From an uncultured bacterium (GTDB taxonomy: Bacteria > DYJV01): a stretch of DNA of 64,000 bases. Location of the stretch: the NCBI GenBank assembly GCA_964492825.1, contig CAZBLP010000001.1, positions 11,054 to 75,053 of the forward strand. The letters are read 5' to 3'. Below the pieces are notes generated by a model. That model saw only the letters and a list, made by a program, of their open reading frames with translations. It ran no database searches and was not told where the DNA came from. Numbering within the stretch: position 1 is the first letter of the stretch; every line of letters starts with the position of its first letter. Shown here one piece after another: positions 1 through 64,000 of this stretch. Made by a program: the position numbers and the translations under genes.

Positions 1-420
1 ACAGTTCATGAGAATCTGGAAGTTGCTTTTATAGATAGAGGCAAGAATCAGTGGGAAATTGAAAAAATCTATGAAGAGATACCTCTTTTGAAAAGTTTGC
101 GTAATAAAAAAGGTGGAGCAATGAGTGGAGGTGAGCAACAGATAGTTGCAATAGCAAGAGCTCTTGCCACAAATCCCTCTCTTTTACTGCTTGATGAACC
201 GTGTGAAGGATTAGCTCCGGTAATAGTTGAAAAATTAGGAGAAATAATAATTAATTTAAAAAAACAGCTTCCTGTATTATTAAGTGAGCAAAATGCTTTT
301 TTTGCAATGGAAGTTTCTGATAGAGGCTATATTATTGATAAAGGTCAGATAAGATTTCAAGGTGAAATATCTGATTTAAAATATGATTCTGAAGTTCAGT
401 CAAAATATCTGGCAGTTTAA
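1..420 (+). CDS. Branched-chain amino acid ABC transporter ATP-binding protein (LivF-like), 5'-truncated at window edge
   Basis: Frame 1 is open from nt 1 and contains the ABC signature LSGGEQQ (translated MSGGEQQ) plus the D-loop LLLDEP; the C-terminal region resembles the LivF/LivG family. Confidence 0.7.
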   Translation, partial: TVHENLEVAFIDRGKNQWEIEKIYEEIPLLKSLRNKKGGAMSGGEQQIVAIARALATNPSLLLLDEPCEGLAPVIVEKLGEIIINLKKQLPVLLSEQNAFFAMEVSDRGYIIDKGQIRFQGEISDLKYDSEVQSKYLAV

Positions 421-425
421 TGTTT

Positions 426-1400
426 TTATTTGTATGAAAAGAAAAAATCAATTAAAAAGTTTTTAAAAACCATTTCTCTGTCTTTGCCGCTAATTCTTAT
501 TTTATATTGCAACAGAAGCAATTTCTCCAGGATGTTCGATAACTCTGAAAATGAAAATAAGTTGAGTTTTTCATATAATTTTTTAAAAGCATATGGGTTG
601 ATTTTTAAGGTCTTTTGAATATCATTGTATTTCAAATTTTTTTCTTTATTTAAAGATTTAATTAATAACAGATTTGATGCGCTATTTATCAGCATATTTA
701 GAATATATTCCACATCTGTTTTCATTTGTAGAAGATTATTATATATTTCCAATGTTTTTTGAAAATTTTTGGTAAAAAAACAATCAATAAAATGGAATAT
801 GTTTTCTTCTTTTGTTGAGAATATAATTTTTTTAACATGTTCAACTGTTAAAGGCTTTGTTTTATCATGGAAATCTACAATTTTTCTTAATTCTGAATAC
901 AATGATTCCAAATCATCAGGAATGCTTTCCAAAATAAATTCATCAATGTTTGATGTAATCTGAACATTATTTTTTATAAAAAAATTTCTTATAATTTTTT
1001 TTAATTCATTTTTCTTAGGTACAGGCATTGAAAAAAAACAGTGATTTTGCTGGGAACAGTCTAATAATTTTTTACTTTTTATTTTGTTAAAAAAGAAAAT
1101 AATTTTATTTTTAAAGTTTTTTTTGTCTGTTATTAAGTTAATAATTTCTTTTTCATAATTACCGCAATCATATACATAGATTAAAAATTTTTCTCCAAAA
1201 AGAGAAGTGCTACGTAAATGTTCGTAAACTTCCTGAAAAGAAGCTTCATTTAAAAAGAAATTCATTTCAGTATATTTATTGTTAAAATAAGTGTTAATAA
1301 AACTTTTTATCTTTTTTTTTAAATAAAGATCCGGACATTCAATAATGTAAATATCATTTTGATTGTTTGTAAAAAAATCTTTAAAGGAGTTGTAGCTCAT
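426..1400 (-). CDS. holA: DNA polymerase III delta subunit (HolA)-like
   Basis: 324-aa protein immediately downstream of, and overlapping, an LptE-like lipoprotein gene; this lptE-holA synteny is conserved in diderm bacteria. Length and N-terminal region fit HolA. Assignment rests on synteny more than on motifs. Confidence 0.5.
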   Translation of the reverse strand: MSYNSFKDFFTNNQNDIYIIECPDLYLKKKIKSFINTYFNNKYTEMNFFLNEASFQEVYEHLRSTSLFGEKFLIYVYDCGNYEKEIINLITDKKNFKNKIIFFFNKIKSKKLLDCSQQNHCFFSMPVPKKNELKKIIRNFFIKNNVQITSNIDEFILESIPDDLESLYSELRKIVDFHDKTKPLTVEHVKKIIFSTKEENIFHFIDCFFTKNFQKTLEIYNNLLQMKTDVEYILNMLINSASNLLLIKSLNKEKNLKYNDIQKTLKINPYAFKKLYEKLNLFSFSELSNILEKLLLLQYKIRISGKDREMVFKNFLIDFFFSYK

Positions 1401-1924
1401 TAGAAATTATACGAGAATAACCAGTGATAAATTTCTCCTGCTATTTCTGCACATATTTTTTTCAGAAATTCTTTCTTTTTAGCTTCCGATGCACCAACAT
1501 CAAAATTTCTTTTTCCAGTGTATCCTGATGCATACTCTCTGTTCCAATAGAATGTTTTCTGTTTTAAAATTTTGCCATATTTGTTTTTTACAATAATATT
1601 AACTTTAAGCTCAAGTCTGTATTCAAGAGTTTTATCTGAAGATGAATAAGAAATTGAAGTTTTTTTAAAATCTAAAATTTTACCGTCAATAAAATATTCT
1701 GCTTCATTTTCAAATACAACTTTTACATTGGGATGAAGTATTAATTCTCTTTTTAATTCTTCTATGAAATAATTATCAAGCCATGGCTCGCTTGTATTAT
1801 TTTTAAGATAAGGTAGGTATATTTTTGCTATGTTTTTATTATCAGGATAACCGAATCTGTATCCGCAAGATGCAATTAATGTTAATAATATCAGTAATAT
1901 TGTAATTTTTATAATTTTATTCAT
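1400..1924 (-). CDS. LptE-like outer-membrane lipoprotein; start probably at internal Met (MNKIIKITILLILLTLIASCGY)
   Basis: Signal peptide with lipobox LIASC, about 175 aa, and a position upstream of holA all fit LptE. The ORF track's start at 1960 gives an atypically long n-region. Confidence 0.45.
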   Translation of the reverse strand: MNKIIKITILLILLTLIASCGYRFGYPDNKNIAKIYLPYLKNNTSEPWLDNYFIEELKRELILHPNVKVVFENEAEYFIDGKILDFKKTSISYSSSDKTLEYRLELKVNIIVKNKYGKILKQKTFYWNREYASGYTGKRNFDVGASEAKKKEFLKKICAEIAGEIYHWLFSYNF

Positions 1925-2072
1925 AAAAATTTTACTATAATAAAAAAAATTTTTAATCAAGTATTAATTTTCTAATACCAACAGAGAGTTAATACATTTT
2001 TCATATTTAGAAAATTTTTGACAATTTTTCTTGACAAATCAGACACAACTTTGTTAACGAGCATAACCTCAT

Positions 2073-2145
2073 AGGCGCATAGCTCAGTGGGAGAGCGCTG
2101 CCTTGACGCGGCAGAGGTCGGCGGTTCAATACCGCCTGCGCCTAT
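2073..2145 (+). tRNA. tRNA-Val (anticodon GAC)
   Basis: Manual cloverleaf: acceptor stem AGGCGCA/TGCGCCT (7 bp); D arm GCTC-AGTGGGA-GAGC; anticodon stem CTGCC/GGCAG with loop TTGACGC (anticodon GAC); variable loop AGGTC; T arm GGCGG-TTCAATA-CCGCC; discriminator A. No encoded CCA. Confidence 0.85.
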
Positions 2146-3164
2146 TGAAGTTTATATTCTTCTCTAAGCTCTTCTGAAAGTCTTTTTAGCACACCAAAAG
2201 ATTCTGTTACTGTTTTATCTTTGTCTTTGTTAACAAGGCAGCATGTAGCAGGTGAAAGCAAACTTTGGGCAAGTAACTGTTCTTCTGAAACACCGGCTTT
2301 TATAATAATATCCCATATTTTTCTTAATAATTGTTTTAAAGTGGAAAGATTTTCTTTTACAAACGGTTCATAATTTGTAGGAACAATACCCCAGACAATT
2401 ATACCGCCTCTTTCAATGTAATTTTTAATTGAGTTTCCGTAAAGTGGTATGACTTTTTGATTAGTATGAATATCAATTGATGCTATATCCATGTCAAATC
2501 CAAATAAAAAATCCCAGTCAGGATTACCGCAGAGATGAATTCCCCGTGGTCTGTCTATCATGTTAAAGAGATTCTCAATATCCTGTTTTGCAAAAACATC
2601 GCTGTAACCTGACAAAGCACTAAAGAGAAATTGTAAGCCCGGTTCGTCAATAAACATAAAAGCATTTTCATTTTTCTTTTTTAATCTTTTTAACTGGACA
2701 TTTATCCTCCTTGCCATAAATTCAAACATAAACGGCCTTATTTCATCATTAAAAAGTATTGGTCTGTCATTTTCATCTTTAATGTAAAATCCGAAACTAA
2801 CAGGACCTTCCAGTTGTCCTCTAATTGCAACATGTTTCGAAAGGTCGAAATTTAAAAATTTATGATAAACAACTGAGTATTTTTCACTTATATCAAAAAA
2901 ATCATCATTTTCCCAATTACTCATGGTTTCGCCAAGTTCATTATAAAACTTTTCAGTTGAAAACCTTAAAGTCCTTTTTTTCAAATCCAGAATGATTCCC
3001 GGGAAATTTTCAGATGCCTGCACATACATATCTTCATAATAACTATACAGTGCAAGCTGGGGCCAGAAAGGGATATCAAGAGAAAGAGCAAGATTAAGAG
3101 CTTCATCAACATCTGTATGAGGCATAACACCCATGGCGGTTGTTAATAAATTTCCTGTTTTCAT
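2142..3164 (-). CDS. Cobalamin-independent methionine synthase (MetE) C-terminal-domain-like / URO-D-like methyltransferase family protein
   Basis: About 340 aa. IDEPGLQ resembles the MetE IDEPAL motif, and HLCGN gives a His-x-Cys metal-ligand pattern. Start moved to MKTGNLL because AGGAGG sits 7 nt upstream. The stop codon overlaps the 3' end of tRNA-Val. Confidence 0.4.
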   Translation of the reverse strand: MKTGNLLTTAMGVMPHTDVDEALNLALSLDIPFWPQLALYSYYEDMYVQASENFPGIILDLKKRTLRFSTEKFYNELGETMSNWENDDFFDISEKYSVVYHKFLNFDLSKHVAIRGQLEGPVSFGFYIKDENDRPILFNDEIRPFMFEFMARRINVQLKRLKKKNENAFMFIDEPGLQFLFSALSGYSDVFAKQDIENLFNMIDRPRGIHLCGNPDWDFLFGFDMDIASIDIHTNQKVIPLYGNSIKNYIERGGIIVWGIVPTNYEPFVKENLSTLKQLLRKIWDIIIKAGVSEEQLLAQSLLSPATCCLVNKDKDKTVTESFGVLKRLSEELREEYKLQ

Positions 3165-3387
3165 ATAAAAACCTCCTGTTAAATTAGTCAATAGTCGTTA
3201 GTCTATAATTCTGATTTGGGATACATTATTCAGTTTTCAGCTTGAAATATTGAATTTCAAAACTCGAAATATGAAAAAAATAAAATTAAAATATAGATTA
3301 TGTACAATGTTTAGTCAAGATATTAATTGAAAAATTTGAGAGTTAGTGTTAATATTAATGTAACAAAAAACAAAATTCGGAGGCCAT

Positions 3388-6598
<3,211 letters not shown>

Positions 6599-6618
6599 CT
6601 CTCAGGATTTTCTGAGAG
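6599..6618 (+). terminator. Perfect 7-bp hairpin CTCTCAG-gatttt-CTGAGAG overlapping the ligA stop and just upstream of the cooS RBS
   Basis: Inverted repeat read directly from sequence. Only a weak T-tract follows, so it could be an attenuator, a processing site or a weak terminator. Confidence 0.3.
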
Positions 6619-6639
6619 AATAAATTAAGGGAGGTTGTT

Positions 6640-8538
6640 ATGAAAAATAAAAGCTTTGACCCTGCTGGACAAAAAATGATTGATTTTGGAGAAAAAAATA
6701 ATTTTGAATTAGTATGGGACAGATTGGAAAAGCAGCAGCCTCAATGTGGTTTTGGAGAACTTGGAGTATGTTGCAGAAACTGTGTTATGGGACCGTGCAG
6801 AATCGACCCTTTTGGCGAAGGACCTGACAAAGGTGTTTGCGGTGCCACTGCTGATACAATTGTTGCAAGAAATATAATAAGAATGATTGCAGCAGGTGCA
6901 GCAGCACATTCTGACCATGGCAGAAGGCCGGCTATGCTTTTAAAAGAGGTAGGAGAAAAGGTTAATAAAAATTATGAAATAAAAGATGAAACCAAGTTAT
7001 TAAATGTTGCTAAAAAATTAGGAATTAAGACAGAGAACAAGGATAAATTTCAATTGGCAAAAGAAGTTGCTGAAACAGCACTTAATGATTATGGCAAGCA
7101 GGATTCAAAACCTATAAAATTTTTGGAATCTTATGCTCCGAGATTAACAGATAAACTTTTGAATTTAGAGAAAATTCTCTATGAAAAAACAGGTAAAATA
7201 ATGGGGCTGGTTCCGAGAAATATTGACAGGGAAATTGTTGATATTATGCATAGGACGCATATTGGTGTTGATAATGACCCGTTATCTCTGATTTTGCAGG
7301 GCATCAGAGCATCTCTTGGAGATGGCTGGGGTGGCTCGTTAATTGCCACTGAATGTCAGGATATTTTATTTGGTACACCAAAAGTACACTCTGTTTATGC
7401 AAATTTAGGTGTTCTTTCAGAAAATGAGGTTAACATTGTTATTCATGGTCATGAGCCGGTACTGTCTGAAAAAATAGTTGAGGTAGCTTTAAGAAAAGAA
7501 TCAATTGAGTATGCAAAGTCAAAAGGTGCAGATGGTATAAATATTGCCGGCATGTGCTGTACAGGTAATGAAATACTTATGAGACATAATGTGCCAATAG
7601 CCGGAAACGAGCTTCATCAAGAGCTTGCAGTTTTAACAGGTGCTGTAGAAGCAATGATAGTTGATGTGCAATGTATTTTTCCTGCTCTTTCAAATCTTAC
7701 AAAATGTTTTCATACAAAGTTTATTTCCACAAGTGATCAGGCAATGTTTCCAGGAGCTGAGCATATTCAATTTGAAGAAGAGAAAGCAAATGAGATTGCA
7801 GAAAAAATAGTGAAAATAGCAATTGAGAATTTTGCAAACAGAGACAAAAACAGAATAAACATTCCTGAAGAGCAAAACGAAGCTGTTGTAGGATTTAGTG
7901 TTGAGCAGATTTTAGAAGCTTTAGGCGGTACACCGGAACCTCTGATTAATGCAATAAAAGATGGTCAAATAAAAGGAATTGTAGGTATAGTAGGATGTAA
8001 TAATCCTAAAGTGGAGCAGGATTATTATCATATAAATCTTGCAAAAGAGCTTATAAAAAGGGATATTTTAGTAATAGGCACAGGATGCTGGGCAATTGCA
8101 ATGGCAAAAGCAGGGCTTTTATCTGTTGATGCTGCACAAAATGCAGGAGAAGGATTAAAGTCTGTATGCAATGCTTTGAAAATACCTCCTTTTTTACACA
8201 TGGGAAGTTGTGTTGATTGCAGCAGAATGCTTGTAATAGCTTGTGCTGTTGCTGATACATTAAATGTAGAAATAAGTGACCTGCCTCTATTTGGCTCAGC
8301 TCCTGAATGGATGACTGAAAAAGCTGTTTCAATAGGTACATACTTTGTTGCAAGTGGTATCCCTGTCCATCTTTGGCCGATTCCTCCTGTATTAGGCGGG
8401 AAGGAAGTTGTTAAAATTTTAACTGAAACAGCAAAAGATGTATTTGGCGGCTATTTTGTTATTGAAAGTGATATTAAAAAAGCCGTGGATATAATGGAAT
8501 CTCATATTTTAGAGAAAAGAAAAGCATTGGGAATTTAA
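6640..8538 (+). CDS. cooS: Anaerobic Ni-dependent carbon monoxide dehydrogenase catalytic subunit (CooS)
   Basis: N-terminal CGFGELGVCCRNCVMGPCRI matches the CODH B/D-cluster Cys motif. Internal HGHEPVLSE and GMCCTGNEILMRHNVP match C-cluster regions. Length is about 630 aa. Hcp was considered and rejected. Confidence 0.8.
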   Translation: MKNKSFDPAGQKMIDFGEKNNFELVWDRLEKQQPQCGFGELGVCCRNCVMGPCRIDPFGEGPDKGVCGATADTIVARNIIRMIAAGAAAHSDHGRRPAMLLKEVGEKVNKNYEIKDETKLLNVAKKLGIKTENKDKFQLAKEVAETALNDYGKQDSKPIKFLESYAPRLTDKLLNLEKILYEKTGKIMGLVPRNIDREIVDIMHRTHIGVDNDPLSLILQGIRASLGDGWGGSLIATECQDILFGTPKVHSVYANLGVLSENEVNIVIHGHEPVLSEKIVEVALRKESIEYAKSKGADGINIAGMCCTGNEILMRHNVPIAGNELHQELAVLTGAVEAMIVDVQCIFPALSNLTKCFHTKFISTSDQAMFPGAEHIQFEEEKANEIAEKIVKIAIENFANRDKNRINIPEEQNEAVVGFSVEQILEALGGTPEPLINAIKDGQIKGIVGIVGCNNPKVEQDYYHINLAKELIKRDILVIGTGCWAIAMAKAGLLSVDAAQNAGEGLKSVCNALKIPPFLHMGSCVDCSRMLVIACAVADTLNVEISDLPLFGSAPEWMTEKAVSIGTYFVASGIPVHLWPIPPVLGGKEVVKILTETAKDVFGGYFVIESDIKKAVDIMESHILEKRKALGI

Positions 8539-8540
8539 AA

Positions 8541-9719
8541 ATGAAAAGATACGTTATTATAGGCTGCGGCAATGCAGGTGTTAAAGCTGCTGTTAAAATT
8601 AAGGAAATTGAAAAACATGCCCTGATTACCGTAATTACAGACGAAGATTATCCTCCATACTGCAGATGTTTGTTAACGTATTTTATTGAAAACAAGATTA
8701 ATGACGAGTTTTTATTTCAAGAAGGCAGGCAGATAATTAAAAATAACAATATTGAATTTATACAAAATGTTAAAGTCCAAGAGGTAGATGCTAATAAATC
8801 GGAGATTTTTCTTAGCAATAACCGAAAATTAGGTTTTGATAAATTGTTAATTTCCACAGGAGGAGAGCCATCTTTGCCAAAGTTCAAATACAACGAAGGT
8901 TTGCCGGTGTTTACTTTAAGAAAGTTTGAAGATGCGTTGAAAATCAAGGATGCTTTTAAAAAAGGTGACACTGCTGTAATTGAAGGAGGCGGGCTTGTAA
9001 GCCTTAAAACTCTTCTTGCATTAAATGAAATCGGAGTTAAAATCAAATGGATAGTTAAATCTGAGTATATTTTATCATTTTTGGTTGACAGGTTTTCAGC
9101 TGAATTTATTAAATCATTGATTGTTGAAAATAAAGGTATTGAAATTTACAATAACGAATCTATTGAGGATGTTACAAAAACAAATAGTGCTCTTATTGTT
9201 AAAACAGATAAAGGCAGAGAAATTAAAGCTTCAGGTGTTGTTGTAGGAAAGGGCGTTAAACCAAAAAAATTAAATTTTAACAGAGCTGTTAAATTTGAGG
9301 ATGGGTATATTACAAATGAATACCTTGAAACAACTGTTCCCAATATATATGCTGCTGGAGATTGCAATATTGTGTTTGATGTTGCACATGAAAAGAATTG
9401 GAAAGTCCCTCTTTGGCCATTAGCAGGAGAGCAGGGGATTTGCGCTGCAATTAACATGGTAAAAGGAAATAGTATGAAATACATTTCTGCTGTACCTGTA
9501 AACTCATTTTCAATATTTGAAAACAAGATTATTGCAGGTGGAAAGAAAAAACTCAATCCTGATGAAGTGGACTTATTTTCTGAAAAAGTGTATATAAATA
9601 AAGGGAAAAAAATTTTTAAAAAATTTATTTACAAATATGACCAATTAAAAGGATATGTTTTGGTAAATGATATTTCAAGTGCCGGGAAATATTATTGGAA
9701 AGTAAAGAATAGCAATTAA
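8541..9719 (+). CDS. FAD-dependent pyridine nucleotide-disulfide oxidoreductase (NAD(P)H oxidoreductase partner of CooS/CooF)
   Basis: N-terminal dinucleotide-binding GxGxxG (IIGCGNAGVKAA) and a second Rossmann motif near residue 150, with the late AAGDC motif. Starts 3 nt after the cooS stop. Confidence 0.7.
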   Translation: MKRYVIIGCGNAGVKAAVKIKEIEKHALITVITDEDYPPYCRCLLTYFIENKINDEFLFQEGRQIIKNNNIEFIQNVKVQEVDANKSEIFLSNNRKLGFDKLLISTGGEPSLPKFKYNEGLPVFTLRKFEDALKIKDAFKKGDTAVIEGGGLVSLKTLLALNEIGVKIKWIVKSEYILSFLVDRFSAEFIKSLIVENKGIEIYNNESIEDVTKTNSALIVKTDKGREIKASGVVVGKGVKPKKLNFNRAVKFEDGYITNEYLETTVPNIYAAGDCNIVFDVAHEKNWKVPLWPLAGEQGICAAINMVKGNSMKYISAVPVNSFSIFENKIIAGGKKKLNPDEVDLFSEKVYINKGKKIFKKFIYKYDQLKGYVLVNDISSAGKYYWKVKNSN

Positions 9720-9732
9720 ACGGAGGCATAAA

Positions 9733-10224
9733 ATGAAAGAAATCACAATAGATATATCAAAATGCACAGGTTGCAAATCTTGTGAAATTGCATGCAGAGT
9801 AGAACATTCTTTAAGCAAAAATCTTTTTACAGCTATTTCAGAAGATAAACTTCCTCAAAAAAGGGTCTTTGTAGAAACAAACGGAATTAATAAAATTCCT
9901 ATTCAGTGCAGGAATTGCGAGGACAGTCCATGCATTACAGCATGTATGACAGGAGCAATGCACAAAGACAGCAGAGGGATTGCAATTTGCGATGAATACA
10001 AATGTATAGGCTGTTTTATGTGTATAATGGTATGTCCTTTTGGAGTAATAAATATCAGCAGGTATGAAAAAAAGGTTCTGAAATGTGACAGATGCCCTGA
10101 CAGGGATATACCTGCATGTGTGAATGCCTGTCCAACAGGAGCAATAAAATATGAAGAGGTTGATGAATTTGTATATAACAAAAGAAAAGGATTTGTTAAC
10201 AGTATTGAGCTAAGTAGCTTTTGA
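9733..10224 (+). CDS. cooF: CooF-like polyferredoxin (multiple 4Fe-4S clusters)
   Basis: 163 aa with four CxxCxxCxxxCP-like motifs: CTGCKSCEIAC, CRNCEDSPCITAC, CIGCFMCIMVCP, CDRCPDRDIPACVNACP. Confidence 0.75.
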   Translation: MKEITIDISKCTGCKSCEIACRVEHSLSKNLFTAISEDKLPQKRVFVETNGINKIPIQCRNCEDSPCITACMTGAMHKDSRGIAICDEYKCIGCFMCIMVCPFGVINISRYEKKVLKCDRCPDRDIPACVNACPTGAIKYEEVDEFVYNKRKGFVNSIELSSF

Positions 10225-10245
10225 TTAAGTTGTAAACTTTTATGT

Positions 10246-10479
10246 TTGAAATCTTGTATTGAAAGAATCGAGGTGATTATTTTGAAAATAAATGAAATAA
10301 GAAAAATTGCAAAAAAAATGGATATTAATTCCTTTGGCTTAAGTAAAATTGTTCTTGTAAGGAAAGTTCAGGAAAAAGAAGGTAATTTACAATGTTTTGC
10401 AACAGAAAGGATTTTAGATTGTCCTGAGGAAAAATGTTTATGGCGAGAAGATTGTCTTGTTTTATATGAAAGACAATAA
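10246..10479 (+). CDS. Hypothetical small protein with C-terminal Cys4 cluster (TTG start in ORF track)
   Basis: 77-aa ORF ending QCFATERILDCPEEKCLWREDC (C-x9-C-x4-C-x5-C). No convincing RBS and a non-ATG start, so coding status is uncertain. Confidence 0.3.
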   Translation: MKSCIERIEVIILKINEIRKIAKKMDINSFGLSKIVLVRKVQEKEGNLQCFATERILDCPEEKCLWREDCLVLYERQ

Positions 10480-10599
10480 GAAATTTTAAACAATTCAACA
10501 ATGGAAGCTCCTGTTAGAAACAGAAAATATTTCTGCTAATCTGAAAAATTACAATAATTTTGTCTTGATTTTCTCATAGTATCAGAGTAAATTATTAGT

Positions 10600-12465
10600 A
10601 TGTTTCAAATAGATGAATATAAAAGAAAATTAATAGATTTTAAAAGTTTTTTAGAGCTGTTTAAGAATGGAGATTCCATATTTATTCATAGCGGTGCTGC
10701 TGAACCTTATGTTTTGCTTCAAATGTTGTCAGAATCAAACCTTGTTGATTTGGACTTTTACCAGCTATATTCCATAAGAAATTCTAATTTCTCAAAGGAA
10801 AAGTTATTTGAAAATCATAATTACAGAAATTTTTTTGTAAGTGAGGAGTCAAAATCAGCCACTCATAAAGGAATAGTGGATTATGTTCCTATTAATCTTT
10901 CCCAGATTCCGCTTCTTTTTGACCAACACAGAATAGCTTTGGATTTTGCTTTGATTCAGGTATCAAAACCTGATAACAACGGTTTTTTCAGTCTTGGAAC
11001 AAATGTGGATATTTCAAAATCAGCAGTGAAAAATGCCATGAAAGTTGTTGCACAGGTTAATTTCAATATGCCAAGGACATTGGGAGATTCTTTTATACAT
11101 CTTAAAGATATAGATTATATTATTGAGCATGACAGTGATTTACTTGAATTTAATCAGGAAGAGGAAGATTTTGAAAGAGCTTTAAAAGCAGCTGAAAATG
11201 CAGCAACTATTGTGGATAACTTCAGTACCATTCAGATAGGTTTTGGCAATACTACAAAATTAGTAATTAAAATGCTTTTGGAGCATAGAGGATTAGGTGT
11301 GCATTCTGAAATATTTTATGATGATTTTGTTGATTTAATCAGAAACGGCAATATTACATGTAACAGGAAAACCTTGAATACTGATAAAGTAATTGTTAGT
11401 TTTGTTCATGGAAGCAAAAAAAGTTATGAGTTTATAGATAACAATCCTTTTGTAGAATTTCACCCTGTGGATTATACTAATAATCCTCAAATAATATCAC
11501 AAAATAAAAATTTTATTTCCATTAATTCTGCATTTGAAGTTGACCTTTCAGGTCAGGTAAATGCAGAAGCTATAGGATATAAAATAGAGAGCGGTATAGG
11601 CGGATTTGTGGAATTTAATTTTGGAGCTACTTTTTCAAGAGGCGGCAAATCAATTATTGTATTGCCCTCTATTTCCAAAGACGGTAAAAAATCCCGTATA
11701 GTTCCCGAAATAAAGGAGGGGTTTGGCGTTACGCTCTCAAAGGCAAATGTTCATTATATTGTTACAGAATTCGGTTTGGCATATTTGTTTGGGAAAACCT
11801 TAAGAGAAAGAGCACTGGCTCTTATTAGCATAGCTCATCCTGATTTTAGAGAAGAATTATTTGATTTCGCCAAAAAGAAAGGTATAATTCCCTCAAATCA
11901 AATAATGCCTCTTATGGGTACAAACTATCCGAAGCAGTATGAAACTTATTTTACAACCAAATCAGGAATAAAACTATTTGTCAGGCCTTTAAAATCTGAA
12001 GATGAAGATAACTTGAGAAGATTACTCTATTCATATTCGCTTGATAAGATTTATCAAAGATTTTTTTGCTTTATTAGAGATTTTACTCATGAAAGAACCC
12101 AATGTATGGTTAATATCAATTATGACTATGATATGGCTCTCGGATGTTTTTTTGAAGATGAGCTTGTTGCCACTGCAGGTTATTTTTATGACAGTTCCGA
12201 GCATATAGGAGAGATTGCTTTTATGGTAAAAAAAGAGTATCAGGGTTATGGTATTGCAACTTTTTTAAATGATTATCTTAAGAAAATAGCAGAAGAAAGA
12301 GGTTTGCGAGGTTTTAAAGCTTATGTTTTAAGGCAGAATAGTGCTATGCTTAATGTGTTTCACAAATCTGGTTATCAGCTGAAAGTTAAAGATATTTCAG
12401 ATATGAATATTTTTGAGCTTGAATTATACTTTGAATATAAAAAACAAATAAACAATAAGTTTTAA
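10600..12465 (+). CDS. Acetyl-CoA hydrolase/transferase family domain fused to a C-terminal GNAT N-acetyltransferase domain
   Basis: The N-terminal 430 aa or so resemble acetyl-CoA hydrolase / 4-hydroxybutyrate CoA-transferase family proteins. The C-terminal 150 aa or so carry the GNAT motif A region (EIAFMVKKEYQGYGIATFL). Confidence 0.7.
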   Translation: MFQIDEYKRKLIDFKSFLELFKNGDSIFIHSGAAEPYVLLQMLSESNLVDLDFYQLYSIRNSNFSKEKLFENHNYRNFFVSEESKSATHKGIVDYVPINLSQIPLLFDQHRIALDFALIQVSKPDNNGFFSLGTNVDISKSAVKNAMKVVAQVNFNMPRTLGDSFIHLKDIDYIIEHDSDLLEFNQEEEDFERALKAAENAATIVDNFSTIQIGFGNTTKLVIKMLLEHRGLGVHSEIFYDDFVDLIRNGNITCNRKTLNTDKVIVSFVHGSKKSYEFIDNNPFVEFHPVDYTNNPQIISQNKNFISINSAFEVDLSGQVNAEAIGYKIESGIGGFVEFNFGATFSRGGKSIIVLPSISKDGKKSRIVPEIKEGFGVTLSKANVHYIVTEFGLAYLFGKTLRERALALISIAHPDFREELFDFAKKKGIIPSNQIMPLMGTNYPKQYETYFTTKSGIKLFVRPLKSEDEDNLRRLLYSYSLDKIYQRFFCFIRDFTHERTQCMVNINYDYDMALGCFFEDELVATAGYFYDSSEHIGEIAFMVKKEYQGYGIATFLNDYLKKIAEERGLRGFKAYVLRQNSAMLNVFHKSGYQLKVKDISDMNIFELELYFEYKKQINNKF

Positions 12466-12497
12466 GTAGTGAAAATTTTTTGCAGAATGTCAGGATA

Positions 12498-12533
12498 ACG
12501 AAGCAATCTTTGTTGCTACAAAGATTGCTTCGT
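12498..12533. terminator. Bidirectional terminator hairpin (15-bp perfect stem ACGAAGCAATCTTTG / CAAAGATTGCTTCGT) between convergent genes
   Basis: Inverted repeat read directly from sequence. It lies between the + strand CoA-transferase/GNAT gene and the - strand molybdoenzyme gene, with a T-run downstream on the + strand. Confidence 0.5.
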
Positions 12534-12538
12534 AGTGA

Positions 12539-14821
12539 TTAAAGTTTTTTCATTGCTTTTAAGACTTTTTCAGCAGTTATAGGTAAATCTTTAAATCTTA
12601 CATTTGCTGCACAAGAAATAGCATCAGCAATTGCCGGAGCAGTGGGAGACACAAGGCCTTCGCCAGCCTCTTTAGCACCATATGGACCATAAGGGTCGTA
12701 AACTTCAACAGTATAATGTTCATTCTCAGGCATATCCAAAGCAGTGGGAACTTTATAATCAAGAAAAGTGGTATTTAAAGTTTTACCGTCTTTCATAACA
12801 AATTGCTCGCATGTGGCATATCCTAATCCCATTTGTATTGAACCTTCCAATTGTCCTTCAACTGCTATGGGGTTAATGGGAGTACCGCAGTCATGTGCTG
12901 TGGTAACTTTGTCAACTTTAACAATACCTGTGTCCTTATCAATGGTAACTTCTGCAACTTGAGCACCGAAACTGTATGCAGGTGTAACCAATCCGTGGCC
13001 TCTCGGAGTATATGAACCATATGCAACTATTGGCTCTCCTCTATTATATTTTTGAGCAAGTCTGACAGCTTCTTTAAATTCAAGTCCTTTGTCATGTCTG
13101 TTTTTTAAATAAACTCTGCCATTTTTACACTCCATATCATGGATAACATTTGCATTTAATTTTAAAGAAAGGACTTTAAAAAGCTGGTCTTTTATTTTCT
13201 TACATGCATTAATAATGGCATTTCCTGCCATAAAGGTAACACGACTTCCCCAAGTACCTAAATCAGCCTGTGGAGTTACAGCTGTATCAGCAGCAGTCAG
13301 TCTGATATCTTCAACATTTATACCAAGCTCTTCTGCAAGAATCTGTCTAAGGACAGTATCGCATCCTTGCCCAATATCTGAAGCCATTGTCATAAGATGT
13401 GCTGTGCCGTCATCAAAAACCCTAACCTCTACAGCTGTAAACGGATACTGAGTATTAAACCAGTTAAAGGCACCACCTGATATAAAACTGTAACAGCCAA
13501 TACCAATGCCTTTTTCTGATTTTTCTTCTGAATATTGCTTTCTTTTATTATCCCAGTCAGTAGCTTCCCTGACTTTTTCAAGACATTCTTTAAATCCGCA
13601 ACTGTGAATTGTAGTAACACCTGGAATTTCATCGCCTGCTTCCATTGCATTTTTTAACCTTAAATCTATTGGATCAATACCAAGCTCTTCTGCTGCCATA
13701 TTCATCTGTGTTTCTGTAACAAAGAGAGCCTGCGGAGCACCAAAGCCTCTCATTGCACCTGCTGGAGGCTTATTGGTGTAAACGTGAAAACCGTTATATT
13801 TATAGCTTGGAAATCTGTATAAAAAACCACCGAAATTACCACAAAGGAATGCTGCTGTTGGTCCCATACTGTTGTATGCACCGCCGTCAAGATACGAGGT
13901 GAATTCTTTACCTAAAATAGTGCCATCTTTTTTAAAAGCAATTTTTGAGTACATTTTCATTGCATGTCTTCTTCTTCCTGAAATAAGCTCTTCATCCCTT
14001 GTTAAAGTAAATTTAACAGGCTTGCCTGTAAGCTTTGACATAAAAGCCGCACAGAATTCCCATTTTCTAAGCTCCATTTTTCCGCCAAAACCGCCACCTA
14101 CAAAGGGTTTAATCACCCTAATATCATTCTCTCTCATGCCAAGGGTCTGAGCAAGTAATACCTGAACATAGTATGGAGTCTGAGTTGATGTCCATATTGT
14201 AATACGTCCGTCCAAATCAGTTTTTGCAAGACATGAACATGGCTCCATATAAGCATGGCTAACAGCATGAACTTCAAATGTGTCTTCAAGAAGCAGGTCT
14301 GCTTCAGCAAATGCTTTTTCCACATCTCCGTAATGAATTGTCCGTGACAGGCTTGTATTGTTTTCAACATTGTCGTGAAGCTTTATTGCACAATCTGCTC
14401 TTGCATCATCAACTGAATAAACAGCAGGCAATTCTTCATATTCAACTTCAATTAAAGAAATTGCTTCTTCTGCAGTATCCTTGTCAATAGCTGCAACTGC
14501 TGCAACTTCATCTCCTATGAATCTAACTCTGTCAATAGCCAGAGGATATTCATCCATAGATTCGGGGACCAATCTCCAGTTACCAAAATTAATTTTAGGT
14601 GTATCTTCACCTGTAATAACCAGCTTGACACCTGGCAGTTTCTCAGCTTTGCTTGTATCTATACTTTTAATCCTTGCATGTGCAACAGGACTTCTTAAAA
14701 TTTTACCATAAAGCATTCCCGGCAATTTAAGGTCATCTGAAAATTGTGCTGCTCCCATAATTTTAGCTTTACCGTCCTGCCTTGGAATATCTTTACCTAT
14801 AATTGAAAAATTATGACTCAT
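12539..14821 (-). CDS. Xanthine dehydrogenase / aldehyde oxidoreductase family molybdopterin-binding large subunit
   Basis: 760 aa with XDH-family Mo-binding regions (for example GGGFGGK and QGLGYA-like motifs). No AYxCSFR motif, so it is not a form-I CoxL. Confidence 0.8.
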   Translation of the reverse strand: MSHNFSIIGKDIPRQDGKAKIMGAAQFSDDLKLPGMLYGKILRSPVAHARIKSIDTSKAEKLPGVKLVITGEDTPKINFGNWRLVPESMDEYPLAIDRVRFIGDEVAAVAAIDKDTAEEAISLIEVEYEELPAVYSVDDARADCAIKLHDNVENNTSLSRTIHYGDVEKAFAEADLLLEDTFEVHAVSHAYMEPCSCLAKTDLDGRITIWTSTQTPYYVQVLLAQTLGMRENDIRVIKPFVGGGFGGKMELRKWEFCAAFMSKLTGKPVKFTLTRDEELISGRRRHAMKMYSKIAFKKDGTILGKEFTSYLDGGAYNSMGPTAAFLCGNFGGFLYRFPSYKYNGFHVYTNKPPAGAMRGFGAPQALFVTETQMNMAAEELGIDPIDLRLKNAMEAGDEIPGVTTIHSCGFKECLEKVREATDWDNKRKQYSEEKSEKGIGIGCYSFISGGAFNWFNTQYPFTAVEVRVFDDGTAHLMTMASDIGQGCDTVLRQILAEELGINVEDIRLTAADTAVTPQADLGTWGSRVTFMAGNAIINACKKIKDQLFKVLSLKLNANVIHDMECKNGRVYLKNRHDKGLEFKEAVRLAQKYNRGEPIVAYGSYTPRGHGLVTPAYSFGAQVAEVTIDKDTGIVKVDKVTTAHDCGTPINPIAVEGQLEGSIQMGLGYATCEQFVMKDGKTLNTTFLDYKVPTALDMPENEHYTVEVYDPYGPYGAKEAGEGLVSPTAPAIADAISCAANVRFKDLPITAEKVLKAMKKL

Positions 14822-14841
14822 TATATATCCTCCATTTGATT

Positions 14842-15711
14842 TTAATTAATATTATCAACAGCTTCTTGTATGGCTCTTCTTGTAATAATTTCAACCATAA
14901 GTTTTCTGTATTCTTGAGAAGATCTTACATCTGTAATGGGAGTTGCCTCAGATGAAGCAATTTTGCCTGCTTCATAAATTATATCTTCCTGAACATTTTT
15001 TCCAAGAAGAAATTCTTCTGTTTTTTTTGCTCTTAACGGGATAGGAGCAACAGCTCCGAGAAATATATTTGCCTCTGTAAATTTATTATTTTGAATTTTA
15101 ACCATAACCCCTACATTTACTATTGCAATATCAACAGCTGACCTTGGCGATAGCTTCTTATAAACAGTAAAGCTGTTTTCAGGCTGAATAGGTACTGTAA
15201 CTTCTTTCATTATTTCACCGGTTTTTAAATCACTAAGTCCGGGACCTTTAAAAAAATTGTCAAGCGGAATAACCCGCTCCCCGTTTTTACTAACAATAAC
15301 AGCTTTTGCTCCTAATGATAACAAAGCAGGAGCATTATCTGCTGAAGGAGCAGCATTACAAAGGTTACCAACAACTGTACCCATATTTCTAACCTGATTT
15401 GTGGCAGTAACACTTGCAGCATAAGCAACAGAAGGATACTTTTCTTTAACAATACTGTTATTTGCAACTTCACTTAAAGTTGCAAGAGCTCCTATTCTAA
15501 GTCCGTCCTTTTCGTCAAATTCAATAAAATCAAGCTCCTGGATATTTTTAAGACCTATTATAACTTCAGGTTGTAATACTTTATTGTTTAACTTAATTAA
15601 AAGGTCAGTTCCTCCTGCTTTTATTTTGGCTTTATCTCCGTAATTCTCTAATAATTCAAATAATTCATTTAATGTTTTTGGTGCAATATAGTCAAATTTT
15701 GGTAAAGGCAA
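14842..15711 (-). CDS. Molybdoenzyme FAD-binding medium subunit (CoxM/XdhB-like)
   Basis: 289 aa with the FAD-binding PCMH-type motif IKAGGTDL. Lies between the small and large subunits. Confidence 0.75.
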   Translation of the reverse strand: MPLPKFDYIAPKTLNELFELLENYGDKAKIKAGGTDLLIKLNNKVLQPEVIIGLKNIQELDFIEFDEKDGLRIGALATLSEVANNSIVKEKYPSVAYAASVTATNQVRNMGTVVGNLCNAAPSADNAPALLSLGAKAVIVSKNGERVIPLDNFFKGPGLSDLKTGEIMKEVTVPIQPENSFTVYKKLSPRSAVDIAIVNVGVMVKIQNNKFTEANIFLGAVAPIPLRAKKTEEFLLGKNVQEDIIYEAGKIASSEATPITDVRSSQEYRKLMVEIITRRAIQEAVDNIN

Positions 15712-15730
15712 TTTGATTCTCCTTTCTTTT

Positions 15731-16201
15731 TTATTTCATTTTTTCAGAAGCGCATTTAATAGCATCAATTATTTTATAATAACCTGTACATCTGCATAAA
15801 TTACCATCTAAGGCTTTTTTGATTGTTATTTCATCTGGCTCGGGATTGTTTGAAAGTAAAAATTTTGCACTCATAATCATACCTGGAGTGCAAAATCCAC
15901 ATTGGACCGCACCTTTTTCTATAAAGGCCTCCTGAATTGGATGAAGCTCATCTTCAGATTCTGCCAAACCCTCTATAGTTTCTACGGATCTGCCATCTAC
16001 CTCAACTGCCAGTGTTAAACATGAACTAATGGATTTACCGTCTAACAATACTGTACATGCTCCGCAATCTCCAGTGCCGCAACCTAACTTTGTACCTGTG
16101 AGGTTTAATTGGTCTCTGAGAACTTCATTTAAGGTTTTCCAAGGCTCTACAGCAATTTCATAATTATCTCCATTAATTGTAACATTAATGATTTTTTTCA
16201 C
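15731..16201 (-). CDS. Molybdoenzyme (2Fe-2S) iron-sulfur small subunit (CoxS/XdhC-like)
   Basis: 156 aa with a plant-type ferredoxin motif CGTGDCGAC and a second cluster motif CGFCTPG...CRCTGY. Confidence 0.8.
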   Translation of the reverse strand: MKKIINVTINGDNYEIAVEPWKTLNEVLRDQLNLTGTKLGCGTGDCGACTVLLDGKSISSCLTLAVEVDGRSVETIEGLAESEDELHPIQEAFIEKGAVQCGFCTPGMIMSAKFLLSNNPEPDEITIKKALDGNLCRCTGYYKIIDAIKCASEKMK

Positions 16202-16446
16202 TCTATAACTCCTTTTAGAAAAATTTTTAATTTAAAATCCAACAAAATTATTGTTTCAGGTATACTTAACCTATTAACAGCTGTTTTTATAACAGCAATT
16301 AAAATACCAATTAACACATATTGTTTTAATCTTCAAATAGTTAATTAAAAATGTTAAAAATTAAAAGAGGTTTTTTGAAATGAAAAAAAGACTGGTAATT
16401 TGAATCTGTTTAACTATTTATACTGTAAAAATGGCTGTATAAAACT

Positions 16447-17565
16447 TTATACAATTTTATTATATTCTTCAAGAGCAAATCTGTCTGTCATTCCTGCTAT
16501 ATAATCTGCAACTACTCTTTTTAATCCATATTTTTTAATACCTTGCTTTGTAGATTTTGGCAAAAGATTCGGGTATTTCATAAATGCATCAAAAAGTGTT
16601 TCTATTACTCTGTCAGCTTTTATTTTCATGCTTATAACCTGGTTATGTGTGTAAAGATTATTATAGAGAAAATGTTTAAGCTCTTCATTTTTTTCTTCAA
16701 CCTCTTTTGAAAACAAGATTAATTTTTCATTAAAGTTTCTAACATCTTCAAGTGTTTCTATGTTATTTTCTTTTATCTTATTTTTACTGTTTTTCACAAC
16801 ATCATCAATTAACATACTGATTAAAAAACTAATAGCTCTGTAAATAAGCATTTTTTTATCCAGGTTTTTATAAAAACGTTTAACTTTTTTTACACTTTCC
16901 CTCCATAATGACACACTGCTGTAAATATCGTCAAAACTAATAAGTCCGGATTTTAATCCATCGTCAATGTCGTGATTGTTATATGCAATCTCATCTGCAA
17001 TATCTATAATTTGTGCTTCCAGAGTAGGGGATTTATCAAGCTCAAATTCATTTAAATGCATGTTCATGGGATTGTCATACTTGGAGGAATGTTTTACAAG
17101 ACCTTCCAATGTTTCAAAAGTAAGATTCAATCCGTTAAAATCAGGGTATCTTTTTTCCAAAAAATTTACAATTCTGAAGCTCTGAAGATTGTGCTCGAAT
17201 CCTCCTTCATCTTTCATTAATTTGTCCAGTTTATACTCACCATTATGGCCAAAAGGAGTGTGTCCGAGGTCATGAGCAAGTGCAATAGCTTCTGTAAGGT
17301 CTTCATTGACTTTCAATCTTCTTGCTATACCTCTGGAAACCTGTGCTACTTCAAGTGAATGAGTAAGTCTTGTTCTGTAATAATCTCCTGCGTGAAAAAC
17401 AAATACTTGAGTTTTATATTCAAGCCTTCTGAAAGCTTCTGTGTGAATTATTCTATCTCTGTCTCTTTCAAAATCAGCTCTTTTATCTTTAAATTTTTCA
17501 GGAAATTTTCTTCCTTTTGAATTTTTACTCTTAGCTGCATATTTTGCTAAAATTTTTCCATACAT
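16447..17565 (-). CDS. dgt: dGTP triphosphohydrolase-like HD-domain protein (short Dgt family)
   Basis: 372 aa with HD-domain motifs (RLTHSLEVAQ...HDLGHTPFGH). Typical short-form dGTPase. Confidence 0.75.
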   Translation of the reverse strand: MYGKILAKYAAKSKNSKGRKFPEKFKDKRADFERDRDRIIHTEAFRRLEYKTQVFVFHAGDYYRTRLTHSLEVAQVSRGIARRLKVNEDLTEAIALAHDLGHTPFGHNGEYKLDKLMKDEGGFEHNLQSFRIVNFLEKRYPDFNGLNLTFETLEGLVKHSSKYDNPMNMHLNEFELDKSPTLEAQIIDIADEIAYNNHDIDDGLKSGLISFDDIYSSVSLWRESVKKVKRFYKNLDKKMLIYRAISFLISMLIDDVVKNSKNKIKENNIETLEDVRNFNEKLILFSKEVEEKNEELKHFLYNNLYTHNQVISMKIKADRVIETLFDAFMKYPNLLPKSTKQGIKKYGLKRVVADYIAGMTDRFALEEYNKIV

Positions 17566-18230
17566 TAACTACTCCATCCTTCTTTTCCAATTAATGGTAC
17601 AAAAGCACATAGGAAAGATTCTTTTTCAATAAAATTATTATTAACTCTTTTTACTATTTTTAAAGCTTGTGTAAATCTGTCTCCAACAGGTATTACTAAG
17701 GTGCCTTTTTCTGATAACTGAGTCTTTAAAGAAACAGGTATATTAGGCGCAGCAGCAGTAACAATAATTGCATCAAAAGGAGATTTTTCTTCCCACCCAA
17801 CAGATCCATCGTTTACTTTGAAAAAAATGTTTTTATATTTTAATTTTTCAAGAATTGCCTGTGCTTTCAGGGATAAACATTCTATTCTTTCAACAGTATA
17901 TACCTCTTTTGCAATTTCTGCAAGCACTGCAGTTTGATAGCCTGAGCCAGTGCCAATTTCAAGAATTTTGCTATTTTTGTTAATTTGAAGATATTCTGTC
18001 ATAACTGCAACCATATAAGGTTGTGATATTGTCTGTCCCTCTCCTATAGGCAAAGGACAGTCATCATATGCTAAATTTTTTTTATTAGAAGGTACAAAAA
18101 GATGTCTCGGAACTTTTTTCAAAGCATTAATGACATGAACATCCTTTACTCTACGAGCAATAATCTGCTCTTTTACCATTAATTCTCTGTTTTTTTCAAA
18201 ATCAATTTCATTAATTAGATTTATATCCAT
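17565..18230 (-). CDS. pcm: Protein-L-isoaspartate O-methyltransferase
   Basis: 221 aa with SAM-binding motif VLEIGTGSGYQTAVLA and the PCMT family region ISQPYMVA. Confidence 0.8.
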   Translation of the reverse strand: MDINLINEIDFEKNRELMVKEQIIARRVKDVHVINALKKVPRHLFVPSNKKNLAYDDCPLPIGEGQTISQPYMVAVMTEYLQINKNSKILEIGTGSGYQTAVLAEIAKEVYTVERIECLSLKAQAILEKLKYKNIFFKVNDGSVGWEEKSPFDAIIVTAAAPNIPVSLKTQLSEKGTLVIPVGDRFTQALKIVKRVNNNFIEKESFLCAFVPLIGKEGWSS

Positions 18231-18605
18231 TTATTTTACACATATTGCGTCTATTTCAATATCAGCATTTTTTGGCAGATTACTCACTTCCACCACTGCT
18301 CTTGCAGGTTTGTGTGTTTTGAAAAATTCTGAATAAACTTGATTTACAGTTTCAAAATTTTGTATGTTTTTTAAAAAAATAGTAATCTTGGCAATATTTT
18401 CTTTTTTATAATCAGATGCTAATACAATATTCTCCAAATTTTTTAAAACCAATTTTGTTAAATCTTCAATATTCCCCCTTTGAATTTTGCCTGTTTCAGC
18501 ATTAATAGGGATTTGACCTGAAACAAAAAGTATATTTCCGACTTTAACTGCCTGAGAATATGGACCAATTGCTGCTGGTGCTTTTCGAGTATTAATAAAT
18601 TCCAT
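18231..18605 (-). CDS. ridA: RidA/YjgF family reactive-intermediate deaminase
   Basis: 124 aa with a YjgF/TdcF-like C-terminal signature (PARAVVEVSNLPKNADIEI). Confidence 0.8.
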   Translation of the reverse strand: MEFINTRKAPAAIGPYSQAVKVGNILFVSGQIPINAETGKIQRGNIEDLTKLVLKNLENIVLASDYKKENIAKITIFLKNIQNFETVNQVYSEFFKTHKPARAVVEVSNLPKNADIEIDAICVK

Positions 18606-18617
18606 AATAAACCTCTG

Positions 18618-18848
18618 TTATGGCTTGATTTTATAGGTATTTACAAGAATCCCCCTAAGTTTTCTTGCCTGGTAGTCAAGTTTATAGAATAACTCGTAAA
18701 CTTTTTTTGCATCTAACTTTGGAGATGATGAAAAATCATAAATTCCATGCTCTTTTTTAGGAATGTTTTTATCAAGGTAATCGTAAAATTCTTTTCTTAT
18801 TTCAATTAATGTCTTTGTTTCCTTTTCAACCTCATCTTTTGTGAACAT
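18618..18848 (-). CDS. Hypothetical small protein (76 aa from MFTKDEV start)
   Basis: Start moved to the internal Met, which has AGGAGA 7 nt upstream. No recognisable motifs. Confidence 0.4.
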   Translation of the reverse strand: MFTKDEVEKETKTLIEIRKEFYDYLDKNIPKKEHGIYDFSSSPKLDAKKVYELFYKLDYQARKLRGILVNTYKIKP

Positions 18849-18925
18849 TATATTTTCTCCTAAGCAAAATAAAAGGGAATTTTTCAAAACAGTATAATGA
18901 ATAATCTTCTAAAACATACAAGTTG

Positions 18926-19102
18926 TTATTTCATTGAGGATGGATTAATGGTACCTGCGCAATGTGCGCCTTTGCTTTTTTCATCATCGTAAATTTGAAT
19001 GCTTTCACTGCCGCATTCAGGGCATTGTTTAATTTTGCTTTTTTCTTCTGGTGTTAAAGTTTTGCTATAATCACAATCCATACAAAGAATTTGCCAAACC
19101 AT
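18926..19102 (-). CDS. Zinc-ribbon small protein, FmdB-family-like (59 aa; below ORF-track cutoff)
   Basis: Manual translation of the minus strand gives MVWQILCMDCDYSKTLTPEEKSKIKQCPECGSESIQIYDDEKSKGAHCAGTINPSSMK, with the CxxC...CxxC pattern CMDC...CPEC. RBS AGGAGG is 4 nt before the ATG. Confidence 0.5.
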   Translation of the reverse strand: MVWQILCMDCDYSKTLTPEEKSKIKQCPECGSESIQIYDDEKSKGAHCAGTINPSSMK

Positions 19103-19180
19103 TTCATCCTCCTTTCTTAAAGATTTCTTAATTTTTTATAATTCCAAATTAAGAAAAAGTCAAATCAGCTTATATTAATT

Positions 19181-19741
19181 TTATAGATTTTTCCCCAAGT
19201 TAAATGCTTTTTCCAATAATTCAGGCTTGTTATGAATATCTCCTTTTTCTTCCATAGATGTTGCAAAGATTTTATCCTCAAATTTAACTGATAAAGAGTC
19301 AAAAAAACATTGAACAGCAAGTTCTCCTCCTCTGAATGTTATGTCTTTATTAAATCCGCCTGTTGAGAAGAAAAACCCTTTTCTCATAAATTGAAAATTT
19401 TTGCTTAAATCTTCATGAAAAATATATTTTTTTGCCCATAAAGGCTGACATCTGTCAATAAAAGTTTTTAATTGAGCTGAAATACCAAAGAAAAATACAG
19501 GAGAAGCAACTGCAATGTGACTGCATTTTGTCAGTATATCTATATAATCAGACATTTCATCAGTTAATCTGCACTTTTTCTTTTTCATGCAGAAACCGCA
19601 CTCCTGACAGGGTAATATGTTTAATTTACAAGCATCAATAAGTAAAACATCTTTCCCATTAATTTTTGCACCTGATAAAAATCTTTCAAGTAGTGTAAAG
19701 CTATTGCCTCTTCTCGGGCTTCCGTTAATTCCTAATATCAT
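19181..19741 (-). CDS. Iron-sulfur flavoprotein / NADPH-dependent FMN reductase family (Isf-like)
   Basis: Flavodoxin-like MILGINGSPRRGNS N-terminus plus the compact Cys motif CQECGFCMKKKKC. Start moved to MILGING because GAGGAT RBS is upstream; the track's longer ORF would overlap the upstream gene. Confidence 0.65.
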   Translation of the reverse strand: MILGINGSPRRGNSFTLLERFLSGAKINGKDVLLIDACKLNILPCQECGFCMKKKKCRLTDEMSDYIDILTKCSHIAVASPVFFFGISAQLKTFIDRCQPLWAKKYIFHEDLSKNFQFMRKGFFFSTGGFNKDITFRGGELAVQCFFDSLSVKFEDKIFATSMEEKGDIHNKPELLEKAFNLGKNL

Positions 19742-19757
19742 AATATCCTCACAAAAT

Positions 19758-21173
19758 TTATTTAACAAGAATTTTGATTAAAGTGCCTTTTTTCAAATAT
19801 GTATCCATATTAATACCATTTAAAACAACTAATTTTTTTATTAACTCTTTATCTTTTACATTGTAATACTTCACAATATTTGCAAATGTGCCTGAAATAG
19901 GAAGTTTGAATATTTTTATTCTGTATGGTTTTTTATTGAGCTTATCAACTTCTGTTAATGTTGAAAAGCTCATTGGAACAGATATATATCTTTCATTGTA
20001 GTTTTTATAAACACAGTCAAATTGAAAAATTCTTTTGTCTTTTAAAATGAAATATGAAATTATTACCAAGTTATTCTTTCTTAGGATTGATTTTGTTTTA
20101 ATAGCGGAAAATCCGTTAATGGAAATATTTTTTTCATAAAAGGTTCTTATATCTGAATTAGCCACATATTTATTAACAGCAGTATGAAGATTGTTATATT
20201 TATTTAAATGAAAAATAATGATACTGTCATTTTTTTTACTAATTAATAACACTTTAGACGGAGTATTTTCCACTTTAAAAACCGGATTAACATAGAATTT
20301 AAATTTTAGAACAGGATGATAAAAATAATTTTTTTCCACATATCCTTGCTGAGGGTCTTTGCCGAATATTAAACCATTAATCTTTTTTAAATATCTGTTT
20401 CTGTTAATTGTAAATTTTTTTCTATTAAATTTACGTTGAATATCTTTTGTCTCTTTTATCACTTTTCTGATTCTGTTCTTAGGTGAAGGATGGGTGGAAA
20501 ACCAGCTTGGAAGCCCTGAGGATTTCTTGCTTTCCAATCTTTTTAATGTGTTAAAAAAGTTTCCAAGCTCTTTTGAATCATATCCTGCCTGTGTAGAATA
20601 ATAGACTCCCAAATAGTCAGCCTGATTTTCATCATCTCTGCTGAACTTTAAAAAAAGCAGTTTAACTCCTGTTGATATTAAATTGGAAAGGCTGTTTATT
20701 TCAGGGCTAACAATAGAGCCTACAGTAAGTCCCAGGTTAAACAACATAGCTTCACTCATCTGTTTGGCACTGTGTCTTGCATTTATATGACCTAACTCAT
20801 GGCCTAATATTCCTGCTAACTGGGCTTCGTTGTTTATATAGGCAAGAATACCTCTTGTAATATAAACATATCCTCCTGGCAGTGCAAATGCGTTTACATC
20901 AGTAGAGTCCAGAATCCTAAAATAGTATGAAATATCATGGCGGTGTACATGGCGGACAAGTTTATAACCTATTTCATTAATGTAATTTTTTAAATTAGAG
21001 TTATTATACAATCCATATTGTGCAATTATTTGTTTATCGTTTTTTTTGCCAATTGCTATTTCCTGGGATCTTGAAATGAGCATTAGCTCTTTTCTTCCAG
21101 TAACAGGATTGGTGGCACATGAAGATAAAAATATAAAAAGCATTACTGCTAATGAAATTTTTTTTAAATTCAT
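19758..21173 (-). CDS. M48-family Zn-metallopeptidase lipoprotein with C-terminal LysM domain
   Basis: HELGHINARH HExxH motif; predicted lipoprotein signal MNLKKISLAVMLFIFLSSC; LysM-like C-terminus (YNVKDKELIKKLVVLNGINMDTYLKKGTLIKILV). Start moved to MNLKK because GTGGAG RBS is upstream. Confidence 0.65.
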   Translation of the reverse strand: MNLKKISLAVMLFIFLSSCATNPVTGRKELMLISRSQEIAIGKKNDKQIIAQYGLYNNSNLKNYINEIGYKLVRHVHRHDISYYFRILDSTDVNAFALPGGYVYITRGILAYINNEAQLAGILGHELGHINARHSAKQMSEAMLFNLGLTVGSIVSPEINSLSNLISTGVKLLFLKFSRDDENQADYLGVYYSTQAGYDSKELGNFFNTLKRLESKKSSGLPSWFSTHPSPKNRIRKVIKETKDIQRKFNRKKFTINRNRYLKKINGLIFGKDPQQGYVEKNYFYHPVLKFKFYVNPVFKVENTPSKVLLISKKNDSIIIFHLNKYNNLHTAVNKYVANSDIRTFYEKNISINGFSAIKTKSILRKNNLVIISYFILKDKRIFQFDCVYKNYNERYISVPMSFSTLTEVDKLNKKPYRIKIFKLPISGTFANIVKYYNVKDKELIKKLVVLNGINMDTYLKKGTLIKILVK

Positions 21174-21266
21174 TGCTCCACAAGCTCCTTTTGTGAAATT
21201 CAATTTTAAAAAATATATATAAAACCTCACTTATTTTCAATAAATATTTTCTTATTTTTTATTAAT

Positions 21267-21295
21267 TTGATTTTTTGTTAATTTTTTTGTATAAT
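21267..21295 (+). promoter_or_regulatory. Sigma-70-type promoter: TTGATT-17 bp-TATAAT, upstream of the synthase-Cache operon
   Basis: Read directly: -35 TTGATT (21267-21272), 17-nt spacer, -10 TATAAT (21290-21295). An imperfect hairpin AAAGCACAAG-ctctaat-CTTGCACTTT follows in the 5' UTR. Confidence 0.5.
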
Positions 21296-21371
21296 CGCCT
21301 ATTAATTATAAAATCCAAATTCAAAGCACAAGCTCTAATCTTGCACTTTGAACCAAAAAGGAGGATGATTT

Positions 21372-23207
21372 ATGCCCAAAAAGAAGGTAATTAACATTAA
21401 CAAGTTTTTAAAACAGGATAGCAGTAAATTTCAGTTAATTGACACAAAAGAGCCTAACCTGTTCAGAGAGTATTTCCCTTATACTGAAATTCCAAGGATA
21501 AAATTTGATAATACCATTGTTTTACCTTCAATGCCTGATGAAATTTTTATTACTGACACAACTTTCAGAGATGGTCAGCAGGCGAGACCTCCCTATAGTG
21601 CAGAGCAAATTGCTCATATTTTTGAACTGTTACACAGATTAGGCGGGCCTAACGGAGTTATTAGAAAATCAGAGTTTTTTCTATATTCAGACAAAGATAA
21701 AAAAGCTGTTGAATTATGCAAAGAAAAAGGATTTGAATTTCCAATAATTACAGGTTGGATAAGGGCTCATAAAGAAGATTTTAAGCTTGTTAAAGAAATG
21801 GAGTTGAAAGAAACAGGGATTTTAACTTCTGTTTCAGATTATCACATTTTTTTAAAAATGCATAAAACAAGAAAAGAAATTTTAAAGGATTATTTGGAAA
21901 TTATTGAAGCAGCAATAGAAAACAACATTGTTCCGAGATGCCATTTTGAAGATATTACAAGGGCTGATATTTTTGGTTTTGTAATACCATTTACCCAGAA
22001 ATTAATGAAAATACAGGAGCAGACTAAAATCCCAATTCTTATTAGATTGTGTGATACTATGGGGTATGGTGTGCCTTTTCCCAATGCAGCACTGCCAAGA
22101 GGTGTTCCAAAGCTTGTAAGGACTTTTGTAGATGAAGTGGGAGTTCCGCCAGAGAATCTCGAATGGCACGGTCATAATGATTTTCACAAAGTTTTAATAA
22201 ATGCCACTACTGCATGGCTTTACGGTTGTGCCGCTGCTAATGGTACGATTTTCGGTTTTGGCGAAAGAACGGGCAATCCGCCTATAGAAGCTCTGATAAT
22301 TGACTATATAAGTATTGCCGGTAATAACAATGCAATAGACACTACTGTTATTACTGAAATAAAAAATTATTTTGAACAGGAAATAGGTTTTCATATTCCG
22401 CCTAATTATCCATTTGTTGGTTCTGAATTTAATATTACAAGAGCAGGTATACATGCAGACGGTTTAATTAAAAATGAGGAAATTTACAATGTTTTTGATA
22501 CTACCAAAATTTTAAACAGACCTCCTTCAGTGGCAATTAATGATAAATCAGGTGCAGCTGGAATTGCACATTGGATTAATTCCCATTTTGGTTTAACAGG
22601 AAATAAGGTTATTAGCAAACACCACCCAGGGGTACAAAAAATATTCAGAAAAGTTAATAAAATGTATGATCAAGGCAGGACTACCGCTCTTTCTTCTGAA
22701 GAAATGGAGAAACTTGTTAGAAAATACCTACCTGATTATTTTATCTCAGAATTTGACGTTATTAAGGAAAAAGCCAAATCAATTGCACAGAATATTATAG
22801 AAGCAATTGTTGAAAAAGAAGCATTTAAAAAGCTTGATGTGCCTAAAATTGAGGAAGAACTTAAAAATCTTCTTTTTGAAAACTCATTTATTCAGTTTGC
22901 TTATGTGGTTGATCTTGAAGGCAATCAAATTACCAGAAATATTACACAACTTTATGAAATGGATAAATATTCGATTAACTGGATTAGAGGCAATCTTGCA
23001 GACAGAGACTGGTTTATTAATCCTATAAAAACAGGGAAAATCTATGTATCAAACCTTTTTAATTCAAAAATCACCAATGATTTATGTTTAACTGTAAGTC
23101 ATCCTATATGGAATGATAAAGATGAGATGATAGCCATAATCGGACTTGATATTAAGTTTGAAACCTTATTGAAAATTGAAGAAAGCATAGATATTGAAAG
23201 GAGTTAA
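21372..23207 (+). CDS. HMGL-like 2-alkylmalate synthase (LeuA/CimA/homocitrate-synthase family) catalytic domain fused to a C-terminal Cache-like ligand-binding domain
   Basis: DRE-TIM metallolyase motifs DTTFRDGQQ and EWHGHNDFHKVLINATTA...GFGERTGN. The last 150 aa or so contain DRDWFINPIKTGKIYVSNLFNSKITNDLCLTVSHPIWNDKDEMIAIIGLDIKFETL, which matches the Cache/PDC-sensor consensus (DRPWY...TGKPYVS...TG.PVIT...P......G...GV.G.D..L). There is no TM segment and no LeuA_dimer-like C-terminus. Confidence 0.7.
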   Translation: MPKKKVININKFLKQDSSKFQLIDTKEPNLFREYFPYTEIPRIKFDNTIVLPSMPDEIFITDTTFRDGQQARPPYSAEQIAHIFELLHRLGGPNGVIRKSEFFLYSDKDKKAVELCKEKGFEFPIITGWIRAHKEDFKLVKEMELKETGILTSVSDYHIFLKMHKTRKEILKDYLEIIEAAIENNIVPRCHFEDITRADIFGFVIPFTQKLMKIQEQTKIPILIRLCDTMGYGVPFPNAALPRGVPKLVRTFVDEVGVPPENLEWHGHNDFHKVLINATTAWLYGCAAANGTIFGFGERTGNPPIEALIIDYISIAGNNNAIDTTVITEIKNYFEQEIGFHIPPNYPFVGSEFNITRAGIHADGLIKNEEIYNVFDTTKILNRPPSVAINDKSGAAGIAHWINSHFGLTGNKVISKHHPGVQKIFRKVNKMYDQGRTTALSSEEMEKLVRKYLPDYFISEFDVIKEKAKSIAQNIIEAIVEKEAFKKLDVPKIEEELKNLLFENSFIQFAYVVDLEGNQITRNITQLYEMDKYSINWIRGNLADRDWFINPIKTGKIYVSNLFNSKITNDLCLTVSHPIWNDKDEMIAIIGLDIKFETLLKIEESIDIERS

Positions 23208-23209
23208 TA

Positions 23210-24469
23210 ATGGGTATGACTCTTGTTGAGAAAATTATCAGTATGAATGCAGGTAAAAATGTTAAAGCAGGTGAGATAGTTATTACTCCTGTTTCAGCAT
23301 GTCTCACTCAAGATGGTACAGGCCCTTTGGCTGTTGATCAGATTAATAAACTTGGAGTGGAAAAAATAAAAAATCCAGATAGAACATATATGTTTATAGA
23401 TCATGCTTCGCCAAGTCCGAGAAAAGAACTTTCAAATGACCATATAAAGCTGAGAAATTTTGCAAAAAAAATGGGTGCTCATCTGTTTGATATTGGTGAT
23501 GGCGTATGTCACCAGGTTGTTGCAGAACAATTTTTAAATCCCGGAGATATTTTAATAGGCGCAGATTCTCATACCTGTACTGGCGGAGGTTTAGGAGCTT
23601 TCAGCACAGGTATGGGCTCAACAGATGTTGCAATAGGCATAGCTTACGGCAAAACTTGGCTCAGAGTTCCTGAAACAATTAAAATTGAAATAACAGGTAA
23701 ATTCAATAAAGGAGTTTTTGCAAAAGATCTTATTTTACATATAATCGGTGAAATCGGAGCTGACGGAGCCACATATAAAGCTCTTGAATTTACAGGAGAA
23801 GCTGTTGGAGATTTTCAAATGGCTGATAGGTTGACTCTTGCAAATATGGCTGTGGAAGCAGGAGCTAAATGCGGACTTTTCCCGTCAGATGAAATTACAA
23901 AAAAATACCTTGAAGATAAAGGCAGAGGTGAAAAATTTATAGAAATATTTCCTGATAATAATGCCACTTATGAAAGAATTTTAAAAATAGATTTAGCATT
24001 AATTGAACCAATGGTATCTTTTCCTCATACTGTTGACAATGTTAGAAAAGTTACTGATGAGGATTGTAAAAATGTGCCTGTGCACCAGGTTTTTATTGGT
24101 ACATGTACAAATGGAAGAATTGAAGATTTAAGAGTGGCAGCAGATATTTTAAAAGGTAAAAAGAGAGCCAATGGCACAAGATTAATAGTAACTCCAGCTT
24201 CAAGAGAAGTTTACGGACAGGCAATCAAAGAAGGGCTTCTTGCTATTTTTAATGATGCTGGTGCGTCTATTAATAATCCAGGTTGCGGTGCATGTGTCGG
24301 AGTGCATCAAGGTATTTTAGGTGACAATGAAAACTGCCTGTCAACTCAGAACAGGAATTTTCAAGGAAGAATGGGCAATGTTAATGCTAATATTTATCTT
24401 TGCTCTCCTGCTACAGCAGCGGCATCTGCAATAGAAGGCAAAATTACTGATCCGAGGAAATATTTTTAA
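23210..24469 (+). CDS. 3-isopropylmalate/homoaconitate dehydratase large subunit, archaeal-type (LeuC/HacA-like)
   Basis: 419 aa with the aconitase-family motifs GADSHT and FIGTCTNGRIEDL...PGCGACVG. Starts 3 nt after the synthase stop. No LeuD-like small subunit follows. Confidence 0.8.
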   Translation: MGMTLVEKIISMNAGKNVKAGEIVITPVSACLTQDGTGPLAVDQINKLGVEKIKNPDRTYMFIDHASPSPRKELSNDHIKLRNFAKKMGAHLFDIGDGVCHQVVAEQFLNPGDILIGADSHTCTGGGLGAFSTGMGSTDVAIGIAYGKTWLRVPETIKIEITGKFNKGVFAKDLILHIIGEIGADGATYKALEFTGEAVGDFQMADRLTLANMAVEAGAKCGLFPSDEITKKYLEDKGRGEKFIEIFPDNNATYERILKIDLALIEPMVSFPHTVDNVRKVTDEDCKNVPVHQVFIGTCTNGRIEDLRVAADILKGKKRANGTRLIVTPASREVYGQAIKEGLLAIFNDAGASINNPGCGACVGVHQGILGDNENCLSTQNRNFQGRMGNVNANIYLCSPATAAASAIEGKITDPRKYF

Positions 24470-24903
24470 TGCCGTACAAAATTTGGATTGAACATAACAG
24501 GCTAAATGCCAAATATAAAATAAGAAATTATCATATAGATTCTTACGGGCATGTTAACAATGCTGTTTATATTCAATTTTTAGAAGATGCCAGGACGGAT
24601 TTTTTTGATTTTCTCGGATTTTCTCTAAGCTATCTTGCAAAGCAAAACATTTTTATTTATATTACTGAGATTAATATCAAATATCTGAAACCGGGTTATC
24701 TTGATGATATAATTGTAGTAACAGCATCCATGTTAAAACATTCCAAAATAAGAATTACATGGTTGCAGGAGATATTCAAGGGTAATGAAAAATTAACTAC
24801 AGCTGCTGTAACAGGTGCTTTTATGAATAAAGAGAAAAAACCGATTAAAATACCAGATTTTGTTTTGACAGAAATGGAAAAAATCAGTTTGGCCAATCAA
24901 TGA
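24469..24903 (+). CDS. Hotdog-fold acyl-CoA thioesterase (YbgC/4HBT family)
   Basis: 144 aa with the YbgC-type motif DSYGHVNNAVYIQFLEDAR. Its start overlaps the LeuC-like stop (TAATG). Confidence 0.7.
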   Translation: MPYKIWIEHNRLNAKYKIRNYHIDSYGHVNNAVYIQFLEDARTDFFDFLGFSLSYLAKQNIFIYITEINIKYLKPGYLDDIIVVTASMLKHSKIRITWLQEIFKGNEKLTTAAVTGAFMNKEKKPIKIPDFVLTEMEKISLANQ

Positions 24904-26135
24904 GCGGTTACGGATATTTAATTTTAGGAATACTTTTTTTAATTGATATTTTTGAGATATATCTTAAATATTTGAATCTCAGGCAGATTAAAGTATTAAA
25001 GAAAAAATGCCCTGAAAATGTAACAGAGGTTTTTGAAAAAGATAAATTGGAAAAGGCTTTGAATTATCAGGAGGAAAAAGAGAGGCTTGATATTTTTTCA
25101 AAAATTGTTGTTATTCCTTTTTTCTACGGAATCTTTGTTATTAGCATTGTCCAATCTTATTCAAATATAATTAATAACTCTTTTTCCGGTGAATTTTCAA
25201 GGGCAATTATATTTTTCATATCTTTTATAATTTTTAATTACATTTTGTCCTTACCTTTTAATATATATGATACTTTTGTTATTGAAAAAAAGTATGGTTT
25301 TAATAAAATGACACCAGCTCTTTATATTAAAGATACTGTTATAAGCGGAATTATATCACTTGTTCTGATATCTGTTATTGTTTTTGCAATTGTAGGTTTT
25401 ATTAAAAATACCGGTAATCTGTGGTGGTTTTTAGGAGCTGTTTTTACCGCACTGTTTTCTTTTTTTATAACATATATCTATCCTACGTTTATAGCGCCGT
25501 TATTTAATAAGTTTGAGCCAATAGATAATGAAGATTTGAAAAAAGAAGTTTTTAATCTTTCAAATAAAGCGGAATTTCCACTTGATAAAATATATAAGAT
25601 GGATGCATCCAAAAGGTCAAGTCATTCAAATGCTTATTTTACAGGTTTTGGTAAAAAAAAGAGGATAGTTTTGTTTGATACATTACTTAAGAATCATTCC
25701 ATTTCTGAAATTTTGGCAATTTTAGCTCATGAAATTGGCCATTACAAATTGGGACATATAAAAAAAATGCTTTTTATATCAGTTGTTTTTATTTTTATTG
25801 GCTTTTTCTTTGCAGGTAGCATAATAGACCAGCAATTTATTTACAATGCTTTTGGTTTTTCAAAAACAATTTACATAGGATTATTTATATGCATGATACT
25901 TTTTGCACCTTTTAACTTTGTTATTCAGCCATTTTTAGCTTTTTTATCAAGAAAACATGAATTTGAAGCTGATAATTTTGCTGTTAAATTAATTGAAAAA
26001 AAAGATGTTATAATTAATACTTTAATTAAACTCTACAAAGATAATCTTGCAAATCCAATGCCACACAGGTTATATAAAGTTTTTTATTATTCACATCCAA
26101 CTTTATTAGAAAGAATTGAGGAGATAAAAAAATGA
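24900..26135 (+). CDS. Ste24-type CAAX prenyl protease homolog (M48A, multi-pass membrane)
   Basis: Strong regional similarity to ZMPSTE24/Ste24: RIVLFDTLL, HEIGHYKLGH (Ste24 HELGHWKLGH), YSHPTLLERI (Ste24 YSHPPLLERL). The N-terminal half is hydrophobic with multiple TM segments. Overlaps the thioesterase stop (ATGA). Confidence 0.75.
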   Translation: MSGYGYLILGILFLIDIFEIYLKYLNLRQIKVLKKKCPENVTEVFEKDKLEKALNYQEEKERLDIFSKIVVIPFFYGIFVISIVQSYSNIINNSFSGEFSRAIIFFISFIIFNYILSLPFNIYDTFVIEKKYGFNKMTPALYIKDTVISGIISLVLISVIVFAIVGFIKNTGNLWWFLGAVFTALFSFFITYIYPTFIAPLFNKFEPIDNEDLKKEVFNLSNKAEFPLDKIYKMDASKRSSHSNAYFTGFGKKKRIVLFDTLLKNHSISEILAILAHEIGHYKLGHIKKMLFISVVFIFIGFFFAGSIIDQQFIYNAFGFSKTIYIGLFICMILFAPFNFVIQPFLAFLSRKHEFEADNFAVKLIEKKDVIINTLIKLYKDNLANPMPHRLYKVFYYSHPTLLERIEEIKK

Positions 26136-27448
26136 AGAAATTTCTGTTAATAATTATCTGTATAATAGTTCTCGGTTTAGCTGGTTTTATTAGTTTTTCT
26201 CCAATGTTTGAGAGAGTTCCACCTGTTGTGAAAGTTTATAGTAATAATTCATACTGGAATTTAAAGAGCGGTTTAAAAATAGAAATAACAGATAATACTG
26301 GTATTAAATCTGTTGATATAAGATTTGACAGATTTACCATGCATAAAGATTGTAATGGCAAAAAAAAGTTGGTTATTAATTTGAAAATTCCAAGAAGGCT
26401 ACATCTTTCCGAAGGAAAACATATTTTGAAAATAACTGCAATTGATATTAGCAAATGGCAGGTTTTTGCAGGTAATATGACCAGAAAAAAAATTGCAATT
26501 TCAGTTGACAAAAGAAAACCTCTGTTAAATGTTTTATCTCATTCTTACGGTATAGGAAGAGGCGGAGCTGCTCTTGTTATTTTTAAAGCAACAGATAAAA
26601 ACCTTGACAAAAGTTTGGTGATTGTAAATGACAAATATACTTTTAAAGTTTTCCCATATAAAAAAAAGGGATATTTTATAACATTAATTTCATGGCCTGT
26701 TAAAGAGGAAAAGTTTAAAGCTGTTGTTGTTGCCAAAGATAAAGCTTCGAATAAGTCCATACAATATCTGAATTTTTTTCATAAGAAATATGTTTACAAA
26801 TTATCAAAAATTACCCTGAACCAAAATTTTTTAGATAATAAAGTAAAGGAAATCCTAAATTCAGCAGATTATGAAATTCCTGAAGATTTTCTTGCAAGGT
26901 TCAAGTTAATGAATGAAAATTTGAGAAATCAGAATGAAACAAAATTAGAAAATATTACAAGAAGTTTTCCTGTAAATCTTATAAATAATTTTAAAATAAT
27001 TCCATTTCATCCTTTGAAAAATGCAGCGAGAAAAGCATCATTTGGAGATCACAGGTATTACTTTTTCAATAATAAAAAAATAAGTGAATCATGGCACCTT
27101 GGAGTTGACCTTGCAAGTATTAAAAATGCACCTATAAAATTAAACAATAACGGTAAAGTTGTTTATGGAAAATTTACAGGAATATATGGCAATACTTTAA
27201 TTGTTTACCATGGTCTTGGACTCTATTCATTATATGCTCATTGTTCCACATTTTTGGTTTCTGAGGGAGCAGAGGTTAAGAAGGGCACTGTTATTGCCAA
27301 AACAGGTGCAACAGGTGCAGTATTCGGAGATCATCTGCACTTTGCAATTTTTATACAAGGCATTGAGTCTCAGCCCCTTGAATGGTTTGACCCTCACTGG
27401 ATAAAGGATAATATTGTTAAAGTAATGAACAGTGCATATATTGAATAG
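26132..27448 (+). CDS. M23/LytM-family peptidase with N-terminal membrane anchor and uncharacterised middle domain
   Basis: C-terminal M23 motifs HLGVDLAS and TGATGAVFGDHLHFAIF (HxxxD...HxH). N-terminal TM helix. Overlaps the upstream gene by 4 nt. Confidence 0.65.
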   Translation: MKKFLLIIICIIVLGLAGFISFSPMFERVPPVVKVYSNNSYWNLKSGLKIEITDNTGIKSVDIRFDRFTMHKDCNGKKKLVINLKIPRRLHLSEGKHILKITAIDISKWQVFAGNMTRKKIAISVDKRKPLLNVLSHSYGIGRGGAALVIFKATDKNLDKSLVIVNDKYTFKVFPYKKKGYFITLISWPVKEEKFKAVVVAKDKASNKSIQYLNFFHKKYVYKLSKITLNQNFLDNKVKEILNSADYEIPEDFLARFKLMNENLRNQNETKLENITRSFPVNLINNFKIIPFHPLKNAARKASFGDHRYYFFNNKKISESWHLGVDLASIKNAPIKLNNNGKVVYGKFTGIYGNTLIVYHGLGLYSLYAHCSTFLVSEGAEVKKGTVIAKTGATGAVFGDHLHFAIFIQGIESQPLEWFDPHWIKDNIVKVMNSAYIE

Positions 27449-27468
27449 AAAGCTGGAAAGTAAATTCA

Positions 27469-27490
27469 GGGAGGCATTTTAATGCCTCCC
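27469..27490. terminator. Bidirectional terminator hairpin GGGAGGCA-ttttaa-TGCCTCCC between the convergent M23 and glyQ genes
   Basis: GC-rich perfect inverted repeat in an AT-rich intergenic region, followed by AAAACCTAAATTTATTTTTTT on the + strand. Confidence 0.55.
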
Positions 27491-27501
27491 AAAACCTAAA
27501 T

Positions 27502-28371
27502 TTATTTTTTTAGTAAAGGAAATCCCATTTCTTCTCTTTGTTTTAAATATTCTGTAGCACATAACCTTGCCAAATTTCTTATTCTTGCAATATATCCTGT
27601 ACGTTCTGTTACTGAAATTGCATTTCTTGCATCAAGCATATTAAATGTATGAGAGCATTTCAAGCAATAATCATAAGCTGGTAAAACTATTGCTTTTTCT
27701 ATTAATCTTCTTGATTCCTGCTCATACATATCAAAAAGTTTGAAAAGCATATTAATATCAGCTTCATCAAAGTTGTAAACCGAACCTTCCACTTCACCTC
27801 TATGGTGTATATCTCCATAGTTCAATTTATCATTCCATTTTAAATTATAAACATTATCCACACCTTGCAGATACATGGAAATTCTTTCTATGCCATAAGT
27901 TATCTCTCCTGAAACAGGATAAAGGTCAATACCTCCTGCTTGCTGAAAATAGGTAAACTGTGTTATTTCCATTCCGTCAAGCCAAACTTCCCAGCCAAGT
28001 CCCCATGCGCCTAAAGTAGGTGATTCCCAGTCATCTTCCACAAACCTTATGTCATGTTCAAGTGGATCTATTCCCAAGAATTTCAGGCTGTTCAGATATA
28101 CCTCCTGTATATCTTGCGGTGATGGCTTTAAAATAACTTGAAATTGATAGTAATGCTGTAATCTGTTGGGATTTTCTCCATATCTGCCGTCAGTGGGTCT
28201 CCTTGACGGTTCAACATATGCAACATTAAAAGGCTCAGGTCCTAAAACTCTAAGAAAAGTTGCAGGATTCATTGTCCCTGCGCCAACTTCAATATCATAA
28301 GGCTGCTGAATGATACATCCGTAATCAGCCCAAAATTTTTGTAAATTTAATACTACATCCTGAAAATTCAT
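27502..28371 (-). CDS. glyQ: Glycine--tRNA ligase alpha subunit
   Basis: 289 aa, highly conserved GlyQ sequence ([26 protein letters not shown]...). Confidence 0.9.
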
Positions 28372-28398
28372 TAACTCCTCCTGATATTATATCATGCG

Positions 28399-28821
28399 CT
28401 ATCTTTCATTTGTTTCAAATGCATTAAAAAAATATCTTGTTTCAAAATCTGCTGTTTCAACTGCATCAGAACCGTGAACAGCATTTTTTTCAATATCAGT
28501 TGCAAATAATTTTCTAATTGTACCTTCATCAGCGTTTTCCGGATTTGTTGCACCCATTAAATTTCTCCATTTAACAATAACATCTTCTCCTTCAAGAAGC
28601 ATTAACACAACAGGACCTGATGTCATAAAATCTATAAGGCTGCTAAAAAAAGGTTTGTCTTTATGAACATAATAAAAACCTTCTGCTTGTTTTCTTGTCA
28701 TTGTAACCATTTTTAATCCGCTAATTTTAATCCCGTTTTCTTCGATAATTGAAATAATTTTGCCAATAACATTTTTCTTAACAGCATCTGGCTTAATAAT
28801 ACCTAAACTTCTCTGATACAT
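28399..28821 (-). CDS. ndk: Nucleoside diphosphate kinase
   Basis: 140 aa with the NDK active-site region NAVHGSD and N-terminal [10 protein letters not shown]. Confidence 0.9.
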
Positions 28822-28850
28822 AAATTCCTCCTTTTATTTTTTATAATTAA

Positions 28851-29390
28851 TTAATCATTAAAATCAACAAATACGTTTTTATTTTTTATATTCAAATTTT
28901 CAGATTGACTTACAATATTCGACTTCATTTCAACTCTGTAATTATTTAATTTCATTTTTAGCTCAGGATTATTTAAAGAGATAATTTGTGCTGCAAAAAT
29001 TGCTGCATTTTTAGCCCCAGCTTTACCAATTGCCATAGTTGCAACTGGAATTCCTCCAGGCATTTGAACTATTGAGTATAAAGCATCAACACCATTTAAA
29101 GCTGTGGCTGACACAGGAATGCCTATTACAGGCAGGTTTGTCATTGCTGCCACCACACCTGGTAGATGTGCAGCTGCCCCTGCTGCAACAATAAATACTT
29201 TTGCTCCAGAGTCTTCTGAAAGTTTCACCCATTTTTCGGTTCTTTCAGGAGTCCTGTGAGCAGAGGTTACAATAAGCTTATAATTTATTGAAAATTTTTC
29301 AAAAATTTTAATTGTTTCTTCAATAATAGGATAATCTGATTGACTACCTATCATAATTGATACATCAAATTTATTCATAGAATCCTCCAC
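28851..29390 (-). CDS. purE: N5-carboxyaminoimidazole ribonucleotide mutase (PurE)
   Basis: PurE motifs IMIGSQSD and AGAAAHLPGVVAA. Confidence 0.85.
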   Translation of the reverse strand: MEDSMNKFDVSIMIGSQSDYPIIEETIKIFEKFSINYKLIVTSAHRTPERTEKWVKLSEDSGAKVFIVAAGAAAHLPGVVAAMTNLPVIGIPVSATALNGVDALYSIVQMPGGIPVATMAIGKAGAKNAAIFAAQIISLNNPELKMKLNNYRVEMKSNIVSQSENLNIKNKNVFVDFND

Positions 29391-29432
29391 AGTTTAGTTT
29401 AAAATATCTATTTTCTCTCCACTATTTTTATC

Positions 29433-32096
29433 CTATGAATACAGAATAGCTGCCTGAGCTGCTGCCAATCTTGCAATAGGAACTCTGTAAGGTGAACAGC
29501 TTACATAAGTCATGCCGATTTTATGGCAGAAATAAACAGATTCAGGGTCACCACCATGTTCACCGCAAATTCCAACTTTTAAATCAGGTCTTGTTGCTTT
29601 GCCTTTTTTAACCCCCATTTCCACTAATTGTCCCACTCCGTCAATATCAAGAGTTACAAAAGGGTCTTTTGGTAAAATTTTTATGTCAACATAATCCTTC
29701 AAGAATTTTCCTGCATCGTCCCTTGAAAAACCGAAAGTTGTCTGAGTTAAATCATTTGTACCAAAAGAGAAAAACTCTGCAAATCTTGCAATTTCATCAG
29801 CAGTTAATGCAGCTCTCGGTAATTCTATCATAGTGCCTACTTTGTATTCAATTTTAACATTGTAGGTATCAATTACTTCGTCAGCAACTCTGTTGGTCAT
29901 GTTTTTCAAAATTTCAAGTTCTTTATAAAGGCCTACCAGAGGAATCATAATTTCAGGTATAGCATCAATTCCTTCTTTTATACATTCGCAGGCTGCTTCC
30001 ATTATTGCCCTTACCTGCATTTCATAAATTTCAGGAAATGTTATTCCAAGCCTACATCCCCTATGACCTAACATTGGATTAAATTCATGCAATTTCTCAG
30101 ATAATTCTTTAATTTTTTCCACACTAACATTCATATTTTTTGCAACTTCCTGCATCTCTTTTTCTTCTTTTGGTAAAAATTCATGAAGAGGAGGGTCAAG
30201 AAGTCTTATAGTAACCGGCAATCCGTTCATTTCTTTAAAAATACCTTTAAAATCTTCTTTTTGATACGGTTTGACTTTTTCAAGAGCTTTTTCCCGCTCT
30301 TCTTTAGTTTCTGATAGAATCATTTCTCTTACAGCAATAATTCTGTCTCCTTCAAAGAACATATGCTCTGTTCTGCACAAGCCAATACCTTCTGCTCCGA
30401 ATTTTCTTGCTATTTCTGAATCATGAGGAGTATCAGCATTGGTTCTCACGCCTAACACTCTAACTTCATCAACCCATTTCATAAACTCACCAAATTCTCC
30501 TGTAAATTCCGGATTGATTCTTGGAACTTCTCCTTCAATTACTTCACCTGTGGAACCGTCCAGAGTTATAACATCTCCTTTTTTGAAAATTTTGCTGTTA
30601 ATTTTCATTTCCTGTTTCTCATTGTCAACACTTATTGCACTGCATCCTGAAACACAGCATTTTCCCATGCCTCTTGCAACAACAGCAGCATGTGATGTCA
30701 TACCACCTCTTGCAGTTAGAATTCCTTCTGCAGCATTCATTCCATGAATATCTTCAGGAGAAGTTTCTATTCTTACAAGAATGACTTTTTCACCTTTGCC
30801 TGCTAATTTTTCAGCCTCATCTGCACTAAATACTATTTTACCTGCAGCAGCACCTGGTGAAGCTGGTAATCCCCTGGCTATAACTTTTTTATCAGCTTTT
30901 GGATCAAGCATAGGATGGAGCAGTTGATCAAGCTGTGAAGGCTCAACACGCATTATAGCTTCTTTTTTATCAATTAATCCTTCTTTAACCATATCAACTG
31001 CTATTTTAACAGCTGCTTTTGCAGTTCGTTTGCCGTTTCTGGTTTGTAACATCCATAATTTGCCTTTTTCAATTGTAAATTCTATATCTTGCATATCACG
31101 GTAATGGTTTTCAAGTTTTAAATAAATTTCAACCAATTCTTTGTAAGATTCCGGCATTAACTGTTCCAATGTTGGCAGGTTTTTATTTTCATTATTTTTA
31201 GATGTTTCGTTAATAGGATTTGGAGTTCTGATTCCTGCAACAACATCTTCTCCCTGAGCATTAACAAGGAATTCTCCGAAAAATTTCTTTTCTCCTGTAG
31301 CCGGATCCCTGGTAAATGCAACACCTGTTGCAGAATCTTCACCTAAATTACCAAATACCATTGATTGAACATTTACAGCAGTACCCCATTCATCAGGTAT
31401 TCCATTTAATTTTCTATATGTAATAGCTCTTTGGTTGTTCCATGAGCCAAATACCGCACCTATTGATTCCCATAGCTGCTCTTCAGGGTTTTGCGGGAAA
31501 TCTTCTCCTGTTAGTTCTTTGTAAGTAATTTTTAAATTTACAACCAATTCCTTTAAATCATCAGCTGTTAATTCAGTGTCAAGTTTTACACCCCTTTTCT
31601 TTTTAATTTCTTCAAGAGGTTTTTCAAGTTTCTCAGAATCAATGCCTTTTACAACATTGCCGTACATTTGAATAAATCTTCTGTAACTATCAAAACTGAA
31701 CCTTTCGTTTCCTGCCTGTTTGGCAAGGCCTTGAACTGATTTGTCATTAAGACCGAGATTAAGAACAGTATCCATCATACCTGGCATTGAAACTCTTGCA
31801 CCTGACCTTACAGAAAACAGAAGAGGATTCTCAATACTTCCGAATTTTTTTCCTGTAATTTCTTCAACATTTTTTATAGCTTCTTTAACCTGTGATTCCA
31901 ATTCATCAGGATATTTATTGTTATTTTTATAATAATAAGTACAAACTTCAGTGGATATTGTAAAACCTGGAGGGACAGGAATACCAATATTAGCCATTTC
32001 AGCAAGGTTAGCACCTTTGCCGCCTAATAACTCTTTCATTTTGCCACTGCCATCTGCAGTTTTATTGCCGAAAAAATAAACATACTTTTCCATCAT
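29433..32096 (-). CDS. ppdK: Pyruvate, phosphate dikinase
   Basis: 887 aa with PEP-utilising enzyme regions, including the phospho-His region [15 protein letters not shown] and the C-terminal PEP-binding TIM barrel. Confidence 0.9.
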
Positions 32097-32103
32097 ATCC
32101 CCC

Positions 32104-34164
32104 TTAATTTATAATTTTTGTTAAATCTCCTATGGAATTAAAAGTATTAAATATATTTTTTAACATATTTAATCTGTTGATTTTTATATGCTCATTTTTA
32201 TCCATTACAAGGACATTGTCAAAAAAATCATTAATTGAATCTTTCATTTTAGTAAAAGATTTTAGGGCATCTGTAAATTTTTCCTCTTTTTTTAATTTTG
32301 AAAATTCATCTTTTACTAATAGAAAATTTTCATAAAGAGATTTTTCTTGAGGTTCTTTTATGAGATTCTCATCAATTATTGTCTCTGTCCAATCTTTAGT
32401 GATGTTTGCAACTCTTTTAAATGGCACAATAACATCCTGGAAATCTTTATCCTGCTTTATGTTTTGAACATCAACAATTCTCAGATATGTTTCATAAACA
32501 TCATCAAAATTAACTGCTAATACGCTGTTAATAACATCATAGTCAAAATTTTCAGATAAGAGGTTGTAATATCTCTGAGAAATAAAATCCTTAATATTGT
32601 CGAGAGTATTCTCATCTATTTTAAACTTGTTAGAATAAAGCTCTTTTGCTCTATTTAAAATCTCATTTAAAGAAATTCTGTATTTTTTACCTAAAATTAT
32701 TTTTATTATTGAAATTGCATGTCTACGTAATGCATACGGATCTGCAGTACCTGTAGGAATTTTGCCAATTGCAAAAAAACCTACAATAGTATCCAATCTG
32801 TCAGCAATACTAATAAAAGCTCCTGCATCAGAGGAAGGAATATCATCATCTGCAAATTTTGGCATGTAATGTTCATATATAGCATTGGCAACATCCTGAT
32901 TTTCACCTGAATGTATTGCATAATATTTACCCATAGTACCCTGCAATTCGGGGAATTCGTATACCATATTGGTTTCAAGATCACCTTTGCAGAGATAGGC
33001 GGCTCTTTCTGTAATATTTTTAACATCAGGATTAATTATAGTAGAAATAAAAACAGCCAAATCTTTGAATCTTTCCATTTTTTCATAAGATGTGCCTATA
33101 TCTTTTTGAAACACAACTTTTCTTAATCTTTCAACAAAATGTTCAAGTTTATATTTTCTGTCTTCATCATAGAAAAACTTTGCATCATTAAGTCTTGCTT
33201 TTAAAACCCTTTCATTGCCGTTTGCCACTACATCCATATTCTTGGCCCTGGTATTTGAGACAGTAATGAAATAAGGCAGTAACTTATTTTTTTCATCATA
33301 TACTGGAAAATATTTTTGATGCACTTTCATAGGTGTTATAATAACTTCTTCAGGTAATTTAAGGAATTCTTCTTCTATTTTTCCTGCAACAGGAAAAGGG
33401 TATTCCACAAGATTTGTAACAGTATTGATTAAGTCTTCATCATTTGATATTTTACCACCTAATTTTTCCGCAATTTTTTTTACTTCGCTTAGAAGCAGGT
33501 CTTTTCTTTTATTAAAGTCTATTATAACAAATTTTTGCTGAAGCTCTTTTTCGTATTTTTCAAAACTTTCAACCTGAAACACTTCAGGAGACATAAATCT
33601 ATGCCCCAGACTGGTATTGCCTGATTTCAAACTGCCATAATTAAAAGGGACTATTTTGCCTTTGTAAACAGCAACTATATAATGAATAGGTCTTGCAAAT
33701 GAAACTTTTTCTTCACCCCATTTCATATTTTTGGGAAAAATTAATTTTTTCATTATATTTTCAAGATTGTCCTTTAAAACATCAAATGTTGATTTGCCTT
33801 TGATTATTTTTTTTACTGCAACATATTCTCCTTTATCAGTAGTTACCAAAGATAAATCATTAACATTAACACCTTGTGATTTTGCAAAACCTATTGCAGC
33901 TTTTGTAGGATTACCTTTTTCATCAAAAGCTGCTTTTTTAGCAGGTCCTGTTTTCTCAACAATCATATCTTCCTGTTTGTCAGCTATGTTTTCCACTACT
34001 ATTCCAAGTCGTTTAGGAGTGCCGAAACTTTTAAGATTTTTAAAATTGATTTTATTGTCATTTAAAAAAAACGTAAATATCTCTTCCAATCTTTTCATTC
34101 CAAAAGTAAGAAATGAAGCGGGAATCTCTTCACATCCTATTTCAAAAATAAACTCGTTTTCCAT
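32104..34164 (-). CDS. glyS: Glycine--tRNA ligase beta subunit
   Basis: 686 aa, GlyS-like over its whole length. It is separated from glyQ by ppdK, purE and ndk on the same strand. Confidence 0.85.
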
Positions 34165-34211
34165 TATTTGAATCCTCCTAATTTAGTCTATAGAGAAAAA
34201 ATTATCAATTT

Positions 34212-34649
34212 TCAATTATTTATTTTAAAATAATCTTCCAAAATTTTTCTATGATCAAAAGCCATATTTTCTGGTAAATTTTTCTTTGTAAAGATTTCCG
34301 CATTAACAGCATCATCTTTTGCTTTTAAAATTCCATTGCCTTTTGCTATAAACACAGTGGAAACAGTATGTTGTCTCGGATCTCTGTTTGGAGACGAGTA
34401 TGTATGAAGCTGTGATATTAAAATTACATCGAGATTTGTCTCCTCTTTGGCTTCCCTTATAGCTGCTGTTTCGAGACTTTCTCCATAGTCTACAAAACCA
34501 CCTGGAATAGCCCAGCCAAACGGGAAATTCTTCCTTTCTATGAGCACAATACCGTTTTTATATTCAATGATAATATCAACAGTAGGTATGGGATTCTTAT
34601 AAATTTTTATTTTATTGCCGCAATTTGGACAAATTATATCAGTTTTCAT
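34212..34649 (-). CDS. NUDIX hydrolase with N-terminal zinc ribbon
   Basis: Nudix box [24 protein letters not shown], with [11 protein letters not shown] at the N-terminus. Confidence 0.7.
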
Positions 34650-35578
34650 TATTCAACTATTTTTTTAAAATATTCTATTGTTTTAATTAACCCCTCTTTT
34701 AACTTTACTTTAGGCTCCCATTGTAAATACTTTTTTGCAAGGGTAATATCAGGTTGCCTTCTTACTGGGTCATCAAGAGGTAAATCTTTATAAACTAATT
34801 TTGAATTACTATTTGTTAACTCCAATACTATTTCTGCAAGTTGCTTAATTGTAAATTCATTGGGATTGCCAATATTGATAGGCCCTATATGTTCTTCTTG
34901 CTCCATCATTTTAACAAGAGCTTCCACTAAATCATCAACATAGCAAAATGACCTTGTCTGGTGACCGTCACCGTAAATTGTAATAGGTTTTTCTTCCAGT
35001 GCCTGGACTATGAAATTACTTACAACTCTTCCGTCATTTTTAACCATATTTGGTCCGTATGTATTAAAAATCCTTACAATTCTAATATCCACGTTGTTTT
35101 GCCTGTAATAATCCATCATAAGCGTTTCTGCCACTCTTTTGCCTTCATCATAACAACTTCTTGGACCAAGAGTATTAACATTTCCCCAGTAAGATTCTTT
35201 TTGTGGATGCTCTGTGGGATCTCCGTAAACCTCAGATGTTGATGCAAGCAAAATTCTCGCTTTAACCCTTTTTGCTATACCAAGCATGTTAATTGTACCC
35301 ATAATACTTGTTTTTGTGGTTTTAACAGGATTAAACTGATAATGTACAGGAGATGCGGGACATGCAAGGTGATAAATTTGGTCAACTTCAAGTAATATTG
35401 GCTGAACAATATCATGCCTTACCAATTCAAACTTAAAGTTGTCCATTAAATCTTTAATGTTTTCTTTTGTGCCTGTATAAAAATTGTCAAGACACAAAAC
35501 ATCGTATCCTTTATTTAGTAAAAATTTGCACAAATGACTGCCTATAAATCCTGCTCCTCCTGTTACCAATACACGCAT
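34649..35578 (-). CDS. UDP-glucuronate decarboxylase / NAD-dependent epimerase-dehydratase family (UXS-like)
   Basis: Rossmann motif [12 protein letters not shown], catalytic YxxxK region and an overall SDR-extended pattern of 309 aa. Confidence 0.75.
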
Positions 35579-35589
35579 TTAATCCTCCG

Positions 35590-36573
35590 TTATATTTTAA
35601 ATACAGGCTTAAACCTGCCAACTATCTCTTTTCTGTGATTAAAAACAGGAATGTTATAAAAAATATCCAATTTTTCAACATCAGATTCTGATAATATCTC
35701 TAATTGTTTTAATAATTCTATTACAACCACATTTAAAGCTCTCATATTGCCGCTTTCTATTTTTATGGCTATGCCGAATTTTTCATGAAAAGCAGCTATG
35801 CCATAGCTTCCGTCGGCTCCTACTTTTGCAAAAATATTACTTTTAACTCTCATTAATTCTGTACAGATTCTTTCGTCACCTGCAATTAATTCAGGATATT
35901 TTATACTGTTTTTCATTAAAAGTTTAACAGCATATTTTCTTTTTTCATCTAAAATGTCTGCATTGGAGAGTTTATAGTAAGCAAGTGCGAAATTATACAT
36001 TGGTACTGCAAATACAGGTACTCCGCATCCATCAGTGCCTATTTTTATGTTATTAACAGGAATTTCTGTAAAATAAGATATTTCTTTTAAAATTAATTGC
36101 TGAACAGGGTGTTCAAGTTGGTCATAGTTTTCCAATGGAAAATCAAAAAATTTACACAAAGCTAACATTGCAAGATGTTTACCTGCACAATTATTGTGAA
36201 GAGGAGTATAGTTTTTAATCTTTTTACGGGTTTCTCTGTGTGAGGGTGGGTGTATGCCACATCTCAGGTAAGATTCATCTAATCCCAATTTATCAAGTAT
36301 TGATTTTAAAATATCTACCTGAAAATCCTGACCATTTAAAGAGCCGGAAAAAATGGTCAGCTCTTTATTGGAAAGTTTGAATTTTTCTGCTGCCCCTGTT
36401 GTAATTACAGGAATTGCCTGTATAGGTTTGGCACATGATCTTAAATATGTTAAAAAATCGGTGTTACCTATTGATTTTAAAACTTTTCCATTTTTCCCTA
36501 CAATGCAGATATGACCTCTGTGTAAATTTTCAGCCAAATTGCCCCGGTGTACTTCTACCAAAATATTATTCAT
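35590..36573 (-). CDS. Asparaginase II family (PF06089-like) protein
   Basis: Family-level resemblance to Rhizobium-type asparaginase II. Start set at internal MNNILVEV to avoid a 60-nt overlap with argB. Moderate confidence. Confidence 0.5.
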
Positions 36574-37447
36574 TAATAATCTCCGTTCCCACTCCTTCTT
36601 TGGTGAAAATCTCAAGAAGCAACACATTTTCTATTCTACCATCTACAATATGAGCTTTTGTCACTCCTTTTTCAACAGCCTTTTTACAATATTCAACCTT
36701 TGGTATCATTCCGCCGGAGATAATTCCATTATCTATTAAATCATTGACTTTGCTTATTTTTATTGTGGATATTAATTTTTTCTCTTTATTAAGAACACCT
36801 TCAACATCAGTTAGCATAATTAATTTTTCAGCATTTAAGGAAATGGCAATTTCTCCTGCAACAAGATCCGCATTAATATTGTATGTGTGACCGTTTTTGT
36901 CAACTCCCACAGGTGCAATTACTGGGATAATAGATTTATCCATAATCATACTTAAAACTTCAGGGTTGATTTTTTTTACCACTCCTACTTTGCCTATATC
37001 AATTATTTCAGGAGGCCTGTTTTCATAATTTTTGTACATAATTAATTTTTCAGCAAGAATTAATTTAGCATCTTTACCGCTTAAACCAACTGCACTTCCA
37101 CCGTTAATGTTTATCATATTGACAATTTCTTTATTAACTTTGCCAACTAAAACCATTTCAACAATATCCATTGTCTCGTCATCAGTAACCCTCATTCCTT
37201 CCACAAATTCACTCTGCTTTCCAAGTTTATCAAGAAATGTACCTATTTGAGGCCCGCCTCCGTGTACAATAACAGGATTGATTCCAATGTACTTTAAAAG
37301 AATAACATTTAAAGCAAAAGCTTTTTTAAGAGCTTCGTCAACCATTGCATGACCACCATATTTTATTACGAAAATTTTCCCGAAAAAATTACTGATATAT
37401 GGCAATGATTCAAGTAATATTTTGGCTTTGTTTTTTAAATTTTCCAT
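36566..37447 (-). CDS. argB: Acetylglutamate kinase
   Basis: 293 aa with amino acid kinase family motifs ([23 protein letters not shown]). Confidence 0.85.
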
Positions 37448-37554
37448 TTTTTCTCCATTTTGGTAATAGTCTGTAAAATAACTAAATCCTAATCACTAAA
37501 TCTCAAAATTTTTAATTTTTCATTACTCGTTGACTATTGTCTGTTGACTAACAA

Positions 37555-38886
37555 CTAAAGTATATATCTGCTTAAATCTTCATCTTTTGAAACCTGCTCA
37601 AGTTTTTCATTAACATATTTTTCATCTAAAACAACTTCTTTTTCAGGTAAATCAGGTGCATTAAACGATATTTCTTCCAATAATTTTTCAAGAACAGTAT
37701 GAAGTCTTCTTGCGCCTATATTTTCAGTTGACTCATTAACCTTAAAAGCTATTTTGGCAATTGCCCTTAGAGCATTTTCCTTAAATTTTAAATTTATGCC
37801 TTCTGTTTTAAGAAGTTCCTGGTACTGTTTAATAAGTGCATTTTTAGGTTCAGTAATAATTCTGTAAAAATCATCTTCATTTAAAGAGCCAAGTTCAACT
37901 CTAATTGGAAATCTGCCTTGAAGTTCAGGTATCAGGTCAGAAGGTTTGGATATATGAAAAGCTCCTGCTGCTATAAAGAGAATATGGTCTGTTTTTATTA
38001 TTCCGTATCGTGTATTAACAGAGCTACCTTCAACAATTGGCAGAAGGTCTCTTTGTACACCTTCTCTTGATACATCAGGCCCTCTTCCTTCACCGCCTGA
38101 AACTACCTTGTCTATTTCATCTATAAATACTATACCGTTTTCTTCAACTCTATTTTTAGCTTCTTCTATAACCCTGTCCATATCTATTAATTTTTCAGTT
38201 TCTTCATTTAAAATAAGTTTATATGCGTCTTTAACTTTAACTCTCTTTTTTTTCCTTTTTTTAGGCATAATATTTTCAAACATATCCTTTAAGTTAAAAT
38301 CCATGTCTTCCAAACCAACAGCTGAAAAAACTTCAATAGTAGGGCCTTTATCCTTTATTTCAAGCTCTACAAATTTATCATCAAATTTGCCGTCCCTGTA
38401 TAATTTTTTGATTTTTTCTCTTGTGGCTTTTTTATGGTCGTCATGCTCAGGCTCTATATTTGAGTATTTAGGCACTGGCGGCAACAACAAATCTATAACT
38501 CTCTCTTCTGCTAATTCTGATGCTTTTAATTTGACATTTTTTGCAAATTCTTCCTTTACCATATTAATTGCAATTCTTATTAGATCCCTGATAATACTTT
38601 CAACATCTCTTCCAACATATCCCACTTCAGTGAATTTTGATGCCTCTACTTTTATAAAAGGTGATTTTGCAAGTTTTGCAAGCCTTCTTGCTATTTCGGT
38701 TTTACCAACACCAGTCGGGCCTATCATCATGATATTTTTTGGTGCGATTTCATCTCTTAAATCTTCAGGAACCTGTTTTCTTCTCCACCTGTTCCTGAGC
38801 GCAATTGCAACTGCTTTTTTTGCATCTTTTTGCCCAATAATATATTTATCAAGCTCAGAAACAATTTCTCTTGGCGTAAATTCCAT
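37555..38886 (-). CDS. hslU: ATP-dependent protease ATPase subunit HslU
   Basis: Walker [16 protein letters not shown], an I-domain insertion and C-terminal sensor regions. Adjacent to, and overlapping, hslV. Confidence 0.9.
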
Positions 38887-39428
38887 TATATTTCCTCCCT
38901 AATTGTTTCAACCACAAAATTAGCATTAGTATATATACATATATCAGAAGCTATTTTTAAAGACTCCTCTACTATTTTTCTAACATCCAGATTAGAATTA
39001 TTTATTAAGGCTTTTGCAGCTGCCTGAGCAAAAGGGCCGCCTGAGCCTATTGCTGCTATTCCGTCGTCAGGTTCTATAACATCTCCGCTACCTGAGATTA
39101 TTAAAAGCAGGTCTTTGTCAGCAGCTATTAACATAGCTTCAAGTCTTCTTAAAATCTTATCTGTTCTCCAGTCTTTAGCTAATTCAACTGATGATTTTAA
39201 AAGATTGCCTGAATATTTTTCAAGTTTACCTTCAAGTCTGTCAACAAGGGTAAAAGCATCTGCTGTAGCTCCTGCAAAACCGACAATTACTTTATTCTTA
39301 TATACTTTTCTTATTTTTTTTGCATGTTTTTTAAAAACAGTATTGCCAAATGTAACCTGACCATCTCCGCCAATGGCAATGTTGTTTCCTTTTTTTACTG
39401 CAAGTATTGTAGTGCCGTAAAGCTGCAT
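38886..39428 (-). CDS. hslV: ATP-dependent protease subunit HslV
   Basis: N-terminal TTILAV region (Thr nucleophile) and 20S-like beta fold, 180 aa. Confidence 0.9.
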
Positions 39429-39524
39429 ATTTTCCTCCTCTATTGGTTCAAGGTTGAACTAAAAATAACAATTAATAACAACAAATTACTATGAATTCCA
39501 ATTAAATTCCAAAATAATTTTTCA

Positions 39525-41342
39525 TTAAAAAAGCTGTTCTTTTGTTTTTTCCAGTTCATCATAGTATATTTTCAAATATTTATTGTGAGCTTTCATAACA
39601 TCTCTTCTTGTGATAATACCAATCATTTTTTTGCTATTATCACTTCCAACAACCGGTATCATTTCAACTTCAGACATACCAAAAGCTTCTGCTGCATCCA
39701 GAAGGGATTTTTCCGGAGTGAAAGTAATCAGCTTCTCATCAACTAATTCTTTTGCTACAACAATATTTTCAAGTCCTTCTTCAAAAACAATATCTCTAAT
39801 ATTATCAAAAGATATTATGCCAATTAAATTTTTATCAGCGTCCAAAACAGGAAAATTAGTATACTTGGAATTTTTAATAAAATTCAGTATGTTTTTAAAT
39901 GTCATATTTTCAGGAATAGTTTCAACATCTTTAATCATAATTTCCGATATTTTAATATCTTCCAAAATAGCAAGCTGAAATTCTTTTCTGTGAGCAGGAG
40001 AATCCAATCTTGAAAAAACTTGTTTTTCATAAATTGTAACATTTCTGTTTAAAATAAATGTAAGCGCACATACAAACATGGTGGGAACCAAAAGGTCGTA
40101 GTTACCTGTAAGTTCCGAAACCATAATTAAAGTAGAGATAGGTGTATGAGCTATACCTGCAAAAAAACCAGCCATACCTACTATAGTAAAATTCCCTGTT
40201 TGAGTAATATAATGAGGGAAAAGTGTTTGAAAAAGTTTTCCTGAAAATGTGCCAACAGCAGCTCCTGCAAAAATTGCAGGCCCGAAAACACCGCCACTTC
40301 CTCCGCTGCCAATACTAAATGAAGTTGCTAAAATTTTCAAAACAACAAAGAGAAAAAGTGTCAAAAGTGAAAATTTTTCAACTGAAGTAAACATTAACTG
40401 AACCTGGCCGTAATCTGTGGAAACCATTTGAGGCACAGCAAAACATATAACACCTGCAACAATACCTCCTATTGCAGGTTTTAAATAATTGGAAATTTTA
40501 AGATTTCTGAAAAAATCTCTTGTTGTATAAAAGGATTTAACGTAGAACCAACCAAATGCACTGCAGATTAAAGCTAAAACAGCATAAAAAATTAGATCAA
40601 GCGGATTGGTAAAAGTAAGTTTTGAAGTAAAAAAAAGCGGTTTAAACCCAAAAAATATTGAGAATATGGAGTATGAAACAATTGCACTGATAATTCCTGG
40701 GACAAGTGCTTCATACTCCATGTCAGAGGTTCTGTATAATACTTCTATTCCGAAAATAGCTCCTGCCAAAGGTGATTTGAATATGGCTCCTATTCCGGCT
40801 CCCATTCCGCAGCAAGCTGCGATTCTTATTTCTCTGTCTGATAATTTTAAAAATTTTGCCAAAATAGCGCTCATTGCAGCACCGATTTGTGCAATAGGTC
40901 CTTCTCTACCACCTGAACCACCTGTACCAATAGTAATACCGCTTGCAATTGATTTGATAATAGGAACCTGCCATTTGAATCTTCCGTTTTTTCTGTGAAT
41001 AGTATCAATAACTGAATCAGTTCCGTGTCCTTCAGCCTCAGGGGCAAATTTGAAAACAAGAAAACCACTAACTAATCCGCCAATTGCAGGAACAATTAAT
41101 AACCGCCACCTGATAAGATGTGTAGAAGTGCTCTCCTTAAATATGCTGGCTTCACCAAAGACTCCGGGAAAATGATAACCGCAGAATTTCACCAGTACAT
41201 AGTGAGAAAAAAATTGTATAAGCAGATAAAGGGATATAGCGCCTAATCCCGATATAATTCCAATTAACAGAGAAAAAATTATAATTCTTCCAACCTGAGT
41301 AAGTTTAAGGCCTTTTAAGAAGTTTTTCAATATTATTTTCAT
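39525..41342 (-). CDS. ClC-family chloride channel/antiporter with C-terminal CBS-domain pair
   Basis: GSGIP-like (GREGP) and GxFxP selectivity motifs within multiple TM helices, followed by two CBS domains (about 605 aa). Confidence 0.8.
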   Translation of the reverse strand: MKIILKNFLKGLKLTQVGRIIIFSLLIGIISGLGAISLYLLIQFFSHYVLVKFCGYHFPGVFGEASIFKESTSTHLIRWRLLIVPAIGGLVSGFLVFKFAPEAEGHGTDSVIDTIHRKNGRFKWQVPIIKSIASGITIGTGGSGGREGPIAQIGAAMSAILAKFLKLSDREIRIAACCGMGAGIGAIFKSPLAGAIFGIEVLYRTSDMEYEALVPGIISAIVSYSIFSIFFGFKPLFFTSKLTFTNPLDLIFYAVLALICSAFGWFYVKSFYTTRDFFRNLKISNYLKPAIGGIVAGVICFAVPQMVSTDYGQVQLMFTSVEKFSLLTLFLFVVLKILATSFSIGSGGSGGVFGPAIFAGAAVGTFSGKLFQTLFPHYITQTGNFTIVGMAGFFAGIAHTPISTLIMVSELTGNYDLLVPTMFVCALTFILNRNVTIYEKQVFSRLDSPAHRKEFQLAILEDIKISEIMIKDVETIPENMTFKNILNFIKNSKYTNFPVLDADKNLIGIISFDNIRDIVFEEGLENIVVAKELVDEKLITFTPEKSLLDAAEAFGMSEVEMIPVVGSDNSKKMIGIITRRDVMKAHNKYLKIYYDELEKTKEQLF

Positions 41343-41441
41343 AGCTTGAGTTAATAGAAAAAATAATGAAAAATGTCAAATACATTTAATAAAATTTTCA
41401 ATTAATTTTTATTGATTTGCTCTTTTTTTTATAGTAAAAAT

Positions 41442-41472
41442 TTGAACTGTTGAATAAAGGTTGCTGTATAAT
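41442..41472 (+). promoter_or_regulatory. Sigma-70 promoter with extended -10: TTGAAC-17 bp-TGTATAAT, upstream of tatD
   Basis: Read directly from sequence; it sits about 100 nt upstream of the TatD GTG start. Confidence 0.45.
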
Positions 41473-41579
41473 GCATAATATAGTGCGAAATAAGAAATTA
41501 TTTGAAATTTAATTGGAATTCATATTGATTTGTGGTTATTTTTAGTTCACTTTGAACTTTAAACTAAAAGGGGGATGTT

Positions 41580-42374
41580 GTGTATTTAATAGATTCGCAT
41601 TGTCATTTAAATATGGATTTTTACAAAAATAATTACCTGGAAGTTGCTAAAAGAGCTTTTGAAAGCAATGTGAAAAAAATGGTTGCAATTGGCACCAATT
41701 ATTCTGACAGTAAAAGAGGCGTTGAGATTGCCAATGAAATTTCGTATGTTTATACATCAATTGGGTGGCACCCTCATGACACAAAAGATATAGGAGATTT
41801 AAGCAATCTTATGAAAATTATGCAGTTGTCTGAAAGTGAAAAAGTAGTTGCTTATGGAGAAATCGGTCTTGATTATTTTAAAAAATATTCTCCTGTTGAT
41901 ATTCAAAAAAAATTTTTCAGATACCAGATAAATATTGCCAAAGAATTGAATTTGCCTATTATTGTTCATGACAGAGATGCAAATGACGATGTTGTGAAAA
42001 TTCTAAAAGAAGAAAAAGCGGAAAAAGTAGGGGGAGTTATTCATTGTTTCTCAGGTGACATCAATTATGCGAAGAAAGTTTTAGACATGAACTTTTACAT
42101 ATCTTTTCCAGGCACAATAACTTTTAAAAAAAATATTGAAAATGCAAAAAAGATAATTAACACTATTCCGTTTAACAAAATTTTAATAGAAACTGATTCT
42201 CCTTTTCTGACACCAGAGCCTTTTAGAGGTAAAAGAAACGAGCCTGCTTTTGTAAAGTACGTTGCTGAAAAAGTGGCTGAATTTAAAAATATTTCATTTG
42301 AAAAGGTTGCAAAAATTACAACAGAAAATTGTCTGAGGTTATTTAAAAAAATGAATCAAGCCAATGAGAAATAA
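41580..42374 (+). CDS. tatD: TatD-family metal-dependent DNase/hydrolase
   Basis: Motifs IDSHCHL, GEIGLDY and IVHDRDA are typical of TatD/YcfH. Confidence 0.8.
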   Translation: MYLIDSHCHLNMDFYKNNYLEVAKRAFESNVKKMVAIGTNYSDSKRGVEIANEISYVYTSIGWHPHDTKDIGDLSNLMKIMQLSESEKVVAYGEIGLDYFKKYSPVDIQKKFFRYQINIAKELNLPIIVHDRDANDDVVKILKEEKAEKVGGVIHCFSGDINYAKKVLDMNFYISFPGTITFKKNIENAKKIINTIPFNKILIETDSPFLTPEPFRGKRNEPAFVKYVAEKVAEFKNISFEKVAKITTENCLRLFKKMNQANEK

Positions 42375-42440
42375 TATTTTTATAGTTTTTAAGTAGTCTG
42401 ATTTCCCGTTGAAACTTCACTGATTAAAATCACAAAATTC

Positions 42441-42569
42441 TTGTATACTGTATACATACTGTTGAGTACAATTCTGATTGTATACAAATTTTTTTCTTTT
42501 TTTAAAAATTTTTCTTGATAAAACACTTAATAAATGGTATGCTGTTTTATTAATGCATTTTGTATACAA
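42441..42569. promoter_or_regulatory. Array of palindromic TTGTATACAA-type operator sites bracketing the putative promoter of the PFOR-like gene
   Basis: Sites: TTGTATACTGTATACA (42441-42456), TTGAGTACAA (42462-42471), perfect TTGTATACAA (42478-42487) and perfect TTGTATACAA (42560-42569). The last is just downstream of the -10 TATGCT of a TTGATA-17 bp-TATGCT promoter (42515-42543). Confidence 0.5.
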
Positions 42570-42724
42570 TAAACAAGATGAATAATTCAAGGTTTGAAAT
42601 CTAAATCATTTCCTATTTTATCTTGTTTTGGCAGGTTATTAAATGTGGTTAATTAAAAAACATTATAAATGCAACGTTGAATAAAATATTTTAACGTTGG
42701 ACTCATATTAGCAAGGAGATTGGC

Positions 42725-45700
42725 ATGAAAAAAGAAATGGATTTTAATTATGATTTTAATTTCAGGTTTAATGGCAAATATCTGTTTAATGCAGATTATT
42801 TTATTGAAAATTTAAAAAAAGAAATTGGAGAAGAAAACTTTCAGAAAATGCAAAAAACAGAAGAGTTTATTAATGATGGTAATTCAGCTGTTGTTAATGT
42901 GTTAAAGAGGTTGGTTACAGGACTTGTTGGTTATCCTATTACTCCCTCTACTCCAATTGCAGAAGGAATGGCTAAAGCATATTCTGATGGTACAATTAAT
43001 GTTTTTGGAGAAAAAATGTTTTATTTTCAGCCTGAAAGTGAGCTTGGGGCAATGTCATTTTTAGAAGGTGCTGCAAGTCAAGGCGGTAGATTTGCAGATA
43101 ATACGTCTTCCCAAGGGTTAACATATAAAATAAAAAACATGTACTCAGTTGCAGGTAAAAGATTGCCTGTGTTAATGACTGTTCAGACAAGAGAGGTAAA
43201 CAAAGGAAGTTTAAGTATTCACAACAGTCATACGGATCTTTATGCAGCACGAGGCACAGGATGGGTACTTTTAATGACCTCTAATAATCAGGAAATGCAC
43301 AATCTGATACCCCTTGCTTTTAAAACTATTGAGCAGAGGCAGATAATGTTGCCTGCAATAGTTGCTGGTGAAGGTTTTTTAAAAAGCCATAGCATTGAGA
43401 ATATTAAAATTTTGTCTGACGAATTTTTAAAATACTTTGTTGGAGCACCAAACAGATTATTTCAGCCTGATTTTGACAATCCTGTATTAATGGGAACTTT
43501 CACAGATATAAATGTTACAATGCCTACACAGATTAAACAGGATATTGCAATTAGAAATGTAAAAAAATACTTTAAAGCTACAATGGCTGTTATGAATAAA
43601 ATATTAGGCACTAATCTTGATGTGGTTGAAAATTACAGAACAGAAGATGCTGAATTTGTGGTTGTTATGATGGGAGCAGGTGCTGAAACTATGAAAGATG
43701 TGGTGGATTATTACAGAGACAAAGGTATTGCTGTTGGTCTGGTAAGACCGGTGCTGTTTTATCCAGTTTGTACAGAAGAGATAGCATATGGCATTCAGAG
43801 CAGCAAAGTAATAACAGTTATAGAAAAAGTGGCAGAGGCTAATGAAAAATACCTTTACAGGGATGTAAACGAAGCATGTAAACTTATAAATATTAATCCT
43901 GAAATTTTATCAGGTATATATGGTCTTGGTAATCAGAATTTAAGTATAGAAGATTGTTGCGGGCTTATTGAGAATATGATTTCGGAGAAAAAATCAGATA
44001 AGTTTTTTGTGGGGATTTCAGGGCATAATTGCATTGAATCTGTTAAAAAGGAAGATTTTGTTTCAAAAGAAGTGGGAATGACTTTTATTGGCATTGGTGC
44101 AGAAGGAGTTAAAACTTCTCAGGAAACTCTTGCTAAGATTATTGCAAAGTCAGGTAAATATGTTCAAACAAGTGCAAAATACGGTGCTTCAAGAAAAGGT
44201 GGTATGGTTGTAATGAATGCAAGAGTTTCAGATGAACCAATAAGGAACTGTTCAAATTTAACTGAAATTGGAATACTTTCAATTTTTAATGATAAATATT
44301 TTATAGATAATTCTTTGTTACCTTTTATCAAATCTCTAAAACCTGGCGGATATTTAATTATAAACAGCGTGAAAACTTTTAAAGAAATTTTTCAAGGCAC
44401 TACAAAAGAAATTCAAAATATTTTTAATGAATTTAAATTTAACATTGTACTTATTGATGCAACAACACATGTTTTGAAAGTTTTAAAGAGGAATCTTCCA
44501 GGAACACCTATTTTAGGAGTTATTAATAAGCTTACTAAAATTTTGCCAGAGGAAGAGTTTTTATCAATATTCAAAGAAGAATTAACAGCGAAATTCGGTG
44601 ACAAAAAACCTCACCTTGTTGACAAGAATCTTACTTTGCTTAAAGTTCCTTTTGATGTTATTGGCACTAAATTTAAACTTGAAAATGGCAGGAAAAATGA
44701 AAATGCTTCCTTGGATAGCAATAAGGAAAATCCGAAAAAAGAGAAACTGATTTTCAACATACCTGAAGAAACATATCTTGAGGATGATGAACTTGCTACC
44801 CTTGATTTTCCCAATTTATACAAAGAAAAATATTTTGATAAATTTGTCAATGATGTTTTAAAACCTTTTCAGCAAGGTGAGTCTGTTCCTTGGGAAAAGT
44901 TTCTAAATATTGTCCCTGCAAAAACATCAAAATTTAATAATGCAAGTTTAATTGGTACTCATTTACCGGTGTTTAATGCTGATAAATGTATTAATTGCGG
45001 ATTGTGTATTGCAAGTTGTCCTGACAATGCTTTGAGAGTTACTTTGATTAATGAAGATGAATTTAACAATTTATCAGATTCAAATAAAAAATTATTTAAA
45101 GAAGTTAATGAGAAAAGATTTTTAGGAACAAGCGGAAAGTTGGATAGGAAGTATTATTTTAACATTAATGTAGTAGAAAATTATTGCAAAGGTTGTGGTG
45201 TATGTGTGAAATCATGTAAATTCAATGCATTGCAAATGGAAGATAAGAACAGATTAAACAGAGATGAATCGTTTATTTCAACGGAAGTTTCCAATTTGGA
45301 CAGATCTGACGAAGTTTTTGATAAAGTCTCAGGTAATAAAATTTTACAAAAAATTATGCTTAAATATTCAGGACAAAAGTTTTTACCTGGTGGCCATTCA
45401 TTATGCCCAGGTTGCGGAGAAGGTATTATAGAGAATCTGGTTTTTACAGCAGCGGAAATGGTTAGAACAGATACTTCCATAATAGAAGAAACGTATAAAT
45501 CCATTCCGCAGCTGCTAAAAAGATCCCATGAAAAAGGCGTAAGACATATGTTGAAAAAGGGATTTTATATTTATACAATAAATGCTACAGGATGTGCTGA
45601 AGTTTCATGTTTGTCAAATCCGTATAATTCAAGAATTTATAATTCAGGTCATTACGGTTTTGGTACTGCAAGTGCAGCAGCTCTTGGAACAAGAATTTCA

Positions 45701-46474
45701 TTGTTCAGTGCATTTAGAAATTATTATCTTGATAAATTAACCAAAGTTATAGTTTTCGGAGGAGACGGAGCATTTTACGATATTGGTAATCAAGGACTAA
45801 ACTTTGCTCTTGGAGAAAATCAGGATATTACATGGATAGTCTACAATAACGAAGCTTATATGAATACAGGTTTTCAAAAATCAGGAGCAAGCAGGTTTGG
45901 CTCCAACAGGTCAACCTCGCCTTATGGTCTTGAATTAAAAGGAAAAGATGATTTTCATAGAGAATTGGTTGCCCAGGCAATGGCAATACCAAAAGTTTAT
46001 GCAGCAAGATTATCTCTTGCAAATCCTTTACATTGTTTGAAAATATTAAAAGAAGCTATAGCGTATAAAGGTCCTTCATTAATAGAAATTTTTTCACCGT
46101 GTCCTACAGGCCAGGGTTTGGCTACAGATGATATTGGCATTGAAGTTTCAAAAATGATGGTAGAATCAAGAGCTTGGCCAATAGTGGTGAGAAAACCGTA
46201 CAATGGTATTGATATTACTGCTAATCCTGATTATGATAAAATTTATCCTGAACCAAGAAAAATTAAGGATAAATTAATTGAGCCTGCAAAATTTAAAGAC
46301 ATAGTCAATCTTATGGGGCAATTTATAGGAGACCAGGAAACAATTAAAAAAATAGTCAAAGTTAATGAAAGGCAAAATATATACAGATGGAACTGGTTAC
46401 AATACCTTGCTGGAGTTGCAGATAAAGTTCTAACTGAAGAAGAAATAGAAGAAATAATATCTGACAGATTGTAG
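42725..46474 (+). CDS. Pyruvate:ferredoxin (flavodoxin) oxidoreductase-family single-chain 2-oxoacid oxidoreductase (NifJ/PFOR paralog)
   Basis: 1249 aa with the PFOR domain order: YPITPS domain I, gamma domain (KYVQTSAKYGASRKGG), two 4Fe-4S motifs (CINCGLCIASCP, CKGCGVCVKSCK), TPP domain (GGDGAFYDIGNQGL). Strong RBS AAGGAG 6 nt before the ATG. About 45-aa N-terminal extension relative to canonical PFOR. Confidence 0.8.
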   Translation: MKKEMDFNYDFNFRFNGKYLFNADYFIENLKKEIGEENFQKMQKTEEFINDGNSAVVNVLKRLVTGLVGYPITPSTPIAEGMAKAYSDGTINVFGEKMFYFQPESELGAMSFLEGAASQGGRFADNTSSQGLTYKIKNMYSVAGKRLPVLMTVQTREVNKGSLSIHNSHTDLYAARGTGWVLLMTSNNQEMHNLIPLAFKTIEQRQIMLPAIVAGEGFLKSHSIENIKILSDEFLKYFVGAPNRLFQPDFDNPVLMGTFTDINVTMPTQIKQDIAIRNVKKYFKATMAVMNKILGTNLDVVENYRTEDAEFVVVMMGAGAETMKDVVDYYRDKGIAVGLVRPVLFYPVCTEEIAYGIQSSKVITVIEKVAEANEKYLYRDVNEACKLININPEILSGIYGLGNQNLSIEDCCGLIENMISEKKSDKFFVGISGHNCIESVKKEDFVSKEVGMTFIGIGAEGVKTSQETLAKIIAKSGKYVQTSAKYGASRKGGMVVMNARVSDEPIRNCSNLTEIGILSIFNDKYFIDNSLLPFIKSLKPGGYLIINSVKTFKEIFQGTTKEIQNIFNEFKFNIVLIDATTHVLKVLKRNLPGTPILGVINKLTKILPEEEFLSIFKEELTAKFGDKKPHLVDKNLTLLKVPFDVIGTKFKLENGRKNENASLDSNKENPKKEKLIFNIPEETYLEDDELATLDFPNLYKEKYFDKFVNDVLKPFQQGESVPWEKFLNIVPAKTSKFNNASLIGTHLPVFNADKCINCGLCIASCPDNALRVTLINEDEFNNLSDSNKKLFKEVNEKRFLGTSGKLDRKYYFNINVVENYCKGCGVCVKSCKFNALQMEDKNRLNRDESFISTEVSNLDRSDEVFDKVSGNKILQKIMLKYSGQKFLPGGHSLCPGCGEGIIENLVFTAAEMVRTDTSIIEETYKSIPQLLKRSHEKGVRHMLKKGFYIYTINATGCAEVSCLSNPYNSRIYNSGHYGFGTASAAALGTRISLFSAFRNYYLDKLTKVIVFGGDGAFYDIGNQGLNFALGENQDITWIVYNNEAYMNTGFQKSGASRFGSNRSTSPYGLELKGKDDFHRELVAQAMAIPKVYAARLSLANPLHCLKILKEAIAYKGPSLIEIFSPCPTGQGLATDDIGIEVSKMMVESRAWPIVVRKPYNGIDITANPDYDKIYPEPRKIKDKLIEPAKFKDIVNLMGQFIGDQETIKKIVKVNERQNIYRWNWLQYLAGVADKVLTEEEIEEIISDRL

Positions 46475-46544
46475 ATAAAAAAACAATTAATAACAATAAA
46501 TATACTTAATAACTCAAAAAGAAATTTTTATTTTAATTGCAGTA

Positions 46545-47948
46545 TTAAGCTATAATGTTTTTTAATATGTTTTCGATTTTATTTCTGTAAAAATCTCTTT
46601 TTTCAAGAGAATCAGCTTCGAATCTTAAAACCAGTACAGGCTGGGTATTGCTTGCTCTTACTAATCCCCATCCATCTTTAAATATTATTCTAATACCGTC
46701 TATGGTAATAATGTCTTTAATAAGCGGTGCAATTTCATTATTATTTAAAATTTTATTTTTTAGTAATTCTGGAACTTCAAATTTTTTATCTTCCGGACAA
46801 TCTACTCTAATTTCTTCTGTAATAAAAGTTTTTGGAAGATCAGACAGCATTTCAGAGAGAGGTTTTTTATATTTGCATAATATTTCAACAAGTCTCAAAG
46901 TAGCGTAAATTGCATCGTCATATCCAAAATATCTGTGAGAAAAAAATATGTGGCCACTCATCTCACCTGCTATTGCTGCTTTTTCTTCTTTTAATTTGTT
47001 TTTAATTAAAGAATGACCTGTTTTCCACATAATTGGAATACCACCATGTTTTTTTATGTCATCATACAGAATTTGTGAACATTTAACTTCGCCTATGATT
47101 TTTGCTCCAGGCTCACTTTTTAAAATATCTCGTGCAAAAATAATAAGAAGCTGATCACCCCAGATTATATTACCATTTTCGTCAATGGCACCTATTCTGT
47201 CTGCATCTCCGTCAAATCCTATACCTAAAATGGCTTTTTCTTTTTTTACTGATTCTTTAAGATAAATTAAATTTTTTTCAACAGTAGGATCAGGGTGATG
47301 ATTAGGAAAAGTACCGTCAGGTTCGGAAAAAAGCTCCACAACATTAAAACCGAGCTCTTTTAAAATTTTAGGAGCTACAAGCCCGGCAACACCGTTTCCA
47401 GCATCAAGAACTATCTTTTCATTTAAACCGGATTTTATATGTGAAAATTTTTCAACCATAAATTTAATATAATTTGAGTTAATGTCATACTCGGAAATAT
47501 TGCCTGTTTGCGGATTATCAGGAATGAGTTCATTATTTGAAATAATTTCATAAAGGTTGAAAATCTCTTTATCATGCAAAGTGTCTTTGCCGACACATAG
47601 CTTAAAACCGTTATATTCCGGCGGATTATGGCTGCCTGTAATCATTATTCCGCCATTAATGTTGTTAAGATGAAAAAGCGAAAAATAGAGAAGCGGTGTT
47701 GGGCACATTCCAATATTGACAACATTAATACCTTTTTTGATTAGTGCTTTTGCAAGTATATCTGCAAAATTTTCAGAAGATACTCTTGCATCTCTGGCAA
47801 TTGTAACAGTAAGTACTTTTTCTTCTTGAAAAGTTTTTTTTAAATAAGAGGCATAAGCATAACCTATTAAAGTAACTGCCTCATCTGTAAGGTTATCTCC
47901 AACAATGCCTCTAATGTCATATTTTCTGAAAATATCCGGTGAAATCAT
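46545..47948 (-). CDS. Phosphoglucomutase/phosphomannomutase family protein
   Basis: Active-site serine loop TGSHNPPEYNG, metal-binding DGDADR, and GEMSGH sugar-binding loop. Confidence 0.8.
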   Translation of the reverse strand: MISPDIFRKYDIRGIVGDNLTDEAVTLIGYAYASYLKKTFQEEKVLTVTIARDARVSSENFADILAKALIKKGINVVNIGMCPTPLLYFSLFHLNNINGGIMITGSHNPPEYNGFKLCVGKDTLHDKEIFNLYEIISNNELIPDNPQTGNISEYDINSNYIKFMVEKFSHIKSGLNEKIVLDAGNGVAGLVAPKILKELGFNVVELFSEPDGTFPNHHPDPTVEKNLIYLKESVKKEKAILGIGFDGDADRIGAIDENGNIIWGDQLLIIFARDILKSEPGAKIIGEVKCSQILYDDIKKHGGIPIMWKTGHSLIKNKLKEEKAAIAGEMSGHIFFSHRYFGYDDAIYATLRLVEILCKYKKPLSEMLSDLPKTFITEEIRVDCPEDKKFEVPELLKNKILNNNEIAPLIKDIITIDGIRIIFKDGWGLVRASNTQPVLVLRFEADSLEKRDFYRNKIENILKNIIA

Positions 47949-48019
47949 ATTTTACTCCATTTTTAAATTTTTTATTTTATATCTCATAACGCTTAAACAA
48001 GTCAAATATTTTTTATGAA

Positions 48020-49180
48020 TTAATCATTCTTAAAAGCATATATGTATGATATTAAAGATAAAGTTATCATTAATATTAAAAAATAAATTGAAACCGTATA
48101 ACTGTGATAAATATCGTGGAGAAAGCCTAAAAGAAATGTTGAGAAAAATGCTCCAATACCATTTCCCATTGCAAGAAACCCCATTGTGTTTCCAAAATTT
48201 TCTTTGAATTTCTCAAAAGCAAGAGTAGGAAAAAGAGGTGCAAAAGAGCCGTATCCAAGACCGAATAAAACTGAAAACAGTATTGTTATAAAAAGATTTA
48301 TGTTTAAAAATTGAATGATAAAAAAGGATATTAAAATTATAATACAGGCAAAAAAGTATAATTTTATTGGCTTGACAAAGTCAGCAAGATATCCCCAAAA
48401 AATTTTGCCAAATGAGCCGCACAGTGCTATTATTGAAATAGTAACAGCAGCAAAACTTTTATCTATGCCCTTTTCAATGAAAAATGCAACAATATGAAGC
48501 ATAATACCCTGAGTTGTCATTGCTCCTAAAGCCATGCCTGATAGAATGAGATAGAAGTTTTTATGTTTTAAAATCTGAAAATTAAATTTAAGAGTATGTG
48601 TTTTCGGAGTTTTTGGGAGAAAGAAACTAACTGAAAAAATAGACACTGAAGAAAAAATTCCCAGATATAACAGTGCAATTTGCCATGTAAATCTATCTAT
48701 AAGAAATTTGCTTAAAATGCTGATAATAAATGCTCCTGCACCAACACCTGTAGTTGCTATGCCTAAAGCAAATCCCTTTCTCTTAGGAAAGTTATTTGAA
48801 ATTATAATTGTAATAGGAATGAAACCGACTGAATTAATTCCTATAGCAGTGATTATACCTAAAGTGAAGTAAAGTTGTTTAATAGTATTGGCAAAACATG
48901 AAGCTGCCAAACCTGTAAAAATGACAAAAGAAGCTATTTTAAAAATTTTTCTTCCGCCAAATCTGTTAATTAAAATTCCAATTACAGGATTATACAGTCC
49001 GTATATTAACAGGCTTAAAGAAAATATAAGAGATGAAGCTGCTTTGGTTGAATTGAAGAAACTGCTTATTTCCACAAAAAATATACTAAATGAGTATTGT
49101 ATGCCATAGCAAATTCCAATACCCCAAAAGCAGGCAAAAATAGTAAGTAATTCCTCTTTTTTAAATATTTTTAAATTCAT
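48020..49180 (-). CDS. MFS transporter
   Basis: 386 aa with 12 predicted TM helices and an MFS loop motif GxLxDRFGGRK (NRFGGRK). Confidence 0.65.
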   Translation of the reverse strand: MNLKIFKKEELLTIFACFWGIGICYGIQYSFSIFFVEISSFFNSTKAASSLIFSLSLLIYGLYNPVIGILINRFGGRKIFKIASFVIFTGLAASCFANTIKQLYFTLGIITAIGINSVGFIPITIIISNNFPKRKGFALGIATTGVGAGAFIISILSKFLIDRFTWQIALLYLGIFSSVSIFSVSFFLPKTPKTHTLKFNFQILKHKNFYLILSGMALGAMTTQGIMLHIVAFFIEKGIDKSFAAVTISIIALCGSFGKIFWGYLADFVKPIKLYFFACIIILISFFIIQFLNINLFITILFSVLFGLGYGSFAPLFPTLAFEKFKENFGNTMGFLAMGNGIGAFFSTFLLGFLHDIYHSYTVSIYFLILMITLSLISYIYAFKND

Positions 49181-49315
49181 CTTTATTTATTCGGTTTTGT
49201 TTGGTCGATTTGCAGTTATATTAAATCCAAAATAAAAGCAAATATATTTTAATTGAAAATCAGTAATATTTTTGCTATAAGTTTTTTCAATAAACTTGAG
49301 AGAAAGGCGGATATA

Positions 49316-50161
49316 ATGAAAATAGCAGGTATCCAGATAGAGTCTTCTGACGATTTGCAGCAAAATGTTGATAAGTGTTTGAAACTTATAGACCTTTCAG
49401 TAGAGCAGGGTGCTAATATAGTAATTTTTCCTGAGCTTGTTCTAACTTCGTGGTTCCCGGAATCAATAGATGAAAAGAATTTTTCATTGGCGTTGACAAT
49501 GGGAGCAGAAGAAATATCGGTTTTTAAAAAAGTAGCTAAACATAAGAATATTGCAATAGTGCTTCCTTTTTTTGAAAAAGATTCAGAAATAGATATGCTT
49601 TTTTATAATAGTGTTATTTTTATAGACAAAGATGGAAAAATAAAAGGTCATTACAGAAAAATACATTTACCTTTAATACCTAACTGGGAAGAAAAGTATT
49701 ATTTCAGACCAGGTGATTTGGGATTTCCGGTGTTTGAGACAAGTTTTGGGGAAGTTGGCTTTCAATTAGGTTGGGATGTTTTTTTCCCTGAAGTTTCACG
49801 TATTCTTACCTTAAAAGGAGCAAAACTCATAATTTCTCCCACAGCCTCTGCTTTTTCATCTCAGCCGAGGTGGGTTAAAGTCATGTCCTCAAATGCTCTT
49901 ATAAATACTGTTTTTATATGCAGAGTCAACAGAGTCGGCAAACAGGGTGATCTTGATTTTTATGGTGGTAGCTTTTGTGCATTGCCTGATGGTGGACTGG
50001 TAACAGAACCTGCAGGTACAAAGGAAGGTATAGTATTATGGGAAATTAATTTTAATGATTTATATGAAGTCAGAAGGTTGTTTCCTTTTCTTAAAGACAG
50101 AATAGATAAAGAATATCTTGAAATTGTTGGGAAATCATTTAAGGAAATTTTAAGGGATTAG
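49316..50161 (+). CDS. Carbon-nitrogen hydrolase (nitrilase superfamily) protein
   Basis: Catalytic E-K-C triad pattern, with the glutamate in the N-terminal FPELVLTSW segment and the Cys nucleophile in a C-W-D/E-type context (QLGWDVFFPE region). Start set at MKIAGIQ. About 281 aa. Confidence 0.65.
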   Translation: MKIAGIQIESSDDLQQNVDKCLKLIDLSVEQGANIVIFPELVLTSWFPESIDEKNFSLALTMGAEEISVFKKVAKHKNIAIVLPFFEKDSEIDMLFYNSVIFIDKDGKIKGHYRKIHLPLIPNWEEKYYFRPGDLGFPVFETSFGEVGFQLGWDVFFPEVSRILTLKGAKLIISPTASAFSSQPRWVKVMSSNALINTVFICRVNRVGKQGDLDFYGGSFCALPDGGLVTEPAGTKEGIVLWEINFNDLYEVRRLFPFLKDRIDKEYLEIVGKSFKEILRD

Positions 50162-50163
50162 TG

Positions 50164-50313
50164 ATGAGCACTGACAGAAAATTATGCACTATTTGTGCGT
50201 GGAGAAAAGATTGTAAAAAGAAATTTTCGCTTGGTGAAGGCAAATTGAATTGTCCTGATTTTGCAAAAGATTTAAAACTTAAAAAGGAGCCAAACAAAAA
50301 GAATGAAAAATAA
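50164..50313 (+). CDS. Possible small Cys-rich protein (49 aa), not in ORF track; overlaps the argS start
   Basis: Manual translation gives MSTDRKLCTICAWRKDCKKKFSLGEGKLNCPDFAKDLKLKKEPNKKNEK. AGGGA sits 6 nt upstream. GTGATG overlaps the nitrilase-like stop. Coding status is unproven. Confidence 0.2.
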   Translation: MSTDRKLCTICAWRKDCKKKFSLGEGKLNCPDFAKDLKLKKEPNKKNEK

Positions 50314-51889
50314 AATAGATGAAATTATAAAAAAATTTATTATAAATAAGTTGCAGATTAAAGATGAGGTAAAATATAAAATTGATACACCTAAGAATAA
50401 GAAATTCGGAGATTTTTCTGCAAATTTTGCTATGATTCTTGCATCCAAGCTTAAGAGGAATCCTGTTGAAATTGCTGAGATGGCAGTAGGAGAATTTGAG
50501 AAAGAACCTGTTTTTAGTAAAGTTGAAATAGCTGGCAAAGGATTTATAAATTTTTTTATTAATCAAACCTATTGGGTTGACCTGTTAAATGAAATTTATA
50601 ATAAATCTGATTATTTTAAACATGATATTGGAAAGAACAGAAAAGCTTTAATTGAATTTGTCAGTGCCAATCCCACTGGGCCGCTTCATATAGGCCATGG
50701 CAGAGGAGCTGTTTTAGGAGATGTGGTTGCAAATCTATTATCTGAGGCAGGATTTAAGGTTGTTAAAGAATATTATATCAATGATGCTGGTAACCAGATG
50801 AACGTTCTTGGCAAATCCGTTTATTTTAGAATTAAAGAATTGTTAGGCGAATCTGTGGAATTTCCAGAAGATTTTTATCAGGGAGAATATATAATTGAAA
50901 TTGCAAAAAATTTAATAGAGAAATATGGCAAAGAAGTTGTTGATAAGGACACTGAATTTTTCACACAAGAAGGTATTAAAACTATTTTACCGGAGATTGT
51001 TGACGATTTGAAAAATTTTGGGGTGAAATTTGATAGCTTTTTCAGTGAAAAATCTCTTTTTGAAAAAGGGAAAGTTGCTGATGTAATAGAAAGTTTGAAA
51101 AAAGCCGGATATATTTATGAAAAAGATAATGCCTGGTGGATTAAAGTTGAAGGAGACGATGACAGGGTTATTATTAAATCAGATGGTTCATATACATATC
51201 TGACTTCAGATATTGCTTATCACAAGGATAAATATGACAGAGGTTTTGACCTGCTGGTAAATATTTGGGGAGCAGACCATCATGGATATGTTGCAAGATT
51301 AAAATCTGCCATTAAATATACAGGTTATGACCCTGATAAGTTAGAGATTTTACTTGTACAAATGGTTAATCTTTTACGTGGCAAAGAGAGAGTACCTCTT
51401 TCCACAAGAAAGGGAAAATTTGTTACTTTAAAAGAAGTTGTTGATGAAGTGGGAAAAGATGCTGCAAGATTTATTTTTATGACCAGAAAGTATGATGCTC
51501 AATTGGATTTTGACCTTGAGCTTGCAAAGCAGCAGTCAAATGAAAATCCTGTTTATTATGTCCAATATGCACATGCAAGAATTTGCAGTATTTTAAGGAA
51601 TTCTGATATTACTGTTCCAGGACGTATAGAGAAGGTTACATGTGAAGATGATATTGAAATAATAAAGAAACTGGAAGAATTCAGACATATACTAAAAGTT
51701 GCTGCAAATAATCTTGAACCTCATTTAATTACATATTATCTGCTTGAACTTGCAGCAAAGTTTCATTCATATTATAATAAAAACAAAGTCCTTGGAAACC
51801 CTGAGAGGCTGTTTTTAATAAAAACTATTAAAAAAGTTATAAAAAAAGGACTTGATATTTTAGGGGTTTCTGCACCGGAGAAAATGTAA
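50303..51889 (+). CDS. argS: Arginine--tRNA ligase
   Basis: Class I HIGH motif (PTGPLHIGHGRGA), KMSK-like MSTRKG, and a C-terminal DALR anticodon-binding region. Confidence 0.9.
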   Translation: MKNKIDEIIKKFIINKLQIKDEVKYKIDTPKNKKFGDFSANFAMILASKLKRNPVEIAEMAVGEFEKEPVFSKVEIAGKGFINFFINQTYWVDLLNEIYNKSDYFKHDIGKNRKALIEFVSANPTGPLHIGHGRGAVLGDVVANLLSEAGFKVVKEYYINDAGNQMNVLGKSVYFRIKELLGESVEFPEDFYQGEYIIEIAKNLIEKYGKEVVDKDTEFFTQEGIKTILPEIVDDLKNFGVKFDSFFSEKSLFEKGKVADVIESLKKAGYIYEKDNAWWIKVEGDDDRVIIKSDGSYTYLTSDIAYHKDKYDRGFDLLVNIWGADHHGYVARLKSAIKYTGYDPDKLEILLVQMVNLLRGKERVPLSTRKGKFVTLKEVVDEVGKDAARFIFMTRKYDAQLDFDLELAKQQSNENPVYYVQYAHARICSILRNSDITVPGRIEKVTCEDDIEIIKKLEEFRHILKVAANNLEPHLITYYLLELAAKFHSYYNKNKVLGNPERLFLIKTIKKVIKKGLDILGVSAPEKM

Positions 51890-51957
51890 TTTCTAATAGT
51901 TGATAATTTTTTTACTCCCCAGATTAACGGATAATCAATCTTTAAAGGAGCTGTTAT

Positions 51958-52170
51958 ATGGGCGGAATAGGTAAAACCCTAATTATATTGGGAATTGTTT
52001 TGGTTGTATTAGGTTTGTTTCTGAACTTCTCAGGTAAGATTCCGTTTTTAGGCAAGTTGCCGGGAGATATTTATATTAAAAAAGATAATTTTTCATTTTA
52101 TTTTCCAATAACAACCTGCATTATTATCAGCATAATCCTTTCTTTGATTTTTGGTATTTTTAGAAAATAA
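51958..52170 (+). CDS. Small membrane protein (DUF2905-like)
   Basis: 70 aa with two TM helices and a GKLPGD motif. Confidence 0.45.
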   Translation: MGGIGKTLIILGIVLVVLGLFLNFSGKIPFLGKLPGDIYIKKDNFSFYFPITTCIIISIILSLIFGIFRK

Positions 52171-52193
52171 GTATCAAATTAATAAAAATTAAC

Positions 52194-52221
52194 TTGACTT
52201 AAATGGTGATATTACTAAAAT
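52194..52221 (+). promoter_or_regulatory. Sigma-70 promoter TTGACT-16 bp-TAAAAT upstream of the moxR/bat operon
   Basis: Read directly from sequence; about 50 nt upstream of the moxR ATG, which has an AGGAGG RBS. Confidence 0.5.
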
Positions 52222-52273
52222 TGCCGACCGATGACTCAACATTTAAAACCTAATCAAATTCAGGAGGTATTAT

Positions 52274-53254
52274 ATGATAGATATTGAAAAAATTGAAGCA
52301 AAAATATTGACAACTCAGCCTTTGATAAAAATGTTCTTTAATGAAATGCATAAGGTTATTGTGGGACAGGAAGATTTAATAAGAAAATTGCTTCTTGCTT
52401 TTCTTATTGATGGCCATATTTTGCTTGAAGGTGTTCCGGGTCTTGCTAAAACAAAAACAGCTGATACATTTTCAAAAATACTTGACCTTCATTTTCAGAG
52501 AATTCAATTTACTCCTGATCTTTTACCAGGAGATTTAACAGGTACCCTGATTTATAATCCAAAAGAAATGGAGTTTCAATTTAAAAAAGGACCTGTTTTT
52601 ACGAATTTCTTGCTTGCTGATGAAATTAACAGGGCTCCAGCTAAAGTTCAAAGTGCACTTCTTGAGGCAATGCAGGAGAAAAAAGTAACCATAGGCGAAG
52701 AAACTTTCAGCCTTGATCTGCCATTTTTTGTTGTAGCAACACAAAATCCTCTTGAGCAGGAAGGTGTTTATCCTCTGCCAGAAGCACAGATGGATAGATT
52801 TTTGTTTAAAGTTTTGGTTACGTATCCTGATAAGGAGGAAGAAAAAGCCATAATGAGGGAACATGCTTTTGAACATGAAACTGAATTAAACAAAGTTTTT
52901 GATAAAGAGACTCTGGATAAAATAAAGGGAGCTCTTGAAGATATTTATATAGATGAAAAAATAGAAGATTATATAGTTGATGTTGTTTCTGCTACAAGAG
53001 ACCTTGATAGAATAAAAATGGACAGAAGACTTCTTAATTTTGGTGCATCTCCAAGAGCATCTCTTAATTTGTTCAAAGCTGCAAAAGGTAATGCGTTTTT
53101 GGAATCTAGGGCGTATGTTATACCTCAAGATGTTAAAGATGTTGCAAAAGAGGTATTAAGGCACAGAATTTTATTAAGTTACGAAGCTGAAGCGGAAAAT
53201 ATTACAACAGATAACATAATAGAAGAAATTTTAAATAAAATCCCAACACCATAA
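52274..53254 (+). CDS. MoxR-family AAA+ ATPase
   Basis: Walker A GVPGLAKT, Walker B LLADEINRA and the MoxR C-terminal region. First gene of the Bat-type operon. Confidence 0.85.
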   Translation: MIDIEKIEAKILTTQPLIKMFFNEMHKVIVGQEDLIRKLLLAFLIDGHILLEGVPGLAKTKTADTFSKILDLHFQRIQFTPDLLPGDLTGTLIYNPKEMEFQFKKGPVFTNFLLADEINRAPAKVQSALLEAMQEKKVTIGEETFSLDLPFFVVATQNPLEQEGVYPLPEAQMDRFLFKVLVTYPDKEEEKAIMREHAFEHETELNKVFDKETLDKIKGALEDIYIDEKIEDYIVDVVSATRDLDRIKMDRRLLNFGASPRASLNLFKAAKGNAFLESRAYVIPQDVKDVAKEVLRHRILLSYEAEAENITTDNIIEEILNKIPTP

Positions 53255-53281
53255 TTCATATTTTCATCAGGATTTTTTATT

Positions 53282-54130
53282 ATGCTTGAATTATTCGAAT
53301 ATATAAAAAAATTAAATATTAAAATAAAATTTCTTTCTACTGATATTTTTGCAGGAGAATATGCAAGTGCATTTAAAGGCAGAGGTATTGAATTTGAAGA
53401 AGTCAGAGAATATATAGTTGGCGATGATATTAAATCAATAGATTGGAATACCACTGCTAAAACTGGTAGGTTGCATACCAAAGTTTTCAGAGAAGAGAGA
53501 GAATTAACATCAATAATTCTGTTAGACACATCTACTTCAATGAATTTCGGTTCCAAATGGGTGTTTAAATCAGACCTTGCCACAGAAATAGCAGCTCTTT
53601 TTTCATACACAGCCATAAAGAATAATGACAAAGTAGGCTTGATTCTGTTTGATAAAGAAGTCCATACATATATTTTACCTAAAAAAGGCAGAAATCATAT
53701 CTGGCATATAATCAAGACAATGGTCAACAATAAAAACCACAATAAAAAAACAGATATTAACGAGGCTCTTAAATTTTTATCAAATACAATAAAAAAGAAA
53801 AGTATAGCATTTGTAATTTCAGATTTTATAACAAACAAGGATTTTCTTACTTCATTTAAATCATTGAAAAAAAATTTTGATTTTGTTCCAATAATTATAA
53901 CTGATCCTTTTGAGGAACGTTTGAATTTGTCAAAAAAATTTATTTTAAGTTTTAAAGATTGTGAATCTGAAAATAGTTACAAAGGATATATTGATTTTGA
54001 AAATAATATGAAAAAAATAATTAGCAGAGAATTTAAAAGAATTAATATTTATCCCTTAGAGATAAAGACAAATAAGCCTTATTTACCTGAAATTGTAAAA
54101 TACTTTAGAGCAAGGAGAAAAACATTATAA
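53282..54130 (+). CDS. DUF58-family protein (vWA-like, MoxR partner)
   Basis: Conserved position after MoxR. REYIVGDDIKSIDWN resembles the DUF58 signature. Confidence 0.75.
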   Translation: MLELFEYIKKLNIKIKFLSTDIFAGEYASAFKGRGIEFEEVREYIVGDDIKSIDWNTTAKTGRLHTKVFREERELTSIILLDTSTSMNFGSKWVFKSDLATEIAALFSYTAIKNNDKVGLILFDKEVHTYILPKKGRNHIWHIIKTMVNNKNHNKKTDINEALKFLSNTIKKKSIAFVISDFITNKDFLTSFKSLKKNFDFVPIIITDPFEERLNLSKKFILSFKDCESENSYKGYIDFENNMKKIISREFKRINIYPLEIKTNKPYLPEIVKYFRARRKTL

Positions 54131-54198
54131 AAAGGACAGTTTTTTTTATTATACTTTGCTTTGTTTCTGTTTCAGCTCTTTTTGCTGAAAATTTTCAG

Positions 54199-55032
54199 GT
54201 GAATATTACCTATGATAAAAACAAAATCTATCTGGGAGAATTAGTTAAATTCACTATAAAAATCGACTCTGATATAAACATTAAAAATATTAATTCAAAT
54301 TTAAAGAATAAATTACAGGATTTTGGAATTTCAGAAATAACCAAAAATTTAGACAATAAAAAAGTTGTTTATAATTTTAATTTACAGTTTTTTAAAACCG
54401 GCACAGTTAAAATTCCGTCAATTGAGTTTAATATAACAACTGAAAAGGGCAATTATAAAATATATTCAAATTCTTTAAATGTGGATATTTTATCCAATTT
54501 AAAAGATAATGAAAGTTTTCATGATATTAAACCTCCTGAAAAAGTAGGTTTTTATTTAACAACAAGAGAATTTTTGATTTTATCAATTATTATTTCATTA
54601 ATTATCTTATTAATGTTTCTTTTTAGATATTTAAAAAACAGAATAAGCACAAAAGAGCATTCTGTAAAATTAAGTCCAATTGAAGAGTTTAATGATAGGT
54701 GTAAAATATGTGAAAAATTACTGAACAGAAGTGATTTAAAAGGATTTTATTTTAAAATTTCAGAAGCAGCAAGGATCTATTTTGACAGAATTTACAATAT
54801 TCACACACTTGAGGCTACAATAAAAGAGATAAAATATATATTTGAAAATAATTTATCAGTTGATGGAAGCATTAAAAATGAGATTATAAATTTGTTTAAA
54901 AAATGGGATTTTTACAAATTTACAGGGAATTTTCCCAGTATTGAAGAAGCTAAAAAAGATTTCAGAAAAATAAAGAATATAATTGAGCTTATAGAAGAAC
55001 TTACGCAGCAGAAAGATAAAAACAATGTATAG
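54199..55032 (+). CDS. Bat-operon membrane protein (DUF4381-like, single TM); N-terminus uncertain
   Basis: GTG start in the ORF track. The in-frame upstream sequence encodes a signal-peptide-like IIKRTVFFIILCFVSVSALFA, preceded by AAGGAG but with no ATG/GTG/TTG start. A central TM helix LILSIIISLIILLMFLF is present. Confidence 0.5.
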   Translation: MNITYDKNKIYLGELVKFTIKIDSDINIKNINSNLKNKLQDFGISEITKNLDNKKVVYNFNLQFFKTGTVKIPSIEFNITTEKGNYKIYSNSLNVDILSNLKDNESFHDIKPPEKVGFYLTTREFLILSIIISLIILLMFLFRYLKNRISTKEHSVKLSPIEEFNDRCKICEKLLNRSDLKGFYFKISEAARIYFDRIYNIHTLEATIKEIKYIFENNLSVDGSIKNEIINLFKKWDFYKFTGNFPSIEEAKKDFRKIKNIIELIEELTQQKDKNNV

Positions 55033-56011
55033 ATTTGAAAATCCCGAATATTTTTTATTGATTTTTTTAATTCCTTTTATACTTTATTATTACAATCTAA
55101 TTCAGAATAGATTGAAATTTAGCTATTCTGTTGCTGATTATATAGGCAGTAACAATAAATTTTTCTTTTATTTCCGCAATTTTATTAATTTGTTTGTTTT
55201 AATTTTTTTAATTTTTTCTCTTGCTAATTTGCAAAAAATAGAATCAATTACAAATACTACTGCAAAAGGTATAAATATTTTAATCACCCTTGATAGTTCC
55301 GGAAGCATGGCAGCACTTGATTTTCGCAGAAAAGGTAAAGAGATGACCAGATTGGATGCGTTAAAATCAGTAGTAAATGATTTTATTAATAAACGGCTTA
55401 ATGACAAAATTGGACTTGTGGTTTTTGGCAAAGAAGCATTTACCCAATGCCCATTAACCATTGACCATGAAACATTACATTTTCTTGTTAATAGAATAGA
55501 GCTTGGTATGGCAGGAGATAGCACTGCCATAGGCTCAGCAATGCTTTTGTCTATAAAAAGATTAAAAGATGTTAAAAGTAAATCCAAAATTATTATTCTT
55601 GTTACTGACGGTAGAAATAACAGTGGCAAGGTTAACCCTATTACAGCTGCAAAACTTGCAAAAGAGTATGGGATTAAAATTTATACAATTGGCATAGGTA
55701 GTAAAGGTAAACCTGTTCCAATAATTCAAAGAACACCTTTTGGATTAAGGAAAATATTGGTAAATGTGGATTTGGATGATTATACTTTAAAACAAATAGC
55801 AGAAATAACAGGTGCAAAGTATTATAATGCAGCTAATTTCAAAGCTTTGAAGAAGATAATTAATGATATTAACAAAATTGAAAAAACCAAATTCAAAGTA
55901 AAAAAATATGTGCAAAGAACATATTTATACTATTATTTTCTTGCAGTTTTTTTAATTTTATTAATTTTTAAAATATTTTACTTTAATTTTTATAAAATAG
56001 AAATTCCGTAA
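55025..56011 (+). CDS. batA: BatA-like vWA-domain membrane protein
   Basis: N-terminal TM helices and a vWA MIDAS motif (DSSGSM), with a C-terminal TM helix. Confidence 0.75.
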   Translation: MYRFENPEYFLLIFLIPFILYYYNLIQNRLKFSYSVADYIGSNNKFFFYFRNFINLFVLIFLIFSLANLQKIESITNTTAKGINILITLDSSGSMAALDFRRKGKEMTRLDALKSVVNDFINKRLNDKIGLVVFGKEAFTQCPLTIDHETLHFLVNRIELGMAGDSTAIGSAMLLSIKRLKDVKSKSKIIILVTDGRNNSGKVNPITAAKLAKEYGIKIYTIGIGSKGKPVPIIQRTPFGLRKILVNVDLDDYTLKQIAEITGAKYYNAANFKALKKIINDINKIEKTKFKVKKYVQRTYLYYYFLAVFLILLIFKIFYFNFYKIEIP

Positions 56012-56034
56012 TACTCAATGAACTGGAGTGGTTA

Positions 56035-57741
56035 ATGACGTTTAAAAATCAAGGTGTTTTGCTATTGCTTTTACTTGCGCCTTTTATTTTGTTGAGTTTT
56101 CACTATTCATATTTAAAGAGAGAGCGGTTTATAAAAAGTTTTTTCTCAACTTCTAATTTTGCCAAAATAGGAGTTTTTAGAAGCAGAGGCAAACTTTTTC
56201 TAAAATCTTTATTTATAACATTAGCCTATTGTATGGCTGTAATAGCTTTGGCAGGCCCCAGGTACGGGTTTAAAGATATTAATTTGTCCACTATTGGCAA
56301 CAATGTTTTTATAGCAATAGACACATCAAAGAGTATGAATGCTCAGGATATAAAACCTGACAGAATTACAGTTGCAAAGAGAAAAATAATAGATTTTGTA
56401 AATAATGCAAAAGGTGAGAGAATAGCTCTGATTCCTTTTGCAGGCCAGCCTTATATGTTGATACCATTAACAACAGATTATTCTATTTTTAAATCTTTTA
56501 TAGATATTGTTGATACAGATTTAATACCTGTGCAAAGTACTGATTTTTATAATCTTATAAATAGAATGGCCAAGGTTATTTCAAAATATAAATTAACCAA
56601 TGTAGCGCTTCTAATTTTATCAGACGGAGAAGATTTTGGAGGAAACATTGATGCTGCAATAAAACTTTGCAAAAATTATAAAATAACAATTTATGCTATT
56701 GGCATAGGTAGTGGAGAACCTGCTCCCATACCGCTTAAAAACGGGGGGTTTAAAAAAGACAAGAATGGAAGCCTGATAACCACAAGATTAAATGAAAAAT
56801 TTCTTGAAAACTTAGCTTTGTCTACAAATGGAGTTTATGTAAAATCTACATCTACATCAGAAGATATTGAATTTATATATAAAAAAATAGCTGCAAATAA
56901 TAAAATTAATAAAGCTGCAATATATAAAAAAAGGATTTATTTCAATAGGTTTCAATGGTTTTTAATGTTGAGTTTCATATTTTTATGTTTTTATTTTGTT
57001 ATTAATGAAAAGAAACTTAAATCTGTAATAACATTAATTTTAATGGTAATGATTTTTCAAATATCCCCTTTATTAGCAAATCCGTATTTTAACAACAAAA
57101 GAGGCATTAGCTCCTTTAATAAACATCAATATAGAGAATCAATAGAATATTTCAATAAAGCCTTTAAAGAGGATAAGAATCTTAAATTTAAATTTAATTT
57201 AGGAGATTCTTTGTATAAATTAAAAAAATATGATAATAGCAGTAGAGCTTTTACCTCAATTATAGATAAATCAAAAAGCAGCATTTTAAAAGAGAAAGCA
57301 TTTTACAATAGAGGTGTAATTAATTATACACAAAAAAAATTTAAAAAAGCCCTTGATGATTTTAAATTAGCCATTAAATTAAATCCTGAAGACAAAGAAG
57401 CAAGAATTAATTATGAGCTTACATTAAAAAAATTACAACAGAAGCAAAAAAATCAGAAACACCGGCAAAAGAATAACAATCAACAGAAGCAAAAAAAGAA
57501 GAAAAAACAAAAGAATCAGCAAAATCAGCAAAAAAATAAACAGAATGAAAGTAAAAAGCATAAAGAGAATCCTTCTGAGTTAAAAAAACAAAAAAAGAAT
57601 AATGCTGCACAAAATAAAGACAAAGAAAAGATAGATAAAAAACTATTGAACCTCTACAATGACAATAAAGTTTTCTTAAAACAAGCAATAAAAAAACATT
57701 TTCTAATGCATAAATACAAAAATCCTGAGAAGGATTGGTAA
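56035..57741 (+). CDS. batB: BatB-like vWA protein fused to TPR (BatC-like) with a K/Q-rich low-complexity tail
   Basis: vWA MIDAS motif DTSKSM; TPR repeats after the second TM region; a roughly 100-aa K/Q/N-rich tail. Confidence 0.7.
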   Translation: MTFKNQGVLLLLLLAPFILLSFHYSYLKRERFIKSFFSTSNFAKIGVFRSRGKLFLKSLFITLAYCMAVIALAGPRYGFKDINLSTIGNNVFIAIDTSKSMNAQDIKPDRITVAKRKIIDFVNNAKGERIALIPFAGQPYMLIPLTTDYSIFKSFIDIVDTDLIPVQSTDFYNLINRMAKVISKYKLTNVALLILSDGEDFGGNIDAAIKLCKNYKITIYAIGIGSGEPAPIPLKNGGFKKDKNGSLITTRLNEKFLENLALSTNGVYVKSTSTSEDIEFIYKKIAANNKINKAAIYKKRIYFNRFQWFLMLSFIFLCFYFVINEKKLKSVITLILMVMIFQISPLLANPYFNNKRGISSFNKHQYRESIEYFNKAFKEDKNLKFKFNLGDSLYKLKKYDNSSRAFTSIIDKSKSSILKEKAFYNRGVINYTQKKFKKALDDFKLAIKLNPEDKEARINYELTLKKLQQKQKNQKHRQKNNNQQKQKKKKKQKNQQNQQKNKQNESKKHKENPSELKKQKKNNAAQNKDKEKIDKKLLNLYNDNKVFLKQAIKKHFLMHKYKNPEKDW

Positions 57742-57753
57742 TAGAGGTATAAG

Positions 57754-59463
57754 TTGAGAAATATATTAAAGTTAATTATTTTTATGTTTATCTTATGTTC
57801 TGTGGCAATTTCTCATGCAAAAGAGAGTATAGTTCTGTCAGTGGATTCTACTAATCTTGTTATAGGGCAAAGCACAAATTTAAGCATTACAATTAGCAAT
57901 GTTTCAACATCTGAAAAACCTGAAATAAAAAATATTTCCGATTTTAATATCAGTTATATAGGAACTTCAAGCAGTATATCCATTATAAACGGCAGTTTTA
58001 AGTCCAATAAAACATATACTTATATTTTGGTGCCACTTAAAAAAGGAAAGTTTACAATAGGCCCTGCTGTTCTAACCTCGAAAGGAAAGGTTTACAAGAG
58101 CAACACAGTGGTAATATCAGTTTCTGATAGACCTGTTGCCAGAGGAAAAAAGGAAAATAAGAATATATTTTTAGTTGTAAATGCAAATAAAAGTAATGTT
58201 AAGCTAAATGAAGAAGTTATTTTAGATGTGAAATTATACAGGCGTATAGAACTATACAATATGAGAATAAAAGTTCCTGATTTAAACGAGTTTCTTATTA
58301 CCAAACTTACAAATGCACAGGAATATATAGAGCCTTTTAATGGCATAAAATATTATGTTGATGAATTAAAGTATTCATTAATTCCCACTGAAACTGGAAA
58401 ATTTACAATTCCACCGTTTATACTTTACGGTGAAAAACCTCTGTCAGATTCACCTGTTGGAGGATTTTTTAAAAATCCTTTTATTGCTGGTGAAACAAAG
58501 CAGATTTCTGTACCAAGCAATAGTTTAAAAATTACTGTTAACCCGTTAAAAGACAATGTTTATGCAGTGGGGGATTATAGTTTTTCATGTAGTATTGATA
58601 AAGATAGAGTTAAGGTAGGAGAGAGTATTACTTTTACATTTAAGATTTCAGGTTCCGGAGATCTTAATTTTTCTCAAAATTTAAAATTGCCTAAAATTAA
58701 AGGTTTAAAGTATTATCCTGACAAACCAAAGGTTTCAGTTAAATCTTCAAAAAATGGTTTAATAAGCAGTAAAATTGAAAAAATAGCAATTATCCCTGAA
58801 AAAAGCGGTTTTTATAAAATATCAAAACTGAAAATTTTATTTTATAATCCCAGGAAAAATAAATATGAGCGATTTTTTTTGCCTAAAATTTCATTTGATG
58901 TATTTGCAAGCAACAAGAGTAAATTAAAAGTTGTTGAATCAAACAATAAGAACCAGAGCAAAAGCCAAGAAGTTACTTCTGAAGAAACGATTGATACAAT
59001 TATTACTAACCAACCTATTGAGAATCAGATGATTTTCATATCATTTTATAAAATTCTCATATTCTACATTATACCTATAATAATTTTAATTGTAAGTTAT
59101 TTATTGAGATATTCTTATCTTATAAGAAGAGCCAATTATAAAAAAATAATTCAATCAAATGCTTTTAATAATTTCAAAAAATTTATTAATCAAACTGACG
59201 ATATAGAGCAGATCAGCAATGGAATAAAAAAATATTTTTCAGAGAAAACAGGAAATATTGAGCATTCTTATACATTTAAAGAGATTATCTTAATTCTGGA
59301 AAAATATGAAATTGAGAAAAGTATTATTGAAAAGTTGCAGGGTATTTTATCAAATATAGAAAAAGTTCAGTTTGCTAAATCTGGTAATATTGATATTCAG
59401 TTAATTAAAAATGAAATTATAAGATTGATTGATAAAATTGATAAAAAAATGAGGTTTAAATAA
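57754..59463 (+). CDS. batD: BatD-like protein
   Basis: 569 aa, signal peptide, a TM helix near the C-terminus, and the operon position all fit BatD. Confidence 0.6.
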   Translation: MRNILKLIIFMFILCSVAISHAKESIVLSVDSTNLVIGQSTNLSITISNVSTSEKPEIKNISDFNISYIGTSSSISIINGSFKSNKTYTYILVPLKKGKFTIGPAVLTSKGKVYKSNTVVISVSDRPVARGKKENKNIFLVVNANKSNVKLNEEVILDVKLYRRIELYNMRIKVPDLNEFLITKLTNAQEYIEPFNGIKYYVDELKYSLIPTETGKFTIPPFILYGEKPLSDSPVGGFFKNPFIAGETKQISVPSNSLKITVNPLKDNVYAVGDYSFSCSIDKDRVKVGESITFTFKISGSGDLNFSQNLKLPKIKGLKYYPDKPKVSVKSSKNGLISSKIEKIAIIPEKSGFYKISKLKILFYNPRKNKYERFFLPKISFDVFASNKSKLKVVESNNKNQSKSQEVTSEETIDTIITNQPIENQMIFISFYKILIFYIIPIIILIVSYLLRYSYLIRRANYKKIIQSNAFNNFKKFINQTDDIEQISNGIKKYFSEKTGNIEHSYTFKEIILILEKYEIEKSIIEKLQGILSNIEKVQFAKSGNIDIQLIKNEIIRLIDKIDKKMRFK

Positions 59464-60242
59464 TGAAATTTCTCATAAAAATAATTTTAATTTTTCCCAT
59501 TGCACTATCTTTATATGCTGGTAATGTTGAGCAATCTGAAATTTATCAATCTTTTGGCAGTGCAAACAAATATTTTCATGAGAAAAATTATAACAAAGCT
59601 ATTGAGCTTTACAAAGAAATTTATAAAAAAGGCATTCATAATGGATATATTTTTTACAATATAGGCACATCTTATATTAAAAAACATGAGCTTGGCAAAA
59701 GTCTATATTGGTACAATAAAGCAAAATTTTTTATTCCATTAAACAGCTCTTTAAATAAAAATATTCAGATAGCTATTAGCAGAAATCAAGATAACATTCC
59801 TGACAAAACTTTTTTTAAATATCTTGAAAGTATTTTTATATTAGGTAAAATTTTTTCTATGAAAATAAACTATTATATTACAACTGGTTTGTTCTTGGTG
59901 CTAATTTTATTTTTAATTATAAAAAATTTTGTAATTAATTTGAAAAAAAAATATATTCTTAACAGAGCTATAATTTTTTCATTAGTTTTATTTGTAATTT
60001 TTTCCATTAATCTTATTTTTGAATATTATGAATATAATTTTCTAAATACAGGATACATTATTGCAAACAATACCTCTGTTAAAGATGATTACAACATAGA
60101 TGCAAATACCATTGCCACTGTTAATGACGGCACAAAAGTGTTTATTTTATCAGGTAATGATAAGTTTTACAAAATAAAGCTTTTAAACAAGCTTGAAGGC
60201 TGGGTGTTGAAAAGCAAAGTTATAAATAAAGAGAATGAATAG
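59463..60242 (+). CDS. batE: BatE-like TPR plus SH3b-domain protein
   Basis: N-terminal TPR repeats, TM helices, and a C-terminal SH3_3-like region (TGYIIANNTSVKDDYNIDANTIATVNDGTKVFILSGNDKFYKIKLLNKLEGWVLKSKV). Confidence 0.6.
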   Translation: MKFLIKIILIFPIALSLYAGNVEQSEIYQSFGSANKYFHEKNYNKAIELYKEIYKKGIHNGYIFYNIGTSYIKKHELGKSLYWYNKAKFFIPLNSSLNKNIQIAISRNQDNIPDKTFFKYLESIFILGKIFSMKINYYITTGLFLVLILFLIIKNFVINLKKKYILNRAIIFSLVLFVIFSINLIFEYYEYNFLNTGYIIANNTSVKDDYNIDANTIATVNDGTKVFILSGNDKFYKIKLLNKLEGWVLKSKVINKENE

Positions 60243-60296
60243 TTAAAAATGAATTATGAAAAATTATTTTCGATTTGGTAAAAGGGAGGATACCAC

Positions 60297-61085
60297 ATGG
60301 AATATAAAGTAATCAAGTTTGAAAAAAAAGAGAGAATAGCTTATATCACTTTAAATAATCCTGCTGCTTACAATCCCTATGGCAGGGAGTTAGCCCTTGA
60401 ATTGTATGATGTTATGAAAAAAATAAAATGGGATAATGAAATCAGAGTGGTTGTTATTAAGGCTGTGGGTAAAGCATACTCTGCAGGTGGTGATATCAAG
60501 CAGTTTAAACAAGCAGTTGACAATAAAAAATTTACTGAATTAGTTGAAGATTTAATATTATATCTTAATGCAACTGTGCTTTTAATGAAAAAAATGGATA
60601 AAATTATAATAAGTTTTGTTAATGGAATATGTGCAGGAGTGGGGTTGTCTCTTGCACTAAATACAGATATTAGTATTGCAACGGAAACTTCTCAATTTAT
60701 AGGTGCGTATAACGGGCTTGCAACTACACCTGATGGTGGTTCAAGTTATGTTGTTTTGAAAAATGCAGGTTTACCGAGAACGCTCTGGTTCTTTCTTTCA
60801 AATGAAGCAATATCTGCTAAAGAGGCAAATCAGTGGGGGATTTTAAGTAAAGTTGTTGAGAATGGAACAGGTGAGGCTTATGTTGATAGGTTAGCTGAGA
60901 AAATTGCAAAAGGTCCTTTTAAAGCTAATATTTTAACTAAAAGATTATTTGTGTATGGTGAAAAGGCAAGTTTTGAAGAATATATAGAAATGGAAAAAGA
61001 TGGTATTATTAAATCAACCAGAACAAATGATATGAAAGAGGCTGTTAATTCTTTTATTGAAAAAAGAGAACCTGAATTTGAATAA
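60297..61085 (+). CDS. Enoyl-CoA hydratase/isomerase (crotonase) family protein
   Basis: Crotonase-fold motifs (VVIKAVGKAYSAGGDIK, FVNGICAGVGLSLAL). RBS AAGGGAGG. Confidence 0.75.
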   Translation: MEYKVIKFEKKERIAYITLNNPAAYNPYGRELALELYDVMKKIKWDNEIRVVVIKAVGKAYSAGGDIKQFKQAVDNKKFTELVEDLILYLNATVLLMKKMDKIIISFVNGICAGVGLSLALNTDISIATETSQFIGAYNGLATTPDGGSSYVVLKNAGLPRTLWFFLSNEAISAKEANQWGILSKVVENGTGEAYVDRLAEKIAKGPFKANILTKRLFVYGEKASFEEYIEMEKDGIIKSTRTNDMKEAVNSFIEKREPEFE

Positions 61086-61226
61086 GTAATATTACAAAAT
61101 TGTATCAAGAGTATGCTTTGTTACAATTTTGTAATAGATAAGTTATAACAAAGAATGATTAATAATTAAGAATAGATTTTATGAGATGTAAAACTTAGAA
61201 GAGTATTTAGTGTTTGTGTTAGGATT

Positions 61227-61256
61227 TATAGGGGCGATATTTAAATCGCCCCTATA
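61227..61256. terminator. Bidirectional terminator: 12-bp perfect GC-rich stem TATAGGGGCGAT-atttaa-ATCGCCCCTATA between the convergent hydratase and amt genes
   Basis: Inverted repeat read directly from sequence. It is the only GC-rich element in the 200-bp AT-rich spacer. Confidence 0.6.
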
Positions 61257-61282
61257 AATAATTGATATACTGGAAATTAAGT

Positions 61283-62563
61283 TTAACTGTAAGCTTTTTC
61301 ACTGTGTTCTGACAAATCAAGTCCCATTGCTTCGTCTTCTTCAGATACTTTTAATCCGCCAAGCAAAATACCTATTACTTTTAAAATAATATAAGTTGCT
61401 ATAAGTGAATAAACAACAACTACAGCAGTTCCAATTAGTTGTATAATAAATGTTTTTGCATTTCCAAAAAATAGACCGTTTATACCGTTAATACTTTTTT
61501 GCGCAAAAAGTCCGAGGCAAAGTGTGCCTAATATCCCGCCTATTCCATGAACTCCGAAAACATCAAGAGAATCATCATATTTAAACCTTTCTTTTAACTG
61601 AATTGCATAGTAGCATATTAAAGCTGCTAAAAAACCGATTACAACTGCAAAAACAGGCGATACAAAACCTGATGCTGGGGTTATTGTTGCAAGGCCTGCA
61701 ACTGCTCCTGTGGCACCACCTAAAACTGTTGGTTTGCCGTTTTTTATCCATTCGACTATCAACCATACAAAAAGTGCTGTTGCAGCGGAAATATGAGTGG
61801 TCAAAAATGCATTTACAGCAACTGAATTAACACTTAAGGCACTTCCGGCATTAAAACCAAACCATCCGAACCAGAGTAATCCGGTTCCTAAAACTACCAT
61901 TGGTAAATGATGTGGAAATATTGCCTCTCTTAGAAATGTCCTTCTTTTGCTAACCAGTATTGCAGCAACAAGAGCTGATACACCGCATGTGGCATGAACT
62001 ACCAATCCTCCGGCAAAGTCTGCAACACCTAATTTTGCCAGCCAACCGCCTCCCCATATCCAGTGAACAGCAGGATAATATACTAATAATGACCAAAAAA
62101 TAATGAAAAGCAGATATGCTGAAAATTTAACTCTCTCTGCAATAGCTCCTGAAATTAGAGCAGGTGTAATAATTGCAAACATACATTGATAAATCATAAA
62201 AACAGATGCAGGAATTGTAGGGGCAAAACTTGAAGGTGCAAACCCCACTCCGTTTAGAAACAAGTATTTAAAATCTCCTATGATTCCACCAATATCTCCT
62301 CCAAAAGATAAAGAATAACCTATTATTATCCATTCTAATGTTAAAACACCCATTGCAACGATACTGTGCATAATTGTTGATAGAACATTTTTTTTCCTAA
62401 CAAGTCCTCCGTAAAACAATGCAAGCCCAGGTGTCATAATAAGCACAAGAGCAGCTGATACAAGCATAAAACTTGTATCTATTGTGCTGATTTCATTAAT
62501 ATTTCCGCACCATGCGTTTGTTGCAAATAAAACAGAAAATAAAAAAATTGTAACAATATACAT
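61283..62563 (-). CDS. amt: Ammonium transporter (Amt family)
   Basis: 426 aa with 11 or more TM helices and the Amt signature regions (DFAGGLVVH, GLLWFGWFGFNAGS). Confidence 0.9.
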   Translation of the reverse strand: MYIVTIFLFSVLFATNAWCGNINEISTIDTSFMLVSAALVLIMTPGLALFYGGLVRKKNVLSTIMHSIVAMGVLTLEWIIIGYSLSFGGDIGGIIGDFKYLFLNGVGFAPSSFAPTIPASVFMIYQCMFAIITPALISGAIAERVKFSAYLLFIIFWSLLVYYPAVHWIWGGGWLAKLGVADFAGGLVVHATCGVSALVAAILVSKRRTFLREAIFPHHLPMVVLGTGLLWFGWFGFNAGSALSVNSVAVNAFLTTHISAATALFVWLIVEWIKNGKPTVLGGATGAVAGLATITPASGFVSPVFAVVIGFLAALICYYAIQLKERFKYDDSLDVFGVHGIGGILGTLCLGLFAQKSINGINGLFFGNAKTFIIQLIGTAVVVVYSLIATYIILKVIGILLGGLKVSEEDEAMGLDLSEHSEKAYS

Positions 62564-62610
62564 AATAGATGCCCTCCTTTTTTATATTTATGAATTTTAT
62601 GGGATTCAAT

Positions 62611-62625
62611 GCAAGTGATATGCCA
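62611..62625 (-). promoter_or_regulatory. Sigma-54 (-24/-12) promoter upstream of amt: TGGCAT-N5-TTGCA on the minus strand
   Basis: The plus strand reads GCAAGTGATATGCCA. Its reverse complement TGGCATATCACTTGC fits the TGGCAC-N5-TTGCW consensus with one mismatch, about 45 nt upstream of the amt ATG. Confidence 0.6.
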
Positions 62626-62718
62626 AATTTTCAATTAAGTTAGATCTTGTTTGTTTTTTTGGTTTTTGAGGATTTTTTAATATTCCAAATAATGAGGAAT
62701 AGTTAAAAATATGAATAG

Positions 62719-64000
62719 TTAACTGTTATCTTCTTTAAGTTCTTTAAGGGTAACACCTAATTGTTTAAATCTCAATTCTATTTTTCTTATGCTGATATTT
62801 AAGATTTCAGCAGTTTTCTTTTTATTGAAATTATTAGCTTTTAATGTTTCCATAATTATTCTGTTTTCAGCTTCTTTTAAAGTAGTATTAAAAGGAATAA
62901 AAATACCATTTTGTTTGTCCTCGGATATTACACTAATTTTTGAAATGGTTAAATCATCAGAATCTATTAGATTCCCTGATGTTAAAATAACAGCTCTTTC
63001 AATTATATGTTTTAACTCCCTAATATTTCCAGGAAATTCATAACTTAAGAGAATATTAATTGCTGACTGACTTAAACCTGAAATTTTTTTATTATATTTT
63101 TTGCTGAAATTTTTAATAAATATTGCAGAAAGTGGTAATATATCTTCTTTACGGTTTCTTAAAGGTGGTATGTTGATTTTAAAAACATTAAGTCTGAAAT
63201 ATAGGTCTTTTCTGAATTTACCTTCAGATACAAGATGTTCAAGATTTTTGTTAGTAGCAGCAATTATTCTTACATCAGTTTTATAACTTTTTTCACTGCC
63301 TATTTTTTCAACAATGCCATCTTCTAAAATTCGTAATAATTTTGATTGGATTTCATAATCCATTTCTGAGATTTCATCTAAAAAAATAGTCCCTTTATCA
63401 GCTAAAATAAATTTCCCCCTTCTTGAACGGATTGCTCCTGTAAAAGCACCTTTTTCAAAACCAAAAAGTTCTGATTCAAGAAGTTCTTTTGGCAAAGCAG
63501 CACAATTAACAGGTAAAAAAGGTTTATTTGCTCTAAAACTATTTTTGTGTAAAAATCTTGATATAACTTCTTTTCCTGTGCCGGTTTCTCCAACTAAAAG
63601 TACTGTAGAATCAGATTTGGCAATTTTTTGTGATAAGTTTATTACTTTTTTCATGTTTTCTGATTCAGCAATTATTTCAATATAGTGGTTTGGGTCTGAA
63701 CTAATAATATTTTGTAATTTTCTATATTCTGAAATATTTAAAATTTGAGTCTTTAATTCTTCGTAATTAATAGGTTTTAAAATATAGTGAGAAGCACCTT
63801 TTTTAATGGCATTTACTGCAATGGATATGTCTCCAAATGCAGTTATTAAAATAACATCTATGCTGCTGTTAAAATTTTTAATTTCTTCAAGAAGCTCCAT
63901 ACCTGTTAAATGAGGCATTTTTATATCTGAGATAACCAGATCCACATTATTATTTTTAATGAAATTAAGAGCTTTTAAAGGGTCTGAAAAAGGAGTTACA
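62719..64000 (-). CDS. Sigma-54-dependent response regulator (NtrC family), N-terminal receiver partly outside window
   Basis: Receiver domain (DLVISDIKMPHLTGMELL), AAA+ sigma-54 interaction domain with GETGTGKE and the GAFTGA motif (EKGAFTGA), and a C-terminal HTH. The ORF continues beyond nt 64000. Confidence 0.85.
   Translation of the reverse strand, partial: VTPFSDPLKALNFIKNNNVDLVISDIKMPHLTGMELLEEIKNFNSSIDVILITAFGDISIAVNAIKKGASHYILKPINYEELKTQILNISEYRKLQNIISSDPNHYIEIIAESENMKKVINLSQKIAKSDSTVLLVGETGTGKEVISRFLHKNSFRANKPFLPVNCAALPKELLESELFGFEKGAFTGAIRSRRGKFILADKGTIFLDEISEMDYEIQSKLLRILEDGIVEKIGSEKSYKTDVRIIAATNKNLEHLVSEGKFRKDLYFRLNVFKINIPPLRNRKEDILPLSAIFIKNFSKKYNKKISGLSQSAINILLSYEFPGNIRELKHIIERAVILTSGNLIDSDDLTISKISVISEDKQNGIFIPFNTTLKEAENRIIMETLKANNFNKKKTAEILNISIRKIELRFKQLGVTLKELKEDNS

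Follow-up and report, generated by a model that had tools for sequence, protein, structure and literature searches.

The window analysed here is a 64-kb stretch of DNA, which carries, in this order, genes for a 611-aa synthase, a LeuC-like protein, a thioesterase and two peptidases. The features of the locus are listed below.

21267..21295, plus strand: sigma-70-like promoter, TTGATT-17-TATAAT, top-scoring, with 10/12 matches
21318..21354, no strand assigned: imperfect inverted repeat, lying in the 5′ leader after the -10 element and ahead of the ribosome-binding site
21360-21364: ribosome-binding site GGAGG of the synthase gene
21372..23207, plus strand: long-form Re-citrate synthase, 611 aa, assigned from its identity to SYN_02536 and CKL_0973
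21546..22367, plus strand: HMGL-like/DRE-TIM catalytic domain, aa 59-332 (Pfam PF00682, 99 bits; DTTFRDGQQ, HGHND, GERTGN)
22734..22880, plus strand: helical linker/N-terminal Cache helices, aa 455-503 (AF2 secondary structure, helices 460-480 and 490-503)
22881..23183, plus strand: cytoplasmic single Cache/PDC module, aa 504-604 (R545, W547, F548, S565 and D593 conserved; also F563)
23210..24469, plus strand: large subunit of the LeuC/HacA family (aconitase superfamily), 419 aa, inferred to belong to an aconitase (PRK00402; TCA context of homologs)
24469..24903, plus strand: YbgC/FadM-family hotdog acyl-CoA thioesterase, 144 aa (TIGR00051, 78.7 bits against a cutoff of 68.7)
24900..26135, plus strand: Ste24-type M48A integral-membrane zinc metalloprotease, 411 aa (PF16491 and PF01435)
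26132..27448, plus strand: membrane-anchored M23 peptidoglycan peptidase, 438 aa, Pgp6-like (PF01551)
27469..27490, no strand assigned: GC-rich hairpin, GGGAGGCAT-TTTA-ATGCCTCCC, read from the sequence, in the gap where M23 and glyQ converge

The region upstream of the synthase gene is AT-rich, and the promoter scan returned 48 matches against 33 expected. The TTGATT...TGTATAAT motif is also found upstream of the orthologous synthase gene at loci L086 and L087. Co-transcription of the five genes is probable, in agreement with the single transcript put forward in a preliminary description of this DNA.

That description had recognised a DRE-TIM catalytic domain in the first ORF and had called the protein an alkylmalate synthase of unspecified product. 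The domain is present, and its three motifs, together with an N-terminal EPNL..FPY.EV signature, are invariant across 45 homologs. The alkylmalate label did not hold. SYN_02536, which is reportedly the Re-citrate synthase of Syntrophus aciditrophicus, aligned with residues 2-606 of the 611-aa protein, the Cache region included, at 55% identity (74% positives), and CKL_0973, said to be the Re-citrate synthase of Clostridium kluyveri, aligned at 48% identity over residues 13-455. The SYN_02536 sequence used for alignment was that of Table S1 of PMC12016533. None of the 18 NCBIfam equivalog models for LeuA, CimA, NifV and HCS reached its cutoff on the synthase, which scored 4-10x below; the best LeuA/HCS model gave 131 bits against a cutoff of 485 bits, and the best solved CimA/HCS/IPMS structure matched at E ~1e-21. 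Several homologs carry the JGI label 'citrate (Re)-synthase'. By sequence comparison, the protein is an ortholog of characterised Re-citrate synthases (EC 2.3.3.3) and is nearer to those than to LeuA, CimA, NifV or HCS. We assign it as a Re-citrate synthase because of this full-length orthology; such an enzyme would condense acetyl-CoA with oxaloacetate with Re-face stereospecificity.

The window protein shares with SYN_02536 its length class, the EPNL..FPY signature, the HMGL/DRE-TIM domain, the helical linker and a C-terminal Cache module with DR.WF ... TG.LC.TVS.PI ... G.DI; it differs in coming from a vent lineage and in the genes downstream of it, which encode a LeuC-like protein, a thioesterase and two peptidases. 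CKL_0973 resembles the catalytic region of the window synthase but ends at about residue 450, without a Cache domain. LeuA and CimA belong to the same catalytic superfamily and have the same plan, in which a Claisen-condensing TIM barrel precedes a C-terminal domain that binds small molecules and mediates feedback inhibition in LeuA and CimA; however, the window synthase lacks LeuA_dimer, and its C-terminal Cache/PDC fold is unrelated.

A Cache/PDC fold replacing the LeuA regulatory domain in a soluble protein had been proposed from the first reading, and both parts of that proposal were confirmed. The Cache-clan model PF22673 scored 42.9 bits on the C-terminal region, above its curated threshold of 27, the dCache_1 model scored 33.9 bits, below 45, and a Pfam profile search gave no match to LeuA_dimer (PF08502) at E<=0.1. 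The module has the PDC fold, consisting of a long N-terminal helix and a five-stranded sheet with flanking helices. No transmembrane or hydrophobic segment was found in the 611-aa protein, and the partner of its Cache domain is an enzyme rather than a signalling output. Typical Cache domains are extracytoplasmic, lie between two transmembrane helices and are coupled to a signalling output, with 78% being extracellular (PMC4822843). We compared the module with KinD (4jgo, pyruvate), PctA/Tlp3 (amino acids), DctB/CitA (di-/tricarboxylates) and YkuI_C (2bas, cytoplasmic), and unlike these sensors it has no flanking transmembrane helices or signalling output, is fused to an enzyme and is no dCache but a single module. 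Beyond the Re-citrate synthases, its closest relatives by sequence are Cache domains located at the extreme C-terminus of MCPs, past the signalling domain. We conclude that a soluble Cache tail in the LeuA_dimer position of the synthase is real and strongly conserved.

Within the putative ligand pocket, R545 aligned with KinD R131 and PctA R126, W547 with PctA W128 and D593 with PctA D173. Among 74 homologs, R545 was conserved in 70, and W547, F548, S565 and D593 were each conserved in all 74. The AA_motif of dCache_1AA sensors comprises Y121, R126, W128, Y144 and D173 (PctA numbering), each with a role in the motif (PMC8915833). The motif is incomplete in the window Cache, which has one module and is not a dCache: the Y121 equivalent is unaligned, and the Y144 equivalent is F563, a position that is Tyr in 60/74 homologs and at which the Phe sets the window protein apart from SYN_02536. 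R545, W547, F548 and D593 are near-invariant, a pattern to be expected of a ligand-binding domain rather than of a mere scaffold. The conservation of the pocket points to allostery of the synthase by a putative carboxylate or amino-acid ligand, and the small-molecule, perhaps amino-acid, allostery suggested in the preliminary description is plausible in this light.

The enzyme-Cache fusion proved to define a well-populated, annotated family of known function, an outcome that the preliminary description had named as counting against its reading, and SYN_02536 itself has the Cache tail. The best 120 of 8000 matches in a protein search with the synthase were all HMGL plus Cache proteins of ~604 aa with at least 59% identity, and proteins of this length with the fusion number in the thousands. 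A genome scan found relatives encoded in at least 594 stretches of GTDB species genomes from many phyla, and the Cache region was covered in 75 of the best 80. Relatives of the Re-citrate synthase without a Cache domain occur in Binatia, Auribacterota and others (L080-L084). The HMGL plus Cache long form is thus a known and widespread anaerobe family, and in the literature searched no paper connected citrate synthase with a Cache domain.

The 419-aa product of the second gene is a full-length member of the archaeal-type LeuCD/HacAB subfamily (M. jannaschii 4nqy, 4kp2), with 576.8 bits against a cutoff of 385 for PRK00402 and 571.2 against 385.7 for hacA_fam. It differs from that group in falling short of the equivalog cutoffs for LeuC and HacA (LEU2, 482.8 against 610.65; HacA_Meth, 468 against 550), as its operon homologs also do, in the TCA-cycle context of its clade and in having a non-adjacent small subunit. 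Homologs with 57-69% identity lie in TCA gene clusters with IDH, MDH, fumarase and SucCD, not with leuA/leuB; at L088 the order is large subunit, small subunit, MDH, fumarase, SucCD. In other phyla, at L012, L016, L021, L035 and L090, the order is Re-citrate synthase, LeuC-like gene, Aconitase_C, Iso_dh, and the IDH of these operons passes the NADP-IDH equivalog cutoff (666 against 567). Downstream TCA genes thus accompany the synthase at those five loci; the window has the large subunit only. We found no leuD, leuB or leuA in the 64-kb window, which bears out the earlier observation of LeuC without LeuD, and a LeuD-like small subunit lies beside the LeuC-like gene in 0 of 9 lineage loci. The gene for the partner small subunit must lie in another part of the genome.

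Downstream, the calls of a Ste24-type M48 and an M23 peptidase were both upheld. The M48A protein combines the five-helix M48_N domain (PF16491, 155 bits) with an M48 catalytic domain carrying HExxH (PF01435, 146 bits), contains several hydrophobic segments, and matches human ZMPSTE24 at E 6.6e-70 and yeast Ste24p at E 1.8e-57. The M23 protein has its M23 domain and a hydrophobic N-terminal anchor at residues 1-27, and the NCBIfam Pgp6 model NF052529 aligned over its full length with 504.7 bits, short of the 600-bit cutoff. The synthase-LeuC-thioesterase order is kept in 6/6 Re-citrate synthase loci of the vent lineage, with thioesterase orthologs at 58-82% identity, but M48 and M23 follow in only 3/6. 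The preliminary description had raised the question whether the five-gene order recurs in other genomes: the block recurs at L092 with different flanking genes and at L091 with an added M99 peptidase, but the M48/M23 link is confined to part of one lineage, both genes being absent at L086, L087, L093 and all 80 loci examined outside it. Where they do follow, M48 and M23 are probably passengers on a shared transcript.

In anaerobes, Re-citrate synthase feeds an incomplete oxidative TCA branch (PMC8027424; PMC12016533), and the window encodes the anaerobic markers CooS-type CODH, PFOR and PPDK. On the strength of homology and gene context, we consider it quite probable that the first two genes are the entry steps of this branch (Re-citrate synthase and aconitase large subunit), with the Cache tail as a likely regulator of the synthase and M48/M23 as passengers. 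The host would be a strictly anaerobic, uncultured hydrothermal-vent bacterium whose TCA cycle is incomplete. In the oxidative branch of that cycle, the first gene product would convert acetyl-CoA and oxaloacetate to citrate (EC 2.3.3.3), and the second, part of a LeuCD-type two-subunit aconitase with a small subunit from another locus, would convert citrate to isocitrate. The third gene, for the hotdog thioesterase, is conserved in the lineage. The Cache/PDC module, joined to the barrel by ~50 helical residues at the LeuA_dimer position of isopropylmalate synthases, keeps the Arg and Trp that bind the carboxylate, and the Asp that binds the amino group, in Cache domains with a ligand, and its most likely role would be allosteric control of citrate synthesis by a branch metabolite such as glutamate, 2-oxoglutarate or citrate.

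The LeuC-like protein is most likely an aconitase large subunit, because its clade sits in operons of Re-citrate synthase, large subunit, small subunit and NADP-IDH in other phyla. No small subunit is adjacent in the vent lineage, and therefore the assignment rests on those other phyla; the same absence fits a genuine LeuC (an isopropylmalate/citramalate isomerase large subunit), or a dual-purpose protein, placed beside the synthase for reasons unrelated to aconitase. Close homologs do carry the PGAP label '3-isopropylmalate dehydratase large subunit', the nearest solved structure is the M. jannaschii IPM/citramalate isomerase large subunit (E 7e-121), and the ortholog stands alone without Re-citrate synthase at L085, L094 and L095. 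Given the LEU2 score below cutoff and the TCA clusters lacking leuA/leuB, we regard a genuine LeuC as improbable. Leucine biosynthesis could be a second role of the gene, or its actual one. Far less credible still is a reading in which a novel 2-alkylmalate, citramalate or homocitrate-like synthase and a dehydratase make up a new pathway with a functional link to the membrane proteases. The superfamily of the catalytic domain and the recurrence of the block at L091 and L092 would suit it, but it conflicts with full-length orthology to two characterised Re-citrate synthases, with the aconitase small subunit and NADP-IDH as partners in other phyla, and with the loci that lack M48 and M23. The unknown synthase/dehydratase pathway of the preliminary description was not supported.

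For the Cache module, we tentatively propose, at somewhat less than even confidence, that in long-form Re-citrate synthases it is a cytoplasmic metabolite sensor gating the enzyme (for example through glutamate, 2-oxoglutarate or citrate feedback), and that the linked 'LeuCD' clade across anaerobic phyla is the missing TCA aconitase, accompanied in the vent lineage by a non-adjacent small subunit and a conserved thioesterase. The module might instead bind no small molecule and serve structure or oligomerisation, in which case it would stand in for the LeuA C-terminal domain in dimer formation only. Dimer interfaces are commonly formed by Cache N-terminal helices, and Cache-less forms exist in nature; PMC12016533 cites the Cache-less C. 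kluyveri enzyme as active alone. We consider this rather unlikely, since the most conserved residues of the domain are the pocket-lining positions of KinD and PctA. If the sensor proposal is true, a Cache domain is wired to an enzyme and not to a signalling output, extending Cache biology to direct enzyme allostery. With a near-invariant pocket across hundreds of species, the tail offers a cheap and well-defined target for ligand screening.

The apparent novelty of the locus thereby becomes ordinary central metabolism, in which Re-citrate synthase and aconitase would supply an anaerobe's synthesis of 2-oxoglutarate and glutamate. The putative LeuCD-type aconitase goes under the name 'isopropylmalate dehydratase', so TCA reconstructions of anaerobes can seem to lack aconitase, and public records still list Re-citrate synthases under wrong names such as 'histone-lysine N-methyltransferase', 'triose-phosphate isomerase' or 'isopropylmalate synthase'.

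The inverted repeat in the 5′ leader folded as RNA no better than its shuffles (z -0.85) and, because it is absent from L086 and L087, is probably non-functional or species-specific. The hairpin at the other end of the block is likely a terminator common to M23 and glyQ.

The preliminary description placed five open reading frames exactly, every one on the + strand, and profile and sequence searches agreed with its calls of an archaeal-type LeuC, a hotdog thioesterase, a Ste24-type M48 protease and an M23 peptidase for genes 2-5. The block is laid out as follows:

21372-23207, + strand: gene 1, synthase with a C-terminal Cache tail, 611 aa
23210-24469, + strand: gene 2, archaeal-type LeuC/HacA family, 419 aa
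24469-24903, + strand: gene 3, YbgC/FadM hotdog thioesterase, 144 aa
24900-26135, + strand: gene 4, Ste24-type M48 protease, 411 aa
26132-27448, + strand: gene 5, M23 peptidase, 438 aa
27469-27490: GC-rich hairpin at the end of the five-gene block

Genes 1 and 2 are separated by 2 nt, genes 2 and 3 overlap by 1 nt, and each of the last two junctions is a 4-nt overlap (ATGA); the Ste24-like character of gene 4 is borne out by a match to human ZMPSTE24 (E 6.6e-70). The TTGATT-17-TATAAT promoter motif reported for the block is present at 21267-21295 and also occurs upstream of the orthologous gene in two relatives; promoter-like matches are frequent in this AT-rich DNA (48 observed, 33 expected). 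In the leader of gene 1 lies an imperfect inverted repeat of 15 pairs (21318-21354), inside a stretch of ~55 nt that is missing from L086 and L087, two homologous loci in other genomes. A riboswitch or attenuator was considered for this repeat and rejected, as its RNA fold did not stand out from that of shuffled sequences (z -0.85) and relatives lack the repeat; it may be an operator or else a remnant. An Rfam scan of the window returned tRNA and no other RNA family. Divergent from the promoter region is a second M48 peptidase gene (19758-21230, - strand), encoding 490 aa with a lipoprotein-like N-terminus; the two M48 genes, with ~4 kb between them, are unrelated.

Residues 59-332 of gene 1 match the Pfam HMGL-like domain (99 bits), and the gene had been taken for an alkylmalate synthase of unexplained product. 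It appears instead to be a full-length ortholog of Re-citrate synthase. Using sequences from Table S1 of PMC12016533, whose few OCR errors make the identities slight underestimates, gene 1 aligned over residues 2-606 with the biochemically characterised enzyme of Syntrophus aciditrophicus, SYN_02536, at 55% identity and 74% positives, and over residues 13-455 with that of Clostridium kluyveri, CKL_0973, at 48% identity. The whole Cache region lies within the SYN_02536 span (DREWF, TGKLHVTD, TGALCFTVSEPI and FGVDIRVEDL), whereas the C. kluyveri enzyme stops short of the module that the window protein has. The NCBIfam models for LeuA, CimA, NifV and homocitrate synthase all scored far under cutoff (best 131 versus 485 bits), and the best matches among solved structures were CimA, HCS and IPMS (E ~1e-21), with no Re-citrate synthase among the structures searched. 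We conclude that gene 1 encodes, as judged from its sequence, a further member of the already characterised Re-citrate synthase family and that the operon is ordinary central metabolism with passenger genes. The original observation is confirmed and its interpretation partly supported.

The Cache/PDC domain claimed for gene 1 was recovered with Pfam as MCP-like_PDC_1 at residues 528-599 (42.9 bits, gathering cutoff 27), together with a dCache_1 match under its cutoff. Replacement of the LeuA regulatory domain also held, with no LeuA_dimer match in gene 1 (Pfam), as did the lack of a transmembrane segment (hydrophobic segments are absent, and the Kyte-Doolittle mean over 19 residues peaks at 0.92). 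The fusion itself is not novel and belongs to a large family that is already annotated and whose function is known. When 5.8 billion proteins were searched with gene 1, the best 120 of 8000 matches were all ~604 aa long, at least 59% identical and made up of HMGL plus Cache. Source names of homologs include 'citrate (Re)-synthase', 'isopropylmalate/homocitrate/citramalate synthase' and 'cache domain-containing protein'; six matches (P0012, P0040, P0060, P0080, P0081, P0100) are named 'histone-lysine N-methyltransferase' or 'triose-phosphate isomerase', evidently propagated misannotations. When GTDB species were scanned, each represented by one genome, relatives were encoded in at least 594 genome stretches. 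Among the best 80 of these, the Cache region was covered in 75, and the sources were Thermodesulfobacteriota (Syntrophales, Desulfovibrio, Desulfobacterales), Nitrospirota and Omnitrophota, and also Elusimicrobiota, Spirochaetota, Armatimonadota and Lentisphaerota; the Cache-less relatives (5/80) came from Binatia, Auribacterota and similar groups.

Residue equivalences of the Cache tail were obtained by aligning the domain profile to solved structures. The full-length AF2 model of gene 1 (pLDDT 70, poor barrel loops) was excluded from interdomain geometry, and the C-terminal domain was modelled on its own. R545 aligns with PctA R126 and with KinD R131, the residue changed in the R131A entries of this pyruvate-binding sensor; W547 and F548 align with PctA W128 and Y129, F563 with Y144, and D593 with D173. 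In amino-acid-binding dCache domains the ligand carboxylate is held by R126 and W128 and the amino group by Y144 and D173 (PMC8915833). Across 74 Cache-bearing Re-citrate synthases from diverse phyla, W547, F548, S565 and D593 are invariant and R545 is conserved in 70; a Tyr stands at position 563 in 60 of the 74, and the amino-acid motif of the window protein is incomplete. This conservation suggests a working pocket for a carboxylate ligand, possibly an amino acid. Since the Cache tail takes the position of the end-product-binding regulatory domain in LeuA and CimA, metabolite control is the most economical hypothesis. The tail would exert feedback or feed-forward control on citrate synthesis, and a candidate effector would be a product of the branch, e.g. 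glutamate, 2-oxoglutarate or citrate.

An exhaustive phmmer search with the Cache domain gave only 287 cluster representatives. Besides fragments of Re-citrate synthases, the nearest relatives were chemoreceptors with the Cache domain at the extreme C-terminus, behind the cytoplasmic signalling domain, which places the Re-citrate synthase Cache in a small cytoplasmic subclade. Chemoreceptors with a Cache domain after MCPsignal include the matches P0295, P0301, P0304, P0310, P0314, P0317 and P0400. In a census of Cache domains 78% were extracellular, only Diacid_rec and YkuI_C were principally intracellular families, and outputs were signalling throughout (PMC4822843). A literature search for citrate synthase with a Cache domain found no paper linking them, and this unstudied cytoplasmic module with near-invariant pocket residues is one of three points of interest that remain.

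Gene 2 meets only subfamily-level NCBIfam models (PRK00402, hacA_fam) and scores under the equivalog cutoffs of both LeuC (482.8 < 610.65) and HacA (468 < 550). In other phyla, homologs at 57-69% identity lie directly 3' of a Cache-bearing Re-citrate synthase in L012, L016, L021, L035 and L090, and in these five loci a ~165-aa Aconitase_C small subunit and then an isocitrate dehydrogenase follow; the isocitrate dehydrogenase of such clusters is over the NADP-IDH equivalog cutoff (666 > 567.3). At L088 (Aminicenantes) both subunits, large and small, are followed by genes for malate dehydrogenase, fumarase and succinyl-CoA synthetase. The LeuC/LeuD-type subunits lie in TCA clusters at:

L012:4470-7414
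L016:9769-12700
L021:8922-11943
L035:9771-12662
L090:6001-9150
L088:6001-11448

Their sub-cutoff LeuC/LeuD/HacA score pattern matches that of gene 2, and the clade, for which the pipeline name is '3-isopropylmalate dehydratase', is probably a mis-annotated two-subunit aconitase. The rival is that gene 2 is a genuine LeuC, as that name has it, or has a dual role; it has to be set beside the same sub-cutoff LeuC score and the TCA-type gene order. The aconitase reading is weakest in that the small subunit is not adjacent. The reported absence of LeuD from the window was upheld by tblastn for a LeuD-like small subunit, which was negative, as were tblastn searches of the window for isocitrate and malate dehydrogenases, and 9/9 loci examined of the vent lineage have no such subunit. 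Catalysis in the aconitase superfamily needs a swivel-domain partner, as in the aconitase and IPMI structures, so the small subunit of gene 2 must be encoded elsewhere. A literature search for two-subunit or heterodimeric aconitase found no relevant paper. The probable mis-annotated two-subunit aconitase is the second point of interest and, if true, may account for aconitase seeming to be 'missing' when the metabolism of some anaerobes is reconstructed (e.g. PMC3971608).

Within the vent lineage (LeuC-like identity 74-100%), Re-citrate synthase, LeuC-like gene and thioesterase are kept together in 6/6 loci containing the synthase: the window, L092, L086, L087, L093 and L091. The orthologous thioesterases share 58-82% identity:

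L086:11262-11690
L087:5249-5677
L091:7264-7710
L092:7260-7691
L093:5117-5554

In the vent lineage this thioesterase always comes immediately downstream of the LeuC-like gene, a place taken in other phyla by the aconitase small subunit. A helper for citryl-CoA hydrolysis would be unneeded because characterised Re-citrate synthases release CoA themselves, and the unexplained role of this lineage-specific thioesterase is the third point of interest.

Recurrence of the five-gene order was partial. It is found in the window, again in L092, with M48 and M23 downstream and other genes flanking the block on both sides, and in L091 with an insertion, a Peptidase_M99 (Csd4/Pgp1-type carboxypeptidase) between the thioesterase and M48-M23 (L091:7728-11753). 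The order is absent from L086, L087 and L093 and from the 80 loci outside the lineage, and neither M48 nor M23 was found at any of these (80/80 outside). A one-off juxtaposition was rejected, as the block recurs within the lineage in L091 and L092. With the first three genes in 6/6 loci and M48/M23 in only part of the lineage, the operon core is therefore synthase, hydro-lyase and thioesterase, and the envelope peptidases are a peptidoglycan- or membrane-related module that, where present, probably shares the transcript of the core. The M99 insertion suggests a module for peptidoglycan trimming or cell shape in the downstream genes, and no evidence of a metabolic link to the synthase was seen in the loci compared. 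At L093 (6905-11115) the three genes are followed by an HTH regulator, 2-oxoacid:ferredoxin oxidoreductase subunits and an FAD/Fe-S oxidoreductase, which is further TCA-type context.

Contigs identical to the window (ERZ940667, JGI 3300041922 / 3300007771) come from a hydrothermal vent. The window has ~31% GC, and the host is diderm, since LptE is present. LigA (4559-6598) has ~20 metagenomic relatives at 61-78% identity and beyond those reaches about 52-53% at most, in mixed phyla (Firmicutes, Syntrophorhabdaceae, Thermodesulfobacteria); by sequence comparison, the host is an undescribed deep vent lineage. A molybdenum hydroxylase is encoded in the window along with:

6640-10224, + strand: CooS-type CO dehydrogenase (Prismane family, 632 aa), then FAD/NAD oxidoreductase and 4Fe-4S ferredoxin
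42725-46474: PFOR, 1249 aa
29433-32096: PPDK

This set is a strict-anaerobe profile, and Re-citrate synthase is expected in strict anaerobes (PMC12016533, PMC8027424). An acetyl-CoA hydrolase/transferase (PF02550 and PF13336; 10600-12465, + strand, 621 aa) is fused at its C-terminus to a GNAT acetyltransferase domain, which is unusual; the gene lies close to others of acetyl-CoA metabolism. A Bat/MoxR-type cluster (52274-59463, + strand), comprising MoxR AAA, DUF58, a 277-aa ORF with no family assignment, VWA, VWA-TPR and BatD, occupies the lowest-GC part of the window (~25-27% GC).

Follow-up and report, generated by a model that had tools for sequence, protein, structure and literature searches.

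Why does the gene of one predicted oxidoreductase carry up to four short palindromes around its promoter, and what kind of protein may bind them? The window, that is, the whole stretch of 64,000 nt analysed here, contains this gene behind an intergenic region in which the sequence-only reading had seen a looping arrangement of operators for a dimeric repressor. It had placed there a promoter TTGATA-17-TATGCT, two perfect copies of the palindrome TTGTATACAA (the motif is also written WTTGTATACAAW) and, upstream, a tandem TTGTATACTGTATACA and a variant TTGAGTACAA. All these elements are present, the tandem lying at 42441-42456 within the most distal of the following features:

42441..42457, no strand: O4, composite distal site of two overlapping imperfect palindromes, TTGTATACTG and CTGTATACAT, 7 bp apart
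42462..42471, no strand: O3, degenerate palindrome TTGAGTACAA, 16 bp upstream of O2
42478..42487, no strand: O2, perfect TTGTATACAA, invariant in the promoter alignment A2
42515..42543, + strand: sigma-70-type promoter, found by promoter scan and conserved in six aligned orthologous promoters
42560..42569, no strand: O1, perfect TTGTATACAA, 16 nt after the -10 and invariant in A2
42576..42705 (boundaries approximate), + strand: lineage-specific leader segment of ~130 nt, absent from orthologs
42713..42718, + strand: ribosome-binding site AAGGAG, 6 nt before the ATG at 42725
42725..46474, + strand: predicted divergent single-chain PFOR-like 2-oxoacid:acceptor oxidoreductase (ORF of 1249 aa; Pfam)

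Are these palindromes anything more than a product of base composition? It could be argued that an AT-rich intergenic region yields such a cluster by chance: the G+C content of the window is 31%, and the TTGTATACAA motif with two mismatches stays at background level there (87 matches, 80 expected). Exact copies of TTGTATACAA speak otherwise. The only two in 64 kb are O2 and O1, both in the intergenic region before the PFOR-like gene, compared with an expectation of 0.11, and none of 100 shuffles reached two; the random frequency of which the sequence-only reading had warned is not what the window contains. The 8-mer TGTATACA has three copies in the window, every one inside 42449-42568, and none was found in ~17 kb past both window ends or elsewhere in ~250 kb of orthologous loci. 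GTATAC occurs eight times in the window, four of them within 125 bp (42443-42567); its overall rate is close to chance, so that an artefact of genome-wide avoidance is absent. Moreover, the palindromes are perfectly conserved in orthologs whose genomes range from 26% to 49% G+C and whose contexts are unrelated. An origin by chance or composition has thus been refuted by the comparative data, and we give it practically no probability.

The orthologs compared come from uncultured AT-rich bacteria, share 72-91% protein identity and differ in their gene neighbourhoods. In most of them, a -35 of the form TTGMWA is followed by a 17-nt spacer ending in TGn and by the -10, a perfect O1 starts 15-16 nt past the -10, and a perfect O2 lies 82-84 bp upstream of O1, usually with a third site 16-17 bp upstream of O2 and a composite fourth. 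The distance between O2 and O1 is 82 bp in the window and in the orthologous loci L084 and L214, 83 bp in L085, L009, L131/L212 and L215, and 84 bp in L001; L214 and L215 also show the same operator layout. The gap between O2 and the -35 (27-30 nt) and that between the -10 and O1 (15-16 nt) each vary, and their sum is constant. When six orthologous promoters are aligned (A2), O1 and O2 are invariant and TTG..A, the 17-nt spacer, TGn and the -10 are kept, at a mean column identity of 67%; over eight orthologous loci with differing neighbourhoods, O1 and O2 remain perfect while the sequence between them drifts. Apart from the window, seven loci have a site at the O3 position, 16-17 bp from O2; it is perfect in L001, L085 and L215, ATGTATACAA in L214, ATGGATACAA in L084 and TTGAATGCAA in L131/L212. 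A strain variant of the window's own locus (L089) carries the SNP T42463C within O3, hence constraint on O3 is weak in this lineage. An O4-like overlapping TGTATAC-N-GTATAC is also present in L084 and L131/L212, at 30-37 bp upstream of O2, and in L009, at 22-29 bp. In one rearranged locus, L213, O1 is the sole operator retained, and a higher-GC clade of 62-64% identity has a single site at about -50, which precedes a conserved -35 by 9-10 nt. The adjoining genes are TatD in the window, a glycosyltransferase in L081, pantothenate kinase in L085, an unannotated gene and then OMP decarboxylase in L084, and a CLC channel in L214/L215; since these neighbours differ between loci, the operator element travels with the PFOR-like gene. 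From such comparison of sequences, the palindromes are a real, evolutionarily conserved set of putative regulator sites.

The promoter that they surround consists of the -35 TTGATA (42515-42520), a 17-nt spacer ending in TGG, which makes an extended -10, and the -10 TATGCT (42538-42543), as the sequence-only reading had it; transcription would start near 42550. Relative to this predicted start, O1 covers about +10 to +19, O2 about -74 to -65 with its centre ~69 bp upstream, and the centre of O3 is near -85. The earlier placement of the proximal palindrome over +1 must therefore be shifted, because the site, itself correctly recognized, starts 16 nt after the -10, and the ~35 bp given between the distal perfect copy and the -35 was wrong: 27 nt separate the end of that copy from the first base of the -35.

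The transcript would have a long leader, predicted at ~175 nt rather than the earlier estimate of about 150 nt. Is this leader itself regulatory, either as a riboswitch-like or attenuator RNA, or through AACGTTG as a second pair of operators? The predicted centroid structure has two local hairpins, at 42571-42628 and 42672-42699, the second being formed from two copies of AACGTTG (42673-42679 and 42693-42699), which are indeed 13 nt apart as had been noticed, or 20 bp from start to start; CAACGTTG is an 8-bp palindrome, as an operator might be. AACGTT is self-complementary, so the two copies are the arms of a 10-bp hairpin, and AACGTTG is found in the window at chance frequency (3 matches, 3.17 expected). 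The entire ~130-nt segment is missing from L131/L212, L084, L085, L001 and L009, in all of which 28-36 nt separate O1 from the ATG, although the proteins of L131/L212 are 91% identical over the first 187 aa and 84% over the full length, and that of L084 88%. Thus neither the long leader nor its repeats are conserved. Neither the window nor the other loci hold another copy of the segment, and leaders of other lineages have insertions of different sequence. The fold has a z-score of only -1.4, and 17 of 200 shuffles did no worse; no Rfam family matched at or near threshold, the only match being a plant microRNA model far below it; and no U-tract follows either hairpin. A regulatory leader is therefore very unlikely, and to judge from these comparisons the segment is a recent, unconserved insertion without sign of function.

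What is the enzyme encoded downstream? Its sequence is that of a divergent PFOR-like enzyme, in agreement with the sequence-only reading. Pfam domains follow one another along the chain as POR_N, PFOR_II, POR (gamma), Fer4 (2x[4Fe-4S]) and TPP_enzyme_C; the score against the NCBIfam model TIGR02176 for the single-chain nifJ type, 382.7 bits, is far below the equivalog cut-off of 911.35; and relatives are named in public sources only as '2-oxoacid:acceptor oxidoreductase family protein'. When it is aligned against characterised enzymes, the best solved relatives are the PFORs of Desulfovibrio africanus and Moorella thermoacetica. In 40 sequences, the TPP motif (G1013-D1014-G1015, N1041-N1042), the two CxxCxxCxxxC motifs (C755/758/761/765 and C821/824/827/831) and the cysteines of the proximal cluster (C894/897/957/1126) are invariant. 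It had been said that every PFOR domain is present; this holds for the other domains and is slightly overstated, because the Pfam EKR domain (PFOR domain IV) is not detected in the 1249-aa protein and its motif is not conserved, the region aligning to D. africanus residues 633-690 with NNAS in place of EKRG. The long start codon is supported: an equivalent AGGAG or GGAG precedes the same conserved N-terminus in orthologs, and the N-terminal extension is conserved down to 47%-identical orthologs (F21 invariant; F15 and L20 at least 90%) and, in the predicted structure, consists of four short helices (pLDDT 87-92). Its length is ~42 residues instead of ~45, since the alignment pairs residue 49 with residue 7 of D. 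africanus PFOR. T73, R156 and N1047 are invariant and equivalent to D. africanus Thr31, Arg114 and Asn996, the pyruvate-binding residues of that enzyme; this conservation is only suggestive of pyruvate as a substrate. No second PFOR is encoded in the 64-kb window.

Then, what binds the palindromes? CRP/FNR and Rex operators are 16-20-bp dyads, the former with 4-6 nt between half-sites and the latter with a longer spacer. Here the half-sites abut without a spacer and show no extended symmetry in 15 sites, and Rex and CRP/FNR-type (HcpR, CooA) operators were rejected; of the earlier idea of a dimeric repressor, the multi-operator array is upheld by conservation and these motif classes are not. 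The FadR subfamily of GntR regulators recognizes A/T-rich TKGT/ACMA boxes with GTM-N0-1-KAC, and TTGTATACAA, read as TTGT-A followed by T-ACAA, fits this published consensus exactly (PMC4494728). Beyond the 10-mer, the flanks of 15 aligned perfect sites have weak symmetry (only T at -2 and A at +11), which is expected because the GntR-type dyad is short (10-14 bp). In a metagenome scan, with genes called by Pfam and HMM scan, a GntR+FCD gene either adjoins a TTGTATACAA pair or belongs to the operon that follows the pair in 9 of ~80 independent locus families, L129 being an example of the latter, and 17 metagenome loci have the pair with no adjoining GntR gene. No GntR-family gene or other candidate regulator is encoded in the 64-kb window, in ~17 kb adjoining its two ends or in the orthologous flanks, so that, with no regulator gene within ~80 kb, we infer its identity; and since no second regulon member of the motif was found, the family is assigned by motif class only.

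Another family, chiefly a MarR-type regulator such as an OhrR-like redox sensor, has also to be considered, for the ohrA operator of Bacillus subtilis, TACAATTAAATTGTATACAATTAAATTGTA, holds the identical 10-mer (PMC2651793), and the same centre recurs in a 22-bp synthetic version of the operator bound by HsmR, also of the MarR family (PMC12541388). A redox sensor would suit the gene of an oxygen-sensitive iron-sulfur enzyme, and the lack of a GntR gene near the locus would be natural. But MarR-type operators are 16-30-bp dyads of which the 10-mer is merely the centre, and the 15 aligned sites have neither long flanking symmetry nor TACAATT/AATTGTA partner half-sites; the annotated flanks contain no MarR gene either, and the association in metagenomes is with GntR+FCD genes. 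A MarR-type or other such regulator is thus rather unlikely, and a GntR-type looping repressor of the FadR/FCD type is the most likely candidate.

How might such a repressor work here? The promoter of the monocistronic PFOR-like gene would be bracketed by up to four operators, O1 to O4, all bound by one dimeric, probably higher-order, transcription factor. Protein on O1, just downstream of the start site, would block RNA polymerase at initiation or early elongation. O2 lies at a conserved eight helical turns (~8 x 10.4 bp) upstream of O1, so that a tetramer or two interacting dimers could bind the two on one face of the helix and enclose the promoter in a loop of ~83 bp, to which O3 and O4 may add cooperative binding. 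Operators on both sides of the promoter, one of them at the initiation region, at a spacing of integral helical turns are what looping calls for, and the arrangement proposed by the sequence-only reading is borne out by eight loci that keep perfect O1 and O2 82-84 bp apart around a conserved -35 and -10. FadR/FCD-type regulators usually sense a carboxylic acid, and PdhR senses pyruvate. The most economical model is a PdhR counterpart, which would keep the PFOR-like gene repressed until the 2-oxoacid substrate or a related acid accumulates. It might be possible instead that O2-O4 are activator sites and that O1 alone represses, low occupancy activating and high occupancy shutting off the gene with no loop. 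O2 and O3 near -69 and -85, and the single site near -50 in the higher-GC clade, are at positions from which activators contact RNA polymerase, so the regulator could be dual; and L213 retains O1 only, so looping would not be obligatory. Yet the fixed 82-84 bp between O2 and O1 despite varying component gaps is what a requirement for the same facing predicts, and Atu1419, the nearest characterised protein with this core, is a repressor. We regard activation from the upstream sites as improbable, and the whole model of GntR/FadR-type operators with looping repression as moderately probable. If so, the switch, though solid, is of a fairly common bacterial type.

How do these parts compare with known systems? 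With the PFORs of D. africanus (1B0P) and M. thermoacetica (6CIN), the enzyme shares the domain order, the TPP motif and the three [4Fe-4S] cysteine motifs, at ~22% identity in a Foldseek structure-based alignment; unlike them, it has an extra conserved helical segment of ~42 residues at the N-terminus and no EKR signature, positions 645-700 form a low-complexity linker ~60 residues long, and ~50 residues are inserted between its two ferredoxin-type clusters. As for the operators, that of the B. subtilis gnt operon is centred on the TTGTATACAA core inside ATACTTGTATACAAGTAT, a single longer dyad adjoining the regulator gene, with gluconate as effector, whereas several short dyads are found here. 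PdhR of the Escherichia coli pdhR-aceEF-lpd operon, listed as a FadR-subfamily regulator with TKGT/ACMA-box sites (PMC4494728), represses a pyruvate-decarboxylating enzyme, which is the logic proposed here; GT and AC are 3 nt apart in its box instead of 2, it is encoded in the operon that it controls, and its target is the pyruvate dehydrogenase complex and not a PFOR-like, ferredoxin-dependent type. Atu1419 of Agrobacterium fabrum (GntR family, FCD/VanR group) differs in that its operators are 109-190 bp apart, unlike the fixed 82-84 bp here, their outer base pair is A/T in place of T/A, its own gene is adjacent and autoregulated as opposed to no regulator gene within ~80 kb, and its target is hydroxycinnamate catabolism rather than an oxidoreductase of central metabolism. 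Nevertheless, Atu1419 is a tetramer crystallised on a 10-bp palindrome, ATGTATACAT, whose 8-bp core is identical to that of TTGTATACAA; several copies of that palindrome lie in each promoter region, one overlapping core promoter elements, and Atu1419 represses by forming DNA loops between two of them (PMC7797058).

The PFOR-like gene, an open reading frame of 1249 codons, lies downstream of a 350-bp gap after a TatD-family gene, and this gap holds the features that the sequence-only reading had listed.

Features around the gap
41580-42374, TatD-family gene, upstream neighbour of the PFOR-like gene
42441-42457, operator palindrome O4
42462-42471, operator palindrome O3
42478-42487, operator palindrome O2
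42515-42543, predicted promoter TTGATA-17-TATGCT with a TG extension
42560-42569, operator palindrome O1
42725-46474, plus strand, PFOR-like gene

The exact 10-bp palindrome TTGTATACAA has just two copies in the 64-kb window, starting at 42478 and 42560, where 0.11 copies are expected, and two or more copies arose in none of 100 shuffles. All three copies of the 8-mer TGTATACA in the window fall within 42449-42568. When two mismatches are allowed, the motif falls to background frequency in the window; the signal is carried only by near-perfect copies. Can the rarity of the motif elsewhere come from avoidance of a restriction site? GTATAC occurs eight times in the window against 6.3 expected, with half of the copies in one 125-bp stretch of the intergenic region, and since its overall frequency is as expected, restriction-site avoidance was rejected. 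Exact counts, shuffles and the promoter scan thus confirm the palindromes and the promoter that had been claimed from the sequence alone.

Orthologs of the PFOR-like protein were gathered and their upstream regions compared. Eight AT-rich loci, counting the window, share one layout.

AT-rich loci sharing the operator layout, with protein identity to the window
L131/L212: 91% over the first 187 residues, 84% over full length
L084: 88%
L085: 77%
L001: 73%
L214: 73%
L215: 73%
L009: 72%

In all eight, a -35 element (TTGATA or TTGCAA) and a -10 hexamer are separated by 17 nt, the last three of which are TGn, O1 is a perfect TTGTATACAA starting 15-16 nt past the -10, and O2 is a second perfect copy upstream. 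O3 usually lies 16-17 bp upstream of O2; three loci have a perfect copy of it, and in the window, L084 and L131 it is degenerate. Still further upstream, several loci have O4, a composite site in which two copies overlap. In an alignment of six promoters, the columns without variation are in essence those of the two palindromes, of TTG..A in the -35 and of TG/AT in the -10. The start-to-start distance between O2 and O1 is 82, 82, 83, 84, 83, 83, 82 and 83 bp in the eight loci, while the gap from O2 to the -35 varies between 27 and 30 nt and that from the -10 to O1 between 15 and 16 nt, so that it is the sum that is conserved. Gene neighbours of the PFOR-like gene vary between loci, and therefore the operator element belongs to the PFOR-like gene. 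No copy of TGTATACA was found elsewhere in about 250 kb of ortholog loci, nor in about 17 kb beyond both window ends. A rearranged ortholog of 84% identity (L213:1-235) retains O1 only, the upstream operators having disappeared at a point where coding sequence now adjoins the promoter. In a more distant clade (62-64% identity, 46-58% G+C), only one site, TTGTATACAN, is kept, 9-10 nt before a conserved TTGCCA-17-TATAGG block, and L086 and L051 have the variants TTGTATCCAA and TTGTATGCAA of the site. A sigma-54 promoter reading of this higher-GC block was rejected because the GG-to-GC spacing is inconsistent between loci, and TTGCCA-17-TATAGG is preferred. As judged from these alignments, the operator set is a clear phylogenetic footprint of transcription-factor operators.

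Two observations on single records may be added. The sole difference between the window and its strain variant L089 in the 350-bp intergenic region, T42463C, lies inside the degenerate O3, TTGAGTACAA (L089:9739). Record DYJV01000021.1 (L009 / L081) is titled 'Candidatus Methylomirabilis sp.', the G+C content of the locus is 29% and its protein groups with the AT-rich uncultured relatives of the window; the label looks doubtful.

How might such a set of sites work? O1, at about +10 to +19 from the putative start, would be in a repressing position. O2 lies eight helical turns from O1, and this distance, conserved within 1 bp either way, is the signature of two sites that, as with loop-forming repressors, have to be bound from one side of the helix. 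It is also possible that the upstream sites act as activator sites for a dual regulator: their positions, about -69 and -85 here and about -50 in the higher-GC clade, suit an activator too. The reading we prefer is that an oligomer of GntR/FCD type bridges O1 and O2 and thereby represses, that O3 and O4 would add cooperativity, and that a carboxylic-acid effector would relieve repression; in this scheme we infer where transcription starts, which way the upstream sites act, that a loop forms, to which family the regulator belongs and what its effector is. Of the multi-operator, looping control of a sigma-70-type promoter proposed from the sequence alone, the layout is upheld by conservation, and looping is probable.

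What kind of protein would bind these sites? An iterated HMM built from five GntR+FCD proteins and run on all six-frame ORFs from the window and each locus had no match in the window or in any PFOR locus, matching in metagenome-scan loci only. Extension of the window at both ends (about 17 kb) gave neither a regulator gene nor a further site. The ortholog neighbourhoods are unrelated to each other, with no conserved regulator gene and none adjacent in any locus. Since no regulator gene was found at the loci, the assignment rests on the motif class. The FadR-subfamily GntR consensus consists of TKGT/ACMA boxes with a GTM-N0-1-KAC core (PMC4494728), and TTGTATACAA matches it exactly. Atu1419 of Agrobacterium fabrum, a GntR/FCD protein, binds and was crystallised on the 10-bp palindrome ATGTATACAT, whose 8-bp core is identical to that of TTGTATACAA; the protein is a tetramer, and DNA looping between two copies of its site was seen by electron microscopy (PMC7797058). 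Its binding is lost on a G3-to-A / C8-to-T change of the site.

Metagenomes were also scanned for two exact 10-mers 60-90 nt apart, which gave at least 120 loci in about 80 sequence families among the matches listed. Among the matches listed there was one PFOR ortholog (L131), and there were no regulon members for this lineage. A GntR+FCD gene (Pfam) was found beside the pair or in the downstream operon in nine independent families among the matches listed (L094 type, L209 type, L091/L133 type, L129, L150, L194, L090, L116 and L120), where less than one family is expected by chance, by our rough estimate from the rarity of such genes.

Other regulators were also weighed. The identical 10-mer forms the centre of the ohrA operator of Bacillus subtilis (PMC2651793). 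When 15 perfect sites are compared, the symmetry in their flanks goes no further than a weak extension to a 14-bp dyad (T at -2, A at +11), which argues against MarR-type operators. A comparison with Rex and HcpR/CooA (CRP/FNR-type) motifs had been suggested, and these do not fit, because such sites need a spacer and the flank data of the 15 sites speak against them. A literature search for CTTGTATACAAG, the presumed gnt operator of B. subtilis, gave no match, and one for the exact 10-mer gave cloning-vector and eukaryotic sequences only. Taken from motif class, the regulator is most likely of GntR/FCD type.

The scan also brought out pairs of TTGTATACAA in other settings. At L130:9812-9895 and 16 similar metagenome loci (L096, L101, L107, L114, L134 and others), a pair 74-75 bp apart lies between tandem paralogous genes for lipoproteins of about 540 aa, solute-binding-protein-like by their N-termini, on contigs of about 31% G+C, several of which come from human gut samples. 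These pairs have a ROK-family gene 2 kb away and showed no GntR gene nearby. At L094:10303-10404 (from human gut), L209:9636-9737 and L150:1982-2084, two sites 92-93 bp apart lie between a GntR+FCD gene and a divergent gene whose N-terminus resembles, by eye, pyrroline-5-carboxylate reductase, and this looks like another conserved two-operator arrangement.

In all close orthologs, the RBS and ATG follow within 28-36 nt after O1, the leader reading ...TTGTATACAAtaaacattacgaattaggagattgcaATG in L131 and ...TTGTATACAAtaaacaagaaaggggcgtcaATG in L001. The window and its strain variants L088 (identical) and L089 (near-identical) have about 130 extra nt after ...TTGTATACAAtaaaca. No second copy of this insert was found in the window or the comparison loci, and a mobile-element origin was rejected since the insert is not repeated. 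There was no Rfam match for it, its fold is not better than that of shuffles (z = -1.4), and it has no terminator-like feature. Since AACGTT is its own reverse complement, the two AACGTTG copies simply form the arms of a 10-bp hairpin. Given their absence from close orthologs, their chance frequency in the window and the fold score, a function for these repeats is not supported. We regard the long leader as a recent insert with no demonstrated function. Unrelated insertions occur in other lineages, and the stretch between promoter block and RBS of this gene family looks like a hot spot for leader expansion, with insertions of 90-300 nt.

Leader insertions
L003:3620-3780, about 90 nt
L005:2610-2760, about 90 nt
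L051:5800-5990, about 100 nt
L008:1870-2180, about 300 nt
window 42576-42705

The encoded enzyme has the Pfam domain order POR_N, PFOR_II, POR (gamma), two ferredoxin-type clusters and a TPP-binding domain, and among solved structures it is closest to those of two single-chain PFORs, from D. africanus and M. thermoacetica. Even so, it is divergent, Foldseek giving about 22% identity to solved PFORs. It had been described as having every PFOR domain; the domain order stands, while no EKR domain was found by Pfam, EKRG being replaced by NNAS in the aligned stretch. Its TIGR02176 score is 382.7 bits against a cut-off of 911. Several hundred homologs, mostly of 1240-1300 residues and mostly from Desulfobacterota-type metagenome bins, make up a distinct family, which databases name only '2-oxoacid:acceptor oxidoreductase family protein'. 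Across 40 sequences no variation was seen in any cofactor motif, nor in T73, R156 and N1047, the equivalents of Thr31, Arg114 and Asn996, which we take to be the pyruvate-contacting residues of the D. africanus structure. The substrate may thus plausibly be pyruvate or a different small 2-oxoacid.

Residues 1 to about 45 make up the N-terminal extension; residue 7 of the D. africanus enzyme is matched by residue 49 here. Throughout the family the extension is conserved (F21 invariant; F15 and L20 at least 90%), and the structure model folds it into four short helices with pLDDT 87-92. The whole model is mediocre (mean pLDDT 64.6) and poor for the TPP domain (below 50 over 938-1162), and it was used only for the extension and the fold class. 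Conservation and the modelled helices support the long start codon, so that the extension proposed from the sequence alone is borne out in orthologs.

Elsewhere in the window, a Prismane-family gene, apparently for a CO dehydrogenase of CooS type or a hybrid-cluster protein, lies together with a pyridine-nucleotide-disulfide oxidoreductase and a 4Fe-4S ferredoxin-like gene, followed by an acetyl-CoA hydrolase/transferase (6640-12465); with pyruvate phosphate dikinase (29433-32096), these genes suggest anaerobic pyruvate/acetyl-CoA metabolism in the organism. At 21372-23207 (plus strand), a 611-aa protein joins an HMGL-like (isopropylmalate/homocitrate-synthase-type) catalytic domain to a C-terminal part matching PDC/Cache sensor-domain models (PF22673 at 7e-11; dCache_1 at 3e-8, below cut-off), not the usual LeuA regulatory domain, and an aconitase-family gene follows at 23210-24469.

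We put forward, as a possible but rather doubtful reading, that the sites define a regulon not described before, in which a GntR/FCD-type sensor, encoded in trans and responding to pyruvate or a different 2-oxoacid, would control through an eight-turn loop a distinct clade of single-chain 2-oxoacid:ferredoxin oxidoreductases, with an N-terminal helical module and without the EKR motif, widespread in uncultured Desulfobacterota-like bacteria; the substrate may not be pyruvate. The 10-bp operator, the putative fixed 83-bp loop and the conserved promoter give a cis-regulatory handle on an enzyme clade common in uncultured anaerobes, and the regulator and its effector, if found, would offer an indirect route to the physiological substrate of the enzyme. 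The switch itself is of a well-known type, and the enzyme clade is poorly characterised. The closest analogue in function is PdhR, which belongs to the FadR subfamily and represses the pyruvate dehydrogenase operon, and finding the regulator and effector would add a ferredoxin-dependent counterpart to the PdhR paradigm.
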